This document shows, piece after piece, positions 1 through 64,000 of a stretch of 64,000 nucleotides of DNA. The DNA comes from a virus (lineage: Duplodnaviria; Caudoviricetes). The stretch is taken from the IMG/VR virus record IMGVR_UViG_3300026549_000046, positions 68,048 to 132,047 of that record. One strand, written 5' to 3'. The notes under the pieces were generated by a model. That model saw only the letters and a list, made by a program, of their open reading frames with translations. It did no database searches and had not been told where the DNA came from. A program made the position numbers and the translations under genes. How positions within the stretch are numbered: the stretch's first letter is position 1; the number at the start of each line of letters is the position of its first letter.

Positions 1-14
1 TCGCCTTATTTTTT

Positions 15-3000
15 TTATTCTTCTTTTGGCTTTTCTCCTATTTTTGTTCCTATTGTATTTAATTTTACAAATTGCCATATAGGAGTAGTTTGCTTTGTTG
101 CAGATGATGTTTTTACTATAGCATCATAAAAATCCTAATCTCCTCCGATTGCTCGCTTCCAATTAGTAACTACATTAGATATTGAAGTTAAAGAAAACGG
201 AGTCCAATTTGGCCCTCTACCCTAAAATCTTAATAAAGAGCCTATTCCATTAAAATCTTCAGTTGATTGTGTAAACATTCCTGTAAGTAATCCTAATGTA
301 GAATTTTTTATAGCATTTCCAAAATATTTATTATCGTGATCTTTCTCATAAGACTTCTAGAATTCAGTTAAACTTCCTCCTATAAGACCCCCTATAATAA
401 ATATTCCAATTATATCAGCTATTAACTATCTTAAATTAGCACTATATAACTTTGCTACATCAGGCTCTACATTCTAGAATAATTCTCTATATCCTTCAAA
501 TCCATATTTATCTGTATATTCAGATTTTCCAAAAATTGATTTTCCTATTTCTAAAGCTGTTATTAAAATTCCTTCCTGTGGACGTCCTTTCCATACTCTA
601 ATTGGAAGTCCAGTATCTTCATCTGGAACTGGAATTAATTCTCCGTTTTCATCTAATTTCCAATACCATTTATGTCCATCCTCTTCATAATCTACATAAT
701 AACCTTCCTATGTATAAGATCTTTCTTGAGCATACTAATTCTTTTTAGCAGACCAGAAAGTATTCATTTGCATAAGCATAGAACCAATCCAGGTAGAATT
801 AAACATAGATTTCTTTTCATGGGCATAATATCCATATATTCTATCAGCTAAAGCTTTCATTGATTCTGACTATTGATTTGTATATGCTTTTGGTAAAGGT
901 TTTGGATTATTTAAATCAAATTCAAATAGTGTTCCATCAGAGTTTCTAGCTCCTTCTTCAACAAGTTGTCTAGCAATAGTTATATATTCACTTCTTTGTT
1001 TATTAAACTTTTCTTTGTTTGAGGCTTTGTTTATATCTCCTTTAGCTTTTGCAAATTCGTCAAAACGTTTGTCAAGTTTCCAATCATAAATCCACTATCC
1101 ATCTTTTTTAACATGAGCATCAAAACAACCGTCAGCTTTCATTTGTGCTACAAAAATAGTCATTCTATTATAATAATCTGGTCTTGAAGCGAATCTAAAT
1201 CCGGTATCCCAAAAATGAGTGAATATTCCAGTATTATCAGTTTTTACTCTGTCTATAAATACATTCATATCCATATCATTCATACCATACTACATATTTA
1301 AAGATTCCTAAAGACTTAATTTATCTCCAAAATGGCCTAAATCTTTCATAGCAAATTCCCATGCTGAAACTAAATTATCTTTTGAAAATTGTCCACCTAG
1401 TCCACCTTTATAATCCTTAGTAAACAACATTATGTCTTTCCATACACCGTCTATGAACTAATACATTTGTTTAGGATTAAATGCCAAAGCTAATCTAGAA
1501 GACCATTTCATCATACTATCAGTAATATCCTTAAATATTGCTGCACTAGCATCTTCTCTATTTTCAAAAGGCTAATTATGAATTCTTACTTTTATATAAT
1601 TAAACAGATAATCCAAATCATTAGCAAATTTATCATTAAGTATAGCTCCTTGCAAATTTAAATGAATAGCTAAAGCTTGTAGTCTTGGAAATATTTTATC
1701 TAATTCTTCAGCCATTTTATAATTAGAGTGCTATTTTAGTAGAATAGTTTCAAGATTATGTTCGAAATAATCTTTTCCTCCAACTAATTGAATTTTTTCT
1801 CTTCTATCCTCAATATTTTCTGGTAAATCAAATCTATGCATTGAATTTACTGTTTCCCACTACGATCCATTGTTTATAGCTTTTCTTAAATCTTTATCAC
1901 TACCTAATAATCCTGTAACTTTTTCATCAATTTTCTATTTTAATTCATTTCTAATAGTTGGATTCCATATAGCCTTAATATATTTGAATTTTTCTTCTAC
2001 ATAATTAATAATTCCGCCTCTTGTAGCAACTTCAGAAGCAAAATCTCCTTTAGTTAAAGGAACTAATAAATAAGAATCATCCTATTCAATATAATCCTTC
2101 ATTTTATCAGGATTCTTTAATAATTCTTCTAAATTTAAATTTTTTCTAGTAGAATTTATTTTTATAAGAGCATATTTTAAGAATTCTCTTTCTGCATCAT
2201 CTAACTAAGAATTAGGATTCCACGGATTTAAAAATCTAAAATCTTGTGAATTTGGATCATACATAGATTTGTATAAATCATTAACCTAGTTTCCGGTTAA
2301 ATTCTATCGAATCCATCCAAAATTTTTACTTTCTTTTAATTTTTGGAGTCTTTTTCTTAATTCTATATCAAACTACATAATAGAATCCCTAACATTCTGA
2401 TATGCAACTGTAACCTACTCTGTAGCCTAATTAAGAATATGAGATTGAAGTGTTCCGGGGTTATCTGCCATAGTTCCACTAATTCCTTTAGTACTCATGT
2501 GAAACTAATAACTAGATCTTAACTACTACTGCATTTTTATTCCGTCTAATTCAGCAATAGCATATAATATATCTTTATGTAATATAGATTCTGGACTTTC
2601 TATTTGCCCTTCTTTTATGTTTTCTTGTACATAAGGATATCTTTCAACTAGTTTTTTATCTAATGACAATAACTAATCCCTCATTTTTTCTTTAGACTGT
2701 AGTCCAAAATCAATTTTAGAAACAGAATCCTTTACTTCTTTGATTAATTTGTCAAAACCTTCATCAGAATTAGCTCCTTTTATTATTTCTTTTGCGTCCT
2801 ATTCAATAATATCTAAATAAGTTGCCATTTTAATAACTCCGTTCTAATTAGATTTTGTTAAAAAATGATTATTTTTAAATCCCTAATCAAGTTTACATAA
2901 TCTATCAAAATTATACAACAACTATTCATTAGGCGGTTCTAATCCAGTCTACTATCTTGGACATAAAAGTTTAACAGATCCTATTCCTGTATCTTCTGAT

Positions 3001-4991
3001 TTAAAAATTCCATATAGTCTATTTATTACATGTAATGTTTCAATTAGTTCAATATTTCCAGCCGTAGATTCCATAGTTAGTGAATCCGATGAACTATGAG
3101 CTAAATCATCTTTCAAAAACTATCCTAGTAAATATTTACCTTTTCTTAATTTTACAGGTTGTGTTGGGTCATATAAGTTTGATATTCTTATTATATCTAT
3201 TAATCCAGAAGCTTTATTTCTAAATAATAAAATTCCATACTAATCTAATATAGGATCTATATTATCTTCACTTACTATTTCCCATATAGATGTGTCAGAA
3301 TATTTTTTCATTTTAGTGATAAGATAAGTAGCATTAGTCTTTTTATTAGAAGATTTTGCAGCTAATGATTGAATAGTATTTAAAGGATTATCTCCATCTT
3401 TATGATAATAATTTATATATGCTTCTCTTAAAGATTTTGAAGTATTTATTCCATAATTTTTATTATATTCTGCATTTTTCTATAAATCTTCTTTTAATTT
3501 TACTAGTGCTTCTTGTTCAGACAAATTTCCATCGTAATGTCTGAATCCTACATCAGAATTTTTTCTTGGACGATATTCCCATTCTCCTGTTGCAGAACTT
3601 TTTCTAATACCTCCATTATTTTTAATTAAATCTAAAATACCTTTTTCAGTAGTATCTTTTTCTGGAGTAGGAAGTTCTCTATTCATTGTTTCTTGAACAT
3701 CTTCAAAAATATTTTCTATATCATCTATAGCAGGAATATACAAATTCTTAGGAAACATTCTATCTAAGTTTGATTCAATATTGGTTCTTTCATCACTAAA
3801 ATCAGAATTAGATAATTTCTAAAGTATTGTATTTCCAACTTTATCTCCAAGACTTGAAATACTATCAAAAGAAACTTTTCCGTTTTCCATTTTAAATCCT
3901 TCAAATTTTAGTGGAGCTACATATAATTCCATTTTTTGAGGATTTATATTCATTGATTGTAATATTCTTCTATATGTTGCTAACTAATATTTAAAAGTTA
4001 ATATTTTTGCAGAATTATACTCAAATGGATTATTATCAACATTTAATTCAGTATAGTCTTTTGGAGAACATTTATAGTCTATAATTCCTATTCCAGGATG
4101 TTTTTCATCACCAATTACCAATAAGTCAATTTTACCTATTACTTTTGTTACTTGACCTCCATCTAAAGTTAAATCAAGATCTCCTACAATAGGTTGTTCA
4201 GTTCTTACATAAGCATTTTTCCCCCATTTATTTCTAATTTCTTTATCAAGCTAAATGAATCTATCTACAGAACTTTCTATAATATTATCGGAAATATAGT
4301 CTTTGTACTAAGGATCTATATTATTTTTAAACCAATTAATTATTTCAGGTCTAGTAGTCTAGTATAAGAATGGCCCATTTTCTCTTATTCTCTATCTATA
4401 GAAAAGTGCAGCCATAGCATGAATCATATTACCGCATATAGCTTGTTGTTGCCATAATCCTCCTTTTCTTACTCCATTCTAAATTACTCCTTCCATTCTT
4501 TCTCTAATTTTATTTAGAGTTTCTTGATTGGATATGGGTTTTATATTTCCAGAAGAATCCTATTCTACTAAATCTGATATAAACTATAATTCATAAGCAT
4601 TAAATTTTCCCTATTTATAATCACTAAATTTATGATTCCAATAATTATCAGAATCAAATATAGGAAATACCTAATCTGTATATCTACTAGGCATTGTATG
4701 AATTAAATCAGTAACAGATATATATGGATATTTTAAACTTCCAACATCATCGAGTTCATCAGGCTCTAATTCTTCTTTTTTAACAGTATCTATCTGAAAT
4801 CCTCTATCTTTTAAGTCTTTATATGTTTTTTCTGCTTCTTTTAAATTTTTAGCATATCTTCCTTGAATTTCAGTTAATTGAAAAACTAAATCTCCTAAAA
4901 TTGGCTTTAAAGTTTCTGTAGCTAATAAATAATCATTTAAAGCCATTTCGGAATCAAAAGTTTTATTTTTATATTTATAAACACAATTCAT
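15..4991 (-). CDS. Large putative virion cargo protein (~1658 aa, code 15) with N-terminal RecB-type PD-(D/E)xK nuclease domain
   Basis: ATG at 4989-4991, TAA at 15-17. Track ORFs 4671..4991, 3480..3758 and 1095..1283 share one frame and are separated by TAG. Motifs YISVT, GNMIH, TEQPI, GKIDLLV, IIDYK and YQLATY (Q = TAG at 3984-3986). Confidence 0.8.
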
Positions 4992-6055
4992 TAGTTACAT
5001 TCTTCTCTAAGTTCTCCAGATTTTAATAAATCCGATTTAGTATTAGCTAAAATTCTATGAGTCATTGCATTATTTAATCCTGATGCAACACTTATATTAA
5101 ATACTGAAGATTCTAATTCCTCCGCCAAATTTCTAATAGATTTATTAAATATTTCATTATCTTCTAAAGATTTAATACTATAGTTTCCATCAATTATAGT
5201 ATCTATATCTCTTTTAATATTATATAATACTTGACTTATTATATCCTTCTATAAATTGTCAAACAAACTACTCTATCCAGTTACGAATTTTGATAATTCT
5301 TCAACAAAAATTTCTTCTAATATATCATTCATTGTTCGACTTCCTTCAAACTCGGAAATTCTATCTTCTATATTTGGGATATTCTGAACAACAGACATAA
5401 GTTGCTAAAAAAGTGAAGGATTTGAAAAACTAATAGACCCTATAAATAAATGTAGCATTTCATGAATTGGACTATCGATTGTAGCATTATCAATATTTAT
5501 ATAAATAGTCCCATTTTTTATAAATGCCTTTGCAGAATTAACATCAACATTATTTACTAATTCGTCATTATCTATATATTTAATATTAATTCCATAACAT
5601 TCTATCATTTTATTTAAAGCATTAGATAATCCGACTTTCTACTAATCTATATCTTCAGGAATATTTGTTTCTATAGTATTATCTAATATATTATATTCAC
5701 TAGGTCTTTGTTTAACTTTAACAATAGTAGTATTACCAATCTCCTGCAGTTTTATATCTAAATCTCTATGTATATCATTAAGGGCTGCATTTGCTTCTTG
5801 AATAGAATTAGTGCCTGTAGCAGCTAAAACTTTATTTGTACTTGTATAATTAGTTCCTTTATTTGAACTTTTCATAGAGATTTCTTCTTTTAAGCTAGGT
5901 AAAGAATTAGCTCCTGGAAGTTCATCTAATTCTGGAAGTCTTCCGTACTACTCTTTAAACTAACTCATTCTGTCTAAAATGATAGAATCAGAAAGTCCAG
6001 ACTTTTTTAAAGTCTGAAACTTTCCATGATTCCTTAACGAGCAATAATCAGCCAT
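4991..6055 (-). CDS. Zincin-like metallopeptidase domain protein (~354 aa, code 15)
   Basis: ATG 6053-6055, TAA 4991-4993 overlapping the next ATG. Joins track ORFs 5642..5875 and 5405..5608. HEMLH motif at ~5450-5464, preceded by KAFIKNGTIYIN, with LEEIFVEE downstream. Confidence 0.8.
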
Positions 6056-6056
6056 T

Positions 6057-9000
6057 TTAACACTCTTGTTTTTGATTATTTCTGGATTTTAATCCATGTC
6101 TCAAAATATCTAAATCTAATTGGTAATATTTAGTTCCATCTGAACGTTTTTTATGTTTAAACTAAAATATATCTAAACATTCCTCTTTAGTCCATCCTAA
6201 TTCCTAAGAATTTTCAATAAACTAATTTAAAGTCTATTGTTTTCCATTTATTGTTAAAACAATACTATTAGAATTATTTATTATTATTTCTTTAGGATTT
6301 TCAGAATTTTCTATTAATTGGTATATGTCAGAATTAATTTCATATCCTCTGAAAATAATAGAACCATTAGAAGCAATATTAGGATTCATACTTACGTCTG
6401 AAACTTTTAATTCTTTAGTTAAATCATTCCAAGTTATATTTCTTCTTGAAGGTCCTTCGCTAAATTCACTATCATCATATCCTATTTCATTAGCTAATTG
6501 TTCATTAATAATATCCTATTGAATATCTTCAGGAATATTTTCATCCTCTGAAGAAGATCTTTCTTCTTGAATTGGTCTTACTAACTAGTATTTATTAGTT
6601 TCTGGATTTAACAAATAGGAATAAGGATATTGTGAAACATTTTCAAATCCAGTTACAACTGGGGCTAAAAATCTCATTAACATATCTTCATCCTATTCAC
6701 TAAAAATAGGTTTATCTGATTTATCACGTTCTCTAAGGAAATTAGTATAATCAGAAATATGAGTATTCTAATTATTTACTACTAAATCTTCAAATAAATC
6801 CGTTAAAGCCTATACTCCAGGCTGCCCATTATATGCTATTAAATTATAATAAAATAGTGCAGTTACTATTCCAGCATTACTTCCATCTTTTAACTTAACA
6901 GAATTTAATTCCTATAATCCCTATTTAATTTCATTAAACGTAACATTCTCCTAAGGATTCTTCATATTATAAGACTAAGATTTTGCTATATTTACTGAAA
7001 GATTATGGTCTGGATTAAATTTATAAGTTCTTAAAGTAATAGCTTTAACAAATGCATTTTCTGGGTAATTACGTTTTAAATAAGGATATAAATAATTTAC
7101 AACCCATTCAGCAAATATTTTATTACTTTTATCATCTCCTAATTTTATATTTATATATTTAGGATTACCTTCTTCATCAAACTCTTCTTTTAATTCTCCA
7201 TTTACTATTGAGAATATGGGAAGTTTAAATATTTCTTGTTGACTTCTTAAGAATTCGTTGTTTATTTTTCTAAATATTACTGAATTAGCTGTTTTCTAGA
7301 ACTAATCTAATTTAGAAGATTCTATAATATTAAGTTTTGGAAGTATCCATTCTGATAATTTGGTTTGTTCTTTATAAACTATTGATGCTACTTTTGATCC
7401 TTCATAAAGAAGATTCATAGCTTTTAAGTATCCTCTATAATGTGGAACATTTAACATTACATCCATAATATTTACAAACTATTTTGCAGCACCATAAGCA
7501 TTTATAACTGCTTTCTAATATTCAGGATTAATTAAGAATTGATTTAAATCTATGAATAAATCATCTTCAAAGAAAATTTTACCTTCTTTTTTAAATTGTT
7601 GATTTAATGTTTTTAATGGAAGTAAAGATTCATCATCTTCTTCTAATCCTTTTCTTTTTACAGCATTTCTTAATATACTTCTAAACCCATTTATCCAATT
7701 TAACTAATCCTACACAAGATTTGGAAGTCCTTGATTTAAAGATAAAACTTTTCTAAGTTCTCCCATTTCTTCATTTACAAGATTTAGTTTTTTAATTTCA
7801 TATAGTCTTGTATGTTTTTCTCCATCTCGACTATATTTATCATTAACTATATCATTTTCTATGATTTTTCTATAATCTGTCCAATCAAAAATATTCTATA
7901 ACCAAGTTTTTAGATTAGAGCCTTTTTTATCCCAAATAATATTTTTTAGGGATTTTATAGAATCATCTTTTGATATTTCTTCTTGTAGTTTTTTCTATGT
8001 ATTTAAATCTTCTTGTGCAGTAGCATTTTGTTTTCCATTAACTAAATCTTTATATCCTTCTAATAATGTTTTTAATTGGTTATAACTAGATTTTTCTTCT
8101 TTTAATTTTTCTAGTCTTTTTTGTTTTGTTTTAGATAAACTTTCTAAATTTGATAATTCATCAAGTTCTAAATTCTTTTTACTTCCTTCTTTCCATGACC
8201 AATAAGCTGGATCAGATTCAATATCTTTTATTGACTATTTAATTAATTGTTCATCAGTTTTAGATATTCTATTACTATCGGGATGTAATAAAAATCCAGC
8301 TAATTGTCTCATTCTTCTTCTTAATCTCTTACTCATTAAAGCTCTATTAAGATCTTCTTGAGTTATTCTCTTGTTATCAGAATGAGGAATTTTATATAAG
8401 TCAAAGATTTTAAGTAATATATTCTGAACTTCTTCTGGCTATCTTCCTAAGTTCGGAGGAAGAAGTAAGAAATTTATTGCTTGAGAAAGTCTATTAAATT
8501 TTTTAGAATCTTTATCAAAAACATTTCCTTTTTGTAAATTATTTAATAATATTCCAGTGTCAGAAATCATTAGATCTCTAAGAGAGTTCATATCAACTCC
8601 CATTATTATTCCAGCAATATAAGTACCAATCATTCCTGGATCAGCATTATATTTAGATAGTGTAGGATCTTTAGCATTATCAGTACTTAAACTTAATAAA
8701 GCAGACATTAATATGAAAGCATCTTCAAGATTATCTACACTCTATAAAGCCTATTTGACTTCTTCATTTTTAATACTATCTTCATTTTTAACATAAGAAT
8801 TGGCTAAAAGCTAAAAAGATTTTCCGTTTATTCTAACATTTGCTAATAAACTTCTTTGCTATTCTTCAGAACCAAGAGCAAGTATATTATAATAATACTA
8901 ACTCATTGCTTCAAAAGTTTTCATAGCAGAAGCTACAATACCTGTATTCTATTTTCCTGACAATGTAAGAATTAAACTTCTTATTCTTGCCATAATACTA

Positions 9001-12000
9001 TTAGCATCTGATGTTACTGGCAATGCTGATAGTCTATCAAATTCCGAGCCTGGTGCTACAGCATCTTTAAAATCATCTGTTGCTTCATCAATTCCTGACT
9101 ATCCTTGAATTAAATTTATTGGATTTTTAGAGATATTTTTAGTTTTTATAGAAATAAAATTATAAAGAGCGTATTTACGTTTAAAGGCTTTATTCTTTCC
9201 ATTTAAGAAAGTGTTATGTCTATCAATTAAATCTATTTCTTCCTAAAATCTAGGAGATATATATTTTAATTTATTTGCAGTTCTTATAAGTTCAACTAAG
9301 CCCGATAAAGAGTATTTACCATCTTCTGTGAATTCTAAACTATTAATATATTCATCAAAATCCTCTTCAAAATTATATTCTTTAGTATTAATACTATTTT
9401 TTATTCCCCAAGCTTCATTACTTATATCCTTAACTCCCTCTAAAGAGTCTTGATAATAAACATAGTCTCCTTGTGGAATTTTATGTAAAATAGCTCTGAT
9501 AGTAGTGTAGCTTATATCTCCAGATATAGCCCAATAATCTTGAGTTTCAGTCTAATACTTTATTGCAGATAATACATTTCCATTACTATCCCTTACTATA
9601 ATTTGATTGTTATTTTGAATTAAGGTATCATAATTTTTTTCATTGACATCAAATGCTCTTGCTGTCATAGAATCAACTTGTACTTTTCTTCCAGTAGGGA
9701 ATGGAAATTTTTCAGATATATCTGCATTTTCTTTAGAAGATAAATCATAAAAACAGCTCCATGTAATTAATTCTCCATTATGAAATTTAAGTCCTAATAC
9801 ATTTGCTTTATCTATGTCCAGTTTATCTTATATTTTTCAATATAAGCTCGACTATATCATCATTTCAAAATATATATTCTGAAATGTCTCGCGCTTCGGA
9901 ATCTTACGAATCCTACTCCATTTCTGGATAGTCTGTGAACCTTCATCTTAAATTGAAGATGCTTGGCTGCGGATATTCCAATTCATTTCCTTTTTTACTA
10001 TATCGATAATAATTAATTATCGCCCTCAGATATATTTCTATTCTAAGTTAGTAGGAAAGACTCTAAGGAAGTCCCCGTCAATTCACGAGATTTAACGACT
10101 ACAACATTATTTAAGTGCATAGTCACTACCTTGAAGGAATAACTACATTCTACTAACATATATAGAATTAGCTTTTCCTTGGTCAAACCCAACTATTCTC
10201 ATAGCCATGAAGGACTAATGAGATTGAGCTGGAGTTCTTGATACAATACATTCAAGAGAATCTAAGAAAGAAGTATGTTTATTGAATCCTTTCTAAATAA
10301 TAGTTTTTAAGAATGGATATTTTATCTAAAGATTTTCAATTAGTTCTTGTTTATTAGATAATCTATTATTAGTTATAACTTCTAATAATTTGTTTATTCC
10401 TTCTTGATAATCTTCTTGACCTTTACTTATTAAATCAGAATATCTAATTTCATTAATTAATACATCATTATTAATAATATCATTAATTGTAAGGTCTTCT
10501 ACATTCTATATTTGTAATAGTTTCTAGTCTAATCCTTTATCAACTAATATTTTTAAAGAATTATCTCCATTTCCAGATTTAAGTCCTTCTTGATGATTTT
10601 TAGTTCTTACTCTTGCTATATTTACAATTCTTTCAATTAAGTTCTAAGAAACTTCATTAGTTGAATTATTTATTTGTGATAATATCTATCCAAGATCTTC
10701 TTCTCTTACATTTCCAAATTGTACATTATTATAGTTAAAATAATCTAAAAACTGTGTCAAATTATCAGTACTTATAATCTCAGTTCCATTTTTACTTCTA
10801 AATATTTTTGTATTTTCAGTAATTGGATATAATTTCTTTCCATTTTCTGAACGATAAAGTACTCCGTTTTCAGTAATAGTTTCTATATCAATTTGAGTAA
10901 GACCTCTAGGTAATTCCCTACCATCAGCATAATGCAAATAAATATGATTACCACTTCCAACTTTTAATTCTAAATCAAATTGATGTGGAAGTAATTTAGA
11001 AGATATTTTTTGAGCATCTCTTTTAATAAAGAAAAATTTATCTTCCACTATTTCATCAACCTAATCCCCTTCTTGTAATCCAAATTCAGTTCTATACATC
11101 ATTGGAAGTACTGCTTCGTATGGAGTTACTTTAGTTTTTGTTTTATCGACAACAATGGTCTATCCATCTATTTGAACAGTACTAGCTGTTCCATTTCCTA
11201 AGGCATCTAAAGTTTTTTGTAAATTATGTCTTAAATATTTTTCAAGCTTAATATTTCTATTAGGAATTAGATTGCCATTATTATCAGTAGTATAAGGAAC
11301 TTTTAAAGAAATTAACCAATCATCAAGAAGTTCATTTTCAAGTTGACTTAATATTTCATTAGATTTCCATTTATTCCATATTTCTTCCTAAATAGTTTCA
11401 GGTTCATCAAAAGTTCCGTCTTTCCTAATATACTATAGCTGTCTTACAACGTCAACCTACCATAATGAATATTCAATTCCGTCTTTAGAAGTTAAAGTAC
11501 AATCATATGTTCCTAAGTCACGTCCTATAGCTTTTTGAGTAGAATTATCAATAAAAGCTTCTGTAATACGTTGTCCTTTTTTGTAAGCTTCTCTTAATAA
11601 TTTAAAGTCAGGATAACTATCAACTTTAACTAATTGTAATTTATTTCCTAGTGCATCTGAAATATAATAATTTCTTCCAAATTTTATCTAAGAAATAGAT
11701 AAAGGTGTAGCATCAGATTTTTTCTACATCTCAATAAGTTCTTTAGGACTTACTTTTCCACTTAAACGATTTCCAATAAGTTCTTTTCTTCTATTAGATG
11801 GATTTAATACCATTTGACCCCCGTCCATTTTGAGACGTACAGCCTTTTCAATACTTGAAGCAATTTTAGATTGAATAATATTGAATATACGTGGATCACT
11901 TATTGCAAAATTTCCTTCAAAATCTTCTAAGCTATTTAAATTTAATTCTTTTAATCCCTAAGCTAATACTGACATAATGTTTCCATCTTCTATAGAAACA

Positions 12001-15000
12001 TTATTTAAAACTTTCTTTAATAAATTATATATAAATATTTTTAAAGGTTCTGAATTTCCATCTTGTAAATGTAATAATCCATCAAATCCTTCTTCAAAAC
12101 TCTATAATACAACAGCTTCAAGAGCTTCATAACATTCTTGGGCAGCCTCACGACTATAACCCCTTGCTCCTAACGCATTAACAACCTAAGTCATTAGTGA
12201 TACATGTCCTCCTTCGGAATCATGTTCAGCATCAAGCTGCTCTCCAAAATCAGAAGAATTACATTCCATCCAGGTAGCCTAATAATCTTCATTATAGAAG
12301 TCTATAGAATTTATATTTGTTGCTCCGAATTTAGAAGCACCCATAGTTACAACAAAATTAACCATAGATTGTTTAAGAACCTGAATTACATTTTCCTAAG
12401 TTTTAATTTTAGAGTTTTTGAAAGCACTTTTATTATTTGTAATTCCAGCATTATTCATTATTTGAAGAACATTTAATGTAGAGGAATCATCATTTTCATA
12501 AGATAATCTACCATTCTATAAATGTCCAGACCATTCTCCTCCAAAAACTTCTTTCCATAACTAATAATTAGAATCTATAATTTTGTCTCCAACTCCTTCA
12601 TTTCTTGAGTTATTTAATTCTTCTCCGTTACTAGCAACAGTAACTTCATCCCAATGAGTTATTCCATTTTCATCAATTCTAAGATTACTACGTTTTGTCC
12701 ATAACTATTTTTCTGGATTATAAACATACCAAGGGTCTACTTGAATTGCAGTTTCGTCATATTTTTGAAGATAATTAAAATATGGATTTTGTATTCCATT
12801 CTATTTTAGAATTTGTGTCCATTTAATAGTATCATTCATTTTACGATTCATTATGGCATCTCTTCCATTGGCTCCAGGTAATTGACTTTCTCTAATAGAT
12901 TGGTTATTAATTAAAAATCCAGCAGTTTTAATAATTAATCCAATACCCGTCTATGAATCAAGAGCATGAGTAAAAGGTTTCATAGTAGTTCCCATTGCAT
13001 CTGCTCCAAGAGAATTATTATCAAGAACATTCATAAACATATTATAGAATGTTGCACCATCATAAGGTTTAGTTCCACCTTTCTTATATAATCCTCCATA
13101 AGTAATAACAGAATCTCTTTCATCTTCAACAATAAAGAATCTTAATTTTTCTCCAATACCATATAAAGAATTTTGCATTTCTCTATGTTTAGAAGCGGTC
13201 TAAGATACTTGACGTTTTACTTGCTATCCGTATTGAGACTCTTCGTAATTAAAGATTGAAGAAGAATTTGAGTTTCCAGGATGTGCTATAAATGATCCAA
13301 CAGATGTTAGATTATAAGATTCTCCTATCCACTGATTTAAAGCATTGTGTTTTTCAATTTCAGGATTTAATTCAATAGAATATTGTGAAGATAATCTGTC
13401 TTTAACAATATCTAAATCTTCAACTAATTTAAACATTTCAGAAATTAAAACATCATCCTTAGAATTAATAATACTCTGTTCTACAATATCATTTATTGCT
13501 AACTTTGCAATATAATCAGATAGTTCTTCTTTTGATTTAGAATCAATAAATTCTTGAGCCTTTCTTACAATAGTATCATCATGCCAAGTAGGATTTTTCT
13601 TTCTTAAATTTGATTCTATTGCAATTTGAATATTTGGAGTTAATTTAAGAAGTTTATTTTTTAATCTTTTATTATTTAATAATATTTCAATAGCTTCTTT
13701 AGTAGTTAAACTTCTAAGTCTTCTTGTATTATTAATTATTTCTAAAACTTTATCAAGTCTAAATGTAGGACTTGAAATTTTTAAGTCTGCTGGAAGACTT
13801 TCTCCAAATAATTCTACTAGTTTCTAGTATTGATTCCAATTTTCAAAATCTTTTCTTGAAATAATAGATTGTTTATTTTCTTCTCCTAACATTACTTTTC
13901 CAAGAACAACCATTGAACCTTGCATATAATTAATATCATTATTTCTTTTATATGCAATAGCATTAGCTTTATCAGCAGCTTTATCAAGTTTTATTGTAAT
14001 ATTATTTCCAAAAAATTCTTGTAATAATTGATATTTGTGCCTAATTTTTTCTTGTTCTGGAGTTTCTAATAACTAAGATTTGTCAAATTTTAAATTAGAA
14101 TCAATTTCAAAATTTTTAACAGGTCTTCCATATATAGATAGTTGATGGAATAATGATGGATTGTTATGTAAAAATCCTTCTTTGTCTTTAATATAAGATA
14201 CACCATCAATCATTTTTACAGAATAATCTGGCTGTCCTTTTTCAAGTACCTATCTCTGTAAAGTAGCCACTGCATTATGTAATACACTAAAAGCTGTTAC
14301 TTTAGTTAATCCTTTTTGTTCTCTAATAGTATTTAACTAGCGTATATAGTTATTAAATTCCTAAAAATCCGAATTATAATCTAAAGTAGGAATCTACTAT
14401 AACAAAGCTTTTTCTTCTTCTGAAGCAACAATTGGAATTAAAGGAGTTACTATTTCTAGTATTACATTGTTAATTTTATTATATTCCTAAATAATATTAT
14501 TATGTAATTTAGCGTAGTAATTTCCAAATTCTAACTGTTGTACTTTTCTTATTTCATCAGCAGTTAAATCTTTAATATATTTTAAGCCTACTCCTGGAAT
14601 ATTTACAGTATCTAAAGGTCTAACTAATATTTTAGGTAATTTAGATTTATCAGAAATTGTTGGACCAAATATTCTTATAAACGTTTCATTAATTTTTTTA
14701 TGTTCTGGAGTAATTTCTCCAAATTTTCCATCGTCTGTTTCCTAAGATATTCCATCATATAAATCATAAATAAAAGAACCTGAGAAAAATTCATTAGATG
14801 AAAATTTAATAGCCTACTAGTTACTACCTAATCCATTATAATCTCTTACAAATTCAATTCCATTAAATAACTGATAAATTGAAAAATCATTATATTTCAT
14901 AATAGAATTTGGATTGAAATTATGATTATATGATAATTCCATATATTTACTCATAAGCTAAGATAGTCCTCTAATAGCTAACTACTTATTTTCTCCATCT

Positions 15001-17141
15001 TTAGCGGTATTTTCACTAGTATATCCTAACTAAATATCTCTTGTCTAACTAAGAGCTAATACTTTAGGATATTCAGAATTAGGAATTAATTCAGGCTATA
15101 AAGAACCTCTTGACATTCTTATTTCTGTCCCATTATAAAAATCTCCTATATGAGATTGATAATCATTATAAGTTTTTGCATTAAGAGTTTTTCCTACTTT
15201 ATAATTATAAAGAATAGAACCAGCAATGTCAAATAATTCTTTAAGTGATTGTTCGCCTCTAATAGATTTGTATATACTTATAAAATTATCATCAACTCTA
15301 AATCCAAATATTTCTGATAAGAAATCATATAGTTCTGGAGTTAAATTTTGTAAATCTACATTTTCATATGCAGTATACTATGCCCCATTTCTGTATTCTG
15401 TTTTTCCTATAGATTTTAGATTTGTAGTAACTCCATTAGAATTTCCTTCTAAAGTTAAAAGAAAATTAGTACCCTTTATATTTACAGTTAAGAAAGGAAC
15501 ATATTTGTTTTCATTATTTTTTTCAAATTCTCCAAACTCAACAGTTCTAAAGTTCTAAGGAACAGTAATATTATATACTCCTTCCCAAGAAAATACTTGA
15601 TTATTTAATCTTTTATTAGAAGTGTTTTGAGTTATATTTATTACTTCTCTTCCTCCATTTACATTTTCTTTGTATTCACTAAATGGAGTATTTTCTATAT
15701 TAACAAATAATGTACTAAAAAATCCGAATAAGTCTGAAGTCATATTATTTGAATTAGATCTTAGTACAATAGATAATAATGAATTATTATTAGAATAGTC
15801 ATAAATATTTTTATAGATAGAATGAATAATGTCCTATACTTGTGGTTTTCCTGTAAAATATGTTTTTAAATTTTTATCTAATACAGAAAAAAGAATTGGA
15901 GCAAACATTATAGGATTTGTTTTAGCTTTTGCTAATAACTTTCCTACTGTATCATAAGTACGTTTTATATTATTAAATCCACTATCTCCATAAATCTATT
16001 TTAAATCAGATATTTTTTGTTCATCTAATGAATCATAATCTATTGAACGAAGAGTTAATTTTGGATTACTTAATAAATTCATTATTTCTCCAAAACTAGT
16101 TTTTATATCTCCAAAAGTTATTTTCTATGGAGTTATATTGTCTCCTTTCCAAACATTAAGACTTTCTACATATAACTAAATTATACTTCCTATTTCTCCA
16201 GTCTCATCAATATCTTTTTTATCATCTTTCCATGTTCTTGCAGCTTTATTTCCAAGATTTAAAGTATATTTTTGTTTATTTCTTAATACATCAGCACTAT
16301 AATCTTTGTTATAACCTATAGATACTGCATCTCCAAATGCGCTAGAAATAAGTTCATCAAAATTAATTAAAGCTACTAAAGATATATATCCTTGAAGTTT
16401 ATTTCTTTGAATAGAATTCTCTAAATTAGGTATTTTAATTAAATCTATTCTAGATAATGGAGATAATATTTTTTGTTCAAATAGTTTCTTTAAAAACTCT
16501 ATTTTAGTTCCAAGAGTTCTATTTGAATTATAAGCATTTAATAATTCTGGATAAAATTCTTTTAAATAATTTTCGACATCATTTAATAAATCTTCCTAAT
16601 AGCATTTAATGGATTTATCCATATCTGAACTAGAAACATTTAGTGTCCAAATTTCCCCTGTTTTATTTATAAATAAATTCTGAATTACATTATTTTTAAA
16701 TCTCTATTCAAAAGATAATCTAGCATCACTAGATAAAGGAAAATATTTACTTAAAAAAGAGTTTTTCTAACTTTCTCTTTCTAGTTTTTCTTCTAATGTC
16801 TCGTCTAATATATTTTGTTTAGAATCATTTTCACTAATACTATTAAATACATTAGAATCTTCTCTCTATGATTCTATCATAGAAGGGTTAAAAGAAGATA
16901 GAACCCTATCTAAAATAGGGTTCTCTTTTCTTCTTTTTCTATTTGTAATATTATTTAATATTTTATCTACTGCTTCAAAAAAATCCTCATCCTAATATTC
17001 AGTTCTTAAAATTTTTAGTGAATCTAAAAACTAATCAGATAATTCATTTTCATCATTTATCTTCTATATATTAGAAAGTATATCTGATAAAGACTTACTA
17101 AATCTTTTACTACTTAATTTCCCATTACATAATAAACTCAT
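6057..17141 (-). CDS. Virion-associated DNA-dependent RNA polymerase, crAss-type, join(6057..9818,10119..17141), ~3594 aa
   Basis: ATG 17139-17141, TAA 6057-6059. Track ORFs at 15555, 13224, 12951, 10686 and 8439 are all in this frame. Motifs DGATF, MKPF, QLDAEH and RTPAQSHQSFMAM, plus catalytic QGSDY|DIDKA restored by removing intron 9819..10118. Confidence 0.85.
9819..10118 (-). ncRNA. Group I self-splicing intron (300 nt, no ORF) in the RNA polymerase DxDxD motif
   Basis: 5' exon GACUAU pairs with internal guide GUAGUC (U.G at the splice site). Core elements AAUUGACGGGGA (P), AUCCGCAGC (Q), UUCACAGACUA (R), AUGAUAUAGUC (S). Terminal G at 9819. In-frame TAA at the 4th intron codon makes splicing obligatory. 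Confidence 0.92.
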
Positions 17142-17154
17142 AAAATCTTAATTT

Positions 17155-20100
17155 TTAAAATGGAGCTACTGGAATTGTATAACTACAAGAATTTTCATTT
17201 GTATCAATCCAACTTCCAACAGCTTTAGCTAATTGTTCAACATCTACAGAAGTAGTTTCTGTTCCATTTGTAAATAAATACGAAGACAATGAACTGCTAT
17301 CTTCTATATCTTCAATTGAATCTGGATCCCCTTCTGTATAAATATATTTTAATAATTTTATTATATTTAAATTCTATTCTGGATTTCCATTATTATTTTT
17401 TACTTCTGATATTATATTTAATACTCTCTAATCTTCTAAAATTCCTCCTTCTAATTCTCTTATAGTATCTTCATATAATCCTAACAATTGTTCAGGAATA
17501 ATTATTTCTTCAGCAGAAGGACTATTTAAAGAATCTAATTTCTACTAAGCAATTTGTTTTATTTCAGTATCAGTACTCGGATTATTAACTATAGACTACA
17601 AAATATCTGGATTTGAAATACTTTCAGAATTTGTTTCTGATAATATTCCTAGTTCTCCGTCATTTGTTAAGAACATTATTTCTTTTTCAGATAAAATCAA
17701 AGATTTTTTAATATTATTAACTTTTCTAATAATATATCCATTCTATATTTTAATTGGATAAAAACCTAACTAACTTAATTTATCATATAAATATTTCTAA
17801 ACATTTGTAGGATTAGGGTCTCCTTGTTTAACGGTTATCTAGGTTTTAATAGACACTTGATCTGTATTAGATATATTTGAATCAAATTTAATCATTCCTG
17901 TAAGTTTTTCATTAAATATATCAGTTTGAGTTTTTTCTTTTGTAGTTAATTTTCCATCCAAATATGCTTTTGTATTTTCTCTATATAACTTAGCTTTTTC
18001 CTAATCTGAAAAATTATTTAACCTTGAACGTCCTTCCGTAGAAGAGGGGTTAGGAATACCTTTTTTGATTATTTCATCTAAAATTGGTTCAATATCTCTT
18101 ACTACAGCTGTTGTTTCCAGTTTTCCATTTATTTCAAATGAACGTTTTGATATTTTAGTATCATCTTCAGCATTAACTTTGGCAAAAGTGTAACCTTTTA
18201 CTGAAATGTTTTCTGAAGCATTTGCTAAAGGAACATAATATTGAATTCCTGTATACTTATTATTAGTAGCATCTTTTATTAATGCTTCTATCTTAGGTTG
18301 TTGAAAATCTTTAAATATTACTTTTCCAGAAGGATCTCTAGATAAACTTATATCTACAATTTGTCTTCCTAAAGCGGGACCATATACAGAACCAGAATAT
18401 AATAATTTTCTAAATTCGTATTGTAATACTGTTCTTAATGGAGTACCATATTTAAGCTTAGTAGGCCAATTAATAGCAGCTGCTTTATCTTTAATTTCTT
18501 TTGGAAGATTTTCTATAGGCTTGTCTAATAAAGATAATAATTGATTAGCTTTAGTTCCATTATTTATATTAAATCTTTCTTCAGCAGATTTAATTTCCTA
18601 AACTAATTCTTTTAACTACTTCCAACGATTTTTGGATTTTTCAATATCTTCTTTATTTGCATCCTTAATTCCATCCATCCATTCATCAAAGTGTGAATCA
18701 AATTCACTTCCATCTGTAGCAATAAAAGATAATAATCTATAAGCAGATAATTTATTTCCTAATAAAGAGTCTATTTCTTCGGTTGAAAAATCTTCTCCTT
18801 TTTTAGAAACAGCTCTATCCATATTATATAAGAAATCTTCTATTGTTCCTTCTGGTGTATATAAATACATTCTTTTTACTTTCTTTGATTCATCAGAATT
18901 TTCTGCCTATTTAATGAACTGTTCCATTAAAGTTTCAAAAGAAGCATTTTTTAATTCTGGAGCGTCAGAAATTAAAACAAACGGATCACCAGATTTTGCT
19001 ATTATTTGTCCATTAATTATTATATCAGATTTAGAATTATTAACTCTAATTTCAGATATGTTTCTCCAAGACATTCTCTTTCTATATTCTTCAAGAGAAA
19101 CAGGCTATCCCTTATAATCATAATCATGTGTAAAGAAATATTCTTCACCTCTAGTTTGAGCATGAATTATTCCAGTAATTTTTCCTGAATTTAAAGTAAA
19201 ATCATTATCAAATCTTACAACAAAATTAGAATAATTTGAATATAATTCTACTAATTTATACATACTTTTTGTATGTAAAGGTGCACTAGAATCATTATAA
19301 TGGTTCCATAACCATTCTTTAAATTTATTTAAACTCTCTCCACAATCATTTATAAATACCTATTTTAAGTCTTCAAATCCCTAAGTATTTAACATAGTTA
19401 AAGGAGACGTCATCATAGCTACGGGAACTTCAAGTACCTACTTATCATCTATGAATATTTCGACTCCTATAGTCTGCCTATGTGGAGTAGTTAATTTTTC
19501 TCTATTTCCGTCTTTATTAAAGATTCCTAGAAGTTTTTCTTTAACACTCTTAAAAAATTTCATAAATCCAGATGAGTTGACAGTATCTAATTCATATGAA
19601 TTTTTATAAATAAAGTTTACTTTAACTCTAGAAGTATCATCAATTCCTAAGGCTTGTGATATATCTTCTACAATATCAGATTTATTAGTTCTATAACTAG
19701 CAGAACTTCTAATTAAACCTAATATTTTTAAAGCTTTTTCTTTATTTTCTTGAGATAAAGTTCCATCTGATTCGGGTTTAATTCCTAAGGAACTAATTTT
19801 AATGAGTCCATTAATATTATCAATTCTTTTATCAGAATTTGGAGATAGTTTTAGTTTATTGTTTGGATCAGTTGGATCTAAATTATTATCAGATAATTCA
19901 CATCCAGTTTCTTGAACCATTACTGTATGAAGCATCATATTTAATTCTCCATCCTTCTCATTTTTTATATCAATTTCCTTTATAGTAGCATTTTTAGAAT
20001 CTATTTCTTCATCAGATTCTGACTCGTGGCCTTCATTTTTATCATTATCAGGTTCTTCTATATCTGGAGTATTAGTTGTTTTAGTTATGGGTTTCCATTG

Positions 20101-23100
20101 TGGTTCTGGAGTCTTTTCATAGTTTCCTAAAACTTTTTCAAGAATTTCTTTACGTTTATTACCATAATTAGTAATTGAATCCTAAGACATTTTTTTATTA
20201 ACAAGTTTATCCATTCTAGTAGAACTTATTAATTGAGAAACTGTACTTTCAGTTCTATCGAAAATTAATGTTCCTTGTTTTGCTCTTGAAATAGCTGTAT
20301 ATAATGCTGCAATCTATCTCTAAGCCTATAAAGTTTGTTGTTCTCCTGGACCTGTTTTATTTAACTATAAATCTACTACATAATATTGTCCTTCCTAACT
20401 TTGAGAGGCTCCTGCAGTAATAATATTTATTTTTCCAGAATATTCTCCAGAAGAATTTAAATTAGAAAGATATTTATATAGAGGAGAATCTACACTGTCA
20501 TAAATGTAATTTAGTTTTTCACCATCTTCTAGTGTATCTAACATTAATTTTATTGTGTCCTTGGTATTCTAAGGAATTTCATCACTATAAGTAGATTGCA
20601 CAGAATCTCCATAAAATCCAGAGTTATCAGAATAATAAGAAAAATCAAATAAAGTAGTATATGGTTTATCAGTTGTTAAAATATCTGATATTTTATTTTT
20701 ATTTTCCCTAAACTTTAATATATTATTTATTTTATATTCATTATTTCCTCTAATAACTTGTCCTAATTTATGAGTTCTAATATAATTAGTTCCTACCTAA
20801 AATATTGGAGCTCTCTACTCATTTCCTTTTTGATCTACTTTTCCTGTTTTATATTCTCCATATACTCCTAACTAATCAAAGTCTCCTGCTTTTATAGAAT
20901 ATATTCCTTTGGCTTTTAACCAAGCTTCTTCTAATTCAGCATCTGGCTGAGATAAAGATGTTGCTTCATCTATTATAACAAGTGAAGCATTTAAACCGTC
21001 AGGATTTGGATTTATTTTAGAGTATTTAACATGACCTGTTTCTTCATCATAGGTAATATCATCTCTTGTAATTTTAAGATTTCCGAATTCATCATATTCC
21101 CAATCTGGATAGTTATCAGAAATATGTTTAAAATATTCATCTTTACTAAAGATTTGTACTCCCTCTAATTTTAATCCAGTAGATTTTCTAAGATTATCTA
21201 ATAATAACTATGAGTTTTCATGAGAATTACTAACTAATACTAATTTTTTAAGAATATCTGGATGATACTAATCTAACATTCTTAATAACATAGTAAATGT
21301 TGCAGTGGATTTTCCACTTCCTGGAAGTCCTTCTATAAATATACTTCTAAAAGTATTTATATTTAAATAAGGCTCTACGTTTCCTTCACTATCTATTGGT
21401 AAATTTTCATTATATGCTTTTGCAAAATTTTCAAATACTTTAGGATTTAATATAAAAGTATATGCTGTTCTAATAGCTTCCTCTTGTCCTGCAATAGGCG
21501 CAAAATTTAAAGAAAAACTGTTCTTATATTCATGTAATACACTTTCTGGATTTGCAGCAGCTAATGATGCAATATACCAAACAAAATCTGATTCTGGAAT
21601 TCCTTTTTCATTTTCATTTAATATCCAATCAGATTCTGATCTAGAAGGCTAAATATTTTTTAATAATTTTTTAAGCTATTCATTATCATTTAGTTTATCT
21701 TTATTTTTCTAAAAGAATTCATATACAGCTTTCTCAAATTTTGTTCTAGCTTCAGTAATTTGCTATTTAATTTCATCAGTAATTTTTAATTCTTTATTCT
21801 CTTCTATTTTTGAAAAAATGTCAGAGATTTCAGAACTTTCCAATTTATTTCTAAGTTCCTATATTCCTTCCCAATCATCAATATCGGTACTTCCTATAAA
21901 TCTTTTTACTCTATCATATAAATATTTAGATTCTATTTTGTATGTATTATCATGAGAGGTTAGTACTGACTATGTATTACTAGCATAAACACTTTTATAC
22001 ATTAATAATTCACTTCTATATCTATTAATATCTTGTTGTATTAATGTAGCAATATCAGAATTTATAAGAGCTAATTTTCTTGGGTTGGATTTTGTTTCTT
22101 CTGTTGCTTTAGAACTTCTAGTCTTAGTTTTTCTATTCTTTCTTATTTCGTTTATTGTTGCATTAAATCCAAACAAATCGGTTAAATCTCCAGTAACTGT
22201 TGTTTTAGCAGATTCAAGAGCTACTAATGCTAAATCAAGTACATCTAAAGCCTAATTTATTAAAACTTCAGTATCTTCATCATAATTAAAAGATTCAACA
22301 TTTGCAACTTTAGCCAGATCCGATAATAACTTACCTATGTTTCCAGAAATCTAAGGAATATTTATTCCCTAACTTCTTAAAGTTCCTACAACATTAGATA
22401 TAAATTCATCTATAGGGGAAGATGGAATATCATTTAAAGCATCCAAATATTCTTTTGCAGTGTCCGAGTCTAGTTGAATAGTTTCTTGTTCTCCAAATTC
22501 ATTTTCAACTTTTAATTGGCTTGTAAAGAAATCTATAAATGCCTATTTTGTAGTTGGAAGTAAATATTTGGCATTTTTTAATTTATTAATTATAAATTGC
22601 TTTACCTCTGGATCATATAAAAATTCTATTAAGTACTTATTAAATGCCTAAGTTTTTTGTATTTGAAGATTTCTATTAGCCTATTTTAATTCTGATTCAT
22701 ATTCATCCAGATTATCTTCAGTTAGAGAAGAAATATTCATACCTGGATCCTAAGACCATCCCAAAATAGTATCTACTATTTTTTTTCTATCTTCACCAGA
22801 CATTTGTTTTAATTCTTCTATTGTAGGCATTACATCTCTCCCAAGAATTTCTGCGACAGATCCTTTCATATCTGCTATAGCATCTAGTCTTTCTTTTACT
22901 TCCTTTGATTTTGCAGCATCTAATCCAACAATTAACTAACGTTGGATATTTGTTAATAGAGGATTAATAACATTATCATAAACATGTAAAAATTGTTCTA
23001 CTCTTTCTGAAGCATGTTCTACATCTCTATTTATTTTAAACTGTTCTCCAAAAAGAATTTCTTCTATATTTTTTATAACTGCATCTTTATTTTTAAAATA

Positions 23101-25803
23101 TTCTTCGTTAAAATTTTCCATCATGTCCGCAAGATATTCTTGATTCCATATATGAACCAATCTTGCTTTATGCATTAATTCCCTATTTGTTATATTTTTC
23201 TTTTGTTCTTGATACTATTTAAAGAGTTCTGCTCTTCTTTCAACTGGAATTTCATTATATGCTTTGTTCTCTATTTCTTCAGCATAACGCCAGGGATCTG
23301 TTTTAATGTAAAAAGAAGATATTCCTGAAATCATTTCAAATAAAGCATCTTGAATAAATTCATCAGACATTCTTCCGTCTTTATATGCTTCTAACTAATC
23401 TTTAATTTCTTTTATTTCTTCTTTTTTCTATTTTATTTGTTCTTTTATATTGTCACTTTTAGAAGATTTTTCATCTTCTTCTCGTTTTTGTTTATCAGTT
23501 TGTACAGGATTTTCTAAAGCCCATAACTCCTGTGTTTTAGATACTAATTGAGTAGATAATTCATTATAATGATTTAAGTAATACCATATAGAATTACCTT
23601 CTTGAGCAGCAATATTTACGAGTTGAGCATATCGTAATTCTCCTTTAAGAGAGTTAACTAATTCATTTCTACTCATATCTGCTCCATTTGCTTTTAATAT
23701 ATCTTGTATATTATATACTAAATTTCTCAACTATTTCTTAGCATCTAAATCTTTATTATCATTTTCGTCTCCTATTTCTGGATTTCCCTAGACATCTACT
23801 TTATTTTTAGTAGTTTTATCACTGATAGTCATTTTATCAGCAGTAGCAAGAAATTCTTCAGCTTTTCCTTGTTGGATTATATCTATAAGTTCTCTTGTAG
23901 CCTATTTTCCATCCATGCTATTATTATATCTAGCTGCTCTATACCCAGGAAGTCCTCCAGCAATTCCTCCACCTACAGTACCTCCTATAAAAGATAAAGC
24001 ATATCTATTAAATACATTTTCGAAAGCATGTAAATCAGTTTTAGAGCCTCCTAATTGATATACTGCTGTAAATAATGCTTTTGATAAGTCAGCAAGTAAT
24101 TCTTCAGAAGTTTCTTCAACTCCTTCTGATAACATATTACTTACTACAGAACCAAAGGTTTCTCCTAATACTGGAGATTTTATATCATTATGATATATTT
24201 GTTTTCCTATATTATATAATTTTTGATACCATTTTAATTTATCAAGAGGAGTATCTTTAGGCATCATTTTTGTTTCTTCACTTATTTTTTTTGCAACAGC
24301 TTGCCAATGTCTTTTATCAGCTTTTAGCTCTGGAAGAATCCATTTTCCTAAGTCAGAATTTAATAAAGCAAATTCGGCAGCAGTATATCCTAATGTAAAA
24401 AGTCCAGCTTCTATATCAGATGCTCCAGCTTCTTTTGCTTCTCCATAAGCTCCAGCTGTAGTAATTCCAGTCATATAAGCCATAGAAAGTTTACTACCTA
24501 ATTTCTAGGCTTCCTCTAATTTATCCATTAAAGCTTTTTGTCCTCTAGCATAATTAACAGACTATATAGTTATTTGTTTTGTTATAGGATCAGAAGTACG
24601 TATAGCTTCTGCTAATTTTTCATTAGTAGAATTTTCAGCTATATATTTTTCAATCCACGCTTTCTAAGCTTTAGGATCAGTCATAAGTTTTGGATTCTTT
24701 AATTCTCCTGATAACATAGCAGAACCATATTTAAATAACCAACGTTGTTCTGCTAATTGACTAAATACATCAGCAACAAGTTTTAATCCTGTTTCCATAG
24801 ACCACATATGTCCTTCAATTCCCATTTCTTGAGAACCTTGTGTATAATCAGAAGTTGAAAAACTTGTAGCTTTGTTAAATCCTTCCATCCATGAAAATAA
24901 TTTATTATCACTATCAAATGATAATATTTTCCCTAATGTGGGAACAAGTTCCGACATACTGTTTAATACACGTAAACCTATATAAACTTCTCCTACACCA
25001 GGTATAAAAGCAGGAGCAATCTAAGCGACTGCTCTTGCAATAGAACCAGGAACAGATTTATCAAGACCGTCAGAATCAAAAAAATCTAACGAATTTAAAG
25101 TGGATCCATCAGTTGTTAATGTATCAAATCCGGAAAGAACTTCTTTACCATATGGACTTCTTCCATTTAGATTTTCGTAATAATATGTTCCATTTGCGTT
25201 TAATTTTTTATCTCCTTTTTTATGTTTAACTATTTCTCCAGTAATAGGATCTTCATGTGTTCCATCTTCGTCATACTATGCTAATACTTTTGGATTAATA
25301 AAATTATCAAACCATGTTTCGTTCGGAGTTTCCTTCCAACTATTTGTTTCTGAATCCCACAACTATTGAGATTGAGCAATTTCTCTTATAGACATAGTAG
25401 GATTTTCCTTTAATCCGATAGTAACAAATCCTTCTTGTTGTCTTAATGGATTGTTTACTTTTTCTATTTTAAATTCTGGGCCAGACTCTTTTAAATAATC
25501 TGGAGCTGTTATATTTCCTCTAAAAAATCTGAAAGAATTAGTAAAATCTTCATTAGCTTTAATATTACTTAAAACATTATATCCAGATTTAGCTACATTA
25601 TATACTTCATCGAATTTAGACTAATCGAAATTTCCATTAGTCTAGAATAAAGGATTTTGTTTAATAACATCTAAATTCTAATATACATCTTTATTTTGTA
25701 TAGATGTATTATCTATTGATAACCCAACCTAACTAAAATCTAAAGGACTGAAGGTTGGGTTATTTAATAGATTTAAAAAATAATCATTCTGTTTTTCTTC
25801 CAT
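17155..25803 (-). CDS. Giant putative virion cargo protein (~2882 aa, code 15) with hydrophobic Gly/Ala-rich segments and an internal SF1 (RecD/Dda-like) helicase domain
   Basis: ATG 25801-25803, TAA 17155-17157. Seven track ORFs lie in this frame. Helicase motifs EGLPGSGKST (~21304-21335), LVIIDEATSLS, AGDFDQLG (Q = TAG 20872-20874), GASQSQEG and LYTAISRAKQG (~20270-20310). Confidence 0.82.
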
Positions 25804-25810
25804 AATTATT

Positions 25811-28800
25811 TTATTTTAATGATGATAATGGAGGAGTTTTCTAGTATTGTTGTGTTTTTGGAGCATACTACATCATCATTACTTGATTTGCGTTATTTGG
25901 CAAATCTGTATCTAATGGCTATCCTCCGCTCGTATATCCAGCAACTATATCTTCTCTTACAGGAACAAATATAGTACCTTTATATAATTTATCTTTTCCC
26001 CAACTAGACCACAAAAATCCATCACTTAAATCATAATCTTTATTTCCCCTCTTTTTCATTTCTTCTATAAATAATTCTCTTTCTTCATCGTCAGCTTCAG
26101 AAATTTCATTAGCATTAACAGGAACTCCTCCTTTTAAAGCTTTAGAGTCAAGAATTACCTATATTCCCGCAAATCTTCTATAATTCTAAGGTATAATATT
26201 TCCATTAGAATCAAATTTGTCTGGCAGTCCTAAATCTCTATATATTTTATTAATTTGTTGGGGATCTGTGATCCTATTATTATGAATTTTTTCTTCTGCT
26301 TTTTCTATTGTTGATAACTACTAAAAATCAGGAATATAGTTTCCAGAAAAATCTCTTTTAACTGGAAGATCTAATCCTATACAATCAGAATTATTTAATA
26401 TTATATGAGAATATCCACTTGAAATTAGTCTTGTTCCTCCAAAAGTAGCTTTATCTAAATCTAAAATTGGACCAAACTAAGATTTAGAAACATCCTATAA
26501 AGAACTTCCCTAACCTAGATTATTTTTTTCTTTATCCTGTAATATTCCAAATCTTCCTAAAGCTTTTACAGACTAAGAATTTCCAATATTAAATTCTACC
26601 ACTTCTGAATATCCATTTCCAAGCAAAAACTATACAGATGCTGGAGTATCAGTTCCTCCTTTTTTTCCACTACTAGAATTACTATCATTAGTAGCTTTTC
26701 CAGTTAAAGGTTGAATATCAAGTTCACTAGTACTATCCATCTAAGATGATAGGAAACTAGCTATCATATAATCAGTTCCTCCATGGGTATCTAAAATAGC
26801 TCTCTAACTTGGAGATAAGGCTCCTTTAATATAATTTAAAGCAGCTTTAGCCTATTGAGACTATTCTTTTGTAAGTTGAGTAGTTTTATAATTTCCATCA
26901 GGTAGCCCCTAAAGAACTTGGAGTCCTTGTTTTACTCTATTTGACTCTACCTAAGTTATTCCATCTAATTTTGTTTCAGAAGTTCCAATTTTTCCTGCTA
27001 ATGCCTTAATCTAAGCTCCTATTTTGTTAATTCCCATGCCATTATAAAGAGTATTCTCAATAATATTATCACCTTTTGCTAAAAGCATTTCTGGATGATA
27101 TTCTCTTAAACTTAAAAGTTGAGCATTAGTAATAGGATTTTTTCCACTTTTTAAAACATCCTGCCAATTTGCTTCCTTAGATAATTTCCCCTCTTTGTCC
27201 TACACTATAAAATGTCCTAATGCATCTACAGCAAATTCATTTAAAGCTTCATTCTAAGTAGCAGCTGCTTTAGCTTTATCATATACTTCTTTACTATGTT
27301 TAATATTACTTAGCTGCTACATAGATTGTAAATATATTGAGGCAATGTCATTAGTACTTAATTCTTCTCCAAAAGCTTGAGCCTAAGAAAATAATTTCTA
27401 TACTGATTCGTAAATATTGTTTACATCTACAGGAAGACCTCCTTCAGATACTTTTTGAAATAAAGATTTTATTAAATCTATAGTATCTTTTCCTTTATTT
27501 TCTTTACCACTACTAGTTGAATTTCCTGTACTACTTACCTAAGTATTTGTTTCTCCACCAAGAGTTACTGGAGTGTATACCATAAAAGGGGCTACACCTC
27601 CTTGCTACATTTTCCTAGTTTTAGGATGTGGCACAAGTTTATAACGAGATTTTGGGTAAGATTTTTGAGTAGAATCATTAGACATTTTACTCATTTTTCT
27701 AAAGTGATCTACTACATCTTTTGCGGATTTGTATAGTAAGTCATCCTTCTATTTATAAGTAAGCTTCATTCCTTTAGATGCACTATAAAGAGTAAACATA
27801 TTGTTTCTATTCTGCATCTTTCTATACATTTCTAGTTCAAGTTCCTATTTTCTTTTTCGATAGTCTTGAATTTTCTGCTAAGCTGTTTTCTTAATTTCTG
27901 GATCATTACTATTCATAGCTTCTACAGCAGCCTATCTAAGAGGAGTTAAACTGTCCTCTATATAATTCTAATCCTCTAGAGCAAATATTTGTTTCTATAA
28001 AGTGTCATTTTGAAGTTGCTTTTGTCTAGCTCTAGTTTCCTTTTCTCTTAGATAGTTATCCCAAGAAGCATGGTTTGCAGCATATTTTTGAGCAATTAAA
28101 TCCTGCTTTGCTGCATTATACTTATTTAATTCTATTATATTATTATTTGCAACATCAGCTCTTCTTTGGGTATTTGCCCACTCGTGTTGATTTGATTCAT
28201 CAGAAGTTCTTCTAATTTCCTAATTATCAGCTAAATCTCCCTAAGCTTTTAATTCATTTCCAACACGTCTGGCTTCCATTGCATATGCCATTTGTCTATC
28301 AGCATCAGAAGTAAATGGCCTAGTAGCCTTTGTTTGTCCCTCAGCAGCTCTTCTATAGTAAGCCTATTTAGTAGCTTCGTCTCCTACTACTTGTCTATGT
28401 GTAAGATAGGGCTACAATAAATTAGGTTTTAATCCTTTTATTTTTGCATCAAAAATTCTACTATTTGCAGCCAAGGTGTTTGCTAATCTTACATTTCCTA
28501 AAATTCCTGGAACAAATTTCTATAAATTATTTGTAAAATCTCTTAGATTAAAATCTTTTCCTGTATAGGGGCTAGCAGTAATTGCACCTCTTGTAGGGTC
28601 TGTCGGACTACTTGTAGTAGGGGCAGTTAATTCATAATCATCCCAATAGGTTTGTCCTTCCCAACCCTATTCCATAGGATTTTTACTAACTGTAAATCCC
28701 CCTATATCTTGTGGATCAACCCACTGTTTCTAACCATTATTATCTATGTAAAAATATCTTTTACCTCTTTTTAAAAATACATTATGTCTAGCTCCAAGAA

Positions 28801-29287
28801 TTTGGTCGTTTCTAATAGCTTTAACATAATCTGAAAGGTTTGAAAAATTTCTTCTTATATTTCTTCCATGTGCATCATTATCTCCAACAACCCAATTCTT
28901 TCTTAGATTTCCATTTTCATCAAAAAATGTAGCTTTAGACCCTGTAGGAAGAAGTTTGTCCACAGCTTTAGCCCAATTTAGGCCTACATCCGTAAACTAA
29001 CCTTTATCATTTAATAAAGCATCTCCAAAATCTCTATAATATTGTTGACCTTCGACTCCTTTAGTATAATTGTAATGTTCTTTCTAAACTCCAAGATTTC
29101 CATGACTAGTAGGAGTGTATCTGCCCTAATCATATCCGGAAATATTCGATTTCCATGCTGGCTACAATCTATTAGTATCTCCAGCAACAAGTCCTCTTTC
29201 ATAATCCCACTACCAATCATTAGAGGGGTCATAAGGTTTTAATCTAGAAAAAACATTTCCGTTCTAGAACTTAAAAATATTTTTCAT
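25811..29287 (-). CDS. Large putative virion cargo protein (~1158 aa, code 15), coiled-coil rich
   Basis: ATG 29285-29287 overlaps the upstream TGA. TAA at 25811-25813. Includes track ORF 28730..28963. Frame checked by hand across 27600-27720. Carries FQNGN, SKGMK and MQQGG motifs. Confidence 0.7.
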
Positions 29288-32136
29288 AAATTTAACTCAT
29301 TTATAGCATTTTTTAATTCATTATCTATATTATTAATTGTTCCTCCCTATTTAAGCCAACCTTTTTTCTTTAATCCCTATAAAACTTTACTAACTTCTGT
29401 AACATCAAGTTTACCAGATTTATAAAGTTGTTCTACCTAACGGGCCATTCTACCCCTAATAGTAGAAATTTTTCCAGCATTTAAATCTTTTACTTCAGGT
29501 TTAGAAACTTTAAATTTAAATTTCTATCCTCCAAATTCAAATGACAAAGTTCCAGATTTTAAATCTACGTTGGTTCCATAACCTCCAGTTACAGGAGAAG
29601 GTTTTTCACTAAATCCATAAGATTTTCTAAAATTATTTAATTCCTAAAAATCTTTGTCAAGCTCTCCTACATTTTTCTTACCATAATTAGGCTTAGACTC
29701 TTTTATAGGACGACGTATATTAAATAAAGGAGAATTATCCTATTTTAGGGGAGGACCTCCTTGTGGATTATTCCAAAATGTAGGTTTAGGAGATTCTGAT
29801 GTAACCTTTGGTTGGGCATTAGAAGCACTTTGGGTATTAGAAGGCTTTTCATTTAAATTTTGTTGTCTAAACCCATAAAAAGGTCTTCCTCCAAAGTACA
29901 TATCATAATCAGTGGGCATCCAATCTCTAATAATTGATTTTGGGGCAAATCTATAAATCCCTTCCCCTCTATGCATTGCTTCTGATTTTTTTCTATAATT
30001 ATCAATAACTTTCTGTTCACTAGGAGTTCTTTTATAAGTAGTGGACGTCTCCACTTTTTTTCTAAGAGGATTATATTTTCCACCAATACTTCTTAACTTT
30101 CCAGGCTTAAAATTTACTGTTACTTCATGTCCAGCATTTTCATTTCCTACAATTTGTTTATTTAAATATTCATTAGCAGCTGGATTTCCTTTTGTATTTC
30201 CTATTTCATTAATTTTAGCTATCTATTCTTTACTTGCTGTGACTTCTCCCTTATTGGTTTTAATGGTAGTTTTTGGGCTAGATAGTCTTCCATATTTAAC
30301 ATTAGAGTAAGCTGCTCTTCCTCCAGAAGTTAGTCCTGCTGCTATTCCCAAGAATTTAACATAATTCTAGGCGTCTCCACCATTAATTTCATCAAATTTT
30401 CCATCAAGGAGTTTATTCCAACTTTTTCTAAATTCGGGATCTTCAAGCATTTGTTTTCCTGCCATAGTTGAGAAAACAGCTCCTGCCATAGGCAATCCGT
30501 ATTTTACGAGTTTACTTCCGATTTTTCCAAGTTTTCCGCCAGGCAGTAAACCTAAAGCAGCAAATCCAGCATTAGATAAAAGTCTTTCTCCTACTTCTCC
30601 CCAGGATACTCCTTCATCTGCTACATCTGCTAATAGTTCTGAAGCCAATCCTCCAATACCTAATACAGCTGAAGCTGCAGTTCCATATCCAGGAAGAAAT
30701 GAAGCTACAACAGAACCTAAATCCGCCATAAGAGCTTGTGCTCTCTAGGCATCAACAAATAAATCCTTTGCACCAGTAGCAATATTATAAGAACCATCGG
30801 AGTTAGTATATCTTGCCCCATTAGATTCTCTAAAGGAAGATAAGAATTTTCTGTCTTTTGCAGCAGTTCTTTTTAATAAATCCTACGCTTCTTTAGAATA
30901 TCCTTTTAAGAAGTCTGTATCAAGAGCAGTTTGTTGTCTCTAAGCTGCATTTTTAAAATTAAGCACTGTTCCTGTAGGTTTGTGCCAAACAGCTCCCTCT
31001 ACTCCAGGAAGAGCTTCAAAATCAGTAATTCTAGAATTTTGATATTTTCTTGAAGAATTTCTTATTAAATTATATAAGTCCCTACTAATAGGCTGTTTAG
31101 TTCCATATTTAAATGCTCCAACTAACTCTGACATTTCTTCTGGACTTAAATTTTCAAGTCCTGTTTCAGTATATTCATTAAGTTTAGATATCAAAGCTTG
31201 AGTACTTCCATATTTAGAGCCTAAAGATCTTAGGTTCTATCCCATCATATTCGGATTACTTCTACTAAAATATACTAATCTATTTTCCTATAAATATTTT
31301 TGTTTTGCTTGTTGTTCTAACTATTGTTGTTTTAATTGTTGCTCCTATTTAAGTTTATTTTGTTGAGCTAAATAATCATTATACTAACCATAAGTAACTG
31401 GGGTTCCATCTTCTAATGTTTCACGAATGTCACCACTACCATCATTAAAGAAATCTTCATATCTTAATCCTATTGGATTAAGTACGTCCTTAAATTGATC
31501 TGGGGTTCCAGTTCTTAAAGTATTTATAGCAGTATTTACTTTTGTTTTAAAATCTTCAAGATTTTCAAATGGACTGTCTTTAAAACTGTGTTGTCCTTCT
31601 TGTAAAGAATTTGCATAAGTTTCTAATATTTTAGCAAGTTTTTCGGCTCTTTTCTAAGTGCCTCTTAATCCATTTTCGCCTCTAACATCAAACTCATTCC
31701 ACTCTTGCCTACTCCAGTCTCTACCTCCAAATTCTTTCCCAATTTGATTATTAAGTTGGGAAGTAAAGTATTTGTTATTAAATACTGGAAGTTCTTTATT
31801 TTCTTCAACTACAGGTTTTCTAACAGGAATTTTTGCCATCTATCTTTGAATAAAATCAGCAGCAGCTCCGTACATATCTCTGTCCATCTAAGATTTAGAA
31901 TCCAAATCTATTGGATCCCCTTTATGATTGATAGTCCAAACTCCAGTAGTGTTAGAAGCTCCTGTAATGCCTTTAGATACAATATCTTGATAAGCATTTA
32001 AAAAACTCTATTTTCTCTTATTAGACCAGGGCTAACTATTTACAAAAGATTGAACTTCATTAGCACTATTTTGAATAAACTGATTATAATCTATTTCATC
32101 AGTTCCATATGGTATATATAAAACTTCTTTCTCCAT
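29284..32136 (-). CDS. Putative virion cargo/ejection protein (~950 aa, code 15) with Gly/Ala-rich membrane-like segment
   Basis: ATG 32134-32136, TGA 29284-29286. Track ORFs 31654, 30940, 30367 and 29740 are in one frame. Hydrophobic stretch SVVASFLPGYGTAASAVLGIGG...FAALGLLPGG. Confidence 0.72.
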
Positions 32137-32156
32137 AAAACTTTAATTTAAAAAAT

Positions 32157-32193
32157 AAAGGGTAACACGACTTATCGTGTCGCATTACCCTTT
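32157..32193 (-). terminator. Probable intrinsic terminator/stem-loop
   Basis: Inverted repeat AAAGGGTAA-CACGA...TCGTG...TTACCCTTT just downstream of the stop at 32199, followed by a T-rich tract on the minus strand. Confidence 0.6.
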
Positions 32194-32198
32194 AATAA

Positions 32199-32507
32199 TT
32201 ACTTTTTAATCCATCTCGATAACTTTCCTCCCATCTTATATACGGGAGCCTCTCCAGCGGGAGCGGCAGGTTCTCCACCTCCACCTAGCATCTAAATAAC
32301 GGCTTGACATACTTGCATTGCCAATTGACAGTCTTGAGACTCAAGAGCTTGTTGGCAAGCCATCATTAACTATTGGGCAGGATCCTCACCACCCTATTCA
32401 GGAGCAGGAGTAGCATTTGGATCTTCTGTAGGAGCGGCTACTTCTCCGCCTTCCTAAAATTTAGGAACATATTGTTCCTCGTTGTAATTCTTAATTTTAA
32501 TGTTCAT
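32199..32507 (-). CDS. Small Pro/Ala/Gln-rich virion (internal) protein, 102 aa, code 15
   Basis: Translated by hand: MNIKIKNYNEEQYVPKFQEGGEVAAP...QQALESQDCQLAMQVCQAVIQMLGGG...PVYKMGGKLSRWIKK*. Contains four TAG codons. Missed by the ORF track. Confidence 0.75.
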
Positions 32508-32611
32508 AATTATCGATAATTTTAAAGTTAATTAAATATTATATACTATTTAAGTATATTTTAAACATCTTTTGTCTAAATTATCATTTGTATATATAGA
32601 ATCAAAAATAA

Positions 32612-32842
32612 TTACTAATTAATTGATTTTTGCCAAATTCCTGTAATGGAGTCAATTCCGAGTAGTGATGCAGAAGTAACTGCTATCAATTCTCCATATT
32701 GTGGTATATTCATATCAAAAATAAATCCAGCTAAAAGTATTCCAAGACATAAAAACCAGCCTATTAATCCGCAAATACGTTTTGAACTGAATCCACCACT
32801 ATTTTTTTGAAAAATAGTTTTCCAACTAAATGTGTCTTTCAT
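32612..32842 (-). CDS. Putative holin / small two-TM membrane protein (76 aa)
   Basis: Track ORF 32615..32842 followed by TAG-TAA. SSKR motif followed by two hydrophobic helices. Coupled to the upstream lysozyme gene. Confidence 0.65.
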
Positions 32843-33567
32843 TATACTTTATATGTATTAAATATATTATTAGCGGTTCTAGCACGTTTAACGTGTTCTG
32901 GATCTTGTTGGTTTAAATACCCTCTTCCATTTCTGCCAGCAAATCTTTCAAACTCTTTTCCAAATATAAATGAAGCGCCAGAAGCAGATAATTTAGAATC
33001 TAATAATACTCTTAATTTATTATTATTATTAATTTTATCAACTAAATAATCTAACTACTATTCAAAATTTGGATTTCCCTAAATACCATGTTTTCCGGCC
33101 CAATTTAATAGATCTGGTAAAGCTCCTTTACTATTAAATCCTGCAATTCCATAAGCTGTTGTATTTCTAGAATCTTTTACAGTCTATGTAGGATTTTTAA
33201 GGTTTTCATGGTATAAATTTCCTACAATTCCAGCAGCACTTCCTTTAGGAATTCCTTTACTTATTAAATATTTGTAAGCATATTCAGCATTACCATTTAA
33301 AGTTGTATTAGTCCTTTTAGGAGGAGTGTCTATAGCGGAAGTCTCTACATTAGTACTTATAGGAGTTTGCATTTCTGTGTTATCTTCAATTACACTGTGG
33401 AGGTTTGATTTTACTATAGGAAATCCAGTATCGTAATTAATTGAACTTGCCCAATCTAGTTCTGTAGGGGTATCAAATAAAGGTAATTCAAAAGTAGTTG
33501 GTTCTGGAGTATCTACCTATTCATATACTACAAAACTATCATTTACTGGATTATACTACATAGCCAT
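32842..33567 (-). CDS. Phage tail lysozyme (Phage_lysozyme2-like) domain protein, ~241 aa
   Basis: ATG 33565-33567, TAA 32842-32844. Motifs AYKYLISKG..AAGIVGNLYHE..AYGIAGF..FEQQLDYL..FGKEFER..R, with QQ encoded by TAG TAG. Confidence 0.8.
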
Positions 33568-34178
33568 TATTCATCCTCCTTTCCTTTTGGAGCATCTACA
33601 TATTCAGCAGGACGTTCATTCTAACCCTTCAATACTTTAAACATATATTTACCAAGGGCTTTATAATCTTTATCTTCTTTAGAGAAATTAGCTTTAAGTG
33701 CTTTCTTTATTAATATAAGAGTTTCACGTCTTGATACTATGCGTTCACCTCCTTCTAACGGCATTTGACATTGTCCCTACTAATCGAGGACCTTCATAAC
33801 ATACTTGTGAGTATCATCTTCATCTAAATCAGCTGCATCCCCTTTCTTAATTCCACTATCTACATTAACTTCAAGTACATATGATGCAATTCCACGTATA
33901 TCATCATCTTCTGGATTACCTCGTTTAACATCGAGTACCTTAAATTCATCATCCATGAATATCATATCAATAGGAAATGGTACATTATGCATGTGAAACT
34001 ATGTTTCAACAGGCTCTTCTTCATTTATGTAAAATAAAATTCCTTCATCTTTTGGAAGACTAGAAAAATACTATAATCCTTGCTTTTTCTGTTCCTCAGA
34101 TTTAGCAAGTAATATATCATATTCCTATCCACCAATTTTAATCGATCCTATATTCTTAGTTTTCTTTGCTTCTATCAT
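33567..34178 (-). CDS. DUF192-like domain protein with C-terminal LEGGERI domain (~203 aa)
   Basis: ATG 34176-34178, TAA 33567-33569. The pattern A..EEQKKQGLQ....LPKDEGILF....FHMHNVPFPIDMIFMD....YVLEVN is typical of DUF192. Confidence 0.75.
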
Positions 34179-34185
34179 AATACAT

Positions 34186-35085
34186 TTATTTATTATATTC
34201 CAAATTATTCTTTTCTGCAACTTTTTCTATAAGTCCAGTGTTATCCTCGGTATTATTTATAAATATATCAGTAAGAATTTTTCCAGCTTTTATAGCCAAT
34301 TCATCTTTTTCAGATTCCTTATCTGTTTCATTAAATTTTTTATAGAGTTTTTCTATATCAGTAGTAGCCTATTTATCAAAAATTACTTCTTCTCTCTCTA
34401 TTTCGGCCTGCTACTATATTTCTCCGTTTTCTTCACTTATAACTGGTATACCTTTTGGAGTTACTATTCCTTCAGAAGCTAATTGCATGTGATTTTTATG
34501 GGCATGAAGACTTCCAGAAGGAATTACAGCACCTCCCTATTTAAAGGCTTCTGGGATAACATTCATTTGTCCACCTTGCTTAAAAGCTTCTACTTCTTCT
34601 TGTTTTAAATCTCCACTCTATTCCTTCTAAATGTTGCCTTGATTCTAGTCCAAGGTATTTTCTTTTTGTGAATTTTTAGTATATGTCCAACAATCTTTTT
34701 CTTTATTGAATAAACGTACATAACCTCCTTGTTTAAGTTCTTTAACGAGTGGAATTACATCATTATCCCATACTCGAATATCTTTAGCTACAGTTTCATT
34801 ATCTTCACCTTTATTAAGATATTCATATTCATCTGTCTCTTCATTATATCCAATAGATGGAAGTTTAACATTAGTTTCATCTATAGGTTGAATCATTCCA
34901 TACCATAAGGCTTCTTTATAATCTTTAGGAGAACCATATGCTTTCCAAGCTGATTCTAACCTATAATTATCATCAACTTCTATAGGAAGAGATTTTTTAA
35001 ATTTCTCAAAAGGATTTCCAACTTCCTATTTTTTAGAAAGTTCTTTTTGTCTATTAATTATATTTTTTAATCTTGAACGTTTCAT
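34186..35085 (-). CDS. Putative virion cargo protein (~299 aa) with AFKQGG repeats and IPSGSLHAHKNH / AEIEREEVIF domain
   Basis: ATG 35083-35085, TAA 34186-34188. Includes track ORF 34645..34896 in frame. Confidence 0.7.
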
Positions 35086-35091
35086 ATATTA

Positions 35092-37131
35092 TTATTTAGA
35101 TTTATTATATACTCTGCCTTTAATTTTAAATGGTTGACCAAAAGGAATAATATTTTCATATTTTTCTAATCCGAATGTATGTTTAGAGAAAAAATTGTCA
35201 TCTGAAGAACTGACTCCTTTAAATGGATTTATATCCCAAGTATCAGTATATTCTGTATATCCTCCTTTACTATCTCTACCTGGTTCAATAGTATATGTTC
35301 CTAAGGAATGATTATGCAGTTGCGTTTTATTGGAAACTTGATTCGGAATATCTACTAATTCTGGGTACACTAATTCATAAGCCCCGCTTTTTACAGAACT
35401 AGGTCTTACTAAATCAGAGACAGCTGCTTTTCTTAAGTTGTCATAACCTTCATTTCCGATGTCCTTTAACTCCTTACTTGAAAGTTTTCTACCAGGAAGA
35501 GGCATCTCATGTAGTGCAAATTTGTATATATCTCCTACAATAGAATCTTGACCTGTATACTTACCAAATAAAGCTTCCGTATTTATATCCTCATATTCTC
35601 TAGTACCATTTTTTATGAAGTTCTTTATTTGATTCACTTTATATCCTGTAGGTCTTACAGTTCTATACATTCTATTTCTAAGCCTTTGAGCTACTGTACT
35701 CACAGCATCAGAAACACCTTGCAGTATATTTGTAGAAGGAACATACCCAGCACCTCCAGTAGTTACCATCTTTATAACTTTAGTCCCATTTTGTGCAGAA
35801 AGTATCATTGCTTTATTATCAATTAATGCGGCTGCCGATAATAATCTCTATCCCATATTATGGTTAGTTGCATTATTAAATATCTTCATTCCTTGCTTGC
35901 CAATAGCTAAGGGATTCCATCCACCCTGAATCATTTGAGCATATCTCTGATTATTAATAGAAGTCATATACTAACTTCTAATCTTTTGAATTTCATCCTA
36001 ATCAGTCATTGCTAGTATTTGATTCCAAGCATTATTAGCAAAGTCTATATTTCTTTGGGCACGATTTTTAGCACTTCTTGAGAACGTTCCATAAGTCTTT
36101 CCTGCCTCTTCTCGTGCTTGATCAAATTTTTTTCCTAAATTACCAAAAGCATTACCCATGAAAGTATTGGTTCTTTCCGAATTTTGCCAAGACTAGTTAT
36201 TAAAAGTTCCAGTAGTTTTTGCTCCTGCCATATTTAGCCATTTTACTGGAGCAGGCATAAAAGCAGAACCAAGAATAGCATCTTGTGTTGTCATTCCAGA
36301 TGTAGAACCAAATATATTAGATAATCCTTTATTTAAAGCTAATGCTGCAGCAATTCCTTGACCATAACCAGGAATAAATCCAACTGCTCCTTGTATTGCA
36401 TCATAAGCAGTATCTAACCCCTATGTAATATGACCATATTTTCCACTATATTCTTTAGAAGGGCCAAAAGCCGCTGACAGTCCGGAACCAATCATCTATG
36501 CTCCTAGAGCATATGGATTAATTGTTCCTGCCTAAGTTTCTCCAAATAATCCACTTCCACTAAAAAGGCCTTTGCTTGTTGATCCTATATTAGAAGCTAA
36601 TTGTCCTCCAATAGTACCCAATCCTGTAGCTATTCCCTAACCAATACCTTTAGATAGCATGGAATTCCCTCCTAAAGAGGAAATTCCCTATCCTATATAA
36701 TTAGCAGCTATTCCAGACCCTGCTCCAGCTAAAGATGCTCCAACATTCTCAGAAAGTCCATCTATTAAATTAGTTTTCTTTAAGATATTATTATAAACAG
36801 TATTTCCCGCACTATTTAATCCAGAACTAAATAAAGTACCTAAATTTCTTCCCAATTCAGAATCTCCAAGAACAGAGTTAATTTTATCATTAAATACTCC
36901 AGAAATAGCCTAAATTCCAGCTCCACCTAAAGAAGATGTGAAACTCTAAGTCTAATTTCTAGAATTTTGTATTTGTTGTTTACCTAATTTTCCTGGATAT
37001 AATGGATTATTCATCTTTATCTAAGGAACTGGGAGAACTTTCTAAGCAATAGCTGTTTGCCAATTTACACTTAAATCAGAAAGTCCTGGAAATAATACAT
37101 TTCCTTTCTAATACTTTTTAATCTTTTTCAT
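35092..37131 (-). CDS. Gly-rich putative ejection/cargo protein (~679 aa) with a distinct TAG-free C-terminal module
   Basis: ATG 37129-37131. The frame runs without TAA/TGA across 35880-35800 into track ORF 35092..35808. The N-terminal half is Gly/Ala/Ser-rich with hydrophobic segments. Confidence 0.7.
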
Positions 37132-37132
37132 A

Positions 37133-40100
37133 TTAACTATAACTTATATTATATAAAGTAATTAAACTATGTATTATAGCCAAATTCTTTCCACTATATC
37201 TGATTCTTATTTTTACCCACTTATCTCTAATTCTAGCTTCCTTCCTATAAGTCCAATCTCCGACATTTACATATTCTGTAATAGGAGTATCTTTAGTTCT
37301 GTCTGTTCTAGTATAAATATTAGGAATTTTATCCATAGATATTTCATTACTAGTTAAATCTTTGGGAACATTAGAACTATTAATTATAATTGGAGGAATG
37401 TTATTTTTCCAACCTTCTTCATTTTTCTAATTAAAAATAATAGAAGGTATCTATATATTCCATTTGCCTTCTTTATAACGAGAGTTTCCTCTTAATCTTC
37501 CAACTAAATCAATGGGACTATTTTTAATATGTGTAACTATATTAAACTAATTTAAATCTTTATTCCATTTTATTTCGGAACCTGATAAATTCTTAAAATC
37601 ATACCCACTACCAGTCATTTCCATATATTTATCATATACCTCATTATAAGTATCAACTTTTTCATAATATAATGGAAATATAGTAGATTTCACCTATTTA
37701 ACTAATCCAGTATTTTCAACTGGGTATACTTTATCAACAGACTTTTTAGTGTAATCGTATGTATTTTGTTTAGATAATCCATTATTACCTTGAATTCCTG
37801 TTCCTCTATAATACTATTCAAGACTTCGTTTAGTGGCTATAACATCTGTAAATTTTCTATCATATAACATATCAGAACCAAGATTCTAATATAGATTTTT
37901 AGTAGCTTCTTGTCTGAAATACATTGTTCTTTTGTCAGAAGAAAATTCATAGTTATCACCTTCTATTTCAAAATGGAAAGATTCTGGCTCTGCTTTATTA
38001 GATATAATAATTAAGTTTTCAAAAATCTTCTACTAACCTATTTTATCATTTACAATAAATTCAAACTCAAAAGGATGGAATTCTCCGTACCAATATGTAG
38101 GATATAAATCTTCAACAACATTAAATATTCCAGACTAACCATGTAAGTAAAAATCAGTTGTAAGTCCTGGTTTAGATTTCTCTTCTTGTGTAAGAAGAGG
38201 ATTATTAACTATGGAATCTAAAGTTACTGCAATTGTTTCAGACTATAAATTAGTTTGAGTAAATGTTCCTTGAATATTCTAAACATATTCTGAAATACTA
38301 TCTAAGTATGGAGTTATTTGGAATAATAGTACTTTTCTTTCTTCAAATGTTTCAATACTACATGTGAGTTCGAGCTTATTATTATTTAGAGCTGTTTCAT
38401 TAACATATTTCCAATTTCCCCAATGATCTTTTTCTACTTTAAATTTAACCTTTGGTAATAAATACTATCCATTTTTGGCGTACTCTCCATTTATAGTTAC
38501 TTCTCTAATAAATGTAGTTCCATCACTATTTTTAACCGTATAAGGAACTCGTATTGTTCTATCTACCCCAGAATAATATAAATTGGCTGTATAATTATTA
38601 TTTTGCATAATAGGACTATCAACAAGTACTCCATAATTTTCTGGAATAGAATAATTACATTTACTTAACAGTGTTAAATATTTAGATGTATTTCTATCAA
38701 AAGTAAAGAACTGAGTATCAATATTTTCGGAGTATGATGGAATCCAGCTATAAAATGTTACAAACTAATTTAATAATTCATTATAACAAAGGTTCCAAAC
38801 TTTTTCTTCATCTTTATAAAGATCGTCATAAAAAGTAAACATTATATCCTTTTTATTGTTATTATAATGTGTTTTTACATTTTTTAATCCTATAATTGGA
38901 TATAATTCTCTTTCTCCTAAAGAAATATTATCAACTAAGAATTTATTTACTTTGAAATCTGAAAGAATTTCTATTTGCTATCCAGACACTCTCCATATTT
39001 TTTTAGCGATTGTATCAACTCCATAAACATATCCAGCTTCAGATTTTATTACAGATTCTGGCCATTGAGTTCCATACGTATCAGTAATAATTGTAAGTTC
39101 TTCTGGAAGAACATTAGCAGTATTTATAAATACAGGTTCTCCGTCTCCATTTCCAGCAAGTACTCTTTCATTAATAACAGCTACTCCTATTGCATGTTCA
39201 AATATTACTAATAAATATCCTTCAAATCCAACCAATTTCTATATAGAACCGTATTCTTGAGAATAATCCCTAAAATAAGTTGAAAGAGAATATCTATAAT
39301 TGTTTTTAAATGAATCTTGAATAGCCATAGCTGAATATTGTATTCTATTAGAGAAGGTGTCCTTTATATAATTAATGTTATTAAATGCAAAGTAACATTT
39401 AAATCCTAAAGATGCTCTATAAGCATCATTATAAAGATAAGAATCAGGAAGTTTATTTTCTCCTCTCCACATTAATTGATTTCTTGGATAATAACTTCTA
39501 GGAGTACCCATTAAAGATTCTTCAGCTACATAAGAATGATCATTAGAACGCAAAGCATAATTATATGGACTCATTATTCTAAATGTAATCCAACTTCCCA
39601 TCTAAACAGCATTTAAATCAGACCTAGAGATGTCTGCCCATTTTTCTTGATTCTAAACATCATAATTGTCTTTCCAAGTATTTTTGTCTATAATTTCATC
39701 ATTATTTGGAAGAGAAGGGTCATTAAAATTTCTATTTAATCTATAAGTGAAAGTATTAATATAACAATCTCCTCTCCAACAAGTTAGGGTTCTTTTATAT
39801 GAAACAGTTGTAGTCTATTCTGAATCAGTTGACTACTATTCTTCTTTTAAATAGGCTAATTTATCAAAATTATGTCTATCAGAAATGGCATAGAAAGGCT
39901 CTGAAGAATCCATTCTATTTTGGTATTCCTACGTTATATTAATAGACCCACTTCTATAAATATTATACCTAACTCCAGTTTTAAGTTTAGTATCACTGTA
40001 TATAGCTAAATAAGGAGAATATTTTCCTCTTACAAGGTTGGTGGCATTATTAACAGAATCAAAATCTTCATCACCAGAATTGTAAGAACCATTATCAACT

Positions 40101-42196
40101 TCTGCATATTTAAATCTAAAAGCTTCTTCGGTTTCTCCAATTTCAAGTCTAAATGCTTTATCTTTAATTGCAACAGTTGGAACATTATCTGTTACTGTAC
40201 ATATATTAACTTGAATTCTATTTAAATCCTATTTATAAGTCTACGTCTTTGGAGTTCTTCCTCCTTCTCTATAAAATCTTCCTTCTCTGCTAATTATATC
40301 ATTATCAGTAATCTGTTCTAATACAAATTTATTACTATTAAAAATCTAATTAAAGTAAGGCTAATTTAATAGAAAATCTGGACAAATTGCAGCATAAGAA
40401 TTTTTATTTAAAACATTCTCAGCAGAATCTGTATAGATATATTTATATAATCTCTAATCATAGTCATTAGATACTAATAATCCATCTCCATCATAAGCAT
40501 ATCTTTCCTTGTTTTCATTGTCTTTTAACAATTTACTCTACGTTAAAAAACATTCAGTATAAAAATTAGTATTATCAGTGCTAGATTCTTTCACTTGCAA
40601 AACTGGAGCTTCTAGTTCTTCATCAACATTTAATAAATAACACTATGCTAATATATTAGGAATTCTTTTCTATCTTACAAAGAACATTCCCCTAATTCCT
40701 AAATCAGATTTTAAATAATCTAAAACTTCTTGAGGTACTGTAAATTTAATTCCTAAAATAGAATCTTCAGGTAAGTTCTTCTATTTAAATCTACATACAC
40801 CTCTTGCATTTAAATTCTAGCCTGAAATAGAATATGCATCATCATTTTTAATCCATCCATTATCATCTACTTTAATATACTACCTAGTTAAGAGATATGA
40901 ATTTTCATCTCTAAATAAATTTCCATTTAAAGAAAGTTCTGAATTTAAGTCTCCTCCTAATGTATTATATACATTAGATAGTGTTCCATTCTAATAAATA
41001 AAAACTACTCCAAATCTATAGTATTCCTAATTAAAATATCCAGTTTTATTATAAATATTTAATGAACTATAGTAAGCAAATCTAGGATCATCACACTAAT
41101 AAATATTATTTACCAATGTCATTTTGTCTTCCTAAATACTTGGAATAATTCTTAAAGCACAATCCTATAATTCTCTATAATTATCAGTGTTTTTAACAAT
41201 ATTTCCAAAGAAAAGCATATTTTTACATTGGGCAGAAGTAAGAACACTTTTAGGATTAAATCTAGTAATATTTAATATATTTGCATCCAAATCTTCAGAT
41301 TGTTCGTTTCCTGTAATTTGTAAATATATGGTACTAGAATTTATTGGATATTTATTGTATATCTTTTTACATTCATAAACTCTATTTTGCTAATAATCTG
41401 CAAAATATCTAACATAATAAACTTTTAAATAGTTATAGGATTTATCGAGATTTTCCAACTTTAATTTAATTCCTTTATCGGAAGATTGGTTTTTTATTCC
41501 TCCATCCATAGAAAATGGGTCACAATCACTTCCGAGAAATACAGGAATTAATCCAGTTTCTGCAATATAATCTGATTCATTATCATCAGCATCACAATAT
41601 GTAAAATAAAAACAATACTATCCAACTGGAAGTATTCCTCTTATAAATCCTAAATATTGTATTGTTGGATTGTACTCATACTAAAAATATAAAGAAGTAT
41701 CTTTATCAAAAGTATTTGAATTATATATATTAGTATCATTTTCTCCAATTCTATCTACTATTTCATACGTATTCTTTTCTCTTACAGAGAACCTAGAATT
41801 TATTAATCTTGGTATATTTTTATTGTCATTTAATATTAAATTAACTGAGCCATCATATGAAGGTTGAATCTAAATATCAACTGGATGTTCTAAATCAAAA
41901 TTTAGTTTATCAGTATCTAAATTTATTAAAGAACCTGCCTTAGCGTAAAGTTCTGAAGGCTATGGCTCTTTAACATAATTATTATCAATAACATTTCCTC
42001 TTTTATCAACCCACTAATTCTTCTTCTTAGTTAATAGTTCTCCATTATTTATATTTACAGCCTGTCCTTTTGGTACTAAGAATTTTTTATCAATTAAGTA
42101 TAAATCAACGTCTGTCTAATAATTATAAAATGGATTATATTCATAAGCTAAATGGCCCTTCTACCTTAGAGTGTTTAAATATACTTTTATATCCAT
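37133..42196 (-). CDS. Tail stabilisation/muzzle-type protein (crAss, P22 gp10-like), ~1687 aa
   Basis: ATG 42194-42196 (MDIKVYL..GHLAYEYNPF), TAA 37133-37135. Track ORFs 39239, 38978 and 37133 are in frame. Motifs CWRGDCYINTF, NRIQYS, YGTQWPES and RDKWVKIRIRY. Confidence 0.8.
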
Positions 42197-42198
42197 TG

Positions 42199-45100
42199 TT
42201 AATTAACATTTTGTACTATTATCATATTATTATAGTCATTATAACACACCTCACCCTATTTTTCTGGATTTCTATATACATCGTATCTAAATCTAGGACT
42301 TCCTTTAGTGTTAGCATTATATAATAATGTTCTTTTACCAGATTCTCCAAATTCTGAGCTTACTGACATTGGACAATTTTTCCAATTAACTAATTTTTTA
42401 TCTTCAGAAACTTTATAAATAGTATTAGTTGAAAGTGGTTGCCCGAACGAATCTGTATTTTCTCCAGTTTCTATATCTATATTACTTAATTCTGTTGTAA
42501 ACAGTACATTAGTAACTCTATCCTAAAAAGTTTTATCCGATTTAATAGGCAGAGAATAATTATATGTATATTCTTCATTATTAGAATTAACTTCAAAAAT
42601 TAAAGGATTATTCTAATAATTAGTGTCAATATTTAAATTTATATTTTGATTATTCTTAATTTTAAATTCAATCTATATTGAATTATTGTAAGGTTGATTA
42701 TAAATATAATTTTTTCTATCTGGAATATATAGTTTTGCTTCTGCTAATGATATTTCTTTATAATATGCAAATTTAATATTATTATTAATATTGTTTGTTA
42801 AAAAATCTTCAATATGTTCAGATGATTTCATCATATTATAAAATATAGCCCACTCTCCGTCAGTAGTTCTCCACCAAACCCTAGAATAATGAGAATAATT
42901 TACTCTAGATCGACCTTCAACTCCAAAATTATCAAATTTATCAGAAAAAAATTGGGTTTCTCCTCCTCTATCATAATTAAGTCCTCTATTATAATTATCC
43001 TTTTTAAAAAATCCAAATGTAAATATTATGGATTTGTCAATAGTATTGTTTATTTCTTCAAAAACTGTTTTCTTATAATCATTTACCTATTTAATTCTTT
43101 CTTCTCCATTTTCTGTAAAAATATTTATAACAGTATCAGGATGAGAATCTCTATGTATTGACATTTCATTTCGAGTTTTTCCAAATTGAATATGCCAGTA
43201 TTTATCACTACCATTATCAGCCTCACAATAGAGAACAACATACTAAAAATCGTTTGTATCTCCCGATTTATATATATTATTCAAGTCATTAAGGAATGTC
43301 TTTAAAGAAGTAAAGCCGTCTTTTATATAAATTCCTTCTTCCTAAGAACCTTTTGCCATAAGTTTATCTTTATAAGTAAGAATATTGCCATTGATAAATG
43401 TAGGTTTAATGTCTTTTATAAAATTTTCCTCATTATAACTTCCCTCTTTTACACAATCTATAGAATAATCATCTAAGTTGTTTTCCTATTTAACCTCAAT
43501 TACATTTCTTTTTGGCAAAGATACAAAATCTGGATAAAGATTTTCATTGAAAAATACTGTAGGTTTAGTAATAATATTTACAAGTTTTTTGTGAGTTATT
43601 GTATATTCAATATCTTTTGTATTGTCTTTAGAAAGTAAAGAGCCTTCAATTGTTGAGTCTAAGTCTTTACTATTATCTATTATATTTAAATCATAATTTA
43701 AATTTACTAAAGCCTCTTTAATTTCTCCAAAATGTGGATAAAAATCTGGAGAATTAGAATTATAATTTTTATTAAAAAGCTCAGTAGTTAAATACCAAAT
43801 TGGTGATGTATTATTATTTCCCTCTACTTTTTGTGGATTAGTCTCGTTTTGTTCAAGTGGTACTTTGTCATACTCTATATCTACCCAGTATAACTTTCTC
43901 GGAGATAATCCAACAGTTTTCCAATTTATTTGTAAGTTAGTTTTACCATTATTTAATGGTAATCCTTCTGCTGGGTAGGTATGAACATCATTCGAATCTA
44001 TTACATTTGTAAATTTGAATTTTAGATTTTCAAATCTTGTACCATATTTAGGATATGCTTCAAAAGTATAAGTTAAAGTTCCTAATTCATTGTTAAAATT
44101 ATTAATAAATCTCCAACCTATTAATTCTACTTTTCCACTTCCAAGAAGAGATAAATCTAAGCTTCCTTTAGAAGATAATCCAGACAAATAAATTTCTTCA
44201 TTATTAAAAGCTCTTACCCCTATTATATATTCTAATATGTCACCACTTGTTGGTTCTATATTTTTATAATGTTTAGTAACTTTACAAGTGTAAGTATTTG
44301 TAGCATTATCATATTTTGTTTGAGTATATTCTACATTTTCAGGTGTTTCACTTGATTTAGTAGAACCTATATAGAAATCAAATACTGGAAAGTCCTCTTT
44401 AGATGGAGTTCCCTCCCAATAACTATAATAGTTATCATCACCAGTACTAACTTTACTAGTACTGTCATTACTAGTACTATCTTCATCAGTACTAACTTTA
44501 GTTATTCCATCGGGACAGTTATAAGTTACAAATCCTTCTATCCATAATTCAGCCTTTTTATTTTCATCATATGTTCCATATATATTATAGCTAAAATCCT
44601 ATATATGATTTAAAGTAGCTTTTAAATAAAGCGGACCAACTAATTTGTATGCATATGTATTAGCAGCAATAGTTTGTCTTTCCTAAATTAATTCAGCATC
44701 ACTTTTAGTTTCACTTAATTCTGGATTCTCAAATGTATTTGCAATAAAATATCCTGAATTAAATTTATATAAGTCAGATTTAGTATTGTCAAAATCTATT
44801 ATTTTATTATCAGCGTTCCATCTAACCAATGTTTTGGTTATATCTACAAATTCATTCTATGAATTGAGAATGCCTAAAGCTAATGTATATAATTTATTTT
44901 TAGGAGATTCTACTTTATCTTTTTCAATATTAATATTATTATAGTTAGTAATATTATTGCCATTATCTAATCCATATACTACAAATTTATCTCCAGCATG
45001 AAGAGAAGTATCTTTAGTAAGAGGAATTAATATATTATCAGATTTTAAACAACTTAAATTTAAATCTAAATCCTAATAGCGATTTTCTTCATTTTTAAAG

Positions 45101-45441
45101 TAATCCAAATCTAAAGTTCCTTTTAAATTGGGATCATCTTTTGAATTAATTTTTCTCTCAGGAGATGGAAAACTTCCAATCTAACTTCTATTTGTTATTG
45201 GATTATAAGCAGCAATATAAATTATTCCTCCGTATTCTTTTATTCCAACAGGCTCATATCCAGAAGGCAAATATGCATTATCCACTCTTCTATTACCCAT
45301 ATCATTCTACAATACAATTTCATTTCCATTCATCGTAACAAAAGTAGCATTTAAGGCATTGGAAAGGGTATCGTTTCCCTAAACCATTGGATTTGAATCG
45401 ATTTGCAGTCCTTTGTTAAAAGAATTTACAGCTTGTTCCAT
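42199..45441 (-). CDS. Tail stabilisation-family/tail hub protein (~1080 aa)
   Basis: ATG 45439-45441, TAA 42199-42201. The N-terminus NSFNKGLQID..LSNALNATF..NGNEIVLQNDMGN..PVGIKEYGGIIYI..QIGSFPSP is characteristic of crAss-like tail genes. Includes track ORF 43486..44187. Confidence 0.75.
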
Positions 45442-46004
45442 TATTGTATATATTTAAATTTATTATATGAAGTCATTATGTCTTTCATTGTTAAAGCATC
45501 TCGAACTATAATAAGTTCTGCATTTTTTGTCCTAATCTCTGGATAATACTTTTTCATCCACCCTGTCTTATCCTCTTTAAGTCTAAATATATATGGAGAA
45601 GAAGAATTTTTAATTTTAGTTTCTTCTAATAATTTATAAAGAAATACATCCTTAAAAACTTTATACTATTTTTTAGACTATGATAAATAATCTTTATATT
45701 GACTTTCACTTCTTGTGAAATAATAATATCCATCCCATTTAGAATTTGTTTTCTTAAACATATAGGCAATTCTTTTAGAAAGTTTATAACAATACGTTTT
45801 AAAAGCCTATAGAGCAGAAATTGGAATTTTTCCAATAAATACAAATTCTTTATTAGTTAAAATTGAAAAATCATTTCCAGCACTTACATACTAAATTATC
45901 ATTTTCCATCCATAAACTAAAATTCTTTTTACATCCTCTCTGGAAAGTTCTGGAAATTTCTCATGAACGGAATCTACATAATCATTAATATTAGTTATTT
46001 TCAT
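45441..46004 (-). CDS. Conserved crAss-like basic protein, IHF-like (187 aa)
   Basis: ATG 46002-46004, TAA 45441-45443, with TAATG overlaps on both sides. The IHF-like call rests on position just upstream of the stabilisation genes in crAss-like gene order. Confidence 0.55.
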
Positions 46005-46453
46005 TAGCAATAAACCTTTCCTTCATTAGTATGCTAAGTAATTTTATTTTTTAAAAAAGACCCCACGTAAACAGGAAACTTTCTTCTATGTAAAAAATTA
46101 TCTCTTTTTCCATGAACATATAAATACATCTAATATCCAGTAAACAAAGATTCTAAAAAATCAACATCTTTAAATTTACCATGTTTTCTTGCTTCTTCAA
46201 AATCTGAACCTGTAATGGCTTCCATATGGAGTTCTCCTCCCTAGTATCCAATTCCTTGGATTTTAAAAGTACTATTATTCTCTATAATATCATTAAGTAT
46301 CTATTGTACTCCTTCTCTAAAAACCTATTTTAATTTCTATTTTTTAAGTTGTTTAGTTTTGTAATTACTTACTAGAGATTTACATTTTTCATATGGAAAC
46401 CTTACAAATATATCATTTAAATTACAGGCCCAACCTATAGCCCAATGTTTCAT
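46004..46453 (-). CDS. Conserved crAss-like basic protein, IHF-like (149 aa)
   Basis: Translated by hand: MKHWAIGW...ILNDIIENNSTF...RKHGKFKDVDFLESLFTGYQM...TNEGKVYC*. Product call is based on synteny. Confidence 0.55.
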
Positions 46454-46454
46454 A

Positions 46455-47159
46455 TCATCTAATTGGTTTATATGATTTTCCGTAACTCTTTCTATCCCAA
46501 GAAGATTTAATATCTAATATATTGTTCATATCATTCTAATTTAAATAGGAAACTCTTGCCTAATCACACTATTTTAACCATAAGTTATATAATAAAGTGG
46601 CTTGATTAGTAATGTTGGAGTTATTAGTTATTAATCCCTCTTTAAATTTTATAACATATGCAATATAGGTAGCAATTGCATCAGCTTCTTTATTAGATAT
46701 TTCTGGAAGTCCATCTTCATCTGCTAATATTCCTTTATATAAAATATTTACTTTTCCATAATTTCTAACAAAATAAAGTTTATCTCCAACTTGTTCATAT
46801 TTTAATAATTTTCCAGAAATATAGTATGGACTTTGATAAAATTTTTCAGACTCAATAGACTATTCTATAAAAGAAGTATTATTATCTCCATATTCTGAAT
46901 AATTTGTAACTCTTTCCCAGTCTTCGTATAAAGTAGTAACTGCTTCAACACAACTATTTCCATCAAAATCTAAAGCATTACAAGGAAGAGTTACTGAATT
47001 ATCTTTAGGGTCAATACATGTCTAATATCTATATAGTCTTCTATTTCTATTTCCTATAAGATTCCAGGCTAATAATCCATATTCTTCTATATCCTAATCT
47101 TCTAATTCTATTCCATACTTCATATCAAGAAGTACAGAAATATAATGAAAGTTATTCAT
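46455..47159 (-). CDS. Tail tubular/ring protein (234 aa)
   Basis: ATG 47157-47159 (ATGA overlap), TGA 46455-46457. Motifs AWNLIGN, LPCN, YKGILADEDGLPEIS and SWDRKSYGKSYKP. Lies in the neck/tail cluster. Confidence 0.65.
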
Positions 47160-47878
47160 CCTGCAGCATACCTTTGATCATTAGGTAAAAGAGGAGCAGA
47201 CATTTGACGATAATAATATAACTTTTGTTTAGTAAGCCTCTCTTTTATAATAGTATCTATAAAATTAAAGTTAGAATCCATTTTAGTCTCTACGTTTTCA
47301 GTATCAGAACAATTACACTAAAATTCTTCTAGCTATCTTGGATCTTTAAATACGGCCATTACAGTAATCTGTTTAATTAAGGGAGCATCAAATATATAAC
47401 AATCAAGCAATCCATTTTGATTAGGAGTTACATCTATATATACCCATGGCCTATTTTTGCCTCTCTTTCTATATTTTTGCAATGTGGATATTCTGTCAAA
47501 AGGTTTTGTATAAACTATAAAAGGATGTTGTTTATCTGTTGTTCCAATATAATATATTGCCTTGTTTAATCCATAATCAAATAATAATTGAGGAATTTGA
47601 AAATGTGCTATAGGGTCACTACCACAATTAGTAGCATTACATCCACATTTATCCAAACTATCACAGTCTACTGGTATACAGTTTAAAGATACTAATAAAT
47701 CTTGAATAGGAAGAATTCCTTTCATCATGTATTCCTTAATAATCAATAGACGCATTTGTATAATCTCTTCTTCTAACTATTCAATAGACATTGACATGTT
47801 CTAGTGATAATCTCGAAGTCCCGATCTTACATCATTAGCAATTGCATCTGCTAATTTTTTTATTGAATTCCAAGTCAT
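47156..47878 (-). CDS. Neck/tail ring structural protein (240 aa) with Cys-rich motif
   Basis: ATG 47876-47878, TGA 47156-47158. Extends track ORF 47333..47755. Motifs NCIPVDCDSLDKCGC, HFQIP and AVFKDPRQL. Confidence 0.65.
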
Positions 47879-47885
47879 AATAAAT

Positions 47886-47922
47886 AAAAAGCTAGACTAG
47901 ACCTAATAGGTCTGGTCTAGCT
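47886..47922 (-). terminator. Intrinsic terminator
   Basis: Long hairpin AGCTAGACTAGACCTA / TAGGTCTGGTCTAGCT followed by a T-run on the minus strand, ~20 nt after the stop at 47942. Confidence 0.8.
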
Positions 47923-47941
47923 ATACCAATTAAATTAACAA

Positions 47942-49009
47942 TTATTCAGCTCCCTTATAAGGTTCAGCAAGGACATCATCTGCATCTGTTTTAGCAGCAA
48001 CTAATTTAGCTAATTCTGTTTTAACAGTAGCTACATTGTTACCCTAATCAAGAACATAAAGAACATGTGTAGTTACAGAAGTAGCTCTTTGTCCAACAAC
48101 TTCTCCCCCAATTCCATCTCTTTCAGCACAAATTCTAATAATGAATTGAGTGTAATTTCCTCCTACAACAGGCATTTCTGATTTTGTAACAGCCCAGAAA
48201 TAGGTGTTAGCAAGAGTAGGAAGCCTGAGATTATGTATAATCCAATTATAATCTCCAAAAGCTTCAAGACCAGGTTCAATAGCTACTTCATTATCAGCTA
48301 AATCGCGAAGTCCATCCCTATCAAGAGTTTGAGTACCTGGGGTAACTTCTCCAGTGTCTTTATTTGTAGTATAAGTTACAGGAACTCCATTAATTACATC
48401 AACAAAATCTCCATTGTTATTGCAGCAGTCAATTTGTCTAGCATTTGGATCATACTTCTACAAAATAGCTTTCTTAATGACTTGATAACCGTTTACAGCT
48501 TTAAATGTTACCTTACCCTCATCGGCAGAAACATCCAAAAGTTTTTCCTGAGCAGTAAATAACATATATCTTTCAGCAATTTTAACTAATCTTTTTGCTA
48601 TAGCTGTAGAATCATCAGAAGCATTTACAGGAAATTCTATAAATAAAGGTTTTCCTTTATACACAAAGTCATTTGCATAAAAAGAATCCTAAGAATTCAT
48701 AGAAAGTCCAAGATAAATAATAATTCTATAATTACCCTCTTGAACATCTTTATTGTCGGCAGTAACTAAAGTAATCATTTTATCTAAATCAAATTCTACT
48801 TTAGCTAAACTTTCTACTGTATGATTCTTAATCTAAATATCAAGAACGTTGTCTTTATTAAATCTAGTATTTCCAATTCTAAGTTCTGGACCGTGTGCTC
48901 CATCTTTGGTAATTATATTATAACCTTTAGGGGCGGTCTTTGCTCTAACTTCACTTTCTGTTGTTTTAACAATAGTATTAAAAATTGTCTAAGTTGTAAA
49001 ATTAAACAT
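47942..49009 (-). CDS. Virion structural protein (355 aa; possibly auxiliary capsid protein)
   Basis: ATG 49007-49009, TAA 47942-47944. Includes track ORF 48458..48664. Motifs YANDFVYKGKP, FGDYNWIIHNLRLPT and TSVTTHVLYV. Followed by a strong terminator. Confidence 0.6.
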
Positions 49010-49022
49010 AATTAATTATTTT

Positions 49023-49994
49023 TTAAGTTGGTTGCTACTAAGCAACTGGTTCTGTCTATGCCTGAGCTGGATTAGCAATAGACTAACTAACTACTGGGTG
49101 TGTTTGAATTCTCTAATCAGAAATATTTTCCATAATTATATGTACCAACTCATTTATAATCTCTTGACAAACATAATCAGGATATTCTAATATTTGAGAA
49201 GTATCCTCTGTTTTATCAACTTGTTGTTGTGTGAGGCGAATATTTTGTGGAGCTTTTATATAATCAACATATACATTTTGTAATTGAAATACGGAATCAT
49301 CGGTTCCATAACGTATTTCAAGACGTACCTAAGATACGTTTCCATATCTTATTTCTCCGGACCGTTCAATATTACTAGCATCAATTCCTCCTATCTTAAT
49401 TGTTTTAGGAAGACCCCCAGAAGTAGTTACTGTATGAATTGTATTTCCGTCACTAGTATTTTGTGTTACTCCAGAAATATCAGTTCCTTCTGCACCTGTA
49501 TAGGGATTAGTTGGATTAGTTGGATTTACATTTATATTGTGTATATAGTAATAAGGTCTCTTATATGTAGGTCTATTCCAAAAATTATCAAGCACTTGTG
49601 AATAAGCATCAGCTGTCAATCTTGTAGCAGCCGCTCTCCAGGTATCTCCTTGATTATAACATTTATACGTTTTTACAACATTATAGATGCAAATACAATT
49701 AAGTAAATGTAAATAATCAGAAGGTAAAGTAGTTTCATAAGTAGCCATTTGGCCAGTGGTTGTTAATCCATTATATTTATTTTCAACTTTAGTAACTGGT
49801 AAAATAGCAGTTGCTTTAAGTACTCTTAAATCGTCGGTAGTTTGTTGATTAATATCGTAGATATTATATCGTTTATTTATATATTGATTAATAGCTTTAT
49901 TTATAAAATAATTAAAATCTTCCAATAATATATTGGGAGCATTTTCCTTATTAAGTTCTATTAATGTCGCCTCGTAAGCCTATCTTGCGGTCAC
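49023..49994 (-). CDS. Conserved neck/adaptor ring protein (323 aa)
   Basis: GTG start 49992-49994 (MTARQAYEATLIELNKENAPNILLEDFNYF), TAA 49023-49025. Extends track ORF 49329..49925. Motifs LPSDYLHLL, VDYIKAP and EYPDYVCQEI. Confidence 0.7.
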
Positions 49995-50029
49995 TATATT
50001 AATATTATTTTATTTATAGTGAATTAGAT

Positions 50030-50893
50030 TTAATTTTCTTTCTTTTTATTATCGGAAATCATTAAATCTGGATAAGTATCTTGCTTAATGAGCTTATATA
50101 CATTAGCATTTTTTGGATCTTTTAAAAATAATATGGCAGCTTCATCTGAAGCTCCTAAAACTACGTTATCTGCGTAAATGTATAATTTATTTTTATAATT
50201 AATAATATGTTTATCTCTAGCTTCAACAAATAAAAGTCTTACTGCGGTATCACCTCCAGTATAAAGATTTATAATCTTTTCTGGATCTTGATCAGCTACT
50301 TGTAATAGATAATCAGTCACATCAGCATCGGGCATGTTATTCATTTTATGTCCGAGTAATCTAGCTTTTAATACTCTACCTTCAGCTCCTCTTTCATCAT
50401 CATAAATATATGATTCAGCATCGTGCTTGAGTTTTTTACGTGATACTCTACGATTAGCTTCTACTCCGGGACGTTCTACATAGAGTTCTGCTATTCCAAA
50501 TCTAGGCTGTTTAGAATTCCATCCAGGAGTTCCATTAATTAAAGAATTACCGTTAGAATCCTTAGCATAATAGTCTGGAGAGATTAAAGGACAGTATTTA
50601 ATTGCTTCCCAAATAAATCTATCTCTAACATCGTCTAAGTCGAAAGTCGTTCCATCAACTATATCAAAAACATCTGTTTCTTTTATAAAATAAATTCTAT
50701 TAGGATCATTTCTTTCCGTTTCAGAAAGAATCATGTCATTATTAGAATCTACTCTTTTTACACAATCTGCATATTTCTAAGTTTTAGGATTTTTACACGG
50801 TTGAACTTTAACAACAATTCCAACCTTTCCTCTAACACTTCTTAATATAATTTTATTAGATAAATTAAGTTCTAAATTTGTTTCTTTTGCCAT
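50030..50893 (-). CDS. Conserved crAss-like protein immediately downstream of the major capsid gene (287 aa)
   Basis: ATG 50891-50893. One TAG joins it to track ORF 50030..50734. Ends in TAA. Confidence 0.75.
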
Positions 50894-50920
50894 ATTAATT
50901 CATATTACATAAAATTGTTA

Positions 50921-50960
50921 AAATAGGCCTCCAAGAATATATCTTGGAGGTAGCTATTTT
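50921..50960 (-). terminator. Stem-loop/terminator after the major capsid gene
   Basis: Perfect 9-bp stem CCTCCAAGA / TCTTGGAGG with flanking AAATAG/CTATTT, ~55 nt past the capsid stop. Confidence 0.7.
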
Positions 50961-51014
50961 AATATTATCTAAAGTATTACTTTAAAATTGGTCTTTAAAT
51001 ATCTAGTAATGCTA

Positions 51015-54000
51015 TTAAATTTCTCTCGCAATATACGACCTGTCAATTTGTTACCATTAGGCTCTTTATCCTAATTTCAATATGTTACCATATTGTTCAG
51101 ACTATATCATCACTTTATAAAGTGTCGGGCACTCGTGTCAGGATTATTGTTTGTGATACTCACCTGTTAGTCGTTAGCGGTTTAATGTACTTTTATTCAC
51201 TTCCATTACTTCCGACGGGATTGTCCTTTTCAGGAGATTCCCCGTTTTCACCCGATTTTTCACTAGATTCTACTAGTGCCACACAATCAGTAATTTTATA
51301 AGTTTTCTTATACAAACTTCCAATATTAGCTGCTTTTTTCATAGCATCATATTTACATTCTTTTTCTGGAAATTTTTCTAAAAAATCTTGAATACTCATT
51401 ATCCAAACTTCTCCAGTTTTGATGTTTTCTATTCTTCTTATTTTTTGTTTAACTTTAGATAATTTTTTTCTAGTTTCTTCAGAAACAATTTTTCCTTTAT
51501 GAGCTTGTCCAATTTTTTTCTTATGTTCTTCAGTAAGTTTTCTATTGTGCATTGCTTCAGAAATTTTTTTCTTTGCTTCTTCTGTATGATGTTTACCATA
51601 CATTCCATTACGTTCTCCAAACATTTTACGTTTTTCTATCCATTCTGGGGTTTGTTTTATACCAGTCATGTCTGGAGTATAATCAAAATAACAATTAATA
51701 CATAAAGGATCTTTTTCTACAGATTTAAGAAGAGTTACTTCTCCAATATTTGCTAATTTACGAGTTTCAAATACTTCTAATATTTCTTTTTGTAAATCAG
51801 AGTAATGTTCTTTTATATAAAGTTTAGTCCATATAGAACTAGATCCCATATATTTATCATCTTCTATTTCACAATCACAACTTCGAACTCCAATATAAAA
51901 TTCTTTTGTTTTAACATTGGTTATTTTATAAGTATAATTATATTTATGCATAATTTTTTAATTTTAAGTTTATATTTAATTTTATCTCTTAAAATATAAA
52001 ATTCAAATTAAAAAATCTCATAACATAAATTACTGTGTGTATATTGTCAAATTTGTCTTGCAATATACGACTTGTATGGATTAAATACTGCAATGCCAGA
52101 ATATCCCCACATAATTAACTTAGAACCGGCTACTGGACTAGCTACTTCTCCAGAGCTTAATCCATTTTCTCTACCAACACCTAAATATTTGTTGGAAATC
52201 ATATCTCCGCCTCTAAGAGTAAACATTGCCGATTATTTCGGCTCTATAATATTTCTATTATAGTCAGACTATATCTTTAATTTAATCTTCTAGATATTTC
52301 CATACAAACCCTCCTGCTGTTTTTCTTTTTCCAGTCAAAACATTCGGAGCACCACAAGTATCAGCTTTAGCTTCTCTTACGGTATTAAAAATTTGTATTA
52401 ATTTACCTTCTAATGTATATTTTCCAACTTTTCTAGCTTTTGTTTTGGGTTTCAATTCTTTCATATTAGGAAGTTTCTCCCAACTCCACTGAAATCCCAT
52501 ACAACTATTATTCAATCTTATTGCTGCGTGTATTCCAATATCTTTTCCAAAATATTTTTTTATTTCCGAATAGTTATTCCACTCTTTAATAAAATTACCT
52601 TGCAAATCATATTGATATAGTTTATCATTTTTATGATTTATAAAATTTTGTATTGGAAATTTATCATATTTTATATCACTGCAATAATATTTATTTGCTA
52701 TACAAAATTTTCCACGGATTGCTTTAGATACTTTTTGTAAATCCTCTTTTATATATTTAGAACATTCTGATATAGAATTAAATTCATTTATAAAATTTCC
52801 ATTAATATCATATAAATATGTTTTTGTTTTATTTTCATTTAATTTAAATTCATCTAAATTTAATTTATCATATTTATATTCAGTCCAAAAATATTTAATA
52901 CTAGGCGTTCTTTCAAAAATAGCTCTTCCAATACTACTTGGAGAACATTTATAATATATAGAAGCATTAGTTATCGAATCCCATTCCTTTATAAAATTAC
53001 CTTCTAAATCATATTGATATATAATTTTGGTTATAGCTGGAGGTATTCCTCCTCCGAGAGTAATATTGTAAGTATCATTTCTTTTTATAAAGTCAGAATC
53101 AACTAACCATCTTTCTAAATCTAAAGCATCTTCTAATTTATCAAATACTTTTAATGTTATTCTTTTAAAATTATCTACCCCATATTTATTTACAGCTGCT
53201 TCGAATGGAGTTTTACTGTATTTATAAGTGTACTTATCATTAATTTTTACTCCACATCCTAAATAACCATCAAAATGATTAGGATTTGTTGTTTTATGTA
53301 CCCCTATATAAATTTTTTTATTTACTAAATTAGTTGTTAAATATACAATATATTTTAAATTATTTTCCATTTCCATAATATTTTATTATGTACGCCTCGC
53401 GGCTAGTCGTTGAACGTCTATTAGAACTACTCTAAACAGAGCCTGTATAATCTAATATTTCGCTGCTGATTGTCCAATCTTCAAGATTTTTACACTTTGG
53501 TACTTGAAGCTCTAAGGAGTTTCCAGCAATTAGAAAAATATTTGTTTTTGCTTTATTAAGCAGCCCTCCTACCACAATGTTTAATAGGAGGTTGTGCAGA
53601 AGTCTTATCTGCGGTTAAATCCAATGCAAGCATGTAACCTTTTTCATCATTAATGTTAGCTTTATGTTTCCATAAAAGATCAGACTATATCTTAATCTTC
53701 TTCTATATATTTGAAAATAAATCCTTTACAATGTGTTCTTCTTCCTTCTATAACACCTTGAGCATTAGTAAATCCTGCTCTTTTACATTCTCCTAAAGAT
53801 TTATAAATAGTAATTAAATTTCCATCTTTATCATATTGTGCAACTTTTTTTGGATTTCCAAATCTACTTTCTAATCCCTTTTTATCAGAAAATTTATTTA
53901 CCATTTTTTCCCAAATAGTATCTTTATAAGTATTGTAATCTTTCATAAAATCCACTTTAATTTTAGATACTTGATAATCTCCACAGAATCCATAACCTTG

Positions 54001-57000
54001 TTTTAAAGCTCTAGAAATACTAGATCCTCCAGATTCTCTTCCATAAATAAATAAAGCTGCTTTCTGTTGAGAAGGAAATTCCTTAACAAAATTTCCGTTT
54101 TTATCATAAAGAAATACTCCTTTAGAATTGGTCGGAACAACATCTTTACCTCCACCTAAAATCATATTATATGTATCAGGTCTTTTGATAAATTGTTCAT
54201 CTACTAACCATCTTTCTAAATCTAGAGCATCTTGTCTATTATCAAACACTCTTAAAGTTGATCTTATAAAAGCAGATGTTCCATATTTTTTCACTGCTTT
54301 TTGAAGAAGTGTTTTAGGATTCATATAAGTACTTGGTTGATTAATCCAAATACCATTTCCAATATATCCATCAAATTCTAAACTAGCGGTTTGATGTATT
54401 CCAATGTATATTTTTTTATTAACAGTATTTACTGTTTGATATACTATATTAAAGATTTTCTCCATTTCAATTAATTTTAAATTAATTTACGTCCATTCGG
54501 ACTAGTCGTTGAACTTATCTTATTTCGTCGCATTGCGATACACAACTAAGATTTAGCTGCTGATTCCCATGTTATAAAAATAATTTAGGGTTCCAGCAAT
54601 TAGAAGAATTTAATCGAATAGTATTACTACTATAAGTGGGCTAGAAAAAGTTAACCCAAATTCACGAGAGAAAGTTCTATCAACCTTAAAACTAATAGTA
54701 TTACCCTACCAATTATAAGAATCAAAGCCCTTCGCTCCAACTGAAACATAATCATTAGCTTTCATAGACCAAAGATATGTTCCATCAGTATGATACTGTG
54801 CTAAATACTAATCAAGTATATCTCCAAGATCATACCAAGCCTTTTCGTTACAAATAAACATGTAGTGGTTACCAGTAGGCTTTTCAGCCTTTTCATTAAG
54901 AGCCATCATCATTGTTTTAAGTACTCCGATAGTCAATTTATTATAAGCATATTTACTAGCAAAAGCTTCTACCTATGGAATTATGCCATCAGAGATATAA
55001 ATGGGACGATTAGTATCTGGATCCACAATGGTTGGTTTTCCTGTTTCAGGATTTACATTTCCTTTAGAAAATAATAATCCTTGGTTTCTTGCAGTAAGGA
55101 AATTATCAAGTAAAGTTTTTTGAGTTTTATCCATTCTATAAATAGTTTCACTCAAATTACCCTAATCTTTACCTTCAGCAATTTTAACAAAAACATCTTC
55201 CTAAGCAGCATATAAAGCTGAATAAGAAATATCATTTCTGTGAGTAGAAATATAACCACGATGTTTTTCTACATTAGATTGCCATTTTACGTATCCTTCT
55301 TCCGTTTAACCTTTTATGTTACCATAAAAGACTGACTATATTATTAATTACGTTAAATATTTATAAATATGTTGTTTATGAGTTTTATTTGTACCAGCTA
55401 AAACCTTCCATACTGAGGTTCCGTTTTCCTTTTCAGCAGCAGTAGCAGATTCATATACTTTTACTAAAACTCCATCTAAGGAATACTTTCCAACTTTACG
55501 TTTTTGGATTTTCTTTTTTGGAACATTATAATTATCTAATTTTTCTAATCCCCATAAATATCCATTTTTATCGGGAATTTTTAGTTTAATGGATTTAGTT
55601 ATATTAGTTTTGTTTTCTAACTCAGCTTCTAATTGTGTTTCATATGATTTACAGAAACTTCCATCAGGATTATATCTATAAACAGATCTTGTTTTTAAAT
55701 ATTCTGTTCTTGCTTTATCATAAGATTCTGCTTTAATATAAGATATGTAATATTTATTTTTTACAAGAACACCTAATATGCAAGCATTTCTAATACTAGA
55801 TGAACTAATTCCAGTTTTTCTTTCACAAGAAGCTTGAGTTTTAAATCCTCCTAAATATTTTCCATCTTTAGAATAAAAAAATACTTTTATAGCATGATTT
55901 AATCCTAAATTATAATTAGTTAAATCTAATTTTTCTACTTTGTCTGTATTCCAAAAATATCCTTTTGCTTTAGCTTTTTTTCTTACAGCATAAGAAATTA
56001 AAGTATAATCACAATTTAATTGTAATGCTGCATCAGCAAAACTTTCATATTCATTTATATAATTTCCATTTTCATCATATTGATATACTTTAACTCTATT
56101 GCTTATAAAATATCCACCTAGTCCCCCAAGAACCATATTGTAAACATCTTCTCTTTCTAAGAATTTTTCGTTTACAATTTGTTCTTCTAAATCAGAAGCT
56201 TCCTCTACGGTATCAAATACTGCTAATGTTTTCCTTCTGAAATTTTCAGGACCATACTTTTTTACTGCATACTGAAATGCGGTTTTAGCATACATATAAG
56301 TATAAGGTTGTGTAGAAATTACTCCGTTTCCAAGATATTTATCAAATATATCTGGATTTTCGGTTTTATGTAGTCCAACATAAATTTTTCCATTGACTAA
56401 ATTTGTTGTCTCATAGACAATATATTTCCATTGTTTTTCCATATAAATATTTATTATAATTATTTACTCTTTCGATATTAAATATCTACGCCTTGCGGCT
56501 AGTCGATGAACCTTATTAATTATCCTCTGCTCTATTAGAGTGAAAATTAATCTTGGCTTCTGATTATCCTATAATATATAGGATGTCCCAGAAATTAAGT
56601 AAATTTTCTTAATTAAATAATTAAAAAATTATTCCAATTAAGGCACAAATTAGTTTATGCAATTCAGGCATATAGTTACTAATCCAACGCGTTTTGTCTC
56701 CAGGTTGACAAGCACTTAAATCCAGAACAGTATCATAATTATTGTCAACAAGTCTTACAACACATTCCCAATAATTCAAATTTTGACTATATCATTTACT
56801 TACTATATTTAAATATGTAATCTCCATAATATTTATCCCCCAATTGAATATTTTTAATTTTAGAAGCTGGAATGTTATATTTTTCTTTTACTTCCTTTAT
56901 AGATTTCATTTGTTCTATAAAATTACCATATTTATCATATACATCTACACATATTCCATTTCCTATTCTTTTGGCAGGAACTTTATCAATTTCTTCTAAT

Positions 57001-58965
57001 GAAATATAAAAATCTTTGTACCAGTTTTTATATTTATTAAAAATATGATGTATGTGTTCCCATGAATGGAGATTTATTGCTTTCATTAATTCTTTTCCAA
57101 CAAATTTTCCGATAAAATTATTGTTTACATCATATACATAAAAAGTCATATTTGTATACAATTTTCTTGGTTGAATTATAAATTCGTCCATTAAAGAAGT
57201 TGAAACATAATATTGTTTTTTTATTAAAGTTTGATTTCTAATAGCTCTAGAAAGTTCTCCATTATCATACCCTATATCTTTTGAACATTCTGTTTGAGAA
57301 GAGTATTCTCTTAATAATTTTCCATCTTTAGAATATAAATATGTAGGATTATTTAATGTTTTTCTAGAATATTCATCAATATCTATTGTTGGGGAAGTGG
57401 ACCAGTATGAATTTAAAAATATACACTTATTTCTTTTAGGACTTTGAAATCTATCTTGATCATATCCATAAAATTCATAAGCATCTTTAGATTTTTCCCA
57501 TTTCTTAATAAGATTTCCATTTAAATCAAATTGATATAATGGCAACCATCTATCTTTAGTTTTTCCTCCAACTACCATGTTGTACACATGATCTTGTTTT
57601 ATAAAATCTACATTAACTATTTCTTCTTCTTTTTTATATGCATCATCTTCATTATCATAAATAAATAAAATTTCTCTTTTAAAAGCTTTTATACCATATT
57701 TTTTTACAGCATACTGAAATGCTGATTTTGGATATTTATATGTACTTGGTTGTTGAACATATACTCCACAACCTATGTAGCCATCGAATATTTCAGGATC
57801 CTCTGTTTCATGGACTCCAATGTAAATTCTATTTATTCCATTAATTTTTGATTTTAAATTTGTTGTTAAATATATAATATATTTCATAAGTAATTCAGTT
57901 TTTCGATTATTTTATCACAAAATTATCTACGGATTTCTCCTAGTCGATGAACGCTACTGTCATCACAGTCACGCTGCTGATTGTTACTATTGTACTTTCC
58001 AGCAATTTAAAGAATTTTAAATTCAATATTTTTTCAAATATAGGGTGACAATTTGGGAAGTTTATCACCTTTGCGGACAGGACGTCCAACTACCTAACAC
58101 TACTGTCCTGAGTTTTCAATCTTAAAGGTATCATATTTTTCATAGTATCTTTCTCTAAAGGCCATTATAATTTCAGTACCTCCAGCACCATCACCTTCTG
58201 GTACAGCTGCAAATTCAATACGTTTAATGTAATTAGTTTCCGAGCAGACTATATCATTTATTACTTCTTGTTGTTAAATATACAATATAATTCATAATAA
58301 TTCAGTTTTTCAATTAAATAAAATTTAATTTACGCTTTTCAGCTAGTCGTTGAACGCTGTTGTCATCACAACCACGCTGCTGATTGTTACATTTTGTAAG
58401 TTCCCAGCAATTTAAAGAATTTATTTAAGGGAGATCAAAACTAATTAAAACTCTAAAAAGAGTCTAATCTCCCAGTCGAATTGTAAAGCATTTACAGATT
58501 GATACTTATTACCACTACCTTTAGCATCTTGATAAAATATGTTCTTAAGAGATTCGGTAAGGAAAGATGCAGTTAAGTCGTCGTACATTCTTGATACAAC
58601 ACCAAGACGTGTAGGCTTAACTCCGAGGTACTTATAAAAGTCCTCATAAGTTCTAGTATCCAATTTCTTACTTTGTAGTTCTTTATCTACAAACTAATAT
58701 TTTATCATTATATTAGTTGAGACTATATCTTCATTGAATAGCCAATGTTCGGTGTTCGTGGAATCTTTTATTAAGTCTATTTATAGATTCTAGTCGTTGA
58801 ACCTTCTTACTAAGATTTCCGACTTCTTAATAAGCTTGGCTGCTGATTGTCCAAATTATCTACTATGAAGGATTCCCAGCAATTTACCGAATTTTAAATG
58901 GGCAATAACTAGAATTATTCTTTACCCATTGTGGGGATATTAGAAGTAAAAGAAGCTATTTTCAT
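51015..58965 (-). CDS. Major capsid protein (crAss-like, HK97 fold), 8 exons, 476 aa after splicing
   Basis: Exons: 58924..58965, 58466..58660, 58064..58240, 56657..56776, 54654..55302, 53583..53647, 52076..52229, 51015..51043 (sum 1431 nt). They join in frame: MKIASFTSNIPTMG|DTRTYEDF..FDWEI|ETNYIKRIEF..RKGD|NYWEC..PELH|EEGYVKWQSN..FSREFG|YEKGY..AQPPI|AMFTL..VFNP|YRSYIAREI*. Seven TAG codons by my count. Confidence 0.88.
51044..52075 (-). mobile_element. Group I intron 7 of the capsid gene (1032 nt), HEG in the P1 loop
   Basis: Exon/intron CCAU|ACAA pairs with UUGUGUGG (~51279-51286). Core AAAACGGGGAA, AAUCCCGUC, CUAACGACUA and AUGAUAUAGUC. Terminal G at 51044. Confidence 0.88.
51193..51951 (-). 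CDS. GIY-YIG homing endonuclease with NUMOD3 motifs (I-TevI-like architecture)
   Basis: YTYKITN..FYIGVR and YMGSS. NUMOD3-like MYGKHHTEEAKKKIS and HKGKIVSEETRKKLS. Inside intron 7. Confidence 0.88.
   Translation of the reverse strand: MHKYNYTYKITNVKTKEFYIGVRSCDCEIEDDKYMGSSSIWTKLYIKEHYSDLQKEILEVFETRKLANIGEVTLLKSVEKDPLCINCYFDYTPDMTGIKQTPEWIEKRKMFGERNGMYGKHHTEEAKKKISEAMHNRKLTEEHKKKIGQAHKGKIVSEETRKKLSKVKQKIRRIENIKTGEVWIMSIQDFLEKFPEKECKYDAMKKAANIGSLYKKTYKITDCVALVESSEKSGENGESPEKDNPVGSNGSE
52230..53582 (-). mobile_element. Group I intron 6 of the capsid gene (1353 nt) with HEG
   Basis: P AAUUGCUGGAAA, Q AAUCAGCAGC, R UUCAACGACUAG, S AAGAUAUAGUC. P10 AAACAUUG pairs with 3' exon CAAUGUUU. Terminal G at 52230. 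Confidence 0.9.
52282..53376 (-). CDS. GIY-YIG homing endonuclease with NUMOD1-type repeats
   Basis: YIVYLTTNLVNKKIYIGVH..YLGCG, with repeated YQYDLxGNFIKEW units. The stop overlaps the intron S element. Confidence 0.88.
   Translation of the reverse strand: MEMENNLKYIVYLTTNLVNKKIYIGVHKTTNPNHFDGYLGCGVKINDKYTYKYSKTPFEAAVNKYGVDNFKRITLKVFDKLEDALDLERWLVDSDFIKRNDTYNITLGGGIPPAITKIIYQYDLEGNFIKEWDSITNASIYYKCSPSSIGRAIFERTPSIKYFWTEYKYDKLNLDEFKLNENKTKTYLYDINGNFINEFNSISECSKYIKEDLQKVSKAIRGKFCIANKYYCSDIKYDKFPIQNFINHKNDKLYQYDLQGNFIKEWNNYSEIKKYFGKDIGIHAAIRLNNSCMGFQWSWEKLPNMKELKPKTKARKVGKYTLEGKLIQIFNTVREAKADTCGAPNVLTGKRKTAGGFVWKYLED
53648..54653 (-). mobile_element. Group I intron 5 of the capsid gene (1006 nt) with HEG
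   Basis: P1 UGGGU/GCCCA. P, Q, R and S elements present. Terminal G at 53648. Phase-1 insertion. Confidence 0.9.
53692..54465 (-). CDS. GIY-YIG homing endonuclease with NUMOD1-type repeats
   Basis: IVYQTVNTVNKKIYIGIH..YIGNG, with VFLYDKNGNFVKEF and VAQYDKDGNLI repeats. Confidence 0.88.
   Translation of the reverse strand: MEKIFNIVYQTVNTVNKKIYIGIHQTASLEFDGYIGNGIWINQPSTYMNPKTLLQKAVKKYGTSAFIRSTLRVFDNRQDALDLERWLVDEQFIKRPDTYNMILGGGKDVVPTNSKGVFLYDKNGNFVKEFPSQQKAALFIYGRESGGSSISRALKQGYGFCGDYQVSKIKVDFMKDYNTYKDTIWEKMVNKFSDKKGLESRFGNPKKVAQYDKDGNLITIYKSLGECKRAGFTNAQGVIEGRRTHCKGFIFKYIEED
55303..56656 (-). mobile_element. Group I intron 4 of the capsid gene (1354 nt) with HEG
   Basis: P1 GCAU/GUGC. P AAUUUCUGGGA, Q AAUCAGAAGC, R UUCAUCGACUAG, S AAUAUAGUC. 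Terminal G at 55303. Confidence 0.88.
55348..56442 (-). CDS. GIY-YIG homing endonuclease with NUMOD1-type repeats
   Basis: YIVYETTNLVNGKIYVGLH..YLGNG, with four VYQYDxNG-like repeats. Confidence 0.88.
   Translation of the reverse strand: MEKQWKYIVYETTNLVNGKIYVGLHKTENPDIFDKYLGNGVISTQPYTYMYAKTAFQYAVKKYGPENFRRKTLAVFDTVEEASDLEEQIVNEKFLEREDVYNMVLGGLGGYFISNRVKVYQYDENGNYINEYESFADAALQLNCDYTLISYAVRKKAKAKGYFWNTDKVEKLDLTNYNLGLNHAIKVFFYSKDGKYLGGFKTQASCERKTGISSSSIRNACILGVLVKNKYYISYIKAESYDKARTEYLKTRSVYRYNPDGSFCKSYETQLEAELENKTNITKSIKLKIPDKNGYLWGLEKLDNYNVPKKKIQKRKVGKYSLDGVLVKVYESATAAEKENGTSVWKVLAGTNKTHKQHIYKYLT
56777..58063 (-). mobile_element. Group I intron 3 of the capsid gene (1287 nt) with HEG
   Basis: P1 GGUGAU/GUCACC. 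P10 UUCCCA pairs with exon UGGGAA. P, Q, R and S present. Terminal G at 56777. Confidence 0.88.
56796..57887 (-). CDS. GIY-YIG homing endonuclease with NUMOD1-type repeats
   Basis: YIIYLTTN..RIYIGVH..YIGCG, with LYQFDLNGNLIKKW-type repeats. Confidence 0.88.
   Translation of the reverse strand: MKYIIYLTTNLKSKINGINRIYIGVHETEDPEIFDGYIGCGVYVQQPSTYKYPKSAFQYAVKKYGIKAFKREILFIYDNEDDAYKKEEEIVNVDFIKQDHVYNMVVGGKTKDRWLPLYQFDLNGNLIKKWEKSKDAYEFYGYDQDRFQSPKRNKCIFLNSYWSTSPTIDIDEYSRKTLNNPTYLYSKDGKLLREYSSQTECSKDIGYDNGELSRAIRNQTLIKKQYYVSTSLMDEFIIQPRKLYTNMTFYVYDVNNNFIGKFVGKELMKAINLHSWEHIHHIFNKYKNWYKDFYISLEEIDKVPAKRIGNGICVDVYDKYGNFIEQMKSIKEVKEKYNIPASKIKNIQLGDKYYGDYIFKYSK
58241..58465 (-). ncRNA. Group I intron 2 of the capsid gene (225 nt) with HEG remnant
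   Basis: P1 GGGAGAUU/GAUCUCCC. P10 AAUUAGUUU pairs with exon AAACUAAUU. P, Q, R and S present. Terminal G at 58241. Confidence 0.88.
58254..58295 (-). pseudogene. 13-codon remnant of a GIY-YIG homing endonuclease (MNYIVYLTTRSNK*)
   Basis: Same position, same leader (AAAAACTGAATTA) and same N-terminus (cf. MKYIIYLTT) as the intron 3 HEG. Confidence 0.75.
58661..58923 (-). ncRNA. Group I intron 1 of the capsid gene (263 nt, no ORF)
   Basis: P1 AAUGGGU/GCCCAUU. P10 UUCUAGU pairs with exon ACUAGAA. P AAUUGCUGGGAA, Q AAUCAGCAGC, R UUCAACGACUAG, S AAGAUAUAGUC. Terminal G at 58661. Confidence 0.92.
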
Positions 58966-58984
58966 ATTATTTCAATTATCCATT

Positions 58985-60016
58985 TTATTCATCATCGTCT
59001 AAATCTTCTATGCTACTATATTGACGATGCTGATTAATTTTATTGTCTTTAATAACTACTGTTGGTTTAGAAACAACTCCCTTCTTTCCATCTTCTAAAC
59101 CTTTTTTATATTGATTTTCCGAAACCAATTTAATCTAATTAGTAAAGTAATCTGTTACATTATTTAATGCTTCTTCTCCATTAAGAATAAACCAAGCAGC
59201 TTTTGTTAAAATTTCTGGGTCTTGTAAAGCTTCATATAAATAATTTTTTCCAGCCTCATCTTGTGATAACATAAACTCAGCTAAAGTTTCCTTATCAGAA
59301 TCTTCAAAATTTAAATCTAAATTTCCAATAGAAGTAAAATTATCAATGGCATTAACTATAGAATCTTTATACTTTTCAAATGCTTCTTGCTATTCCTCCT
59401 CTAATTGTGCTTGAGCCTGCTAATTTTTTAAATCTTCTCTTTCTTTATACTCTTTACGAATTCCTTCAATCTATTTTTTATATAACTCCTCCCCCTATTG
59501 TTTAACTATATTTAAGGCCTAAATAGCCTAATCATCAGTTAATTCTCCAACTCTGGATTCTAAATCTAATAAATATATTTCATCATCAGAAAGTTGATCG
59601 ACAGAGTATTGAGGTTCATTTACTACTTCCCCTTTAGATATTTGTTCAATATACTAATTAGGAGTCATATTATTTTGTCTTAACTAATTTAAAAAAGAAA
59701 TTTCTTCCTCAGATAAATCATTTTCATAAGTATTTATCTAAGCTGGAGATTCTAAAGGAGTATTTAAAATATTAATTTTTTCTTCTTTAGTTAAATCATT
59801 CCAATTTCTTGAAATTATTTCCCCATTTTCATTTTCAAAATTAATCTTTGAAATATCATCTATACCTTTAGTTTTTAAAAAATCTGACATAAAGTTATCA
59901 TCGTCAGTCTAAGCCGGCGAATTAATAACTGGTTCTGTCTAAGATTCTTCCTGTGTGGAAGGACTAAAACCCATGCCATAATCATCGTCATCTAAATCAT
60001 TAATTCCTATTGCCAT
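58985..60016 (-). CDS. Acidic coiled-coil protein upstream of the capsid gene, probable scaffold (343 aa)
   Basis: ATG 60014-60016, TAA 58985-58987. Very D/E/Q-rich with many TAG codons. Missed entirely by the track. Function inferred from position and composition. Confidence 0.65.
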
Positions 60017-60035
60017 AATTTTTTGTTTTTAATTT

Positions 60036-62336
60036 TTACTAATTTATCTATTCATTTTTGTATTTCCAAATAAAACTTTCATCCTGAGATGATTTTCCAT
60101 ATAAATCTTGTTCTGTATAATATCCTGGTAAAAATTGTATTTCTTCAGTCTCTGTATCATAAATTAAAGTAGCAGAAGGATTTAAATATCCGTTAGAAGT
60201 ATTTATTGTAACAGCTTCTTCCAGATTTACAATCTCATATTTTTCTTCCTCTTCATTATATACTACATTAACCCCATCTGGCAATATAACTGAATAGTGG
60301 TCTTCATCATTCATAGTAACTAATTCAGAAGGGCCCTAAGCTCTAAGAAAACTTAGAGAATTTAATTTTAACTACTAAGAGTCCCCTAACTATTTTACTG
60401 AAGAATCCTCTGGAACAAAATCAAAATCGTTAAAATTTGAAACTAATCCTTTATCGTCTTTATTTAGTTTATATACATTAAACTTTAAATTAAAGTCTCC
60501 AGTTCCATTAAATTTATACCATCTTACTTGAAAATAAATAAGTATAGCTCTTGTGTTAAATTCTGGATTTGTTTCTTTAATAGCCTTACACTCATTAATA
60601 ATTTTATTAAAATTAATTACTGTATATTCTCCTCCACTATAAGTACAATCCCCAGACCAAGCCATATACTAGTAAATAGAATTTAAACAAGTAAATTCTG
60701 GGTATTCAGAAACATTTATATTTTCTGTATTAAATATTTCAGTATTATTTTTCCTAACTATAATTTTAAATTCATTTTCTATGCTCTAAGAAGATGTAAT
60801 ACTATTAGGAAAGTAATTTTTGTAATTTGCATATCCTAATCTATATACATCATCGTCCAGAAAAAGACTAGTCTCGTTACGAGGATCTTGTATAGGAATA
60901 TAAGTCTACTTAGTTCCAACTAACTGGTCTAAATCTGAATCAACAAATAGAGGGGCATTCTCCCAAGTCAAAGAAAATTTCATTAAATCGAAACTACTTA
61001 AAACTAATCCTCCCTATGGAATTTGCTATAGTATAGTCTACGCAGAAACTGTTTCTTGTTCTCCCTCAAAACTTGCTGTAAAAATAATTTTTCCTAAGGA
61101 AGAAAGAGAAGTCTTATTTATATTTAAATCTTTATTTACTTTATTATTTTCAATATAGAAATCTCCCTCTTCAAATGAAATATTATTATACTTACCTTCT
61201 ACAGTTATGTTGTCAGTAATAATTTCTCCAGCCCAGTCTACATAATAAGAGACTCTTACATTTCCTCCAATACTTCCTACATAATTAGGATTACAAGAAA
61301 TGTAAATTTTAGGGGGAACATATTCAAATTTTGCATAAATATTAGTATCTTCTGTTATAGGAAATCCTGTATAATCCCATTCTACAAAGCTATAATGTTG
61401 TTTTTTTGGTTCTCCTTCTGGAACTGTTGCAGAGATTCCATTACTAACTTGAGTAGTTTTAAATAGAACTCCATCTTCTGTGTACCAATTAACAGTAAAT
61501 TTTTTAGTAGCATCTTTTAAATCTTTTATTGCTGATTTAACTTCCTAACAACATTCCATAAATTTATCCCAAGGTACTACTGGCATATACTACCACTATC
61601 CATTAATATTTACAATAGCAATTGGGGGATTATACTGACCTTCTTCAGAGCTACTTTCTGGAAGTTCTCCAAATTCTGTACTATTAATCGTCTATAGAGG
61701 CTCGTTTAAATTTATTCCTTTATTAGAACCTACTTCTAATCTAAAAGAATCTAAGTCCTATAATGTAACAAATTCTGAATACTACCAAGTTCCATTTATC
61801 CAAGCTATACAAGAATTATTCTTATCTGGAGTTTGATTTAAATTTGCACTATTTATAGAATTTAGTGGATCATTTAATGTCAATTTTTTGAAAGAACCTT
61901 CATTTATATAGTATATTTCATCCCCAATAAATACAATTCCCTCACTAATTGCTTCGAAAGCCTCATTTAAAGAACTAAATTTTAATCCTATATTATTTTG
62001 AGCTATATTAATTTGATCCTACGTTAAATCCTGTTTAATAGCATAGTTAATAAATTGTCCTTCTTCTCCAGACAATTGAAATACCTTTCCATCACAGAAA
62101 GCATATAAATTTTCATCCAATAAATAAAATCCATCTGATTTCATTTCTTCAGAAGATTTTATTTTTGATATAACTTTAGGAATTTTAACATTTAAATTAC
62201 CCTTATCATCGAGTAATTCTATATATTTTTTTCCAAATCTAATATATACTTTACCTTTAGTTCTTAAAACTAAGTTTTTATCTAAGGAACCAAATTCTTC
62301 CTAGTTTTTTCCGAAAATATTTAAGTTTTCTGACAT
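60036..62336 (-). CDS. Putative surface/fibre protein (~766 aa) with an InlB B-repeat (Flg_new)-like domain
   Basis: ATG 62334-62336, TAA 60036-60038. Includes track ORFs 60390 and 60048. FTVNWYTEDG..VPEGEPKKQHYSFVEWD..ITEDTNIYAKF at ~61320-61505. Confidence 0.68.
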
Positions 62337-62608
62337 AAGAATTCATCTAAATCTTTTTTACTCCAACTAAGTTCTTTAAATCCCTGTCTCTTTCTGCCTT
62401 TAGGTATGAAGCCTTTGCTAATGTAATTATCAAATGTAGCTCTGGATACTCCTATATAATTAGCAGATTCTATTTTAGATAATTCTTTAGAATTAATTTT
62501 TTCTAAAACATTTATAATTTCTAACTAATCTTTTTCACTTATATTGGAGTTTCCAGAATCTATATCATTAATTATCTGTTGAAGTAATGTCTTAATTACA
62601 TTAATCAT
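62321..62608 (-). CDS. Small helix-turn-helix (excisionase/MerR-like) protein, 95 aa
   Basis: Translated by hand: ..LSKIESANYIGVSRATFDNYISKGFIPKGRK..FKELSWSKKDLD. Contains one TAG. Confidence 0.7.
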
Positions 62609-62616
62609 TCAATTTA

Positions 62617-63171
62617 TTAATTTTCAGTATTAAATATCAGTTTCTCTGGATAGCCTACTGTATAATCATACCCTTCTACTTCTTTAATACTGTTTAAACC
62701 ATTAACAGCAGCTTTGTGTTGTTCAGTAACACCATAGCATTGATTTGCATAAATCTAAATTTTAGCCAATGCCATCTTAGCAGTCTGAATGTCAAGGGTA
62801 ATTGCAACACCGTTCAATACAGGATGTACTTCAGTCATTCCCAATAGTTCAGCAGCATCAATAGAGTTCTTGTAATCACTTCTTTGTTCTGGTGTTATCC
62901 AAGTATCAATTACTTCATTACCTACATTAACTCTAAAGCTATTAACAGCATCAGAAGTGTCATATATCTCTATCTCATTAATCTTATTAGCCTTTGCTCT
63001 TTCAAGCAGTTCAGTTGGAGTAGGAGTAGGTTCAAACCATTCCTTAAAGCCCCATTCTGTTAATTGTTCAACACTTGGAATACCTGTAAATACTCCATTC
63101 TCTACTCTCTTTGTAAGGGATTGACCTTCATTGTACCACTCTTTAGTGGTTGCGTTGTAATATCGTTTCAT
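62617..63171 (-). CDS. DUF4376-like tail-fibre-associated protein (184 aa)
   Basis: Track ORF 62755..63171 reads through TAG into IYANQCYGVTEQHKAAV..YDYTVGYPEKL, ending TAA at 62617-62619. Confidence 0.72.
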
Positions 63172-63183
63172 AGTTTATATAAT

Positions 63184-63831
63184 TTAATTTTTATCTGGCC
63201 CTAGAATAAATGAACCAGTACCATTATTTCCAAAGAGTTTACCACTAACCTTATCGTAGAGATAACCTGTAGTGCCTACACGAACTGGAATCATATCCCT
63301 AACCAATATGCCAACACTATCTTTTAATAAAAATCTTTTTAATTTTATAAAAGCCTTATTCTGTGCAAGCCACTCATGCGTTCCGTCACTCCAAAATAGA
63401 AAACAGTTACCTCCTGCATAAAAAGGGCTAACATTTTCTTTACTAAATTCTACTCCGTTTACAATTATTTTGTGTTGGTGTACTACAACAGTACTAAAAT
63501 CATCAAGTAATGTAGTATCTTTAATTGAAACGTTTGTAACGTTATTGTAGGCTAAGGACATATACCATATATTATTATAAAAATAATTTGCCAATAAATA
63601 CATTTGTTTTCTATTGGCAGTACTATAAGCTTCACTTACAGCTGAACCAATTACGGATGAATTGTTCACATTTCTTTTCAGCTGGAACGTGATAGTCATT
63701 TCCATATCACTAAAAAGAGGAATACCTGTATCTATATACTGCATACCACTACTTTCAAGATACTCAATCTCCGCATCATAAGGCAGTTTCTTACCACCCA
63801 TAACTCTACGTCTATCAATAATTCTACCCAT
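63184..63831 (-). CDS. Putative receptor-binding/tail-fibre domain protein (lectin/LamG-like beta-sandwich), 215 aa
   Basis: Complete ORF. EYLESSGxQYIDTG ... RDMIPV..GYLYDKVSGKLFGN.GTGSF is a pattern seen in Bacteroidota phage fibre modules. The fold call is tentative. Confidence 0.55.
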   Translation of the reverse strand: MGRIIDRRRVMGGKKLPYDAEIEYLESSGMQYIDTGIPLFSDMEMTITFQLKRNVNNSSVIGSAVSEAYSTANRKQMYLLANYFYNNIWYMSLAYNNVTNVSIKDTTLLDDFSTVVVHQHKIIVNGVEFSKENVSPFYAGGNCFLFWSDGTHEWLAQNKAFIKLKRFLLKDSVGILVRDMIPVRVGTTGYLYDKVSGKLFGNNGTGSFILGPDKN

Positions 63832-63834
63832 ATC

Positions 63835-64000
63835 TTACTCTCCTTCATTAGTTGGTACAACAATCTCAACACTCGCAATAATCCAAGCACTACCATTCCA
63901 CAGGCAACTAACTTCATAGGTCTTGCCAGATTCAATCTCATAACCATCTTGATAATACACATTAGGAGCAACACCACTTTCAATAGCAGTAGAAGTAATA
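63835..64000 (-). CDS. C-terminal end of an upstream fibre-associated gene (partial)
   Basis: Open frame ITSTAIESGVAPNVYYQDGYEIESGKTYEVSCLWNGSAWIIASVEIVVPTNEGE* ending TAA at 63835-63837, 3 nt before the next ATG. Confidence 0.65.
   Translation of the reverse strand, partial: ITSTAIESGVAPNVYYQDGYEIESGKTYEVSCLWNGSAWIIASVEIVVPTNEGE

Follow-up and report, generated by a model that had tools for sequence, protein, structure and literature searches.

Four giant cargo genes lying in tandem on the minus strand of a gut crAss-like phage encode proteins with a cysteine close to every terminus that faces a neighbour in the series and with none at the two outer ends. This observation holds and reaches far beyond the stretch of DNA in which it was made, a 64,000-nt region of IMGVR_UViG_3300026549_000046 (68,048-132,047) referred to here as the window. 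Across the sequences compared the terminal-Cys rule is conserved order-wide, cysteines elsewhere in the chain proteins have been strongly purged, and the Cys pairs depend on real polypeptide ends, being there when the chain is split and absent when it is fused. We lean, with some caution, towards the reading in which disulfide or metal links near the termini string the pieces of a split polyprotein together and serve in its packaging or ejection.

The genes of the series, A to D, are open only when TAG is read as Gln, and the five ORFs concerned contain 59, 56, 32, 7 and 47 in-frame TAG codons. Their coordinates in the window are given below together with the terminal cysteine codons, each of which was checked.

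17155..25803, minus strand: protein A, helicase-like cargo, first in the chain, 2882 aa with TAG as Gln
17185..17187, minus strand: TGT codon of Cys2873 of protein A
10119..17141, minus strand: exon 1 of the RNAP (protein B), starting MSLLC and ending ...LQGSDY within the catalytic DxDxD motif
17127-17129, minus strand: codon of RNAP Cys5
9819..10118, minus strand: group I intron, ORF-less, exactly 300 nt (Rfam RF00028, 75.9 bits, E=4.9e-19)
6057..9818, minus strand: exon 2 of the RNAP, ending ...NQKQEC
6060-6062, minus strand: codon of the RNAP C-terminal Cys, the last residue
4991..6055, minus strand: protein C, zincin-like, 354 aa, HEMLH at residue 198
6041-6043, minus strand: codon of protein C Cys5 (MADYC)
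4997-4999, minus strand: codon of protein C Cys353 (...EECN at the end)
15..4991, minus strand: protein D, PD-(D/E)XK domain, 1658 aa, last in the chain (Pfam PDDEXK_1, E=4.8e-6)
4983-4985, minus strand: codon of protein D Cys3 (MNC)

Protein A runs from MEEKQND... to ...NSCSYTIPVAPF and has 3 Cys in total, one of them near the C-terminus, 10 residues from the end, where the original prediction had placed it and where the TGT codon was confirmed. The nine-residue tail after Cys2873 is largely hydrophobic and its last residue is Phe. We call the protein helicase-like because it matches Pfam AAA_22 (E=2.9e-5) and has GLPGSGKS, a Walker A motif, at residue 1492. The claim that the RNAP begins MSLLC and finishes KQEC is correct only for the spliced product; as raw ORFs the gene is in two pieces. 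Splicing joins GSDY to DIDK in frame with exon 2 and restores DYDID, at residue 2340 of a 3594-aa protein with 9 Cys. The cysteines foreseen at both ends of the zincin and at the start of the nuclease-domain protein stood up to inspection of their codons, and the outer ends of the series, the N-terminus of A and ...KPKEE of D, are free of Cys as had been stated. Protein D also has a hydrophobic segment at residues 1518-1545.

Cys is thus found near 6/6 inner termini of the series and 0/2 outer termini. That the cargo proteins are Cys-poor, an impression in the original prediction, was borne out by 20 Cys in 8441 residues of the five ORFs (0.24%; 0.237%), or 21 if the 50 residues that exon 2 gains in the spliced RNAP are counted in, against 0.81% (0.811%) in the remaining ORFs of the window. 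When each protein's own cysteines are placed at random along that protein, the probability of Cys lying at most 10 residues from all six inner termini is ~1.3e-9, and the same type of calculation gives ~3e-11 for phage phi14:2.

Conservation was followed in an IMG/VR sample of 80 loci, representing ~37 distinct relatives, with counts made on distinct termini after correction of three start-site miscalls (GTG or internal starts). Cys was then present at every inner terminus. The RNAP C-terminus had it in 34/34 (ending for example ...NPC, ...KNC or ...NCQ) and the RNAP N-terminus showed M-x(1-3)-C in 14/14, one of the start corrections being included; the zincin had it at 37/37 N-termini and 36/36 C-termini, and protein D at 35/35 N-termini, whereas the control, the C-terminus of protein D, had it in just 2/43. 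The C-terminus of protein A carried it in 10/10, in tails of a similar type (...SCPITIKIKL, ...SCPKIISIDF, ...QCSPLIIIF), and protein A homologs at 67-94% identity kept it together with a Cys-free N-terminus. A further set of 59 non-redundant RNAP loci, independent of the first, gave the same pattern, its apparent exceptions being resolved. Over 160 loci, overall Cys was 0.32% in chain proteins versus 1.62% in other ORFs, and Cys fell within the first 8 residues in 96.5% of 256 complete chain proteins of at least 1200 aa versus 9.8% of 614 other ORFs. In an alignment of 31 zincin sequences (34-87% identity), Cys5 and Cys353 are invariant columns, like H198, E199 and H202; the terminal pair makes up the only two Cys of many homologs, and this also applies to most enlarged forms (663-1119 aa). 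Two of the ways in which the original prediction could have failed, terminal Cys lost in homologs or misplaced starts, did not materialize in these zincins, the IMG/VR relatives, the 59-locus sample or nine named phages.

The data reject chance and base composition as sources of the pattern, and likewise faulty calling of starts and ORFs. AT-rich genomes and short N-terminal windows can indeed yield spurious patterns, and a few automatic start calls were wrong, but correcting those starts raised compliance, C-termini are defined by stops independently of start calling, the probabilities computed for the window and phi14:2 are minute, and the pattern is kept in more than 100 diverged loci and also between proteins with no detectable sequence similarity. 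The terminal-Cys rule in fact predicts better start sites than some annotations.

Named phages extend the rule, which was obeyed in 8/8 crassviruses tabulated, from three families, and in Flavobacterium phage Fpv1. The three proteins g067, g066 and g065 of phi14:2 contain four Cys in 5398 residues, every one at an inner terminus: the final residue of g067, positions 3 and 2179 of the 2180 residues of g066, and position 3 of g065. In crAss001, gp47 has a single Cys at -3, gp50 has Cys at position 5 and at -9, and gp49 has a single Cys at position 5; DAC15, IAS, p-crAssphage, crAss002, cr50_1 and Fpv1 likewise conform. The outermost N-termini and the outermost C-termini of the named phages carried Cys in 0/9 cases each. 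Since the crAss001 gp47 gene is convergent rather than tandem-adjacent and yet keeps its C-terminal Cys, the terminal Cys acts at the protein level and not as a translational-coupling motif. The window cargo proteins showed no BLAST-level similarity to those of the named phages, so placement of the window RNAP in the Crassvirales module rests on gene context and on the DxDxD motif, common to crAss001 gp50, phi14:2 g066, p-crAssphage gp44 and other named RNAPs.

Single-Cys proteins bear on another alternative, an intramolecular clasp in which a protein's own two terminal Cys pair and so staple its ends together. The RNAP and the zincin do have one Cys at each end, often the sole two of the zincin, but many chain members contain just one Cys over 1300-4400 residues, which makes an intramolecular bond impossible (phi14:2 g067 and g065, crAss001 gp47 and gp49, DAC15 61, crAss002 gp32, Fpv1 gp33, and the proteins of loci L158 and L163). 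As a general explanation the clasp is largely refuted by them, and we regard it as very improbable.

Across the phages compared, there are as many Cys pairs as gene breaks. One pair is found in p-crAssphage, crAss002, cr50_1 and Fpv1, two in phi14:2, crAss001 and DAC15, three in the window, and four in loci L060-L068, where the chain has an additional 333-aa protein whose only two Cys sit at its opposite ends. That these cargo proteins are fused into polyproteins in some phages is established (10.1101/2020.03.07.982082), and the original prediction had asked what becomes of the cysteines there. They are lost, and both of its sequence-based checks thus spoke for it: by BLAST mapping, p-crAssphage gp44 and crAss002 gp33 are RNAPs fused to a gp49-like protein and their junction zone has no Cys, and in the 4401-aa Fpv1 gp33, a fusion of RNAP and zincin, the sole Cys lies at -2.

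Dependence on gene breaks weighs against links between like proteins. Homotypic bonding would turn single-Cys proteins into tail-to-tail or head-to-head homodimers and two-Cys proteins into homopolymers or rings, condensing multiple copies in the capsid; one terminal Cys suffices to dimerise, and an illustrative estimate puts ~6 copies of each protein in a crAss001 virion (PMC10172136). Homodimerisation has, however, no cause to follow gene breaks, the need for it should outlast fusion, and it leaves unexplained that in every lineage the first protein has a C-terminal Cys only and the last an N-terminal one only. We find this reading distinctly improbable.

It is also quite unlikely that the terminal Cys are recognition or modification sites, whether for cysteine-switch latency of the zincin, for acylation with membrane targeting after ejection, or as a processing mark. 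A zincin is part of the module in every case and a protease role in RNAP activation has been proposed (10.1101/2020.03.07.982082). However, Cys also stands at zincin-free junctions such as A-RNAP in the window and gp50-gp49 in crAss001, a cysteine switch requires one Cys and not one pair per break, the Cys at position 3-6 has no signal peptide or lipobox, and loss of Cys upon fusion goes unexplained. At the zincin's own termini a switch in which a pro-segment Cys ligates the catalytic zinc may still operate, though it would not account for junctions that have no zincin. A bacterial lipoprotein was rejected on similar grounds: the lipobox Cys sits at about position 15-25, after the hydrophobic core of the signal peptide, whereas here Cys is preceded only by Met and 1-4 small or polar residues and by no hydrophobic stretch. 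Split inteins and trans-splicing were likewise rejected. A split intein has a ~100-aa N-intein starting with Cys on the upstream protein and, on the downstream one, a C-intein ending His-Asn followed by Cys. Neither half would fit here, where the C-terminal Cys is 0-10 residues from the end and the N-terminal one at position 3-6; Pfam gave no match to intein domains in the window series proteins.

In a further reading, each terminal Cys would tie its protein to some shared third component, such as the portal barrel, a metal cluster, a further cargo protein or a protein of the inner capsid or tail, and so anchor it while it is stored in the capsid. This reading would need no gene adjacency, in keeping with crAss001, whose structural proteins use disulfides extensively. 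It would also suit p-crAssphage gp47 and crAss002 gp30, upstream cargo proteins with a lone near-C-terminal Cys where the next protein has no N-terminal Cys. We nevertheless judge it unlikely, because it does not explain the Cys-free outermost termini (in the named phages and at the C-terminus of D), the joint disappearance of both Cys at fused junctions, or the 1:1 parity of C-terminal and N-terminal Cys in every genome examined.

Each break of an ancestral or alternative giant polypeptide is marked by two Cys, one 0-10 residues before the end of the upstream protein and one at residue 3-6 of the next. In the head-to-tail linkage that we favour, the two would bond mutually by a disulfide or a bridging metal. 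A, RNAP, zincin and D would be joined into one nearly linear covalent thread, and gp47-gp50-gp49 or g067-g066-g065 would be chained likewise. A link so near the termini would survive partial unfolding for passage via the narrow portal and tail channel, would hold the members in fixed stoichiometry and order, and could be opened again by the reducing cytoplasm of the host. We infer the mutual pairing, the link chemistry and the packaging and ejection role from the distribution of Cys, and pairing head to tail in gene order is our assumption; the parity in crAss001 alone fits gp47-gp50-gp49 and other pairings equally. The lone near-terminal Cys of p-crAssphage gp47 and of crAss002 gp30, which meets no N-terminal Cys in the protein that follows, speaks against such linkage. 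Because the cytoplasm in which virions assemble is reducing, and the habitat of gut phages anaerobic, a disulfide could form late only, and with a late disulfide ordered packaging would need earlier docking, non-covalent or metal-mediated. A classical Cys4 zinc site would need more than the one Cys that each terminus supplies. It should also be considered that fused polyproteins have been proposed to undergo cleavage once packaged, in which case covalent continuity may be needless.

More tentatively, and as a possibility that we would put somewhat below an even chance, the chain could operate as a redox-gated "cargo train", in which up to five separately translated proteins are ejected single file through the tail, ahead of the DNA, and then freed by reduction. 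In this phage more than 8000 residues would form a linear pseudo-polyprotein through near-terminal Cys, with the Cys-free N-terminus of the first protein leading and the last protein, which has a hydrophobic segment towards its C-terminus, trailing. The reducing host cytoplasm would cut the thread to give active RNAP, helicase, protease and nuclease. If true, this would be a new way for split genes to stay functionally equal to a polyprotein. Among the papers searched on crassvirus RNAP cargo proteins, we found no mention of terminal Cys or of a covalent inter-protein link.

Several known systems frame this proposal. The Crassvirales virion RNAP module comprises crAss001 gp47, gp49 and gp50 or phi14:2 g065-g067 and is at times one polyprotein (Drobysheva et al.; Bayfield et al., PMC10172136); these proteins were found in virions by mass spectrometry (PMC10172136; 10.1101/2020.03.07.982082), and those of crAss001 are cargo of the particle, for which ejection through the tail requires partial unfolding (PMC10172136). 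The window resembles it in that genes for a giant RNAP with the DxDxD motif, for a protein with a zincin-like domain and for large accessory proteins lie beside structural genes, but in the window the module is split into four genes, in the order helicase-like, RNAP, zincin and nuclease-like. From synteny we infer that the window series is packaged in the virion and ejected. crAss001 virions contain inter-subunit disulfides in the gp57 dimer, the tail hub and the ring proteins (PMC10172136). Crassvirus particles do, then, use intermolecular disulfides, although those stabilise symmetric tail and capsid parts rather than near-terminal head-to-tail cargo links. Ejection proteins of N4-like phages (Schitoviridae; DEV study) have 0.00075% versus 0.865% Cys (PMC11445570). 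Strong depletion is shared with the crassvirus chain (0.24-0.32% versus 0.8-1.6% in other phage ORFs), but the former are essentially Cys-free whereas the latter retain exactly the near-terminal Cys. Nicked AB toxins are disulfide-linked di-chains released by reduction in the target cytosol. If the crassvirus links are disulfides, the analogy would lie in covalent hold during translocation and separation in a reducing cytoplasm; the toxins differ in being one precursor nicked inside a disulfide loop, while the putative crassvirus bond would join separate gene products, up to five, end to end.

Polyvalent proteins of phages and conjugative elements include an MPTase (zincin) domain, proposed to process them (Iyer et al. 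2017, PMC5512222), and that paper makes no mention of cysteine or disulfide. They too are giant, delivered with DNA and built of RNAP, helicase, nuclease and zincin-like peptidase domains, but there one polypeptide becomes pieces by proteolysis, whereas here separate pieces are apparently tied. Protein C itself had no match in Pfam, and fold searches returned weak matches only, to small metallopeptidases and ArdC (Z 3.4-3.5), so that its zincin fold is a tentative assignment. Its HEMLH motif is invariant across the 31 homologs, one of which carries the source label DUF4157, and some of the enlarged homologs have PF18760 inserts.

The terminal-Cys rule, by which the chain proteins carry Cys at the ends facing a neighbour (inner termini) and not at the two outer ends (the A N-terminus and the D C-terminus), is invariant and order-wide; it follows every gene break and is gone at every fusion. 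In the window, the bacterial code gives hardly any long ORFs in the region; tables 11 and 4 were rejected on their absence, as was TAA=Gln, which yields nothing but read-through artefacts. Reading TAG as Gln produces a row of giant minus-strand ORFs, among them the chain A-B-C-D.

Features of the cargo chain in the window
17155..25803, minus strand: A, helicase-like protein of 2882 aa with a weak AAA_22 match and a Walker A motif
10107..17141 and 6057..9668, minus strand: B, RNA polymerase (RNAP), two ORFs flanking a group I intron
9819..10118, minus strand: ORF-less group I intron of 300 nt (Rfam RF00028, 75.9 bits), inside the RNAP DxDxD motif, between GSDY and DIDK
4991..6055, minus strand: C, zincin of 354 aa with an HExxH motif
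15..4991, minus strand: D, 1658 aa with a PD-(D/E)XK match

Joining ...GSDY to DIDK... by removal of exactly 300 nt restores the catalytic DYDID and gives a single RNAP of 3594 aa, starting MSLLC and ending ...KQEC, the termini that the original prediction had read and which are correct provided that the intron is spliced. That prediction held that Cys pairs at the junctions link the four cargo proteins like a split polyprotein, and a codon check found every Cys codon it named in place. As called, the ORFs hold 3 Cys in A, 8 in the two RNAP pieces, 3 in C and 6 in D, or 20 in 8441 residues (0.24%; splicing adds 50 exon-2 residues to the RNAP and brings the count to 21), and the window's other ORFs have 0.81%. 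Cys nevertheless occurs at all six inner termini (A at -10, B at position 5 and the last residue, C at 5 and -2, D at 3) and at neither outer one. Placing each protein's own Cys at random gives this pattern a probability of ~1.3e-9, and chance was rejected, as were split inteins and a lipobox as readings of the terminal Cys. PHROGs returned zero matches for all five proteins. Upstream of A (25811-37131, minus strand) lie further nearly Cys-free ORFs of 1158 aa (one Cys), 950 aa (none) and 679 aa (none), all lacking terminal Cys, which are probably the remaining ejected proteins, corresponding to crAss001 gp45 and gp46. Near the C-terminus of D, the last chain protein, residues 1518-1545 (357-440, minus strand) form a strongly hydrophobic, transmembrane-like segment (...IADIIGIFIIGGLIGGSL...); at the same threshold A has zero segments above Kyte-Doolittle 1.5.

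Searching 5.8 billion proteins with the zincin recovered 77 homologs of ~350 aa (34-100% identity); all full-length ones carry a Cys at position 3-5 and a second at -1 to -3; in ~25 this terminal pair is the sole Cys. Alignment of 31 representatives shows C5 and C353 as invariant columns alongside H198, E199 and H202 of HExxH. Of the zincins enlarged to 663-1119 aa by inserted domains, most have two Cys only, one per end, and a 1119-aa variant has Cys at 3 and 1117 and nowhere else. In one group of homologs (P0082-P0095 and P0079, 555-918 aa), where the inserted domain is recorded as PF18760, most have just the terminal pair and P0079, P0086 and P0088 have one or two more. The AF2 model of the zincin is good (pLDDT 85); Foldseek against PDB and VIA-align wide found no confident match for the fold.

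Cultured and named phages carry the rule across families. The window proteins show no BLAST-level similarity to them, and the homology of the module therefore rests on motifs, order and context. In phi14:2, mass spectrometry has confirmed the chain proteins in the virion: g067 (1797 aa), whose one Cys is its last residue, the RNAP g066 (2180 aa) with two, at positions 3 and 2179, and g065 (1421 aa) with one, at position 3. In crAss001 the corresponding proteins are gp47 (2341 aa, sole Cys at -3), the RNAP gp50 (2412 aa; Cys 5, 1334 and 2404, the last at -9) and gp49 (1349 aa, sole Cys at position 5), and near-terminal Cys is absent from gp45 and gp46, which are cargo too. An intramolecular clasp was rejected as a general explanation since many chain proteins have a single Cys. 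The gp47 gene is convergent to gp50/gp49, with no tandem arrangement, and keeps its C-terminal Cys, which places the constraint on the protein rather than on a nucleotide signal at the gene junction and led us to reject a translational-coupling motif. The rule is also obeyed in DAC15, in IAS, in cr50_1 (Suoliviridae), in p-crAssphage, in crAss002 (Intestiviridae) and in Flavobacterium phage Fpv1.

Comparison of split with fused genes was a check that the original prediction asked for. Aligning the zincin profile with crAss001 gp47 and phi14:2 g065 by hhalign matched only the HExxH core (E about 0.07), so domain boundaries across families could not be placed that way; cross-family boundaries, including the fusion junction zones, were set from BLAST ranges. 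By BLAST, gp47 matches g067, gp50 matches g066, and gp49 matches g065. In the giants p-crAssphage gp44 and crAss002 gp33, the N-terminal half corresponds to gp50 and g066, and the C-terminal part to gp49 and g065. Cys stands at both facing termini where separate genes encode RNAP and the gp49-like protein; the fused orthologs have lost it, with none in the inferred junction zones (roughly gp44 2300-2650 and gp33 2430-2800). Fpv1 gp33 fuses everything through the zincin (4401 residues) and has a single Cys, at -2, the next protein starting MAC; in cr50_1, gp059 combines zincin and RNAP (4774 aa) and terminates in ...KECE, with MQC at the start of the protein after it. There are as many Cys pairs as gene breaks: one, two, three (the window) or four (loci L060-L068). 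Terminal Cys might instead anchor the proteins to a common third partner, which we consider unlikely; that they are sites of recognition or modification rather than links is quite improbable, and homotypic links between copies of one cargo protein are very doubtful. None of the three accounts for outer ends free of Cys, for the 1:1 parity or for the loss on fusion.

Our first sample comprised 80 loci from IMG/VR, each surrounding a zincin homolog and drawn from standard-code as well as TAG-recoded genomes, retrieved with a zincin alignment; a single zincin sequence as query retrieved no loci.

Distinct termini with Cys in the 80 IMG/VR loci
A C-terminus: 10/10
RNAP N-terminus: 13/14 as called
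RNAP C-terminus: 34/34
Zincin N-terminus: 35/37 as called
Zincin C-terminus: 36/37 as called
D N-terminus: 35/35
D C-terminus (outer end, control): 2/43

The two zincin N-terminus misses, in L026 and L037 (both about 10001), are GTG starts overlapping the RNAP stop; these proteins apparently begin (M)DNCLIK... and (M)ANNCLIK..., and when only ATG starts are allowed their models are shortened and lack the Cys. The RNAP N-terminus miss has its true start at an internal MIKC immediately past the A stop, and the zincin C-terminus miss is a position-filter artefact; with these corrections inner-terminus compliance is complete in this sample. Homolog searches with A gave only close relatives and a single match at 29% identity. 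In L060-L068 (8004-9005) an extra 333-aa protein with exactly two Cys (MSAKNC... and ...KGCE) lies between RNAP and a 549-aa zincin, and on this evidence the rule flags it as a putative new chain member. L071-L080 have an 804-aa zincin protein with two Cys (MSC..., ...ENC) and a D of 1523 residues whose sole Cys is at position 3; in BLAST of the 333-aa protein and 549-aa zincin against this 804-aa form the zincin part alone aligned. RNAP ORFs are split in L028, L035, L042, L067 and L074-L077, and Cys is absent at the breaks, as introns predict.

A second sample of 80 further loci came from an RNAP-core alignment (25-100% identity to gp50), for which a seven-family alignment was too diverged and a three-sequence alignment succeeded. 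Its 59 non-redundant cases show the same pattern. In L158 an ORF of at least 1737 aa has its sole Cys as last residue and is followed by a 1404-aa ORF starting MHC, with one Cys; L163 encodes 4111 aa with a single Cys at -2; in L141 a fused RNAP and gp49-like protein ends without Cys, and the sole Cys of the upstream 1811-aa protein is its last residue. The apparent exceptions that were followed up resolved as an internal MAKKC start, an intron at the DxDxD site with a probable endonuclease, and an in-frame stop. L117 (about 11240-12137) is interrupted at the same RNAP DxDxD motif as the window, here with an ORF of 216 aa that probably encodes a homing endonuclease. One in-frame stop in L150 (12586-12589) divides the RNAP ORF into parts of 1803 and 474 aa that lack Cys where they meet; the stop is probably a sequencing error, recoded codon or pseudogene, not a true protein boundary. 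Across the 160 loci, Cys falls within the first 8 residues in 96.5% of the 256 complete proteins that reach 1200 aa or more (0.32% Cys overall) and in 9.8% of the 614 other ORFs (1.62% overall). Together these comparisons show a feature under strong selection that goes with genuine polypeptide ends within the module.

On the simplest account, neighbouring proteins would be joined by a bond, a disulfide or a metal bridge, between the upstream member's C-terminal Cys and the downstream member's N-terminal Cys. Fusion of genes would then make the pair superfluous, and an inserted protein would have to supply its own. A near-terminal covalent link would keep the assembly nearly linear and would withstand unfolding in the portal and tail channel, as a non-covalent complex would not, and purging interior Cys would avoid wrong cross-links. 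Its purpose may be stoichiometric packaging, ordered ejection or both; particle assembly takes place in a reducing cytoplasm, which bears on when the link could form. If true, a virus can divide a giant gene while its products stay covalently continuous.

Crassviruses are the most abundant human-gut viruses. A rule that follows every break and is gone at every fusion offers a concrete handle on how they package several very large cargo proteins, an RNA polymerase included, and drive them down a narrow tail. In crAss001, gp45, gp46, gp47, gp49 and gp50 are cargo, argued to need partial unfolding for exit, and the virion has structural inter-subunit disulfides (Bayfield et al., PMC10172136); the main text of that paper does not contain the word 'cysteine' or cover cargo linkage. 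Cys is likewise not mentioned by Drobysheva et al. (10.1101/2020.03.07.982082) or in the polyvalent-protein paper, which proposes zincin processing (PMC5512222), and literature on crassviruses with cysteine or disulfide, and on gp47, gp49 and gp50, yielded no prior description of the rule. The ejected proteins of N4-like phages are nearly devoid of Cys (PMC11445570), whereas crassvirus chain proteins retain terminal Cys, which therefore stand out.

The rule also has practical uses: it tells intron breaks from real protein ends and predicts true start codons, as for the GTG-start zincins and crAss002 gp33. The annotated start of the latter (MVLDYS...; L084, NC_055828) is probably 32 codons too far upstream, as an internal ...KY-MSCTPS... 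(11088-11190) matches the MSCGN start of p-crAssphage gp44. After the C-terminal Cys of A (17158-17187, minus strand, in the window; L004-L056) and of crAss001 gp50, a conserved tail of 8-9 residues is mostly alternating hydrophobic with a final Phe or Leu (CPITIKIKL, CPKIISIDF, CGANTLYEL); it resembles a beta-strand, one that might dock on the N-terminus of the partner. Two upstream cargo proteins, p-crAssphage gp47 (...GGKQSCR*) and crAss002 gp30 (...FRCGGKKKIA*), have a near-C-terminal Cys, the sole one in the portion examined; the proteins that follow (gp46 or gp31, MPI...) lack an N-terminal Cys, and crAss001 gp45 lacks the near-C-terminal one. About 2 kb from the RNAP module, p-crAssphage (24978-26245) has an annotated thioredoxin (gp39) and a truncated thioredoxin (gp37).

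Follow-up and report, generated by a model that had tools for sequence, protein, structure and literature searches.

Structure of the capsid gene end

The window, i.e. the whole stretch of DNA analysed here, comprises 64,000 nt (positions 68,048–132,047) of the record IMGVR_UViG_3300026549_000046, from a crAss-like phage of the Caudoviricetes. Near the end of its capsid gene lies intron 7, which opens with an in-frame copy of the last nine capsid codons. This intron-borne copy of the last exon is denoted T_i, and the true last exon, exon 8, is denoted T_e. The features of the locus are as follows.

52076..52228, minus strand: capsid exon 7, ending ..AAT CCA T, where U52076 is the final base of the exon
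52047..52075, minus strand: T_i, which completes a Tyr codon and continues KSYIARQI, with the stop codon TGA at 52049..52047
51952..52046, minus strand: AT-rich spacer from T_i to the endonuclease start
51193..51951, minus strand: homing endonuclease gene of the I-TevI type, 252 aa, with NUMOD3, PHROG 314 and 1I3J profile matches
51279..51286, minus strand: 3′ strand of P1, from the sequence as read and a pairing table of 16 elements
51261..51278, minus strand: P2 hairpin (CACUAG / CUAGUG), read from the sequence
51044..51260, minus strand: group I ribozyme core, P3 to P9.x, with terminal G51044, from RF00028 and RNAalifold
51015..51043, minus strand: exon 8 (T_e), RSYIAREI, with the stop codon TAA at 51017..51015, directly after G51044
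50928..50950, minus strand: terminator-like hairpin 3′ of the capsid gene, with the next head gene beyond

The uninterrupted capsid homologue of relative L001 matches the crAss-like major capsid protein family PF23898 (Crass_capsid) with 52.2 bits against a cut-off of 27, and the window's capsid exons share 47–71% identity with this homologue; single window exons searched alone against PF23898 gave no match. Residues 415–473 of L001 align with 52226..52050 at 68% identity (tblastn), and from G52229 and the reading frame we infer that exon 7 starts at 52228. The tail, the hairpin and the next gene have the same arrangement in element-free relatives, one of which (L004) carries a tail identical to the exon 8 peptide. 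TAG is a sense codon in this phage, as seven in-frame TAGs occur in the capsid exons, several of them opposite Gln of the uninterrupted homologue; TGA and TAA are therefore still stops, and the claim of the preliminary description that both copies stop at the same codon holds.

The rest of that description of the two copies is also borne out. Read on the minus strand, 52075..52047 and 51043..51015 are identical at 25 of 29 positions and in the same phase, each coming after a split Tyr codon (T|AC) and each ending in a stop (TGA in T_i, TAA in T_e), and the four differences are the ones it had listed, namely K/R, a silent GCA/GCG change, Q/E and TGA/TAA. The bases at the two splice sites, U52076 closing exon 7 and G51044 closing the intron, are those needed for group I splicing. 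The next best 29-mer in the whole window, both strands considered, matches T_e at only 19 of 29 positions; at any single given site, 25 or more matches would arise by chance with a probability of about 3e-10. Similarity ends at the borders of the copy, with 21/60 matches over the next 60 nt and 6/30 over the previous 30 nt. Pairing in P1 and P10 was considered as the source of the likeness and rejected, because the guide pairs with only the first 2–4 bases past the splice site and not with 29.

The ribozyme

A focused scan detected the ribozyme of intron 7 as a match to RF00028 at 51078..51302 (minus strand; 67 bits, E 4e-17, gathering score 50 bits), which a scan of 20 kb with the same model had missed; an ORF-less relative (L114) scores 56.3 bits. 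RNAalifold analysis of 13 relatives revealed compensatory changes in 25 of 41 pairs. P1 contains a U.G pair at the 5′ splice site, where the junction sequence CCAU|ACAA pairs with UUGUGUGG. Within it, GUGG (51282..51279) pairs with the exon sequence CCAU, and UUGU (51286..51283) pairs with the start of T_i, ACAA, or as P10 with the start of exon 8, ACAG. The pairing of exon and guide is perfect in 16/16 elements, being CCAU/GUGG, CCUU/GAGG or CCGU/GCGG, so that the variable position is A-U, U-A or G-C, three covarying pair types. A hairpin at the position of P2 is present in relatives too, with other sequence (alignments A1 and A2, judged by eye and uncounted). Judged by its score, its P1 and the covariation of its core, intron 7 is a genuine group I intron, for which splicing activity is predicted.

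The endonuclease

The ORF within the intron matches Pfam NUMOD3 (37.6 bits, cut-off 20.4) and PHROG 314, annotated ‘homing endonuclease’ (4e-30), and more than 120 homologues share 50–98% identity with it. A profile of the family matches the DNA-binding domain of I-TevI (1I3J) with an E-value of 1.2e-4; a phmmer search of the PDB with the single endonuclease gave no match, and only the family profile reached I-TevI. For the GIY-YIG catalytic domain, neither a Pfam match to the ORF nor a match to a catalytic domain in the PDB was obtained, and the domain is a candidate seen by eye as a Y-x-Y ... Y-I-G-V-R-S motif that is invariant in the family alignment A3. The last ~30 codons of the gene run through the guide sequence, P2 and P3–P6. 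Viral contigs scanned with P0072 gave no match. Near-identical genomes with and without the cassette exist, as in the pairs L138 and L001, and L107 and L114.

T_i in related elements

The preliminary description had proposed looking for the same intron in related capsid genes. The intron is there, and T_i is in frame, of equal length and with few amino acid changes in at least 15 diverged elements whose endonucleases are 49–98% identical (the window, L022/23, L091, L092–096, L104, L115, L123, L125, L126, L128, L130, L131, L132/133, L161 and L198). It had also named absence or frameshifting of the copy in orthologous introns as evidence against a conserved role, and such cases do occur: the copy is frameshifted in L134–136, the one lineage in which frame and length are not kept, and is absent from the L107/L114 lineage. 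These exceptions indicate that T_i is dispensable where splicing works. The occurrence of a ribozyme without the copy (L114, L107) and of the copy without a ribozyme (L138) also indicates that T_i is part of the endonuclease cassette and not of the ribozyme.

Comparison of T_i with T_e in 12 composite genomes gave a pS of 0.79 and a pN of 0.16, a ratio of 0.20. To some extent this low ratio could stem from earlier selection in donor phages, whose own capsid tails came along with the cassette, and not from selection on T_i where it now lies. Continuing conversion of one copy by the other was rejected as the main cause of the likeness in general, as silent sites are near saturation at this pS; the window pair is unusually alike (25/29), and recent conversion or a recent origin is possible in its lineage. 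The T_i copies of the window and L126 differ at four bases, all silent or stop-to-stop.

Derivative forms

Among the relatives, T_i is lacking from an ORF-less intron (L114) and from an element with a P1-loop endonuclease, and is carried by another ORF-less intron. In ribozyme-less forms (L138, L098–102 and L137) a T_i-type tail is the sole capsid ending, the capsids of L098–102 and L137 ending ..RCKE. These relatives display every stage between the window's intron and a stand-alone endonuclease gene. The tails of the ribozyme-less relatives are without the window's Gln.

The layout of L138 is that of the window without the ribozyme, i.e. a replacement tail, the endonuclease gene and the native end downstream, which is here an untranslated remnant overlapped by the endonuclease ORF. 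Its flanks are 98.5–98.7% identical to those of element-free L001 on both sides, while the tail differs at 8 of 29 bases with zero amino acid changes; by this comparison the copy is imported DNA and no duplicate of the local target. Since the ribozyme-less relatives end their capsid genes with such a copy, an element-borne tail can be a working C-terminus.

The base of the endonuclease tree is poorly supported, and the stand-alone state needs 2–3 changes on it. Stand-alone genes form a single clade in 0% of 200 bootstrap trees, and the AU test does not reject such a clade (p 0.38); with tree and test thus ambiguous, neither loss nor gain of the ribozyme is favoured.

A proposed mechanism

We consider that the element is probably a working mobile group I intron that carries in its P1 loop a cassette with a surrogate capsid end, giving it two redundant ways of cancelling its own insertion. 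This reading draws on sequence evidence, viz. the anatomy of the locus, the family-wide retention of T_i with few amino acid changes, the covariation in the ribozyme and the derivative forms. The cassette consists of T_i, which would supply the surrogate last nine capsid codons, the short AT-rich spacer and the I-TevI-like endonuclease gene. As this gene lies inside the P1 loop, both the guide and the complete catalytic core come 3′ of it, ~1 kb beyond the 5′ splice site, so that ribosomes trailing the polymerase on a heavily translated message would pass the splice site and reach T_i before splicing is possible. Reading of T_i by these ribosomes would yield a complete capsid protein with the end ..RQI. 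After synthesis of the core and formation of P1, exon 7 would be joined to exon 8, giving the canonical ..REI end, and the capsid protein may thus occur in two C-terminal forms. The endonuclease, whose activity we infer along with translation of T_i and splicing, would be expected to cut element-free capsid alleles, the repair of which would copy the entire unit. Redundancy between splicing and the surrogate end would also explain the relatives that are missing one or the other. The ribozyme's long-term conservation would need a separate reason if T_i sufficed entirely on its own.

Codon 8 and the homing target

At codon 8, 13 of the 15 T_i copies have Gln, every T_e has Glu, and so do 86 of 88 element-free capsid tails; element-free alleles with a Gln tail are L174 and L179. 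Apart from the change at this codon, the junction of exon 7 and T_i mimics the uninterrupted target. Gln is specified by three different codons, CAA, CAG and, in TAG-recoded phages, TAG, which argues for a constraint on the peptide and not on the DNA alone. A speculative suggestion is that the exon 7–T_i junction is shielded from the element's own enzyme by the Glu-to-Gln change that recurs at codon 8 (G to C/T at intron base 21), an idea weakened by the retention of Glu in two T_i copies (L092 and L198) and in the L138 tail beside the endonuclease gene.

A broader version of the proposal, which we advance only tentatively, holds that T_i is both a working capsid C-terminus and an endonuclease target disarmed by the Glu-to-Gln change, that the repeats allow precise excision, and that the endonuclease shuttles between intron and stand-alone states. 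If so, excision between the direct repeats T_i and T_e would leave capsid alleles with a Gln tail and resistance to the endonuclease, L174 and L179 being examples, the relatives would form a natural series in which an endonuclease gene alternates between a self-splicing intron and a stand-alone gene with a portable gene end, and an arms race would be recorded in the last codons of the capsid gene.

Alternative explanations

It is unlikely, in our view, that T_i is a functionless relic of element formation, left when a stand-alone endonuclease cassette immediately after the capsid stop was captured or when untidy homing kept the recipient's tail, with its apparent conservation due to recent genuine tails or to refreshment by recombination. 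Such an origin fits the imported tail of L138, which is no local duplicate, and the mobile endonuclease ORFs (mORFs) of fungal mitochondria, whose inserted C-terminus has been ascribed to horizontal transfer (PMC3630166), as well as the frameshifted or missing copies of L134–136 and L107/L114. T_i is also nearer to the T_e of its own genome than to those of other genomes (17.9 versus 15.1 of 26; 0/20000 shuffles), following lineage-specific residues as expected with donors that were close relatives. However, the spacer beside T_i is scarcely alignable between elements, yet the frame, length and peptide of T_i are kept over endonuclease identities of 49–98%. T_i moreover persists after loss of the endonuclease gene (L161, L123), and its use of three codons for Gln at codon 8 is likewise at odds with a relic.

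Somewhat less probable still is that T_i is kept mainly for a role at the DNA or RNA level, translation being incidental. T_i could act as a decoy or immune form of the homing site, provide a homology arm, serve as an operator of the endonuclease gene (like that in I-TevI autorepression), or form one side of a hairpin that stabilises or terminates the message at the end of the unspliced capsid ORF. Exon 7 and T_i together do recreate the uninterrupted target, save for the recurrent base 21 change, a consensus scan found a promoter-like TTGACA-17-TATGTT from 52050 that overlaps the T_i stop, and the Gln-tailed element-free alleles could be resistant alleles or excision scars. Folds also contain a hairpin between T_i bases and bases just past the T_i stop, which exceeds shuffled controls in 6 of 15 elements; it is not general, is not claimed for the family, and its status is uncertain. 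A role confined to the nucleic acid does not predict that the frame stays open, that the stop falls at the same codon, or that silent sites turn over with the peptide retained.

That the ribozyme is dead, with T_i as the actual end of the gene and exon 8 as a mere remnant left by the insertion, is very improbable: ribozyme-less relatives are indeed viable with the element-borne tail alone, and the native tail of L138 is an untranslated remnant, but in the window this reading is opposed by the Rfam score, the compensatory changes, the three-way covariation of the exon–guide pair in all 16 elements, and an exon 8 that retains the family-consensus peptide, the same as in element-free L004.

Comparison with known systems

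The preliminary description likened the element to integrative elements that rebuild their target gene, an apt comparison, whose nearest actual precedent is found in the mORFs of fungal mitochondria. mORFs that bring a replacement C-terminus are described in Glomus atp6, atp9, cox2 and nad3 (Beaudet et al. 2013, PMC3630166), and one in Allomyces macrogynus atp6 is attributed there to Paquin et al. 1994 (cited in PMC3630166). As in the window, an in-frame replacement for the end of the host gene immediately precedes the endonuclease gene, and the native end persists further downstream. The inserted ends of the fungal genes have diverged far more in DNA than their flanks, while their protein sequence is nearly identical (PMC3630166), the pattern seen for L138 versus L001. 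Fungal mORFs are, however, without a ribozyme and their native end is dead, whereas the window's intron is predicted to be still able to join the native end, and its host is a phage capsid gene of which only 29 nt are duplicated. The window element would work like an mORF but is not simply one, since an intact ribozyme separates its endonuclease gene from T_e; it combines a mobile group I intron with an mORF of the fungal-mitochondrial type that brings a replacement C-terminus.

The endonuclease genes of the T4 introns in td, nrdB and sunY sit in a peripheral loop within or after the core, unlike that of the window, which is in the P1 loop before the guide and the entire core. Translation into these T4 introns meets an in-frame stop shortly past the 5′ splice site, and an endonuclease gene of the I-TevI type lies within them (PMC3984707). 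They share with the window a group I ribozyme in a phage protein gene and a modular endonuclease of the NUMOD type, with a GIY-YIG domain that is putative in the window. Their read-through peptide is meaningless and the unspliced product truncated, whereas the window's read-through restores the rest of the protein. In the window, as in sunY (PMC3984707), the part of the intron that borders the endonuclease gene is similar to the exon junction. Invasion by endonuclease genes as a route to composite introns (Loizos, Tillier and Belfort 1994) and collaborative homing (Zeng, Bonocora and Shub 2009; Bonocora and Shub 2009) are both summarised in PMC3984707. In keeping with such routes, an ORF-less intron (L114) and stand-alone endonucleases (L138, L098) occur at the same capsid site; unlike in collaborative homing, they are in different genomes, and no relative was found to have both in one genome.

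Intron-rich capsid genes with recoded stop codons are described for crAss-like phages in the relevant passages of Yutin et al. 2021 (PMC7886860), and the window conforms to that description in having a crAss-type capsid gene, several group I introns with endonucleases, and TAG as a sense codon in late genes. The passages on introns in that paper (PMC7886860) mention neither an intron-borne copy of a downstream exon nor stand-alone relatives of an intron endonuclease. An incomplete search of the literature found no description of an intron-borne downstream-exon copy in a phage, which is weak evidence of novelty.

In tRNA-targeting islands and prophages, insertion displaces the gene end, the element supplies a working substitute, and a direct repeat is left. 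These integrative elements use site-specific recombinases and attachment sites, whereas the window element is expected to move by double-strand-break repair, and in it repair at the RNA level, by splicing, coexists with the substitute. In the annotation of crAss-like genomes, the capsid gene will look complete if left unspliced, and the intron and the genuine final exon are thereby masked. Harmlessness is usually ascribed to mobile group I introns only through splicing, and stand-alone endonuclease genes in coding sequence are harmless only if a replacement gene end is supplied. The window element has both safeguards and its relatives lose each separately, so the family offers a concrete sequence-level system for two questions, viz. 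the ways in which endonuclease genes enter and exit introns, and the cost of carrying an intron in a phage's most heavily translated gene.

A copy of the last exon at the start of intron 7

Exon 7 of the capsid gene is followed directly by 29 nt (T_i) which match the true last exon, exon 8 (T_e), at 25/29 positions. T_i and exon 8 each finish the same split Tyr codon and continue with eight codons and a stop, the unspliced frame giving ..NPYKSYIARQI-TGA and the spliced frame ..NPYRSYIAREI-TAA. The similarity drops sharply at either edge, elsewhere in the window, both strands included, a 29-mer matches exon 8 at 19 positions at most, and the probability of at least 25 matches at a single fixed location is about 3e-10. 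The in-phase copy with a stop at the same codon, reported in the preliminary description, is therefore confirmed; it is unique in the window, and TGA and TAA are both stops. The exon 8 peptide is also the tail peptide of L004, a relative lacking the element.

Features of intron 7 and its exons (all minus strand)
52076: 3' end of capsid exon 7, reading ..AAT CCA T
52075..51044: intron 7, 1032 nt, in the order T_i, spacer, ORF with guide, P2, core P3-P9
52075..52047: T_i, first 29 nt of intron 7, copy of exon 8
Next 95 nt: AT-rich spacer
After the spacer: endonuclease ORF, 252 aa (Pfam NUMOD3 37.6 bits; PHROG 314 'homing endonuclease' 4e-30)
Within the final ~30 ORF codons: guide sequence
After the guide: P2 and core P3-P9
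51302..51078: Rfam ribozyme match
51043..51015: exon 8, T_e

Architecture of intron 7

Intron 7 qualifies as a group I intron with an I-TevI-like DNA-binding architecture. Its splice-site bases are of the group I type (U52076 5' of the intron, G51044 as final intron base), and 51078..51302 scores 67 bits as ribozyme in a focused Rfam scan against a gathering score of 50 bits, a wider 20-kb scan having missed it. The family profile of the endonuclease matches the I-TevI DNA-binding domain 1I3J (E 1.2e-4), and one motif hints at a possible GIY-YIG catalytic domain. P1 is a long-range helix between exon CCAU plus intron ACAA (52079..52072) and UUGUGUGG (51286..51279), so the endonuclease gene lies in the P1 loop, 5' of the entire catalytic core. 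Intron 6 of this capsid gene (52229-53580) differs: its Rfam match is split by the endonuclease gene (model 47-158 before, 219-251 after), which places that gene in a late loop; by comparison, intron 7 is the exception.

At 51193-51290 (minus strand) the last ~30 endonuclease codons (..DCVALVESSEKSGENGESPEKDNPVGSNGSE) are the guide, P2 and P3-P6 in translation, and full endonuclease translation and ribozyme folding should therefore be mutually exclusive on one RNA. At 52040-52069 (minus strand) the T_i bases CGUAUAUUG are predicted to pair with CAAUAUACA, immediately 3' of the T_i stop, in a hairpin with the Gln and stop codons in its loop; comparable hairpins of different sequence occur in L092, L128, L023, L091 and L138 and are absent from some elements. 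A promoter-like TTGACA overlaps the T_i stop.

Host gene and genetic code

The host gene encodes the major capsid protein of a crAss-like phage, and the window comes from an IMG/VR virus record of 132 kb. Both stop-codon recoding and capsid genes rich in introns are already known in crAss-like phages (PMC7886860). The capsid exons can be aligned with L001, an uninterrupted homologue (473 aa; Pfam Crass_capsid 52 bits), and contain seven in-frame TAG codons (54708-58102, minus strand), several opposite Gln of L001, which makes TAG a sense codon here; TGA and TAA are still stops. TAG is sense in the late genes of this phage, and the intron endonuclease ORFs are open under the standard code. The endonuclease gene of a related phage (L104:3640-4407) has TGA at two sites of family-conserved Trp, so that TGA apparently codes for Trp in the L104 phage; one element family would therefore span TAG-sense and TGA-sense genomes.

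Relatives with and without the element

Native endings were taken from 17 related capsid genes in phage and IMG/VR collections. Fifteen end ..[NS]PY[KR][SA][YFA]I[ALMI][RKS]E[IVLA]-stop; in 14 of them a terminator hairpin comes next, then the following head gene (the downstream region of L010 is less clear). Two are interrupted by introns elsewhere, so that their tails are not visible. In a metagenome scan, 71 of the 80 closest capsid ends lacked the element, with codon 8 of the tail Glu in 69 and Gln in two. In other relatives, group I introns occur at two additional sites within the region equivalent to exon 7, after ..WGYAS and after ..GSKL (L011:3293-3421, L013:1079-1189); a copy of the downstream exon is absent from both. 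Two capsid genes without intron or endonuclease gene (L174:2001-2177, L179:1164-1340) end ..RQI, as T_i does, and not ..REI, the L174 tail resembling a mosaic of T_i and T_e from the composite L128; they are possibly excision scars or endonuclease-resistant alleles.

Public metagenomes hold more than 120 endonuclease homologues (50-98% identity), whose settings form a series at one identical capsid site.

Forms of the element at the capsid site
a, composite as in the window (exon 7, T_i, spacer, endonuclease gene, ribozyme, T_e): L022/23, L091, L092-096, L104, L115, L125, L126, L128, L130, L131, L132/133, L198
b, composite, T_i kept, endonuclease gene damaged or missing: L125 (deletion within catalytic motif), L123 (final 68 codons remain), L161 (gene and spacer both lost)
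c, layout as form a, T_i frameshifted: L134-136
d, endonuclease gene in P1 loop, starting 18 nt past the splice site, without T_i: L107
e, ORF-less intron without T_i (P1 loop 23 nt, in-frame TAA at junction): L114, Rfam 56.3 bits
f, without ribozyme, both tails (own capsid tail, spacer, endonuclease gene overlapping intact native tail): L138
g, without ribozyme or second tail (capsid gene, spacer, endonuclease gene, terminator): L098-102, L137

The ORF-less intron retaining T_i (L161:2001-2330; KSYILRQI) is a natural 'mini-intron', with 8 bases from the T_i stop to the guide. Forms d and e (L107, reverse strand, about 11660-12610 in that orientation; L114:2825-3075) are contigs of one metagenome that share the same T_e and are nearly identical downstream of it; an unspliced reading of either one meets a TAA stop directly at the splice junction, and the endonuclease stop TGA of L107 overlaps the guide. 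A C run right after the T_e stop in L092-L096 (L092 about 3536-3550) ranges in length between about 4 and 13 bases among otherwise near-identical contigs of different samples; this could reflect an assembly artefact or else genuine hypervariability of the homopolymer.

Conservation of the ribozyme and of T_i

RNAalifold analysis of 13 ribozymes gave 41 pairs; compensatory double changes are present in 25 of these, across P3, P4, P5, P6, P7.x, P8 and P9. The four exon-guide pairs are intact in 16/16 elements and covary, as CCAU/GUGG, CCUU/GAGG or CCGU/GCGG. Covariation and intact guide pairing together argue for long-term selection for splicing at this exact junction. The same covariation and perfect pairing oppose exon 8 being a dead remnant. 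Splicing may be kept beside T_i by a better Glu ending, or excision may be relevant to expression of the endonuclease or downstream genes.

The copy is kept in related capsid introns: frame and length are retained in 15 diverged elements and, within 12 composite genomes, T_i and T_e differ with a pS of 0.79 (near saturation) and a pN of 0.16, a ratio of 0.20 which is conservative in that Ser and Arg codon-family switches were counted partly as replacement. T_i of L104 differs from its own T_e in 6/9 codons with one amino-acid change, and T_i of the window and of L126 encode the same peptide with four base differences, silent or stop-to-stop. T_i is nearer to its own T_e than to T_e of other genomes (0/20000 shuffles), with lineage-specific residues in common (Glu and Val in L104, Gln in L132, Leu in L131).

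Protein-level selection may be acting on T_i at its present location, as the copy persists once the endonuclease gene has decayed, the adjoining spacer is barely alignable among elements, and in forms f and g the element-borne tail is the sole capsid ending; such tails in L138 (..MKEV) and L098 (..RCKE) are unlike T_i of the window. Each T_i may, alternatively, have been the genuine capsid tail of a related donor until recently. L138 demonstrates that donor-tail import happens: its flanks match element-free L001 at 98.5-98.7% identity, and its tail differs from that of L001 at 8/29 bases with zero amino-acid changes, the native tail of L001 being matched twice, the same signature as in fungal mORFs, mobile mitochondrial endonuclease ORFs which bring a replacement C-terminus (PMC3630166). 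We favour present-day constraint on T_i as well, alongside donor import. The earlier reading of a self-supplied replacement exon stands in so far as T_i is conserved and probably a used surrogate gene end, but T_i belongs to the endonuclease cassette.

Codon 8 of T_i is Gln in 13/15 copies (CAA, CAG or, in TAG-recoded phages, TAG), versus Glu in all T_e and in 86/88 element-free tails; this codon aside, exon 7 plus T_i restores the uninterrupted target. If the element shields itself from its own enzyme, loss of the G with a similar residue kept is the kind of change to expect, although Glu is retained in L092, L198 and L138.

Proposed mechanism and origin

Transcription and translation are coupled in bacteria. 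The guide and core would be transcribed about 1 kb past the splice site, so ribosomes on the very busy capsid message should pass that site first and would read through T_i to give full-length capsid protein, whereas in ordinary phage introns such ribosomes run into a stop codon early on and yield a truncated product. In forms d and e the unspliced product would be ..VFNP-stop. P1 would form at a later time, or where fewer ribosomes crowd the RNA, and splicing would then give the canonical ending. This scheme draws partly on T4 intron work (PMC3984707). Splicing and the surrogate ending would be redundant, which fits the loss of either in separate lineages.

The composite may go back to recombination between an ORF-less intron and a form f cassette, a stand-alone unit that carries a portable gene end, both at one site; this would be the route that PMC3984707 describes as invasion or collaborative homing. 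Alternatively, a normal intron with the endonuclease gene in its P1 loop (form d) may have gained tail and spacer via untidy repair, forms f and g following by later ribozyme deletion. The endonuclease tree requires 2-3 state changes; stand-alone genes form one clade in zero bootstrap trees, and a single stand-alone clade is not rejected by the AU test (p 0.38).

Comparison with known systems

No published description of such an element was found in the part of the literature searched. The element differs from a collaborative-homing pair in that an ORF-less intron and a stand-alone endonuclease were not found together in one genome. By analogy, the element would work as if a fungal mORF had been placed inside a mobile intron of the T4 type, and is not simply a mORF, since in the window element the native end can be rejoined.

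Follow-up and report, generated by a model that had tools for sequence, protein, structure and literature searches.

A crAss-like phage major capsid gene predicted to be split by seven group I introns, probably as selfish mobile passengers

Group I introns that carry homing endonucleases are familiar passengers of phage and organelle genes. The td intron of phage T4, which carries I-TevI, and the introns of phages Twort and SPO1 reside in genes with one to three introns, and the fungal mitochondrial cox1 gene holds many endonuclease-bearing group I introns, in organelle genomes and with protein-assisted splicing. For crAss-like phages, Yutin et al. (2021) reported group I introns in the capsid genes of the Delta and Zeta groups, with as many as 14 introns in a genome and, in one case, a capsid gene broken into five fragments (PMC7886860); the statement in the original prediction for the present DNA that such introns were already known is therefore borne out. 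Also published are jumbo phages of the gut that have about 18 introns in each genome and whose splicing was confirmed by metatranscriptome. Collaborative homing and invasion by free-standing endonucleases are documented for the cyanophage psbA intron with F-CphI and for T4 mobE with I-TevIII (PMC3984707, PMC2790892). Here we analyse a capsid gene in which both themes, intron accumulation and the joining of endonuclease genes to ribozymes, can be followed.

The window, which is the whole stretch of 64,000 nucleotides analysed, is the right-hand 64 kb of a 132-kb uncultured viral contig that is estimated to be 73% complete. The genes of the region lie on the minus strand, and in-frame TAG codons occur in the late genes. 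Two GenBank phage contigs from human faeces, MT835470 (L001:8470-9888) and MT835492 (L002:6440-7861), contain an uninterrupted capsid gene of approximately 473-474 codons and share a gene order with the window, namely an acidic scaffold-like protein, the capsid gene and two conserved downstream genes. Using the two intronless capsid proteins as tblastn queries, we found eight colinear pieces on the minus strand from 58965 to 51015. With the junctions taken from the sequence, the gene (51015..58965) comprises exon 1 (58924..58965, 42 nt, residues 1-14), exon 2 (58466..58660, 195 nt), exon 3 (58064..58240, 177 nt), exon 4 (56657..56776, 120 nt), exon 5 (54654..55302, 649 nt), exon 6 (53583..53647, 65 nt), exon 7 (52076..52229, 154 nt) and exon 8 (51015..51043, 29 nt including the TAA stop, with residues R468 and E475), the last of which we also call tail B. 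These sum to 1431 coding nt spread over 7951 nt, exactly the exon map that had been predicted.

The spliced product of 476 amino acids aligns end to end with both intronless homologues, with single-residue indels only, and is 67% identical to the L001 protein, so that the expected colinearity with uninterrupted crAss capsid proteins is present. The L001 protein matches Pfam Crass_capsid (PF23898) at 52.2 bits, against a cut-off of 27, as well as PHROG 11589 'major head protein'. Exon 5 on its own gave no match to PF23898, and the family assignment rests on the homologue L001. Seven in-frame TAG codons lie in the exons, two in exon 3 and five in exon 5, and three of the seven fall at conserved Gln positions of the alignment. 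As judged from sequence comparison, the gene encodes the capsid protein of a crAss-like phage in which TAG is read as Gln, and it is interrupted by seven group I introns. Introns 1-4 and 6 are in phase 0 and introns 5 and 7 in phase 1. The phase 0 predicted for introns 1-4 follows from exon lengths and junctions; exons 2-4 are indeed multiples of three, so that skipping them would, as a matter of arithmetic, keep the frame.

Each of the seven inserts is matched by the group I intron covariance model of Rfam, RF00028, for which the gathering threshold is 50 bits. Three reach it: intron 1 (58661..58923, 263 nt, no ORF; 67 bits), intron 5 (53648..54653, 1006 nt; 56.8 bits, with a further 28.6 bits for its 3' part) and the core of intron 7 (67 bits at 51302-51078). 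The other four score below the threshold, with E-values of 8e-4 to 7.7e-11: intron 2 (58241..58465, 225 nt, no ORF; 35.9 bits, E 2.7e-6), intron 3 (56777..58063, 1287 nt; 27.6 bits), intron 4 (55303..56656, 1354 nt; 42.7 bits at 56611-56462, with a second match of 18.5 bits) and intron 6 (52230..53582, 1353 nt; 46.1 and 22.9 bits). These lower scores arise partly because the core of three of these introns is split by an ORF of about 1.1 kb. With E-values that run from 1e-15 to 8e-4 over the seven introns, the group I matches are far beyond chance. We note that cmscan behaved inconsistently: it missed the intron 7 core, the corresponding core in the relative L017 and an intron at 9828-10150, all three of which were recovered by an RF00028 search of the genomes, and, when given a smaller region, it dropped matches that had been obtained earlier.

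The details of the splice junctions are in keeping with these matches. In all seven introns a P1 helix of 4-9 bp can be drawn in which every pair is standard, with U.G at the 5' splice site, and the terminal base is G; the classical P, Q, R and S elements occur in the right order, as the original prediction had described for each junction. The internal guides lie at 58903-58898 in intron 1 (6/6 bp), 58436-58429 in intron 2 (8/8 bp), 58049-58044 in intron 3 (6/6 bp), 56646-56643 in intron 4, 54641-54637 in intron 5 and 53573-53565 in intron 6 (9/9 bp), P1 being only 4 bp long in introns 4 and 7. Read by eye, the bases 5' of each of the seven guides could also pair with 3-6 nt of the 3' exon to form P10. 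A motif scan and alignment found the P4, P6 and P7 strands nearly identical among introns 1-6, with a compensatory change in P4 of intron 4; cores this similar could mispair between introns. The core of intron 7 is divergent, and its structure is backed by covariation. In relatives with an intron at the same site, guide and exon co-vary at four positions (aa 138, 394, 416 and 467), which indicates selection on P1 pairing and therefore on splicing. Left unspliced, every intron presents an in-frame stop 2-14 codons past its 5' splice site, a feature that has been read in review as a help to ribozyme folding (PMC3984707).

Five of the introns (3-7) contain an endonuclease ORF of 252-364 codons, whereas introns 1 and 2 have none. 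The ORFs of introns 3 (57887-56796, 363 aa), 4 (56442-55348, 364 aa), 5 (54465-53692, 257 aa) and 6 (53376-52282, 364 aa) are paralogues, 32-50% identical, and are placed between the 5' and 3' strands of P7. That of intron 7 (51951-51193, 252 aa) belongs to another type and precedes the core. The proteins match PHROG 314 'homing endonuclease' with E-values of 1e-26 to 1e-30, and NUMOD1 scores above its cut-off in four of them, as does NUMOD3 in the intron 7 enzyme. Matches to TIGR01453 'group I intron endonuclease' fall below the cut-off of 56 bits, at 28-45 bits with E-values of 1e-6 to 1e-11, and a match to PF01541 is likewise below its own (17.4 against 22.6 bits). Searches against solved structures in the PDB, by single sequence or by profile, gave no sequence match. 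A structural model of the intron 6 enzyme (pLDDT 85) had as its best PDB match in fold comparison 1mk0, the catalytic domain of I-TevI, with a target TM of 0.69 and a probability of 1.00 for the N-terminal domain, and an E-value of 0.056 for the whole model. Together these data point to putative GIY-YIG-type endonucleases with an N-terminal fold like the I-TevI catalytic domain. TAG is absent from the 47 Gln codons of the five endonuclease ORFs, in contrast to 27/75 (36%) in four neighbouring late genes (P ~8e-10). The ORFs should therefore be readable whichever genetic code applies, a hint that they are made to function in hosts and phages of both kinds.

Intron 7 (51044..52075, 1032 nt) has an unusual layout. 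Its first 29 nt (52047..52075), here called tail A, match exon 8 at 25/29 positions, are in phase with it and finish with TGA, and unspliced RNA would still encode a 476-aa protein, with K468 and Q475 as its two differing residues. The ORF, predicted to encode a GIY-YIG-type enzyme with NUMOD3, occupies the P1 loop, and its last 100 nt or so overlap the ribozyme core (about 51286-51044) through P2-P6. The guide (51279..51286) thus lies approximately 790 nt into the intron, past the endonuclease ORF. Within it, 51282-51279 forms a helix with the final 4 nt of exon 7 that places U.G at the splice site, and 51286-51283 can pair with the first 4 nt of either tail A or exon 8, as P1 extension or P10; the P2 hairpin (51278-51261) follows directly and the core comes next. 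The intron 7 junction is the sole place in the repeat that has U before the 5' copy and G before the 3' copy. An alternative P1 near the 5' end of the intron was rejected, since it would place A-U rather than U.G at the junction and contain a bulge, whereas the guide at 51286-51279 co-varies with the exons in relatives.

The same layout occurs in two other phage lineages, L017 and L150/L201, in which the guide is altered to match the altered exon end and tail. In L017 the homologous core scores 50.3 bits with RF00028. Across the window, L017 and L150, 93.5% of cells in the core are paired and 11 compensatory double changes are seen, in P2, P5, P6, P6a, P7.1, P8 and P9.1; none of 500 shuffles matched this. 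All three lineages have Gln in the 5' copy where the 3' copy has Glu. When the duplicated tail was checked for relaxed constraint, both K and R at position 468, and both Q and E at position 475, were found to occur in relatives. A motif common to the intron 7 spacers in the window and in L017 was considered as a candidate promoter and set aside, since it is not enriched in the window. A fourth locus, L068, has at exactly this site tail A, a spacer, a 62%-identical endonuclease gene and tail B, and no ribozyme was found there. Of its two tail copies, the downstream one has exactly the wild-type sequence of 17 relatives that are free of the endonuclease, and the upstream one, with eight synonymous changes, specifies an unchanged peptide. 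The deletion is bordered by a six-base repeat, which points to loss of the core from an L017-like element as the origin of L068, and we infer this direction of change.

It is quite possible, though we stop short of calling it probable, that intron 7 is a splicing-optional composite, in which an endonuclease cassette with an altered copy of the last 29 nt of the gene sits inside a ribozyme still under selection, and that the four loci represent successive stages in the interconversion of intron-borne and free-standing endonuclease genes. Tail A, with its Gln in place of Glu in all three lineages of this layout, may be immune to the intron 7 enzyme. On this reading it would be the duplicated exon that allows the ribozyme to come and go while the capsid gene survives. 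In the literature we found no description, for a phage intron, of a cassette with a duplicated target 3' end that makes splicing dispensable, and the duplicated-exon layout is the part of the locus that may be new.

We mapped 84 related capsid loci; an alignment-based search had listed 80 of 290, and a search with a single protein four. The sample favours genes in which exon 5 is uninterrupted. About 60 of these loci have no intron and about 17 have one; higher numbers occur in L004 (at least three), L016 (at least four) and L005 (six). A core-motif scan further identified a capsid gene with seven introns in L125 (IMGVR_UViG_3300045988_138716) and one with four in L140. At least 16 insertion sites are used across the gene family. 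The intron number that had been called extreme does exceed that of the published example, a gene in five fragments, but with seven introns in the public contig L125 and six in L005 it is extreme rather than unique.

Comparison with individual relatives indicates gain and loss on a short timescale. L003 shares 94% protein identity over residues 80-476 and is without introns 3, 5, 6 and 7; it has intron 4 and probably intron 2. L016 and L018 have the same 14-residue first exon followed by the same intron 1. For each of introns 3-6, the best homologue of the endonuclease is found at the same insertion site in another phage. The intron 3 enzyme is 86% identical to its counterpart in L016, with a compensatory change in P1 between the two; same-site introns to intron 4 are present in L003, L011, L078 and L079, with endonucleases 68-83% identical (83% in L003); the enzyme of intron 5 is 87% identical to that of a same-site intron in L004, whose P1 co-varies; and the intron 6 enzyme is 65% identical to that of L051, its P1 co-varying with the exon in L052, L049, L050 and L065. 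Given that about 60 of the 84 related genes are intronless and that a 94%-identical relative is without four of the seven, the introns are, by this comparison, dispensable to the capsid gene. Their patchy same-site distribution, with gain and loss over short times, is the classical picture of homing introns and argues against a conserved regulatory role.

These data allow us to propose how the locus works. The transcript of about 8 kb would fold into seven ribozymes, each of which would select its 5' splice site through pairing of the guide with the exon end (P1, with U.G) and ligate after the terminal G; splicing of all seven introns is our deduction from these signatures. Introns 1-6 would have to be spliced out, since translation that runs into any of them stops within 2-14 codons, and for intron 7 splicing would be optional, because that intron starts with a copy of the last exon and a stop codon. 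The earlier count, that capsid output needs at least six splicing events and about seven TAG read-throughs, agrees with the seven TAG codons and six obligatory introns found here. The endonucleases, translated from intron RNA under either genetic code, would presumably cut intron-less capsid alleles of co-infecting relatives, into which the intron is then copied. Such homing, which the distribution suggests, would explain both the build-up of introns in one conserved gene and the differing sets in close relatives. We consider it highly probable that this capsid gene has been colonised by seven mobile, IA-like group I introns, which are selfish passengers kept harmless by efficient splicing and not a regulatory device. 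Whether the phage also profits is a separate matter, for which interference competition is one possibility.

The original prediction had instead inferred a double timing gate on assembly, in which introns and TAG codons are adaptive and delay the capsid until splicing and suppression are in place. The six splicing events and seven read-throughs would suit such a gate, and recoded stops as a gate on late genes are a published hypothesis for crAss-like phages (PMC7886860). We nevertheless find this reading very unlikely: in most relatives an uninterrupted gene yields the same protein, intron content differs between close relatives, every intron is, or derives from, a homing-endonuclease cassette, and intron 7 comes with a built-in bypass, the opposite of a gate. 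A benefit of another kind, compatible with selfish introns as the best explanation, would accrue if the five endonucleases were weapons that, in mixed infections, attack competitors whose capsid gene is intron-less (interference competition, marker exclusion) by cutting that gene; the introns would then be kept partly by selection on the phage. An intron endonuclease is reported to act in this way in phage PhiPA3 (PMC11620839), and the same habitats commonly contain intron-less alleles, which are presumably sensitive; in addition, the L068 cassette carries a synonymously recoded copy of its target, the displaced copy being the wild type of the 17 relatives. Given that a selfish-element model explains the same distribution with no benefit to the phage, we regard selection of this kind as fairly unlikely.

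Two further readings concern the integrity of the locus. Intron 7 might no longer splice, the capsid being made with tail A and the ribozyme and exon 8 persisting as a decaying relic. Tail A does give a complete ORF, the P1 of this intron has just 4 bp, whose two strands have to meet over a distance of about 790 nt, and in L068 the ribozyme has been lost entirely while tail A, the spacer, the endonuclease gene and tail B were kept. Against this, the core scores 67 bits, and its helices, guide and P10 co-vary across the window, L017 and L150, which argues for continuing selection on splicing; decay therefore seems to us somewhat unlikely. That the whole locus is an assembly artefact or a dead gene is scarcely credible. 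The contig is uncultured and incomplete (an estimated 73%), and conserved core strands common to the introns could confuse assemblers, but all the exons are complete and follow one another colinearly and in frame, the sequences of the seven introns differ, with endonucleases that are only 32-50% identical, and the same sites are occupied in independent contigs.

The locus documents the saturation of one essential phage gene by group I introns, with exact splice sites and covariation of the guides, and capsid genes of this kind will be missed by automatic annotation. Intron 7 and its relatives provide a natural series on an old question, that of how endonuclease genes and ribozymes join and separate. 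Should the endonucleases act on intron-less competitors, a capsid gene with five of them would matter for competition among gut phages.

Compared with the phages of Yutin et al., the present gene is alike in being a crAss-type capsid gene split by several endonuclease-bearing group I introns, in a phage with stop recoding in late genes, and the genome is large, as in the Delta and Zeta groups (here 132 kb at an estimated 73% completeness, with contigs of relatives reaching 194 kb). It differs in having eight fragments where theirs had five, and its intron ORFs avoid TAG, whereas their paper shows a case of intron ORFs that share the recoding. The resemblance to the Zeta group is one of genome size and intron density only. 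With the introns of T4 td (I-TevI), Twort and SPO1 it shares an IA-like core in which P7 and P3' are separated by an extra hairpin, an endonuclease, here predicted to be of GIY-YIG type, with modular DNA-binding repeats, an in-frame stop just past the 5' splice site and a patchy distribution among relatives; intron 7 differs from them in that the ORF sits in the P1 loop and the terminal exon is duplicated. As in fungal cox1, many introns gather in one highly conserved gene and their occupancy varies between strains, but here the setting is a late gene of a virulent-type phage, in which translation is coupled to transcription. Collaborative homing offers the nearest parallel to intron 7, in that cassette and ribozyme use one insertion site, the cassette standing alone in L068 and being fused to the ribozyme in the window, L017 and L150. 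What sets the present cassette apart is that with it comes an altered duplicate of the 3' end of its target gene, which would make splicing dispensable.

The late genes of this crAss-like phage make heavy use of in-frame TAG, read as glutamine, despite the absence of a detectable suppressor tRNA in its contig. As determined with aragorn over the whole 132,047-nt contig, only three tRNAs are encoded, for Pro, Thr and Ser (genome positions 9169-11679), and no suppressor tRNA was found. Given that the contig is estimated to be 73% complete, a suppressor may be located in the absent part of the genome. TAG accounts for approximately one third of the glutamine codons in the exons and late genes surrounding the five intron endonuclease ORFs of the capsid gene (window 51193-57887). 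All five of these ORFs lack TAG and terminate in TAA, and an endonuclease of the same family at site 460 of a related capsid locus, L004, is likewise free of TAG. In another relative, a homologue of the intron 3 endonuclease (L016, 935-2023; 86% identical) is interrupted by a stop codon when its frame is read with the standard code, and this copy may be either decaying or recoded.

At the intron 7 site, the related locus L068 carries a free-standing endonuclease cassette without a ribozyme (6832-7640), flanked by two copies of the last 29 nt of the capsid gene, one synonymously recoded and the other wild-type. Partly recoded capsid tails are also present, without a cassette, in L053, L071 and L049/L050, where they may represent footprints or resistant alleles. 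In L049, L050 and L065, a shorter intron (~10708-11643) occupies capsid residue 416, inserted one nucleotide further upstream than intron 6 of the window; its guide sequence differs from that of intron 6 and matches its own exon.

Beyond the capsid gene, a covariance-model search of the contig identified a group I intron without an ORF on the minus strand at window 9828-10150 (RF00028, 75.9 bits); cmscan returned no group I intron match at this position. The giant ORFs that this intron separates, 10107-17147 and 6057-9827, appear jointly to encode a single protein of ~3600 aa, which is probably the virion RNA polymerase.

Because the related locus L017 (430-852) has a pair of closely spaced group I intron cores around capsid residue 189, intron counts derived from tblastn chains are lower bounds. 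Among more distant relatives, the capsid gene of L125 (IMGVR_UViG_3300045988_138716; 2812-8823) contains seven group I introns and that of L005 (3835-11875) six, with most intron sites differing from those of the window.
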